Assembly: GCA_044344255.1 (NCBI GenBank)
Contig: JBIJDH010000052.1
Span: forward strand, 1-17,300
Direction of reading: 5' to 3'
Length of the DNA stretch: 17,300 bases
Source: Myxococcota bacterium
Lineage (GTDB): Bacteria > Myxococcota_A > UBA796 > UBA2385
The number at the start of each line of letters is the position of its first letter. Positions within the stretch are counted from its first letter, which is position 1. A program made the position numbers and the translations under genes. Shown here piece after piece: positions 1 to 17,300 of the stretch. The notes under the pieces are model-generated. The model was given only the letters and a program-made list of their open reading frames with translations. It was not told the origin of the DNA and searched no databases.

Positions 1-2
1 AG

Positions 3-182
3 TTCATGGGGCCCCTCGTCCACCGGTGCCCGGAGGGACGCTGGGAGAGGCCCTGCCACGAGCTCTTCGACCTGCTGACGCAGCACGGGGACGGCGCCAT
101 GCGCGACGCCTTCGCCCGCTGCGTCGCGCGCGAGACCTTCACCGTCGAGGCCGTCCGCGCCGTGCTCCGGGAGGCCGCATGA
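3..182 (+). CDS. istA: 3' end of IS21-family transposase IstA (partial, runs off window start)
   Basis: Open frame FMGPLVHRCPEGRWERPCHELFDLLTQHGDGAMRDAFARCVARETFTVEAVRAVLREAA* with high GC3. Its TGA (180-182) overlaps the istB ATG (ATGA), the usual IS21 arrangement. Identity is inferred from position. Confidence 0.75.
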   Translation, partial: FMGPLVHRCPEGRWERPCHELFDLLTQHGDGAMRDAFARCVARETFTVEAVRAVLREAA

Positions 183-976
183 ACCCCGGCGACATCGACC
201 TCGACAAGCTGCTCAAGCGCCTGCACCTGCCGACGGTGCGCCGCCTGTACCCGGGCTACGCCACCCGCGCGGCCGCGGAGGGCTGGGCCCACCGCGACTA
301 CCTCGCGCTGCTCATCGCCGAGGAGGTCGCGCATCGCAACGACACGCGCATCCAGAATGCGGCCCGCCACGCCCACTTCCCGTTCACCAAGACGATCGAG
401 AGCTTCGACTTCGTCTTCCAGTCCAGCCTGCGCCGCCAACAGCTCGGACCGTACCTGGGCCCGGAGCTGGTCACCGAGGGGCGGAACCTCATCCTGTCGG
501 GCAAGCCGGGCCGCGGGAAGACCCACCTCGCCGTCGCGATCGCCTACCGCGCCATTCAGAACGGCTTCACCGCCCGCTTCGTTGGCGCCAGCGCGCTGAT
601 CGACGAGCTCGGCGCCGCCTCCCGGGCCGGCCGCCTGCGCGAGGCGACGGCCGCGTGGGTCGAGCCGCACGTGCTGGTCATCGACGAGGTCGGGTACCTC
701 AACCACGCTGAAGACGCCGCCAACGTTCTCTTCGGCGTCGTGGACCAACGCTACCTCGCGCGCAAGCCGATGGTCTTCACGACCAACAAGAGGCTCCGCG
801 ACTGGGGGCAGGTCCTCCACGACCGCGACCTCGCCGAGGTCATCCTCGACCGCGTGCTCGAGCGTGGCGAGCTCATCGCGCTCGGCGGGCCCTCGTGGCG
901 CACGAAGCACCTCGATCCGGAAACCCTCTCCGACGACGGTGCCGATCCGGAGAGCGTCCGGAAAACCGAGCCCTGA
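179..976 (+). CDS. istB: IS21-family helper AAA+ ATPase IstB (265 aa; true start MNPGDIDL at 179, not 26)
   Basis: N-terminal LKRLHLP, FDF motif, Walker A GKPGRGKT, Walker B VLVIDEVGY, TTN, and ILDRV motifs typical of IstB/DnaC-like proteins. Confidence 0.95.
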   Translation: MNPGDIDLDKLLKRLHLPTVRRLYPGYATRAAAEGWAHRDYLALLIAEEVAHRNDTRIQNAARHAHFPFTKTIESFDFVFQSSLRRQQLGPYLGPELVTEGRNLILSGKPGRGKTHLAVAIAYRAIQNGFTARFVGASALIDELGAASRAGRLREATAAWVEPHVLVIDEVGYLNHAEDAANVLFGVVDQRYLARKPMVFTTNKRLRDWGQVLHDRDLAEVILDRVLERGELIALGGPSWRTKHLDPETLSDDGADPESVRKTEP

Positions 977-981
977 CCTGG

Positions 982-1027
982 CCCTGCGGCGAGCGCCGGT
1001 CGGCACGACCGGCGGCGAGTCGCAGGG
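982..1027 (+). other. GC-rich stem-loop just after the istB stop
   Basis: CCCTGCGGC(982-990)/GTCGCAGGG(1019-1027) encloses CGCCGGTCG-GCA-CGACCGGCG (994-1014). There is no U-tract, so it is not a classical intrinsic terminator. Confidence 0.5.
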
Positions 1028-1126
1028 GTCGTCGCGCGCAGATCATCCCACCCGGGCAGGCCGATGGCGCGCGACGAAGCGGGCAGGCCCTTGCCGCGCT
1101 CAACCCGCCGAGTCACGTTCACGAAC

Positions 1127-1173
1127 CCGCCAGACATACCGGATCGAAGCCGCCAGAGTTTCCGGACTCCACA
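1127..1173. repeat. IS21 right end with tandem transposase-binding repeats
   Basis: CCGCCAGACATACCGGA (1127-1143) and CCGCCAGAGTTTCCGGA (1150-1166), followed by CTCCACA (1167-1173). Confidence 0.75.
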
Positions 1174-1447
1174 GCTTCGTACCGAGCGCGTTCGAGGCGC
1201 CCTTGCCAGTGGTCGTCGGTAGCCTTTCGGTCGCGCTCGAGGTCTTCCGCCGCGCGGAGGCTGAGCTCCACCGCGGCCGGAGTCAGCGCGGCGAGCGCGA
1301 GCTCGCAGACCGCGTCGTCGACGCAGGGGGCCGACAGCCCCTGACACGCCGGCCCACCGTAGTGCGATCGCTCCTGCAGGCAGACATACCGCGGATGAGC
1401 CGCTCCATTCTTGCTCAGGTACTGTACGAACATCCGATGGTTGCAGC
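1174..1447 (-). pseudogene. Internal fragment of a large serine recombinase (zinc-ribbon plus coiled-coil region), cut by IS66 on its 5' side and IS21 on its 3' side
   Basis: Translation CNHRMFVQY...RYVC...YGGPACQGLSAPCVDDAVCELALAALTPAAVELSLRAAEDLERDR...WQGRLERARYEA matches the C..M.V.Y...Y.C...C zinc ribbon and LERARYEA segment of recombinase-family proteins. Confidence 0.8.
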
Positions 1448-1471
1448 GTAACCGTCCAGGCTGGCGCCACT
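1448..1471 (+). repeat. IS66 left inverted repeat
   Basis: GTAACCGTCCAGGCTGGCGCCACT. Confidence 0.9.
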
Positions 1472-1519
1472 GCCACCGCGGGCTCCTGCGGGTGATCTTC
1501 CCCTCTGGAGGATCTCCCG

Positions 1520-1879
1520 ATGGGCACCCGACACACACATCTCCTCGAGCGCCGCCGCCTCATCGAGGCCTGGCGCACATCCGGCCTCAGCGCCCACGCC
1601 TTCGCGGTACAGCGAGGCATCGTCCCGGAGACCTTCCGGCGGTGGATCGGTGGTGGCGGCGGCAGCGCCTCGGCGGTGCGGCCGCTCGCGGGGGACCCTG
1701 CCCCGTCCACGGAGAGCGCGCCGCGCTTCCTTGAGGTTCTCCCACCGGAGCCCTCCCCCGTGGTGGCGCGCGAGGTGCCGCTGTTCGCCGTGGAGGTCGG
1801 AGACCACCGCCTCCGCTTCGCCGAGCCGCCGCCGCCGGCCTGGTTCGCGTCCGTCCTGGGGGAGCTGCGCCGATGCTGA
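1520..1879 (+). CDS. tnpA: IS66 accessory protein TnpA (HTH)
   Basis: WRTSGLS..AFA..RGI..ETFRRW HTH pattern and FLEV motif. GGAGG RBS upstream; ATGCTGA overlap with tnpB. Confidence 0.88.
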   Translation: MGTRHTHLLERRRLIEAWRTSGLSAHAFAVQRGIVPETFRRWIGGGGGSASAVRPLAGDPAPSTESAPRFLEVLPPEPSPVVAREVPLFAVEVGDHRLRFAEPPPPAWFASVLGELRRC

Positions 1880-2265
1880 CCACGACGGGCCCCCAGAAGA
1901 TCTACCTCGACCCGGTCCCAGTCGACATGCGGGCGGGGTTCGACCGGCTCGCGGCGCGGGTCCTCGCCGCGGGCTTCGACCTCTATGCCGGTCATCTCTT
2001 CGTCTTCCTGTCGAAGCGGAGGTCCCACTGCAAGGTGCTGACCTGGGACCAGAACGGCCTGCTGATCCTGTTCAAGCGGATCGAGGTGGGCCGCTTCCAT
2101 CTCCCCGTCGTCCCGGAGGGGGTGACCCGCGTGAGCCTGGACGCCACCAGCCTCGCCGTCCTGCTCCAGGGCATCGACCTCAAGGCCCTCCCGGCGGCGA
2201 GGAGTTGGAGTCCGCCGCCGCGGGGATCGACAGCGGATCCCGCCTGTGATCTGGTACGGCCATGA
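1873..2265 (+). CDS. tnpB: IS66 accessory protein TnpB
   Basis: PVDMRAGFDRL, LFVFLSKRR..CKVLTWD.NG...KRIE.GRF and LL.GIDL signature of IS66 Orf2/TnpB. Confidence 0.95.
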   Translation: MLTTTGPQKIYLDPVPVDMRAGFDRLAARVLAAGFDLYAGHLFVFLSKRRSHCKVLTWDQNGLLILFKRIEVGRFHLPVVPEGVTRVSLDATSLAVLLQGIDLKALPAARSWSPPPRGSTADPACDLVRP

Positions 2266-3959
2266 GCACGCCCGTCCGCTCGCTCGACGCCGTCACCGCC
2301 CGCCTCGCGGAGATGAACCCGCTGGTGCGGGCGCTCATCGACCCGCTGCTCCAAGAGCTGCTCGGGGTCGTCGCCGAACTGCAGCAGGAGGTGCGGGAGC
2401 TGCGCGCGGAGAACACCGCCATTCGAGCGGCCTGGGCCGCCGAGGTGGCGGAGCTGCTCGCCGAGCTCGCAGTCAAGGACGCCCAAATCGAGGCCCTGGT
2501 GGCCGAGGTGGCCGACCTCAAGGCCCAGCTCGCGGTCAAGGACGAGCGCATCGCCTACCTGGAGAAGCAGCTCTACGGAAAGAAGTCGGAGCGACGGAAG
2601 AAGGTCTCGGACCCGCGGGTAGAGGCGGCGCGGAAGCTGCGCGCGGAGCGCACGGACGCGGAGCGGGCCGCTCGGCGGGCGGCCGACGACGAAAAGCGGA
2701 AGGCCCGCCTCGCGGCCATTCCGCCCGAGGTGGTGCACATCCCCATCCCGCCCGAGGCCCGCTGCTCCTGTAGCGGGGGCGACCAGCGCCGTCCCCTCGG
2801 AGAGGGCGAGGTGTCCACCCAGTACGAATGGGTCCCAGGGCGCCTCCGCCGCATCGACTATGTCCGGGAGAAGGCCATTTACACCTGTGGAGAGGGCTTC
2901 CTCGTCGCCCCTCCTCCGCCGCAGGTCGTCGAAGGCGCCACCTACGGGCCCCGCCTGCACGCGCACGTCGCCGTCAGCAAGTGCATGGACGTCATGCCGC
3001 TCCACCGCCTGGCGCGAGCCTTCCAGCGCATCGGTGTGCCGCTCTCCGTCTCCACCCTGTGCATGCTCTTCCATCGCTGCGCTGAATCGCTGGAGCCCAT
3101 CTACAAGGCCCTGCTGGAACGACTCCCCGACGTGGACCTCCTCCAGGCCGACGAGACCCGGCAGCCCGTCCTCGACCCGAATCGCGACGAGACGCGCACG
3201 GGCTGGATGTGGACCTTCCTCGACGCCCGGGCCATCGCCTTCGTCTACGATCCGAGCCGCGGCGGGACGGTCCCCAGTGACCTCCTGAAGGGCTCGAAGG
3301 GAACGATCCTGGTCGATGGTCACACCGGCTACAATCCGGTCACCACCCCGGAGGGCCGGGAGCGTGCCGGCTGTTGGTCGCACGCCCGCCGCGGCCTCTT
3401 CCTGGCCCGCGACTACGCCCCCGCCGTCCTCGATGGACTGCTCGCCGACATCCAGCAGCTCTTCCTCGTCGAGCAGGAGGCCATCGAGGAAGGCTTCGCG
3501 GGCTCGATGCGGCACCTGCACCTCCGCCGCGATCGGAGCGGGCCCATCGTCGATCGCATCTTCCGGACCCTCGAGGCCGAGGTCGGGCAGTTCTCCCCGA
3601 AGTCCTCGGTCGCCCAGGCGATGCGCTACGTCCTCAACCAGAAGACCGAGCTCCGCCACTTCCTCAAGGACGCCCGGGTCCCGATCCACAACAACGCCGG
3701 CGAGTCCGCCCTCCGCATCATCGCCCTCTTGCGGAAGAACGCCCTCTTCGTCGGCCATGATGAAGGCGGCCGTCACCTCGCCATCCTCCTCTCCCTCTGC
3801 GCCACCTGCCGACTGCATGACGTGAACCCCGAGGAGTGGATGGCCGACGCCCTCATCCGGGTGACCGAGCGGGGGAGCACCGTCGAGGAGCTCCTCCCCT
3901 GGAACTGGAAGCAGGGGCGCGGCGCCAAGAAGCGAGAGCCCGACAAGGCAGCAGCGTAG
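2262..3959 (+). CDS. tnpC: IS66 DDE transposase TnpC (565 aa)
   Basis: Leucine zipper ending LYGKKSER, then PLHR, catalytic ADET, VDGHTGY, CWSHARR, NNAGESALR, and C-terminal ELLPWNW. Confidence 0.96.
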   Translation: MSTPVRSLDAVTARLAEMNPLVRALIDPLLQELLGVVAELQQEVRELRAENTAIRAAWAAEVAELLAELAVKDAQIEALVAEVADLKAQLAVKDERIAYLEKQLYGKKSERRKKVSDPRVEAARKLRAERTDAERAARRAADDEKRKARLAAIPPEVVHIPIPPEARCSCSGGDQRRPLGEGEVSTQYEWVPGRLRRIDYVREKAIYTCGEGFLVAPPPPQVVEGATYGPRLHAHVAVSKCMDVMPLHRLARAFQRIGVPLSVSTLCMLFHRCAESLEPIYKALLERLPDVDLLQADETRQPVLDPNRDETRTGWMWTFLDARAIAFVYDPSRGGTVPSDLLKGSKGTILVDGHTGYNPVTTPEGRERAGCWSHARRGLFLARDYAPAVLDGLLADIQQLFLVEQEAIEEGFAGSMRHLHLRRDRSGPIVDRIFRTLEAEVGQFSPKSSVAQAMRYVLNQKTELRHFLKDARVPIHNNAGESALRIIALLRKNALFVGHDEGGRHLAILLSLCATCRLHDVNPEEWMADALIRVTERGSTVEELLPWNWKQGRGAKKREPDKAAA

Positions 3960-3980
3960 GCGACGGGTGGCGGGTGGGGG

Positions 3981-4004
3981 AGTGGCGCCAGGCTGGACGG
4001 TTAC
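3981..4004 (-). repeat. IS66 right inverted repeat
   Basis: AGTGGCGCCAGGCTGGACGGTTAC, the reverse complement of the left IR with one mismatch. Confidence 0.9.
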
Positions 4005-4161
4005 AGTGCGACCGTCGCTTGGAGACGAAGACGTAGAGATGGCCGGCATAGAGGTCGAAGCCCGCGGCGAGGACCCGCGCAGCCAGTCGATCGAATCCGG
4101 CACGCATGTCGACCGGGACAGGGTCGAGGAAAATCTTCTGAGGGCCGGTCGCCGTCAGCAT
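4005..4161 (-). pseudogene. tnpB: IS66 tnpB 5' fragment, truncated by the first IS66
   Basis: MLTATGPQKIFLDPVPVDMRAGFDRLAARVLAAGFDLYAGHLYVFVSKRRSH is near-identical to the 1873 TnpB and breaks exactly at the IR (4004). Confidence 0.92.
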
Positions 4162-4505
4162 GCCCGTAGCTCCCCGAGCAGGGCGGCGAACCAAGCCGGC
4201 GGGGGGGGCTCAGCGAAGCGAAGGACCCGCTGCTCGATCTGCACGACGAAGACAGATGCCACCCTCTCCGGCGAGACCGCGAGGGTAGAGACCTGGACCT
4301 CTATGAAGCGCGGCGGGCTCTCCACCACTCTGGTGGCAGGTCGGTCCATCGGCGACGGGGACGAAGGGAGCGTACGGATCCAGCGACGAAAAGTCTCGGG
4401 GGCGATGCCCCGTTCAATCGCATACGCGCCAGCGTTGAGGCCCGAGCGACGCCAGCCCTCGATGAGGCGGCGGCGTTCGAGCAAGGGGGTGTGTCGGGTG
4501 CCCAT
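4155..4505 (-). CDS. tnpA: IS66 accessory protein TnpA (second, diverged copy)
   Basis: MGTRHTPLLERRRLIEGWRRSGL...LRFAEPPPPAWFAALLGELR is a clear paralogue of 1520-1879. Confidence 0.88.
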   Translation of the reverse strand: MGTRHTPLLERRRLIEGWRRSGLNAGAYAIERGIAPETFRRWIRTLPSSPSPMDRPATRVVESPPRFIEVQVSTLAVSPERVASVFVVQIEQRVLRFAEPPPPAWFAALLGELRAC

Positions 4506-4832
4506 GAGTGGATCCTCCAGAAAGGGAAGATCACTCGGCTGCCATCTCTGCGAAAGAGGTGCTCGGCTGAACGGTTACTGGGCAGGTGCAGGACGGTGGT
4601 GAGCGGTTGTCCCGGGATCGGCGGTGAAGATGATCGCGCGCGCGAAGCCGCCGGGTAGCGGGTAGTAGGTCAACCAGGTCAGCCGACCCGCCAAGAACGT
4701 TGGCGCCATCGACCTCGTCGGACCGCTGACCTCGACCATCTGGAGGTGTGCCAAGGTCGGCCACGTCGGACGGCAGCGTGAAGGTGCGCTGCGTTCCCGA
4801 GCTGAACGGGGGCTCCTCCAGGCGACACGAGC

Positions 4833-6284
4833 CTACCGCTTCTTCCGCTTCCGCGCCGACACCGGCGCCACGTAGGGCGCCGGCGCCGAGGAAGGCACTG
4901 CCGCGCCCTCGGCCGGTCCAATATAGCGAGCGAGGGCGATGTTCACCGCACCCATGTTCGTCCCGCCGCGGAGCGCCGTACTGGCCGTGTCGAGCTCACC
5001 CGGGAAGGTCATCCGGAATGCGTTGGCGCCCTGCTGGATGGTGTAGGATCCGGTGCAGACGCCGGGCATCACCCCTGCGGCGTCACTCAGAGCGAAATGG
5101 AGCTGCGGCGTACAGCTCAGGTTCACACTGGACGTCCCGTTCAGTTCATGGCGCCCCTCGACGATCACCATCCGCGGCGGCCGCCAAGTGAACCGCGTGA
5201 CCGTAGTTACCACCGTGTAGTTGTCCTTGAAGAAGGTCCCCTTCTTGCCGTATGCCGTGCCCGAGCCGCTCGCCTCGAAGACGCCTCCCGCCGCGTAAAA
5301 CCAAGCGGTCACCATCGGGGACGCTTCGGGGTCTGCGCCTACGTGACCCAGCCCCACACGGATGAGCTCCGAATAGCCTACCCGACGCTCGTCGGCGTTC
5401 AGCTCGTCCCAGGTGGGCGTACCGGCCCGGAGCTCCTGGTACCAGAGATTAGTGATCGCTGGGACGAAGCTCGCCACACCGCACGAAGCGGGGGCGGCTT
5501 CGAGCTCCACGAGCGCGGTGGCATAGTGGCGAGCTTCCACCGAGGTGGCCGCGAGGGCCCGGGTGGCCGCGCTACAACCCTCGTTTGCAGCTTTCCTTCG
5601 CGCGGGGCTCAGCACTGCGGCCTCGGCCAGGATTGGGGTAAGCGCCTTCATCGCGGCGGCATCGTCCTTGCCGACCTGAGCGAGGGCGACGGTGAGCGCC
5701 TCGTCCACCTCGGAGGCGTGCCGCATCGCCGCAATGTTCCACGCGATCAACCCGAGGATCACCGCGCCGATGGCCAGGGTTCCGACAGCGAAGATGACGA
5801 TGGCGACGCGACGCCGGCGTCGGGCCGCATACCAGCCACGAAGCTCAGCTTCCAGCCCCTCCAGCTTTTCGAGCGCGCCATTCCCCGCTTCGAGGAGTTC
5901 CTCAGCCACCTCGACTGCCGGCCGGGAGCCTGAGTCGGAGGCCGGGCTGCGCGCAACGCGGGCCCAGCTCTCCGCCAGGATCTTCCCGGCCGATCCCGAA
6001 TTCTCCGCCAAGAGTGCGGCCCTTTCGAGGCGCTGTCGTCGGATGCCGAGATCCGCAACCGCCTCGCGCCTGCGGGCACTGTGCTCCTCCTCGGCCGACT
6101 GAGCCTCAGCCTCCAGCCGCGCCGCCCTCTCCATCGCCGCCCTGAACGCCTCGTTCGCCGCGCTCACCGCCGCGACGCCTGCCAGGTCGACCGTAGCACG
6201 CCCCGCCTCCGCCGCGCTCTCGGCCGCGGCCACGCGCCCGAGCGTCAAGGTCCCCGCCCGCGCCAGCTCAGTGGGGTCAAGCAC
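4833..6284 (-). CDS. Single-pass membrane protein (483 aa): N-terminal coiled coil, one TM helix, C-terminal helical plus beta-rich domain of unknown function
   Basis: Ala/Glu/Arg-rich coiled N-terminus; RRRRR followed by VAIVIFAVGTLAIGAVILGLIAW (positive-inside rule, C-terminus out). GTG start overlaps the FtsK stop by 8 nt. Confidence 0.8.
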   Translation of the reverse strand: MLDPTELARAGTLTLGRVAAAESAAEAGRATVDLAGVAAVSAANEAFRAAMERAARLEAEAQSAEEEHSARRREAVADLGIRRQRLERAALLAENSGSAGKILAESWARVARSPASDSGSRPAVEVAEELLEAGNGALEKLEGLEAELRGWYAARRRRRVAIVIFAVGTLAIGAVILGLIAWNIAAMRHASEVDEALTVALAQVGKDDAAAMKALTPILAEAAVLSPARRKAANEGCSAATRALAATSVEARHYATALVELEAAPASCGVASFVPAITNLWYQELRAGTPTWDELNADERRVGYSELIRVGLGHVGADPEASPMVTAWFYAAGGVFEASGSGTAYGKKGTFFKDNYTVVTTVTRFTWRPPRMVIVEGRHELNGTSSVNLSCTPQLHFALSDAAGVMPGVCTGSYTIQQGANAFRMTFPGELDTASTALRGGTNMGAVNIALARYIGPAEGAAVPSSAPAPYVAPVSARKRKKR

Positions 6285-9165
6285 GGGAACCCCCCTTCGG
6301 GGCCAGCCTGTCGAGCACCATGGCAGAGGGGGGGCCGTAGGGGCGGATCTTCACGTTGGTGCCCTCGGATGCGTCGTGGACGACGGCCCGCGCCATGCCG
6401 CAGTGGGTGGCAACCATGTCGTCGGTAAGTCGTTGTGACTCGTCGGCGGTGGTCTGGAAGACGAGGCGGTGCTGGAAGCTCTCAAGCGCGCGGGATCCGA
6501 GGCTCCGCTCAAGGGAACGCACCGTGTCGGTCCAGACGATGATGTGCACACCGCGCTCGGAGCCACCGTGGAGGAGGCTCTGGAGTGCGGTAGCCGCCGC
6601 CGCCGCGGGCGGCGCGTCGAAGGAGAGGGAGTCGGACACGCTGAGGTCAGAGACGCGCGCTGGGGCGACAATCACGAGGAACTCCCAGCGCAGGGGCGGA
6701 CCGTGGTCGAGAACCGGGGCCGCCGACCAGGCCGCGTGCACCCGCTGTACGCTCGCCCCCACGTCCCTACGCCGCCCGACGAAGGTCGTATGAGGCAGGC
6801 GCCGCACCGCGCCCTCCAGCGCGCCCGCCCCGACCTCGTCGCCAGCGAGCAGAAGGAGATGGAACCGCGCCCGCTCCACCGGAATCGCGGCAGCCATGAG
6901 CAGGAGGCCGGCAGCCAGAGCGTCGAGGGCGCGGCCGGCCCCGCCCGCCAGCAGCAGGTTCGCGCCGGGCGCCAAGGCGAGGGTGACGGCAACCGGACCG
7001 GCAAGGCTCAGCGGCTCGCCGAGGGGCAGCTCCGGGGCGAGCGGCGCCGGGGCCCGGCGGCCCGAGCTGATGAGGGGGTGGAGATCGGGGCACCCGAGGC
7101 CAGAGCCGTCGAACACCACCGGGCGCTCGCGGTCGGCGAATTTCTCCGCCACCTCTCGGAGGATCGCGTCGCGCTCAGCGTCCTCGGCGATCGCCACTTG
7201 GAACTGGGTGTTACCCTCCACCCGACCCTCGGCGTCGTTGTAGATGGCCTCGCCCGGCCGGGACAGCAGCCGCGCTGCGCCATTATCTTCGCCGAGGATC
7301 AGCCGTGAATCGGCCTCGTTGCAAATCAACGCGATGCGCACCGCCATCTGGGCGGCGGTTGTGGTCGGGAGACCGCGGCCGTGCGCGCTCGAGAGGGACT
7401 GGCTCGCGAGGAGAATGTGGATGCCCGGAGCGCGCCCAAGCCGGACGATCTGGTCGAGGATCTGGGCGGCACGGGTCGAGATCGCTCCTTCCTGGCCGAG
7501 AAGCACCTGGAACTCGTCCATCACGAGCAGGATGCGCGGGAGGGGTTCGCTCGGCTTGAGGCGCCTGTAGGCCGCGAGGTTCTGCACCCGGTTCCGGGTG
7601 AAGAGGTCGAGGCGGCGCGCCATCTGGGCGGCGAGATCCTCCAACACCGCGAGGGCGAACTCGGGATCGGACTCAACGGCCACCACCCGCGCGTGGGGGA
7701 GTGCCGCGTCGGCATAGGGCTTGAACTCGACCTGCTTTAGATCGATCAGGTAGAGCTGGATCTCCTCGGGCGGGTAGGCGATGATCGCCCCCTGCACCAG
7801 GGTGTGGAGCAGGGTCGACTTCCCTGAGCCGATCTTGCCGGCCACAAGCACATGGTGGCAGACGCCGCTCCCGACGCGGAAACGCGCGATCTTCTTGGCC
7901 CCGGCCGGTCCGAGCGGCACATCGATGCCGTCGATCGTCTGCGCGGACCACCACTCGTCGCGCGCGCGGGTGATCGCCCGAAAGGGCACCCGCATCTGGC
8001 TCGCACCCACCGCGGCCGGACCGATGCTCTCCACGATGCGGCGGCGGAGCGCGGGCGGCGGCGAGGCCTCAGGCTCCAGGGTCCAGCCGGCGTAGGCCGG
8101 GTGGTCAAGCGCGGGCGCCGTGTCGTCCACGAGGTGGGTCACGCCCTCGAGGAGGCTCCGGGGGGAAATGCCGTGAGGGGTTTTGATCCCCATGTTTCGC
8201 AGGATGACCGTGAGAACCCCGCAGCGCACACCGCTCTGCATGATGCTCCGGAGCCGCTCGACGGCGTCGGCAGTGAATGCGGCCGGGAAGTCGAACACGA
8301 CGAGCACCTTGTAGGGCGCTGGCATGCTCTCGTTCGCCGCGTTGTAGGCCTCGAGATCTGCGTAGTCCGTGCGGAGCCGCTTCTGGATGATGATCTCGAT
8401 GTGGGCCGTGAGGTCAACTAGGCGCTCCTGGATGTGGGCTGACTCCGTCCAGACCTGCCCGCCGATGAGTTCGCGATCGTGGTCGGCAAGGTAGGTGAAG
8501 GCAGCCGCGCTCTCGCCACGCCCAAGTGGGTCGATGAACACGAACTGGAGGCGGCCAGGCGGAAGGGAGGCCAGGAGGCGGAGAAGAAGGCGGTCGATGA
8601 GCTCCTGGCAGGCCGGACGCCGGGCCGGGCTGGGCGACAGGACGAGCGGGATGCCACCGGCAATCGGAACCAGCGCCGGAATCGCGAGGTGGCTCCTGCC
8701 GGGTTCGGTACCGCGCGGCGTGAAGCCAGACGGGAGGGGGCGTCTGAGCGTCCCGATGGCCGCATGATATGGGGGGGCGAGAGCGGTCGTGGGGGACCAA
8801 GCGTCCCATGCCGGGTCATGCCAGGGGCATCCGAGCGTGCCCAGGCGGGCGCGGGTTTCGGCGCCGGCTTTGGCAAGGCGGCCGAACTCGATGGCCGCGG
8901 CGCTCTTGGCGTCCCGGAGCGTGCGGGCAATGCGGTCGTGCTCGGCGCGGCCGGACTCGGCGGAAATAGCCTTGGCGGCTTGACTCGTCGCGCTGGCCGC
9001 CGCCTCCGACTCCGCTCGGTCCCGGCCTGCGGCGCCCAGGGCTGCGAGGTGGCGCACCTGCTCCTCTTGCTCGGCACGCGTGAGGACAGCCGGGAGATCA
9101 CGCCTTCCGCGCGAGAAGCTATCGGCGGTCTGCTGCATGGCACGGATGAGGCCGTCACGGTCCAT
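6277..9165 (-). CDS. FtsK/SpoIIIE-domain ATPase, EccC/EssC-like (962 aa; three RecA-like domains, no TM segment)
   Basis: Central domain HVLVAGKIGSGKS / LYLIDLKQVEF / PRILLVMDEFQ / GRAPGIHILLASQ. Degenerate flanking domains: FVFIDP..LVVFDFP..GVRCGV and NLLLAG..GSERGVHIIVW. Encoded beside WXG100 genes. Confidence 0.92.
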   Translation of the reverse strand: MDRDGLIRAMQQTADSFSRGRRDLPAVLTRAEQEEQVRHLAALGAAGRDRAESEAAASATSQAAKAISAESGRAEHDRIARTLRDAKSAAAIEFGRLAKAGAETRARLGTLGCPWHDPAWDAWSPTTALAPPYHAAIGTLRRPLPSGFTPRGTEPGRSHLAIPALVPIAGGIPLVLSPSPARRPACQELIDRLLLRLLASLPPGRLQFVFIDPLGRGESAAAFTYLADHDRELIGGQVWTESAHIQERLVDLTAHIEIIIQKRLRTDYADLEAYNAANESMPAPYKVLVVFDFPAAFTADAVERLRSIMQSGVRCGVLTVILRNMGIKTPHGISPRSLLEGVTHLVDDTAPALDHPAYAGWTLEPEASPPPALRRRIVESIGPAAVGASQMRVPFRAITRARDEWWSAQTIDGIDVPLGPAGAKKIARFRVGSGVCHHVLVAGKIGSGKSTLLHTLVQGAIIAYPPEEIQLYLIDLKQVEFKPYADAALPHARVVAVESDPEFALAVLEDLAAQMARRLDLFTRNRVQNLAAYRRLKPSEPLPRILLVMDEFQVLLGQEGAISTRAAQILDQIVRLGRAPGIHILLASQSLSSAHGRGLPTTTAAQMAVRIALICNEADSRLILGEDNGAARLLSRPGEAIYNDAEGRVEGNTQFQVAIAEDAERDAILREVAEKFADRERPVVFDGSGLGCPDLHPLISSGRRAPAPLAPELPLGEPLSLAGPVAVTLALAPGANLLLAGGAGRALDALAAGLLLMAAAIPVERARFHLLLLAGDEVGAGALEGAVRRLPHTTFVGRRRDVGASVQRVHAAWSAAPVLDHGPPLRWEFLVIVAPARVSDLSVSDSLSFDAPPAAAAATALQSLLHGGSERGVHIIVWTDTVRSLERSLGSRALESFQHRLVFQTTADESQRLTDDMVATHCGMARAVVHDASEGTNVKIRPYGPPSAMVLDRLAPKGGSRA

Positions 9166-9373
9166 CGTCGTCCTCTGTGTCGGTCAGGGCCTCGTCCAAG
9201 TCGGCCAAGGCGGCCAGCGCGGCGCGGCAAGCGGCATCCAGGGGATCGAGGCACGCCCGGCCGAACATGGCCCGTCGGGCGTCGGCCCAGGTGGCCTCTG
9301 TGGACCCGTAGGCCCGGTGAAGGCGCGAGCGCTCCTCATCGAGCGCGTCGACGAGTTCGCCGAAGGTGCTCAT
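9155..9373 (-). CDS. Small WXG100-like helical protein (72 aa, central WAD)
   Basis: Helix-W-A-D-helix pattern (TEATWADARRAMFGRACLDPL). ATGA-coupled to the upstream gene and overlapping the FtsK start by 11 nt. Confidence 0.7.
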   Translation of the reverse strand: MSTFGELVDALDEERSRLHRAYGSTEATWADARRAMFGRACLDPLDAACRAALAALADLDEALTDTEDDDGP

Positions 9374-10377
9374 CGGGTGGGGCCCTCAGGGAAGCCTCGT
9401 GCCGCGACCCGCCCCCAGTCCTCACCGCGCATCACCACTTCCACAGGCAGGGTCGCGAGCCCCTGGCGTTGGGCGACGAAGATCCGGTGAGCGCCGCCAC
9501 TCACGGACCAAGCCTGCCCGTCCCACTCTACCCGGACGAGCTCGCCCCGGCTGCCATAGAAGGCGTCAAAGACGCGGCGATAGCCGGACTCGTAGTCGAG
9601 GCCCTGGGCGGCGTCCATGGCGGTGAAATCCTCGGCGGTGGCGCCCTTCTGGACGAGGGGGCGCACCACCGCGTCGAGCTTCGCGATCCCGTCCACCATC
9701 TGGGCGTAGGAAACCTTGCGGAAGTCGGCATGGGACTGCACGTGGGACCCGCCCATGTCGAGGGCGGAGAGCGGGAATTCCACGCACCCCACTGTCGTGA
9801 AGCCGGATGAAGAGGCAGCCTGGGTGATGGCGGCGGTCACGCTCGGAAGCTGAACGGGGCCGGGAGGGGATGTGCTCGGTGCCGGAGCGCCGATGGCGCT
9901 GTCCGGAGGACGCTCAGCCTCGTAGGCTCGTACCGCGCGAATGAAGCCGTCGAGCCAGCCGATGCCAGCCGCGGCGCGATCGACGATCGCCGCGTCCAGG
10001 CGGGCGAGCTTCGCGCGGGCACGGTCCGCCAGGCGGGCCACATCGGCCTGGGACTCCCGGAGCGCCTCGAGGGCCTCCCTGGCGGCGTCCAGCTCGCCGC
10101 GGGCCTCGGCGTAGCGGCGGTCGTCGTAGCCGTCATCGTCGTCATCGTGGTCATCGTCCCGCTCGTCAGCGCAGGCCTCGGCAAGCTCGCGCTCTGCCTC
10201 GTCGAGCCGGCGCTCAGCGGCCTGGATTCGCGCGGCGAGGCGCTCCTCCGCGCGAGCAGCCCGGCTCCGGGCCTCGATCAGAATCCCGCGGGCTTCCTCT
10301 GCGAAGCGGCAGAGGGCACGCCGAAGATCGACGACCGGCCCCGTGCTCCACAGCTCGACTCGGTCACCGGACGTCAC
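9370..10377 (-). CDS. Putative effector (335 aa): N-terminal helical hairpin/coiled coil, Pro/Ser linker, C-terminal ParB/Sulfiredoxin-like domain
   Basis: GTG at 10377 preceded by AAGGAGG. N-terminus DLRRALCRFAEEA...LDGFIRAVRAY is helical; linker PPDSAIGAPAPSTSPPGP; C-terminus LVRVEWDGQAWSVSGGAHRIFVAQRQGLATLPVEV fits the ParB/Srx G-x-H-R motif. Confidence 0.75.
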   Translation of the reverse strand: MTSGDRVELWSTGPVVDLRRALCRFAEEARGILIEARSRAARAEERLAARIQAAERRLDEAERELAEACADERDDDHDDDDDGYDDRRYAEARGELDAAREALEALRESQADVARLADRARAKLARLDAAIVDRAAAGIGWLDGFIRAVRAYEAERPPDSAIGAPAPSTSPPGPVQLPSVTAAITQAASSSGFTTVGCVEFPLSALDMGGSHVQSHADFRKVSYAQMVDGIAKLDAVVRPLVQKGATAEDFTAMDAAQGLDYESGYRRVFDAFYGSRGELVRVEWDGQAWSVSGGAHRIFVAQRQGLATLPVEVVMRGEDWGRVAARGFPEGPTR

Positions 10378-10636
10378 GCGCCTCCTTTGCCTTCTGGGCC
10401 TTGCGGATGAGGTACGGGTAGTGCTGGGCGCTGGCGCGCTGGAACTTCTCGATCTCCTGCATCGTGACTCGGAACTGCTCCGCAAAGGCGCGGTGCGACT
10501 CGTCCTGCCAATGCTCGCTCAAGCGCCCGAGCTGTCCCTTGAGGGTCGCGAAACGCTCGCCTAACTGGTCGTTGAACATCTTGAGACCTCTGGCGAACGC
10601 CTCGATCTCCTCAGGGGTCAGATTGATGCTCGCCAT
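10364..10636 (-). CDS. WXG100/EsxA-like protein (90 aa, WQD variant)
   Basis: MASINLTPEEIEAFARGLKMFNDQL...LGRLSEHWQDESHRAFAEQF...YLIRKAQ: ~90 aa, two helices around a central W-x-D. Has its own RBS (GAGGAAAGCG-ATG). Confidence 0.88.
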   Translation of the reverse strand: MASINLTPEEIEAFARGLKMFNDQLGERFATLKGQLGRLSEHWQDESHRAFAEQFRVTMQEIEKFQRASAQHYPYLIRKAQKAKEARDVR

Positions 10637-11272
10637 CGCTTTCCTCGGGTTGCTGGAAGCCTTAGTAACGCACGGAGCAACGCTGCGCGCCCCGCTTCCC
10701 GGCTTGCGTGCCACCTTGTGCCATGGCGAGGAGAACCGCAGGCCACCTGCGAACAAATGCCGGGTGCTCAGGTAGCAGCTGTAGTGATATGTCGGCGTCA
10801 CGCCGAAGGTCGCGCGGTAGGCCGTGATGTGGCGATCTCGCTGTTCCCCGTAACGCCCGGAAACTTCGGCCAGGGCCTCCCCGTTCGCACGGGCCTTGAG
10901 GTCCACGATGCGGTGGATCTGCAGATCGACATAGTCGTACCTCACCGTTCCGCCGTCGGGGTGTGTGAGCACGTACTCGATACCGAAGTCGCGGTCGCGC
11001 ACGCGCCCACGCGAGATCTCGCGAGCGAGGAGCCGCGCTTGCCAAGTCCTGTGCTCCGCCTGGCCGACCTGGATCGCGAACGCGACGCGGGCCTTCGGCA
11101 ACCGCTCCCATGTCCGACGCGCCTCCCTTTGTTGGTGTTCCAGGACTCGTTCTTCGCGCCTCCGTTGTGCACTCCTTTCCTCCGCTCGATGCGGCGCGTC
11201 ACGCTCGGCCTCGGGCTCCGCTCCCGGTCGCGCCGAGCCCTCGCCGTCGAATTCCTTCCAGTGCTCCGCCAT
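10364..11272 (-). CDS. Putative restriction-endonuclease-fold (PD-(D/E)xK) nuclease; frame continues without a stop into the WXG100 gene (302 aa if fused)
   Basis: GIEYVLTHPDGGTVRYDYVDLQIHRIVDLK...EQRDRHITAY gives an E..RxD..DxK..Q...Y arrangement as in REase-fold toxins. Start uncertain (ATG 11272 or 11404). Confidence 0.62.
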   Translation of the reverse strand: MAEHWKEFDGEGSARPGAEPEAERDAPHRAEERSAQRRREERVLEHQQREARRTWERLPKARVAFAIQVGQAEHRTWQARLLAREISRGRVRDRDFGIEYVLTHPDGGTVRYDYVDLQIHRIVDLKARANGEALAEVSGRYGEQRDRHITAYRATFGVTPTYHYSCYLSTRHLFAGGLRFSSPWHKVARKPGSGARSVAPCVTKASSNPRKAMASINLTPEEIEAFARGLKMFNDQLGERFATLKGQLGRLSEHWQDESHRAFAEQFRVTMQEIEKFQRASAQHYPYLIRKAQKAKEARDVR

Positions 11273-11670
11273 CTCTTGTTCCCAGGCGTCCCGCGGGGAG
11301 GACCACCATGCCTTGAGCCGCTGCTGACCGCAAACCGCAGATCGCCGAGGCGAGAGTATCCCCTCGGCAGGAGGGTAGTGGACGGACACCGTGCGGAGCC
11401 CCATGGTTGGGGCACGATGACCCGAAGCCGGCTCGCCACCCGCAGTCGCCAGGTCATCGGCAAAATGGTTGCCTTGAGGAGTTCGCCATCACGCCCCCCC
11501 TCCGCTCTGCCCACCGACTGCTTTTGGCACTGCCCCGCAGGATCAGACCGCAGCCGGGCCTGGCACCGATCCGATCGCGGGACAAGTCGGACCGGTGGAT
11601 CGGCTGGGTCGGCAGCCAACAGTCGGCCTTGAGCATTCGTAATTTCCGGGCCGCGGTTGGAGGGAGCCGC

Positions 11671-11691
11671 CCGAATTTGAAACCAATTCGG
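11671..11691. promoter_or_regulatory. AT-rich palindrome, candidate operator
   Basis: CCGAATT-TGAAACC-AATTCGG (7-7-7) in a locally AT-rich intergenic stretch upstream of the operon. Confidence 0.35.
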
Positions 11692-11924
11692 CCTCTTCTG
11701 GACCGGTGCCGGAATCCCTTGATCTGCGCCGTGACGGCCGGCTGCCCAGTGGGGCGACATCGATCCTCCGGAGTCATGCTAACAACTGCTTGAATTCCGC
11801 TAAGTGAACTGCATTGTCCCCAAGCACCATCAGCCAGCGGGTCTCCAGGCTGCTCCAGCGGTTCCGCGGCGGACTTTATCGACATCGTGACCGTCGTGCC
11901 ACCGCTGCCACTTCCGACTCGCCT

Positions 11925-12243
11925 TCCCCGCCTTCCCCGCGTAGTCCCCGCCTTCCCCGCCCGGTCCCCGCCCCACCGGGTCCCTGGCTGCTCGCCTTGT
12001 ACGTCGCTTCTCGACCTCGGTCCCCGATGTCCCCGCTTCCTGAAGGGGGTCCCCCATGATGGGAGCGCCGCGAATCATCATCTGCCGCCGATGCGATCGC
12101 GCGCTCCCGCTCCCAATAGGCGTACAGGGGTCCTGAACGGCGGGGACCGCGGGGACCGGCGGTGATCCACGGCGGATAACGCCCACACCCCGGGACCCGC
12201 TCCCCCGGGGACCGGGCGGGGATCGACGGCCCCGAAGCGGGGA
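11925..12243. repeat. Opposed TCCCCG/CGGGGA repeat arrays: candidate iteron replication origin
   Basis: TCCCCG at 11925, 11934, 11945, 11954, 11965, 12021 and 12030; inverted CGGGGA at 12141, 12150, 12206, 12217 and 12238. Lies directly downstream of the DUF927 helicase gene. Confidence 0.7.
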
Positions 12244-12293
12244 CCGCCGTCGCCGGACCCTACTTCTGCCTTCCCCATCCCGGCCTGGTGGCG

Positions 12294-14462
12294 TCAGCTC
12301 GGGTCGCCCGACTCCCCGCTCACGGCGTCGGCCGCAGCCCGCGTAATCACCACGCAGCGCTCCTTCCTCGCCCCGACGGTCACCTTCTTCGTGAGGTGCC
12401 CCTCGTCGTGGAGCAGCCAGCCGCGCTGGTCCCAGGTGCGGAGCACCGCCTCGGCGTCGTGCTTCTGCTTCTCCAGGAAGCCGCGGAGCTCGGTGGGGAG
12501 CACCGCCAGCGCCCGCCACTCCACGCGGCTCGCCCAGGCGCCGAGCCACCCGCCGGCGGGGGCCTCGTCGCTCCCCTGCTCCCCTTCGAGGCGACCGTAG
12601 AAGCGATGCTGCTGGGAAGTCGCCCAGGAGAGCACGTCCCGGAGCGCGTCGGCGGCGCGGTCGGCCTCGGCCGAGGACTTCACCACGGCCTCCCAGGCCA
12701 CCAGCACCGGGTCCGTCGCTGGCGCCGGCACGCCGAGGGCCTCGTGGAGCAGCCACTTCGCCACGTCGAGGGCGGCGACGTACTGCGCGGCCCGCCCGGC
12801 GACGGGGTTCCCGTTGCACTGCCGCGTCCACTCCTCGACCCGCCAGGCGTACATCCGGCGGAGGCCCTCGGTGGCCTCGGGTGTGGCGAGCAGCCACTGG
12901 AGCAGCCGCGGCCCGGCGTGCCCGTGGTGGGCGAGCACCCCCTCGGTGATGCGCTGGACGGCGGCGAGAGTATCCGCGTTACACGCGCCGAAGGGCGAGC
13001 CCCAGATGCAGAGGGTCCGAGCGCGGGTGCCACCGTCGTTGGTGAAGCTCGTGGCAGGGGCCTCCCCGGTGGAGAGCAGCACACCGTGGGCCCGCGACGT
13101 TCGCTGAATGCCCTGAAGCGAGCCGCGCCCGCGGCCGACGCCGGAGGCGAAGTCGTAGAGGGTGCGGCCCACGTCCTCGGGGCGGCGGGCCCGCTTGGTG
13201 TCGTCGAGGAAGGTGGGGAGGTAGTCCGTGAGGGCAGCGGCGCGCTCGACATAGACGCGGGTGTGGTCCCAGGAGACGACGATGCCCCCGCTGCGCTCGT
13301 CGGGGTTCCCCCAGACCGAAGCGGCGAGGCGCAGGGTAGTGGTCTTACCGCGGCTGGTCTCCCCGCAGAAGTCCACGATGAAGTTGGCCAAGGTCGGCAG
13401 CATGGCCATCAGGGGCGGCACCAGCGCGGTGTAGAGGGCGAGCATCGCCGCCGGGTAGGGCAGCGCCGCCTTCACCGCCTCCAGCCAGCCCTCCCAGGTG
13501 CCCGAGGCCCGGAAGCCATCTGCGAGGGCGCGCACGCCGGGCTCCGAGACAAGCAGGTGGAGCTGGCCGGGGATCCAGCGCGCGGGAGGGAGATCCTCGA
13601 CTGAGCCGGTGGAGAGGATGCCACCCGCCCGAACCACCGCGCGGCCCCAGAGGAAGCAGCGGTCCTCGCCGCTCCCGTACCAGCCCATCTGACCGGTCAC
13701 CCGGGCCTCGGGGAGCACCTCGGCGTTCGCGGCCTCGAAGTCTGCGAGGAAGGCGACCAGCTCCGCGGCGGTGTTCGAGGTGACCGGCGCGTCGTGGGCG
13801 GCGAAGGCCACGAGACCCCGCGCATCGGCCGCCTTGCCGCGGGGCACGGAGTGGAGGTGCCAGCCGCCACAGGCGCCGGTCCAGGCCATCGCCCAGGTCA
13901 CGCTGTTGTCGTGGATGTCGCGATAGCGGCCCTCGATGACGACGGGCCGGTGGGCCACGTCGATGGCGTTGATGTCGCCGCTCTCGTCGTCCATCCGGAG
14001 GCGGGCGATGCCGGTGGGGCCGAGGTCCCAGCCGGGTGGACAGCGCAGGCCGGGTGGCAGCAGGTGGTCGCCCAGCACCGTCGCCAGGGCCTCGGCGAGG
14101 GGCGGGGCGATGCCGCGCTCCACCGCCGCCTGGCGCCGCCCACCCTGCTCCGCGCGAAGCTGGCGGGCCGCCACCTCTCGAACGGAGCGCTCCAAGCGGG
14201 CCGCCCGCTGGCGGAAGCCCCTCCGCGCACCGAGGCGCAGGAGGAGGGCCGCCATCCGGTCGGGGGCGACGCGCCAGGCGGCACCGAGTGCCTCCATCGT
14301 TGCGGCATCTTCGAGCAGGGCCGCGAGCAGGGCAGTCGTCGCCTCGAGGTCTGCGGCACCCTCCACCGCCAGGGCGAGCTCGCCCAGACGCTCCAGGCCC
14401 GGGGTCGCGTCGGGCGGCGGCAAGGGCGTGATCCCGCAGACCTTCGACATCCAGTCAGCCAC
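12294..14462 (-). CDS. DUF927-domain (Cch-like) replicative helicase/ATPase (722 aa)
   Basis: QMGWY, GTWEGW, Walker A GETSRGKTT, ASVWGNP, Walker B FLDD, GVGRGR, LSTGE, R-finger TRAR and HHGHAG motifs of DUF927 proteins. Start overlaps the primase stop. Confidence 0.88.
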   Translation of the reverse strand: MADWMSKVCGITPLPPPDATPGLERLGELALAVEGAADLEATTALLAALLEDAATMEALGAAWRVAPDRMAALLLRLGARRGFRQRAARLERSVREVAARQLRAEQGGRRQAAVERGIAPPLAEALATVLGDHLLPPGLRCPPGWDLGPTGIARLRMDDESGDINAIDVAHRPVVIEGRYRDIHDNSVTWAMAWTGACGGWHLHSVPRGKAADARGLVAFAAHDAPVTSNTAAELVAFLADFEAANAEVLPEARVTGQMGWYGSGEDRCFLWGRAVVRAGGILSTGSVEDLPPARWIPGQLHLLVSEPGVRALADGFRASGTWEGWLEAVKAALPYPAAMLALYTALVPPLMAMLPTLANFIVDFCGETSRGKTTTLRLAASVWGNPDERSGGIVVSWDHTRVYVERAAALTDYLPTFLDDTKRARRPEDVGRTLYDFASGVGRGRGSLQGIQRTSRAHGVLLSTGEAPATSFTNDGGTRARTLCIWGSPFGACNADTLAAVQRITEGVLAHHGHAGPRLLQWLLATPEATEGLRRMYAWRVEEWTRQCNGNPVAGRAAQYVAALDVAKWLLHEALGVPAPATDPVLVAWEAVVKSSAEADRAADALRDVLSWATSQQHRFYGRLEGEQGSDEAPAGGWLGAWASRVEWRALAVLPTELRGFLEKQKHDAEAVLRTWDQRGWLLHDEGHLTKKVTVGARKERCVVITRAAADAVSGESGDPS

Positions 14463-15387
14463 GGGCCGGACCCTCGCCCGCGGCGTCCAGCAGGCGGTCG
14501 AGGGGCCCCCACCACCCGCAGGAGTTGCGATGGTTGCAGCGCGCCCCCTTCATGCGGTCGGGCTCCAGCCAGAACCAGACCGAGGGCCGCCCACAGCTGG
14601 GGCAGTGGGCTCCAGTGGCCCGGCCCCCCCGCAGGACCGCCTGCAGGTGCTCGGCGGCGCGGAGGCGGGCGCCCGAGTCGGTGTGGAGCCGATGCCGGGC
14701 GAGGCGGGCGGCCTCGTCCCAGGGGAGGCGGACGGCGCCTGGGGTCCGGCCGGGTCGCGCAGCCGGCCGCGGGACCGGCGGCACCAGCGCGAGCGCCTCT
14801 TTGAGCAGCCGGTCGGGGTCGAGGAGGGGCGCCTCCCAGGCCTTCGCCGCCGCCCGGCCCCCATCCGGCCGGAGCGCCGGCAGGAAGAGCGCGCGGGCGA
14901 GGTCCTTGGTGAGCGCATCCACGCCGGCGCCGAGGCGCTTCGCCAGGAGTGTCCACAGGAGCCTGAACTCAACCGCGTTCACGTCCCGAGCGAGCGGGAA
15001 GACGAGGCGGAAGCGGTGGGCCTCCGGTCGATGCCGCCAGGTCGTGTAGAGGACGTGGTGGACATCGAGGAAGCGCTGGTGGGCCGCCTGGGTGGTGGGG
15101 CCGCCCTCCACGTCGAGCGCGACCACCGAGGCCCGCTCGAAGGCAGTGTTACGCCGCTCGTTCCGCGTGAAGGCCCCGATGAGGAAGAAGGGGCAGGCGA
15201 ACTTCCCCTCCCCCGGCTGGGGGCGCGTGAGGAGTCGCTCCAGGGCCGCGAGGTCGCCGGTCCACCGTCGGCCTACCGTCGGCCAGACGACACCGTCGGC
15301 GGCCTCCGGAGAGCCCCCCGGCCGCACGGCGGGAGGGTCCAGGAGCGTGAGTGTGAAGGTCCGCGCGGCCGTCGTCGGGGGTGTCAC
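14455..15387 (-). CDS. Primase-polymerase-like (AEP superfamily) protein with C-terminal zinc finger (310 aa)
   Basis: VALDVE (DxE), YTTWRHRPEAHRFRLVFPLARDV, D..TKD..RALF and C-terminal CPSC...CNHRNSC. GTGA-coupled to the BRO gene and coupled to the helicase. Confidence 0.75.
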   Translation of the reverse strand: MTPPTTAARTFTLTLLDPPAVRPGGSPEAADGVVWPTVGRRWTGDLAALERLLTRPQPGEGKFACPFFLIGAFTRNERRNTAFERASVVALDVEGGPTTQAAHQRFLDVHHVLYTTWRHRPEAHRFRLVFPLARDVNAVEFRLLWTLLAKRLGAGVDALTKDLARALFLPALRPDGGRAAAKAWEAPLLDPDRLLKEALALVPPVPRPAARPGRTPGAVRLPWDEAARLARHRLHTDSGARLRAAEHLQAVLRGGRATGAHCPSCGRPSVWFWLEPDRMKGARCNHRNSCGWWGPLDRLLDAAGEGPARG

Positions 15388-16358
15388 GCGGCCCCCTTCG
15401 GATGCTCGTCGTCCTCGAAGAAGGCCAGGATCCGGGAGAGGGCCTCATCATTGTAGACCCAGGCGAACACGGTCTTGTCGTGGCCGCGGGCCTTGGTCAT
15501 GACCTGTCGGGAGAGGCCCGCTGCGCCGCGCAGCCCGAGCCGCGTGAGGGCGAGGCCCACGGCATGGGGCGTGGCGCCGACCCTCGCCGCGATCTGGGTC
15601 GGGCTGTACCAGCGCTCGGGGACCACGGGGCGGAGCTCGGGGAGCTCCCGGCCGAGCGCGATCTCGGTTGCGGCCACCTCGTAGGCGACGCGCGTGGTCT
15701 GGTCAATCTGCTCGAGGTCGTGCAGCACCCGCACCGTCTCCCGGAGCGACGCCGACTCGAATTTCCGAAGGCGGAGTCCGTGCTGGGCGGCGAGGCGCCG
15801 CTCGCGGTCGGCGTCCACGAAGGGGCGGTTGGCGGCGCGCACGGGGACGGCGACGACCAGGGCGAAGGGCAGCGCCACCTGCCCCGGCGCCCGCAGGGTG
15901 GGAGTCGACGTCGGCTCGGGGCGCGGCTCCGGCGGGGCGTCGGACTTCGGAGCGTAGCGGCCGGTCCGCGCGAGCTGCGGTATCACCTCGTCGGCGAGGA
16001 AGCGGCGGAAGCGGATGCCCGCCTCCTTCTCGGTCCTCGCCAGCGCGAGGTACAGCCCCGACTCGAAGAGGATGACGATCCCGCGGTTGCTCCGCAAAGG
16101 TCCCGGATCGGGACCTTCGGCGCCCATGGCCTGCTGGAGCAGGGCGGCCTCGCTCCCGAGGAGGACCGCGAAGTCCTTCCCATCGACGAATTCCTTACCC
16201 CACTCGCCGGTGATGCTGCTGGTGAAGCGCTTGCCGCCATTGGCGTAGCCGAGGGCGCTGCCGACCTCCCGGGCCACCCAGGCCGGGCGCCCCTTGTAGG
16301 TGAGGGTAGTGACACGGCGTTCCTCGAATCGGTGGATCGCCCGAACGATGCGCTCCAT
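15384..16358 (-). CDS. BRO-N domain antirepressor-like protein with C-terminal HTH-like region (324 aa; true start MERIVR at 16358)
   Basis: GRPAWVAREVGSALGYAN and ESGLYLALARTEKEAGIRFRRFLADEVIPQLARTGRY are BRO-N motifs; WYSPTQIAARVGATPHAVG is HTH-like; AGGAGG lies 5 nt before the ATG. Confidence 0.9.
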   Translation of the reverse strand: MERIVRAIHRFEERRVTTLTYKGRPAWVAREVGSALGYANGGKRFTSSITGEWGKEFVDGKDFAVLLGSEAALLQQAMGAEGPDPGPLRSNRGIVILFESGLYLALARTEKEAGIRFRRFLADEVIPQLARTGRYAPKSDAPPEPRPEPTSTPTLRAPGQVALPFALVVAVPVRAANRPFVDADRERRLAAQHGLRLRKFESASLRETVRVLHDLEQIDQTTRVAYEVAATEIALGRELPELRPVVPERWYSPTQIAARVGATPHAVGLALTRLGLRGAAGLSRQVMTKARGHDKTVFAWVYNDEALSRILAFFEDDEHPKGAA

Positions 16359-16437
16359 GGGAGCCTCCTGAACAGAACAGACGCCACACGAGCCGGGCGC
16401 CACGGCCGCCGACCGCCAGCCGGTCGGCTGGGGAGGG

Positions 16438-16662
16438 TCAGCGGGGGCCCGGCATCCGAAGGCGGGCCACGCGGCGCTGGAAGCGTTGGAGGGCGGGGGT
16501 GTCGGGGAAGGCGAGCGAGACATCCACCGCCCCCTCCACGATGCGGAGGACGGCCTCCTGATCGGGCTCCCCCTCGATGCGCACGTCCGGGTCCTGCACC
16601 GACGCCGCGGCGCGGAGGCTGCCCATCTCCAGGCTGGGACGCAGCTCCAGGGCCAGCCTCAC
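16438..16662 (-). CDS. Hypothetical protein (74 aa)
   Basis: GTGA overlap with the upstream ORF, high GC3 codon pattern, same strand as the replication module. Confidence 0.6.
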   Translation of the reverse strand: MRLALELRPSLEMGSLRAAASVQDPDVRIEGEPDQEAVLRIVEGAVDVSLAFPDTPALQRFQRRVARLRMPGPR

Positions 16663-16913
16663 CGGGCACCCCCGACGAGGCCCTGGCCGTGGCTGCGCGC
16701 CAGCTCGGCGACACCGCAGGGCTCCGCCGCCACCTCGGCAGGGGAGAGGCCCAACTCCTCGGCTGCCTCGGCCCGCGCGCGCTCCAGAATGTCCGTGGCG
16801 ATGCCAACGGCGAGGATGTCCAGGGCGGAGCGCCAGCTTCGGATCGCGTCCGCGGCGGGCACGGTGGTCAGCCGCACCTGCATCTCAACCGGCCTGTGCT
16901 TGTCGTACTTCAC
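16659..16913 (-). CDS. Hypothetical protein (~84 aa; likely GTG start at 16913)
   Basis: GGAG 6 nt before the GTG; amphipathic helical sequence; coupled to the next ORF. Confidence 0.6.
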   Translation of the reverse strand: MKYDKHRPVEMQVRLTTVPAADAIRSWRSALDILAVGIATDILERARAEAAEELGLSPAEVAAEPCGVAELARSHGQGLVGGAR

Positions 16914-17180
16914 GTCGGGCTCCAGGGGCCCCGGCAGGGGGCGCAATCCTGGAGAGAGCAAAGGCGGTGCCAGCCGCGATACGCTGCCTTTCTCCTTCGC
17001 TATGTCCGGCTGGTTGGAGACGGGATGCCCGCCCTGGGGCAGTTCAGCGCCGACCTCGAACCCAATGCTCCCCGGTGGAGTGGATGAACGGGAGCGGGGG
17101 ACGCATGGCCCGCGGGCTGGAACGAAGGCGGCGGCGTTGGAACCGACGTGGCCCGCTTCGTGCGGTCCGTCGAGCCGGGG

Positions 17181-17300
17181 TCAGTCGGGGCTCAGCCAGG
17201 CGGGCAGCTCGATCTCCGACTCCTCTACGCCGAGCTCGTCACGCTGGACCTGGTGGAGGTTGCGGATGATCCGCGGCAGGTCGTCGCCCCGGGCATCGAA
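17181..17300 (-). CDS. 3' end of a hypothetical protein (partial, runs off window end)
   Basis: Open frame FDARGDDLPRIIRNLHQVQRDELGVEESEIELPAWLSPD* with strong GC3 bias. Confidence 0.6.
   Translation of the reverse strand, partial: FDARGDDLPRIIRNLHQVQRDELGVEESEIELPAWLSPD

Follow-up and report, generated by a model that had tools for sequence, protein, structure and literature searches.

The window analysed here, 17,300 nt long, makes up the entire contig C35 in a Myxococcota genome of 8.2 Mb and 71% GC. Re-reading of its open reading frames confirmed an operon whose genes all lie on the minus strand, from position 11272 to position 4833, with overlaps of 14, 4, 11 and 8 nt between successive genes (Table 1). 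The original prediction had described six co-oriented units, the last five of them overlapping. Strand, order and overlaps are as predicted, but no stop codon closes the REase-fold unit.

Table 1. Features of the 17,300-nt window.
Feature	Positions	Strand	Basis
Nuclease and WXG100 in one continuous frame, 302 aa	11272-10364	-	single ORF
Acidic leader and PD-(D/E)xK nuclease domain, Tox-REase-9-like	10637..11272	-	Atlas; homologues
WXG100 protein, 90 aa, W43-x-D45	10364..10636	-	PF06013, E 1.7e-9
Hairpin-ParB/Srx gene, 335 aa: two-helix hairpin (13-155), linker, ParB/sulfiredoxin-fold domain (~193-317)	9370..10377	-	AF2 model, Foldseek, profiles
Small WxD gene, 72 aa: WXG100-like partner, W29-x-D31	9155..9373	-	profile of related loci
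ATPase gene, 962 aa: EccC/EssC-like, three ATPase-fold domains	6277..9165	-	PF01580; model; Foldseek; motifs
Coiled-coil/TM gene, 483 aa: coiled coil, one TM helix (162-180), orphan C-terminal region	4833..6284	-	TM prediction
IS debris 3' of the operon: IS21 istB, serine-recombinase-like fragment (1119-1538), full IS66, IS66 remnant	179..4505		domain searches
GGGGAC-repeat region with 83-nt inverted repeat, origin-like	11944..12244		repeat search
DUF927/Cch-type replicative helicase	12294..14462	-	DUF927 115 bits; 96% copy on C10
Replicon primase	14455..15387	-	PHROG primase families
Bro-N antirepressor	15384..16358	-	domain searches

The nuclease unit continues in frame into the WXG100 protein, for which a separate ATG lies at 10636, preceded by GAGGA. 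WXG100 homologues are 90-aa proteins that, in the alignment, start at the same point as this ATG. The protein scores 38 bits against PF06013 (cut-off 27) and is the one WXG100 protein found in a search of the genome; Y86, nearly invariant in the family alignment, is absent from it. The nuclease domain covers approximately residues 45-175 and carries G70xxxH74, E99, D113 and D124-x-K126. In the Atlas it groups with the Tox-REase-9 cluster (0.91 by features) and with the PD-(D/E)xK fold (TM 0.68). Three homologues, 52-54% identical, were found outside the window among chains shorter than 315 aa; none is fused to a WXG100 protein, and they stop 10-80 residues past the domain. The nuclease nevertheless belongs to the system, since a single chain elsewhere (P0187) joins a coiled coil, the same nuclease and a ParB-like domain. 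An assembly error is unlikely to lie behind the continuous frame, because one contig of sequencing run X2 spans 9745-10726 without differences and no indel is listed in three other DNA runs; the linker part at 10727-10918 falls outside the run-contig pieces listed in this check. All operon frames are intact and their catalytic motifs are kept. In an RNA run, small contigs lie over the WXG100 protein, the hairpin and the beginning of the ATPase (7 of 30 bins) but not over the replicon, a weak hint that the operon is expressed; that the nuclease portion and the TM gene have no such contigs is uninformative.

The AF2 model of the 335-aa protein (pLDDT 86) shows a long hairpin and a compact domain. 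In a Foldseek search ParB-CDP and sulfiredoxin lead the list at E ~0.05, with the leading rows in agreement, and the profile of the ParB-like family matches ParB and SbnI chains; Pfam ParB_N is matched by 10 of 34 family members. The motif GxHR (G295-x-H297-R298) is invariant in the family. By its model, the domain has the fold of the ParB/Srx superfamily with its GxxR motif, from which nucleotide hydrolysis or phosphotransfer is predicted. A profile search returned 397 representatives of the domain at E<=0.001, and the same hairpin is present in 92 of the best 150, the window's own included. VIA-align on the hairpin protein returned nothing beyond generic coiled coils. The 72-aa protein has no Pfam match, but a profile built from the small WxD proteins of related loci (55 sequences) recovered it at E 1.4e-11; in the alignment of these proteins the W and the D are invariant. 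Both small proteins thus carry WxD, and the predicted pair of WXG100-like proteins is borne out by the PF06013 score of one and the profile match of the other. That both enzyme-like domains would act on nucleic acids or nucleotides is supported at the level of folds (Atlas, Foldseek).

The ATPase begins with a coiled coil of approximately 110 residues (helices 3-112), and no TM segment is predicted in it. It matches PF01580, and its Walker A (443-450), Walker B (D550, E551) and arginine finger (R578) are found exclusively in the middle domain; likewise, 72 of the 73 non-window ATPases called at related loci have exactly one Walker A match. The protein scores far below the cut-offs of the NCBIfam models for EccCa (108 vs 509 bits) and EssC (73 vs 778 bits). 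In a Foldseek search with its model (pLDDT 84), however, EccC (4nh0) was the best match, at E 6e-29 over ~950 columns, followed by EssC and then FtsK, and TcpA also ranks below EccC and EssC. What had been called a three-domain FtsK protein is therefore a three-domain EccC-like ATPase with a single Walker A, whose closest folds are EccC and EssC. Decay of the protein, suggested by the alignment, was rejected: its 31% deviation from the consensus lies inside the 28-43% range of other divergent members and its motifs are intact. In a tree of 33 rows, which left out three planned ones (L069, which has no Walker A match, L054 and L072), the window ATPase forms a long branch, and we therefore claim no donor.

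In 35 of 46 long homologous ATPases the N-terminal coiled coil contains a hydrophobic segment. Beside short ATPases a separate coiled-coil/TM gene is found at L029, L097, L090 and L091 (G411, G402). The neighbours at L029 and L097 match the long-ATPase N-terminus (E 1.4e-6 and 9.8e-5), and the likeness of the proteins of G411, G402 and the window to it is architectural or weak. No such gene was found in the available sequence of L069 and L078, and the partner at L103 has no TM segment. Judging from these neighbourhoods, short ATPases are accompanied by a coiled-coil/TM protein encoded on its own, a point on which we found no prior paper. The window's own TM protein has no homologue but itself, no clear Atlas fold match, and no match at E<=1 to the profile of the long-ATPase N-terminus. 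Against the split anchors it gave a weak colinear match (4.8 bits, E 1.5) that was equalled by 1 of 300 block shuffles. It is probably the split-off membrane anchor of the ATPase.

The ATPase family is widespread, with 4,865 hits among 8,000 candidates scored. We surveyed the best 80 loci from 562 metagenome matches, with genes called by a purpose-made gene caller. The search patterns were derived from the family consensus and many loci are planctomycete-like by their neighbours, so that the sample is biased. WXG100, hairpin, small WxD protein and ATPase occur together in 48 of the 80 loci, and in 44 of the 47 whose sequence reaches 4 kb or more beyond the ATPase on its upstream side; because of this recurrence in well-covered loci we take the gene set to be more than chance. 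The C-termini of the 61 non-window hairpins vary: 50 are low-complexity and 11 are folded domains of at least four kinds, namely ParB-like (four, one of them behind a nuclease), nuclease-like (L009, L012, L029, L097), GNAT (L099) and DUF6782 peptidase. Effector domains are fused to WXG100-like N-termini elsewhere (P0228, G402). The hairpin C-terminus is, as these sequences indicate, a swappable effector slot, which to judge from our search no earlier paper has reported. Directly after 9 of 10 evaluable effector hairpins, where an immunity gene would be expected, stands a core gene; L022 has a 117-aa ORF in that place, and the sequence of L102 ends there. No adjacent immunity gene was found in the window either. 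By gene order, then, nearly all of these effectors are not followed by immunity genes, and this too we did not find described before.

Pattern searches of viral contigs, which miss distant relatives, confirmed no ATPase, ParB-domain or WXG100 relatives; plasmids gave two partial ATPase hits and no ParB domain; and a genome-contig scan with a single-protein query gave five loci. In the phylum of G425 the ATPase was found in 8 of 401 genomes and the ParB-domain profile gave one hit, with some missed, as L103 and G402 show.

Several observations concern mobility. The ATPase was found in none of 60 relatives and in 3 of 401 genomes of the phylum, the host included; the other two copies lie among ordinary genes in the available sequence. 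The GC3 of the operon is 0.78-0.87, compared with 0.91-0.92 for the primase and helicase; the median for the genome, taken over 259 long ORFs, is 0.93, with 3.5% of these ORFs at or below 0.86. Distribution and composition thus uphold the claim that this copy is mobile: the operon is, by these measures, a recent acquisition, and the window copy looks mobile. In the origin-like region of the neighbouring replicon nine GGGGAC hexamers occur within 400 nt, where the genome-wide rate would predict 0.35. A sister replicon on contig C10, a 95% copy, is without the operon. Its homology ends at 11944, the end of the repeat-rich stretch, beyond which C10 has part of an IS66 and a gene that resembles PDC-M38A, a PADLOC candidate. 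An X2 contig spans 10919-12043 and thereby connects the operon with the end of the replicon in a second sample as well. C35 ends inside the element, and no integrase or recombinase is on the 17.3-kb contig; an att search found no direct repeat longer than 10 nt between the flanks tested, and a promoter search gave nothing useful. The window copy is plausibly replicon cargo. Finally, the window opens with the 127 nt that close contig C38, and no other contig closes with them. On C38 lie DrmD-like, type IIG R-M, PtuAB, DruE-like, UvrD and GmrSD genes, which, if the join is right, start ~11.5 kb from the operon, in agreement with the predicted defence surroundings of this copy.

The family as a whole behaves differently. 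Searches with the window's DUF927, primase and Bro-N proteins found no match in 103 relative loci, which add up to 1.18 Mb and of which some overlap and many are short. A Pfam scan at E<=1e-12 covered 165 of the 265 candidate neighbours; most are metabolic, a few are PIN, Uma2 or nucleotidyltransferase proteins, and no integrase, transposase or DUF927 protein was among them. PADLOC gave generic hits only on 30 picked neighbours of relatives, and no specific match to the operon proteins. The module family is, on gene content, not a satellite trait, because replicon genes are absent from the 103 loci and the neighbours are mostly metabolic. Thus the predicted conserved gene set and variable effector slot were recovered by the survey, but a general link of the family to defence or to replicons was not, and, with 50 of 61 hairpins also free of an effector, the replicon link finds no support as a family trait. 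These findings also bear on whether the ATPase might be a DNA pump that mobilises the replicon in the manner of a coupling protein. Its FtsK/HerA fold and its position next to a primase/helicase replicon would suit such a role, but EccC and EssC rank above FtsK and TcpA, the WXG100 partners are constant, and relative loci lack the replicon just as the sister replicon lacks the operon; we regard it as highly improbable.

The predominance of low-complexity hairpin tails (50/61) and the conserved chromosomal neighbours at many loci raise another possibility, that the core has an effector-independent job, such as the envelope or stress signalling suggested by conserved planctomycete-type loci, and that the window copy, which may be impaired, is carried as a passenger in a stretch of IS debris. 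The loss of the stop between nuclease and WXG100, the loss of Y86 and the long branch of the ATPase would fit an impaired passenger. The intact frames and catalytic motifs, an ATPase deviation inside the range of divergent members, the lack of listed indels in three other DNA runs and, as a weak hint, the small RNA contigs speak against it, and we consider this explanation improbable.

The explanation we tentatively favour, with a probability of roughly 0.45, is that the operon is a horizontally acquired minimal type VII-like module that works as an effector translocator. What was seen of such a module is its gene set, folds, motifs, swappable effector slot and patchy distribution. Most likely the hairpin would bind both WXG100-like proteins to form a helical rod, by analogy with LXG toxins, which form such a rod with two Lap partners (Klein 2024, PMC10801868). 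The rod would be recognised by an oligomer of the ATPase, which the separate coiled-coil/TM protein would hold at the inner membrane, and the single active motor domain of the ATPase would move rod and ParB/Srx-fold domain out of the cytoplasm for conflict. The nuclease fused to the WXG100 protein would probably leave with them. This translocator is suggested by EccC and EssC as the closest folds, above the DNA-pumping FtsK, by the hydrophobic segment of most long ATPases and the coiled-coil/TM neighbours of short ones, and by the effectors on WXG100-like N-termini at other loci. The two-partner rod of LXG toxins offers a precedent, and the variable hairpin tails are of kinds that Zhang 2012 (PMC3482391), in its lists, counts among polymorphic toxin domains. 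Other observations weigh against export. No immunity gene was found in the window, and for 9 of 10 effector hairpins that could be evaluated the next gene belongs to the core; most hairpins (50 of 61) have no enzyme domain; the window WXG100 protein lacks the conserved C-terminal Y86; and the window ATPase has no TM segment and is linked to the TM gene by a weak sequence match. Moreover, the host encodes LpxC and is thus LPS-bearing and diderm, and EccB, EccD (searches whose controls were detected) and EssB/YukC were not found in its 95%-complete genome. A literature search, mostly of open-access papers, found no experiment on any module member and no description of a ParB-bearing variant.

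Some of the same observations would suit an intracellular role in phage defence. A cytoplasmic rod would keep the nuclease and the ParB/Srx-fold domain inactive, and upon infection the ATPase would remodel or release it, so that DNA is degraded or nucleotides are drained in abortive infection; we judge this rather unlikely. The absence of immunity genes speaks for it, as do effectors that need cytoplasmic substrates (GNAT at L099) and the failure to find EssB, EccB and EccD in a diderm host. L102 and L103, two of the four non-window hairpin-ParB loci, are interleaved with vWA/PP2C(/kinase) genes, on which bears TerY-P, according to the relevant passage of PMC7699616 a tested anti-phage system. 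The module occurs inside CoCoNuT operons, as an excerpt of Bell 2024 (PMC11090510) describes. Locally, the DrmD-like, type IIG R-M, PtuAB, DruE-like and GmrSD genes of the overlapping contig C38 and the PDC-M38A-like gene in the slot after the sister replicon point the same way. However, no operon protein has a specific PADLOC match, most relatives lie among housekeeping genes with generic PADLOC hits alone on the 30 picked neighbours, most hairpins (50/61) bear no effector, a membrane anchor is common in the family, and islands collect mobile cargo of any kind. It is doubtful that a type VII motor was here repurposed as an intracellular, immunity-free anti-phage device, with swappable effectors on WXG100 rods released on infection and able to travel as cargo of a DUF927 replicon.

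The module was predicted in 2012, and the operon is a variant of it; we found no experimental test of the module in the literature. The analysis adds to it the effector slot, a ParB/Srx family tied to the hairpin, the lack of immunity genes and, in the window, a compact copy that can be tested: five or six genes, one catalytic lysine and two effector domains with clear motifs. If export is true, a type VII machine of no more than three to five parts is able to function in a cell with two membranes; if phage defence is true, a secretion motor has been turned into an effector-release switch. Either outcome bears on the definition of a minimal type VII system.

Comparison with known systems, for several of which we rely on excerpts of the cited papers, places the operon as follows. 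The replicon resembles DUF927/Cch replicons (SCCmec Cch1, PT1028-like satellites) in its primase, DUF927 helicase and repeat-rich origin-like region followed by variable DNA, although integrase or recombinase and att sites are not on the contig and the cargo status of the operon is conjectural; with P4/PICI-like phage satellites it shares a primase/helicase replicon. A constant N-terminal carrier with a variable C-terminal enzyme recalls polymorphic toxin systems, except that there is no adjacent immunity gene. In the passages of Zhang 2012 (PMC3482391) on toxin domains, these are carried by RHS or FilH repeats, whereas those of the window are carried by the hairpin or WXG100. The ParB/Srx-fold domain shares its fold with Tox-ParB but has GxHR instead of DGHHR, and a helical insert. 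The nuclease has the GxxxH, E and D of Tox-REase-9, with DLKA for ELKP, no YxxE and no Pfam match.

Among secretion systems, T7SSa EccC (4nh0) and T7SSb EssC (4lya, 5fv0) are the best structural matches of the ATPase model, but the window ATPase lies below their NCBIfam cut-offs, has one active domain and has no TM segment of its own. LXG-Lap systems of T7SSb, as excerpted from Klein 2024, likewise combine a helical carrier, whose C-terminal enzyme varies, with a pair of small helical partners beside an EssC-type ATPase; in the window, by contrast, no EssB and no immunity gene were found, the ATPase has neither FHA nor TM, and the complex is putative. Zhang 2012 ties T7SS toxins, in the passage available, to firmicutes, actinobacteria and chloroflexi, and note 6 to its Table 1 describes "mobile versions of T7SS" with a solo WXG and a three-domain, middle-active YueA-like ATPase. 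The window shares the solo WXG100, though its copy is also in frame with the upstream nuclease, and the three HerA/FtsK domains of which the middle one alone is active. In the passages available, the note makes no mention of a hairpin carrier, an effector slot, a ParB/Srx effector or a split anchor.

A close likeness in gene content is described in excerpts of Bell 2024 (PMC11090510), where CoCoNuT operons contain a three-domain ATPase with D2 alone active, two WXG100 proteins and a coiled-coil-nuclease fusion, a module called mobile and stand-alone there with reference to Anantharaman et al. 2012; version 3 of a preprint (PMC10542128) has no WXG100 passage. The EssC-like extension of CoCoNuT shares with the window an N-terminal coiled coil that replaces FHA and TM, a D2-only active ATPase, two WXG100-like proteins and a coiled coil fused to an enzyme domain. 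However, the CoCoNuT coiled coil carries a D-ExK nuclease and that of the window a ParB/Srx-fold domain; the window has its nuclease in frame with WXG100 and an extra coiled-coil/TM gene; and the TerY vWA and McrBC genes of CoCoNuT are not among the window proteins (contig of 17.3 kb). At the position where a DMP12-like DNA-mimic gene follows the CoCoNuT fusion, the window has the 72-aa WxD protein. The word ParB does not occur in the main text of Bell 2024, and the supplements of either paper may list variants. The suggestion of a candidate new system therefore gives way to a module that Zhang 2012 and Bell 2024 had already described, while the prediction of a minimal, non-canonical T7SS-like module fits the gene set with its EccC-like ATPase and the searches for EccB, EccD and EssB. 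The window operon would work like a type VII substrate-handling machine but lacks the features by which membership in T7SSa and T7SSb was assessed.

Direct fusions of a WXG100-like domain with a ParB-like domain that carries the GxHR motif were found in G402, the genome of a relative, and in P0228, a retrieved homologue of the window's ParB/Srx-fold domain. The effector can thus ride on WXG100 in place of the hairpin. Stand-alone ParB-like proteins frequently have an acidic leader at their N-terminus, which resembles the start of the operon's nuclease unit and is present in 8 of 54 short hits, a count obtained with a loose pattern and not set against chance. This leader is possibly a targeting tag. 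Whether fused to the ATPase or split off from it, its N-terminal anchor region often features WD40 or TPR repeats, as seen in four loci from relatives (L009, L095, L029 and L097).

Two stretches of the window may be remnants. The one matching contig C39 is perhaps the leftover of a small gene pair between operon and replicon. The recombinase-like fragment could be the lost recombinase of the element or else belong to an unrelated transposon.

Coordinates of the features discussed, in the window and in other loci
Feature	Location	Details
Start of nuclease unit	window 11272-11150	
Leader-bearing ParB-like proteins		P0126, P0134, P0176, P0183, P0185, P0203, P0212, P0256
106-nt stretch	window 11711-11816	80% identity to one site on C39
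Serine-recombinase zinc-ribbon-like fragment	window 1119-1538	Pfam E 0.056; interrupted by IS elements
WXG100-like/ParB-like fusion	L091:18891-19595	G402
Sister-replicon locus	C10, L107:6404-7399	
Defence cluster	C38, about 23,900-46,600	L113, L111
Co-oriented unknown genes	C38 1-15,400	L112

After the sister replicon on contig C10, which is 95% identical to that of the window, come an IS66 piece and a PDC-M38A-like gene. Two further serine-recombinase elements occur in the same genome, on contigs C9 (L109) and C28 (L108); one has a VapE helicase adjoining a vWA-PP2C-kinase triad, the other DUF927 and a PolA-like gene.

Contig C38 begins with unknown genes in one shared orientation, including an amidase and a 1709-aa methylase-SNF2 helicase. 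Its defence cluster is probably contiguous with the window via IS21, and contains two GmrSD-N genes, UvrD, PtuAB and a type IIG REase-MTase, together with a DruE-like helicase of 2123 aa and a DrmD-like SNF2 helicase.
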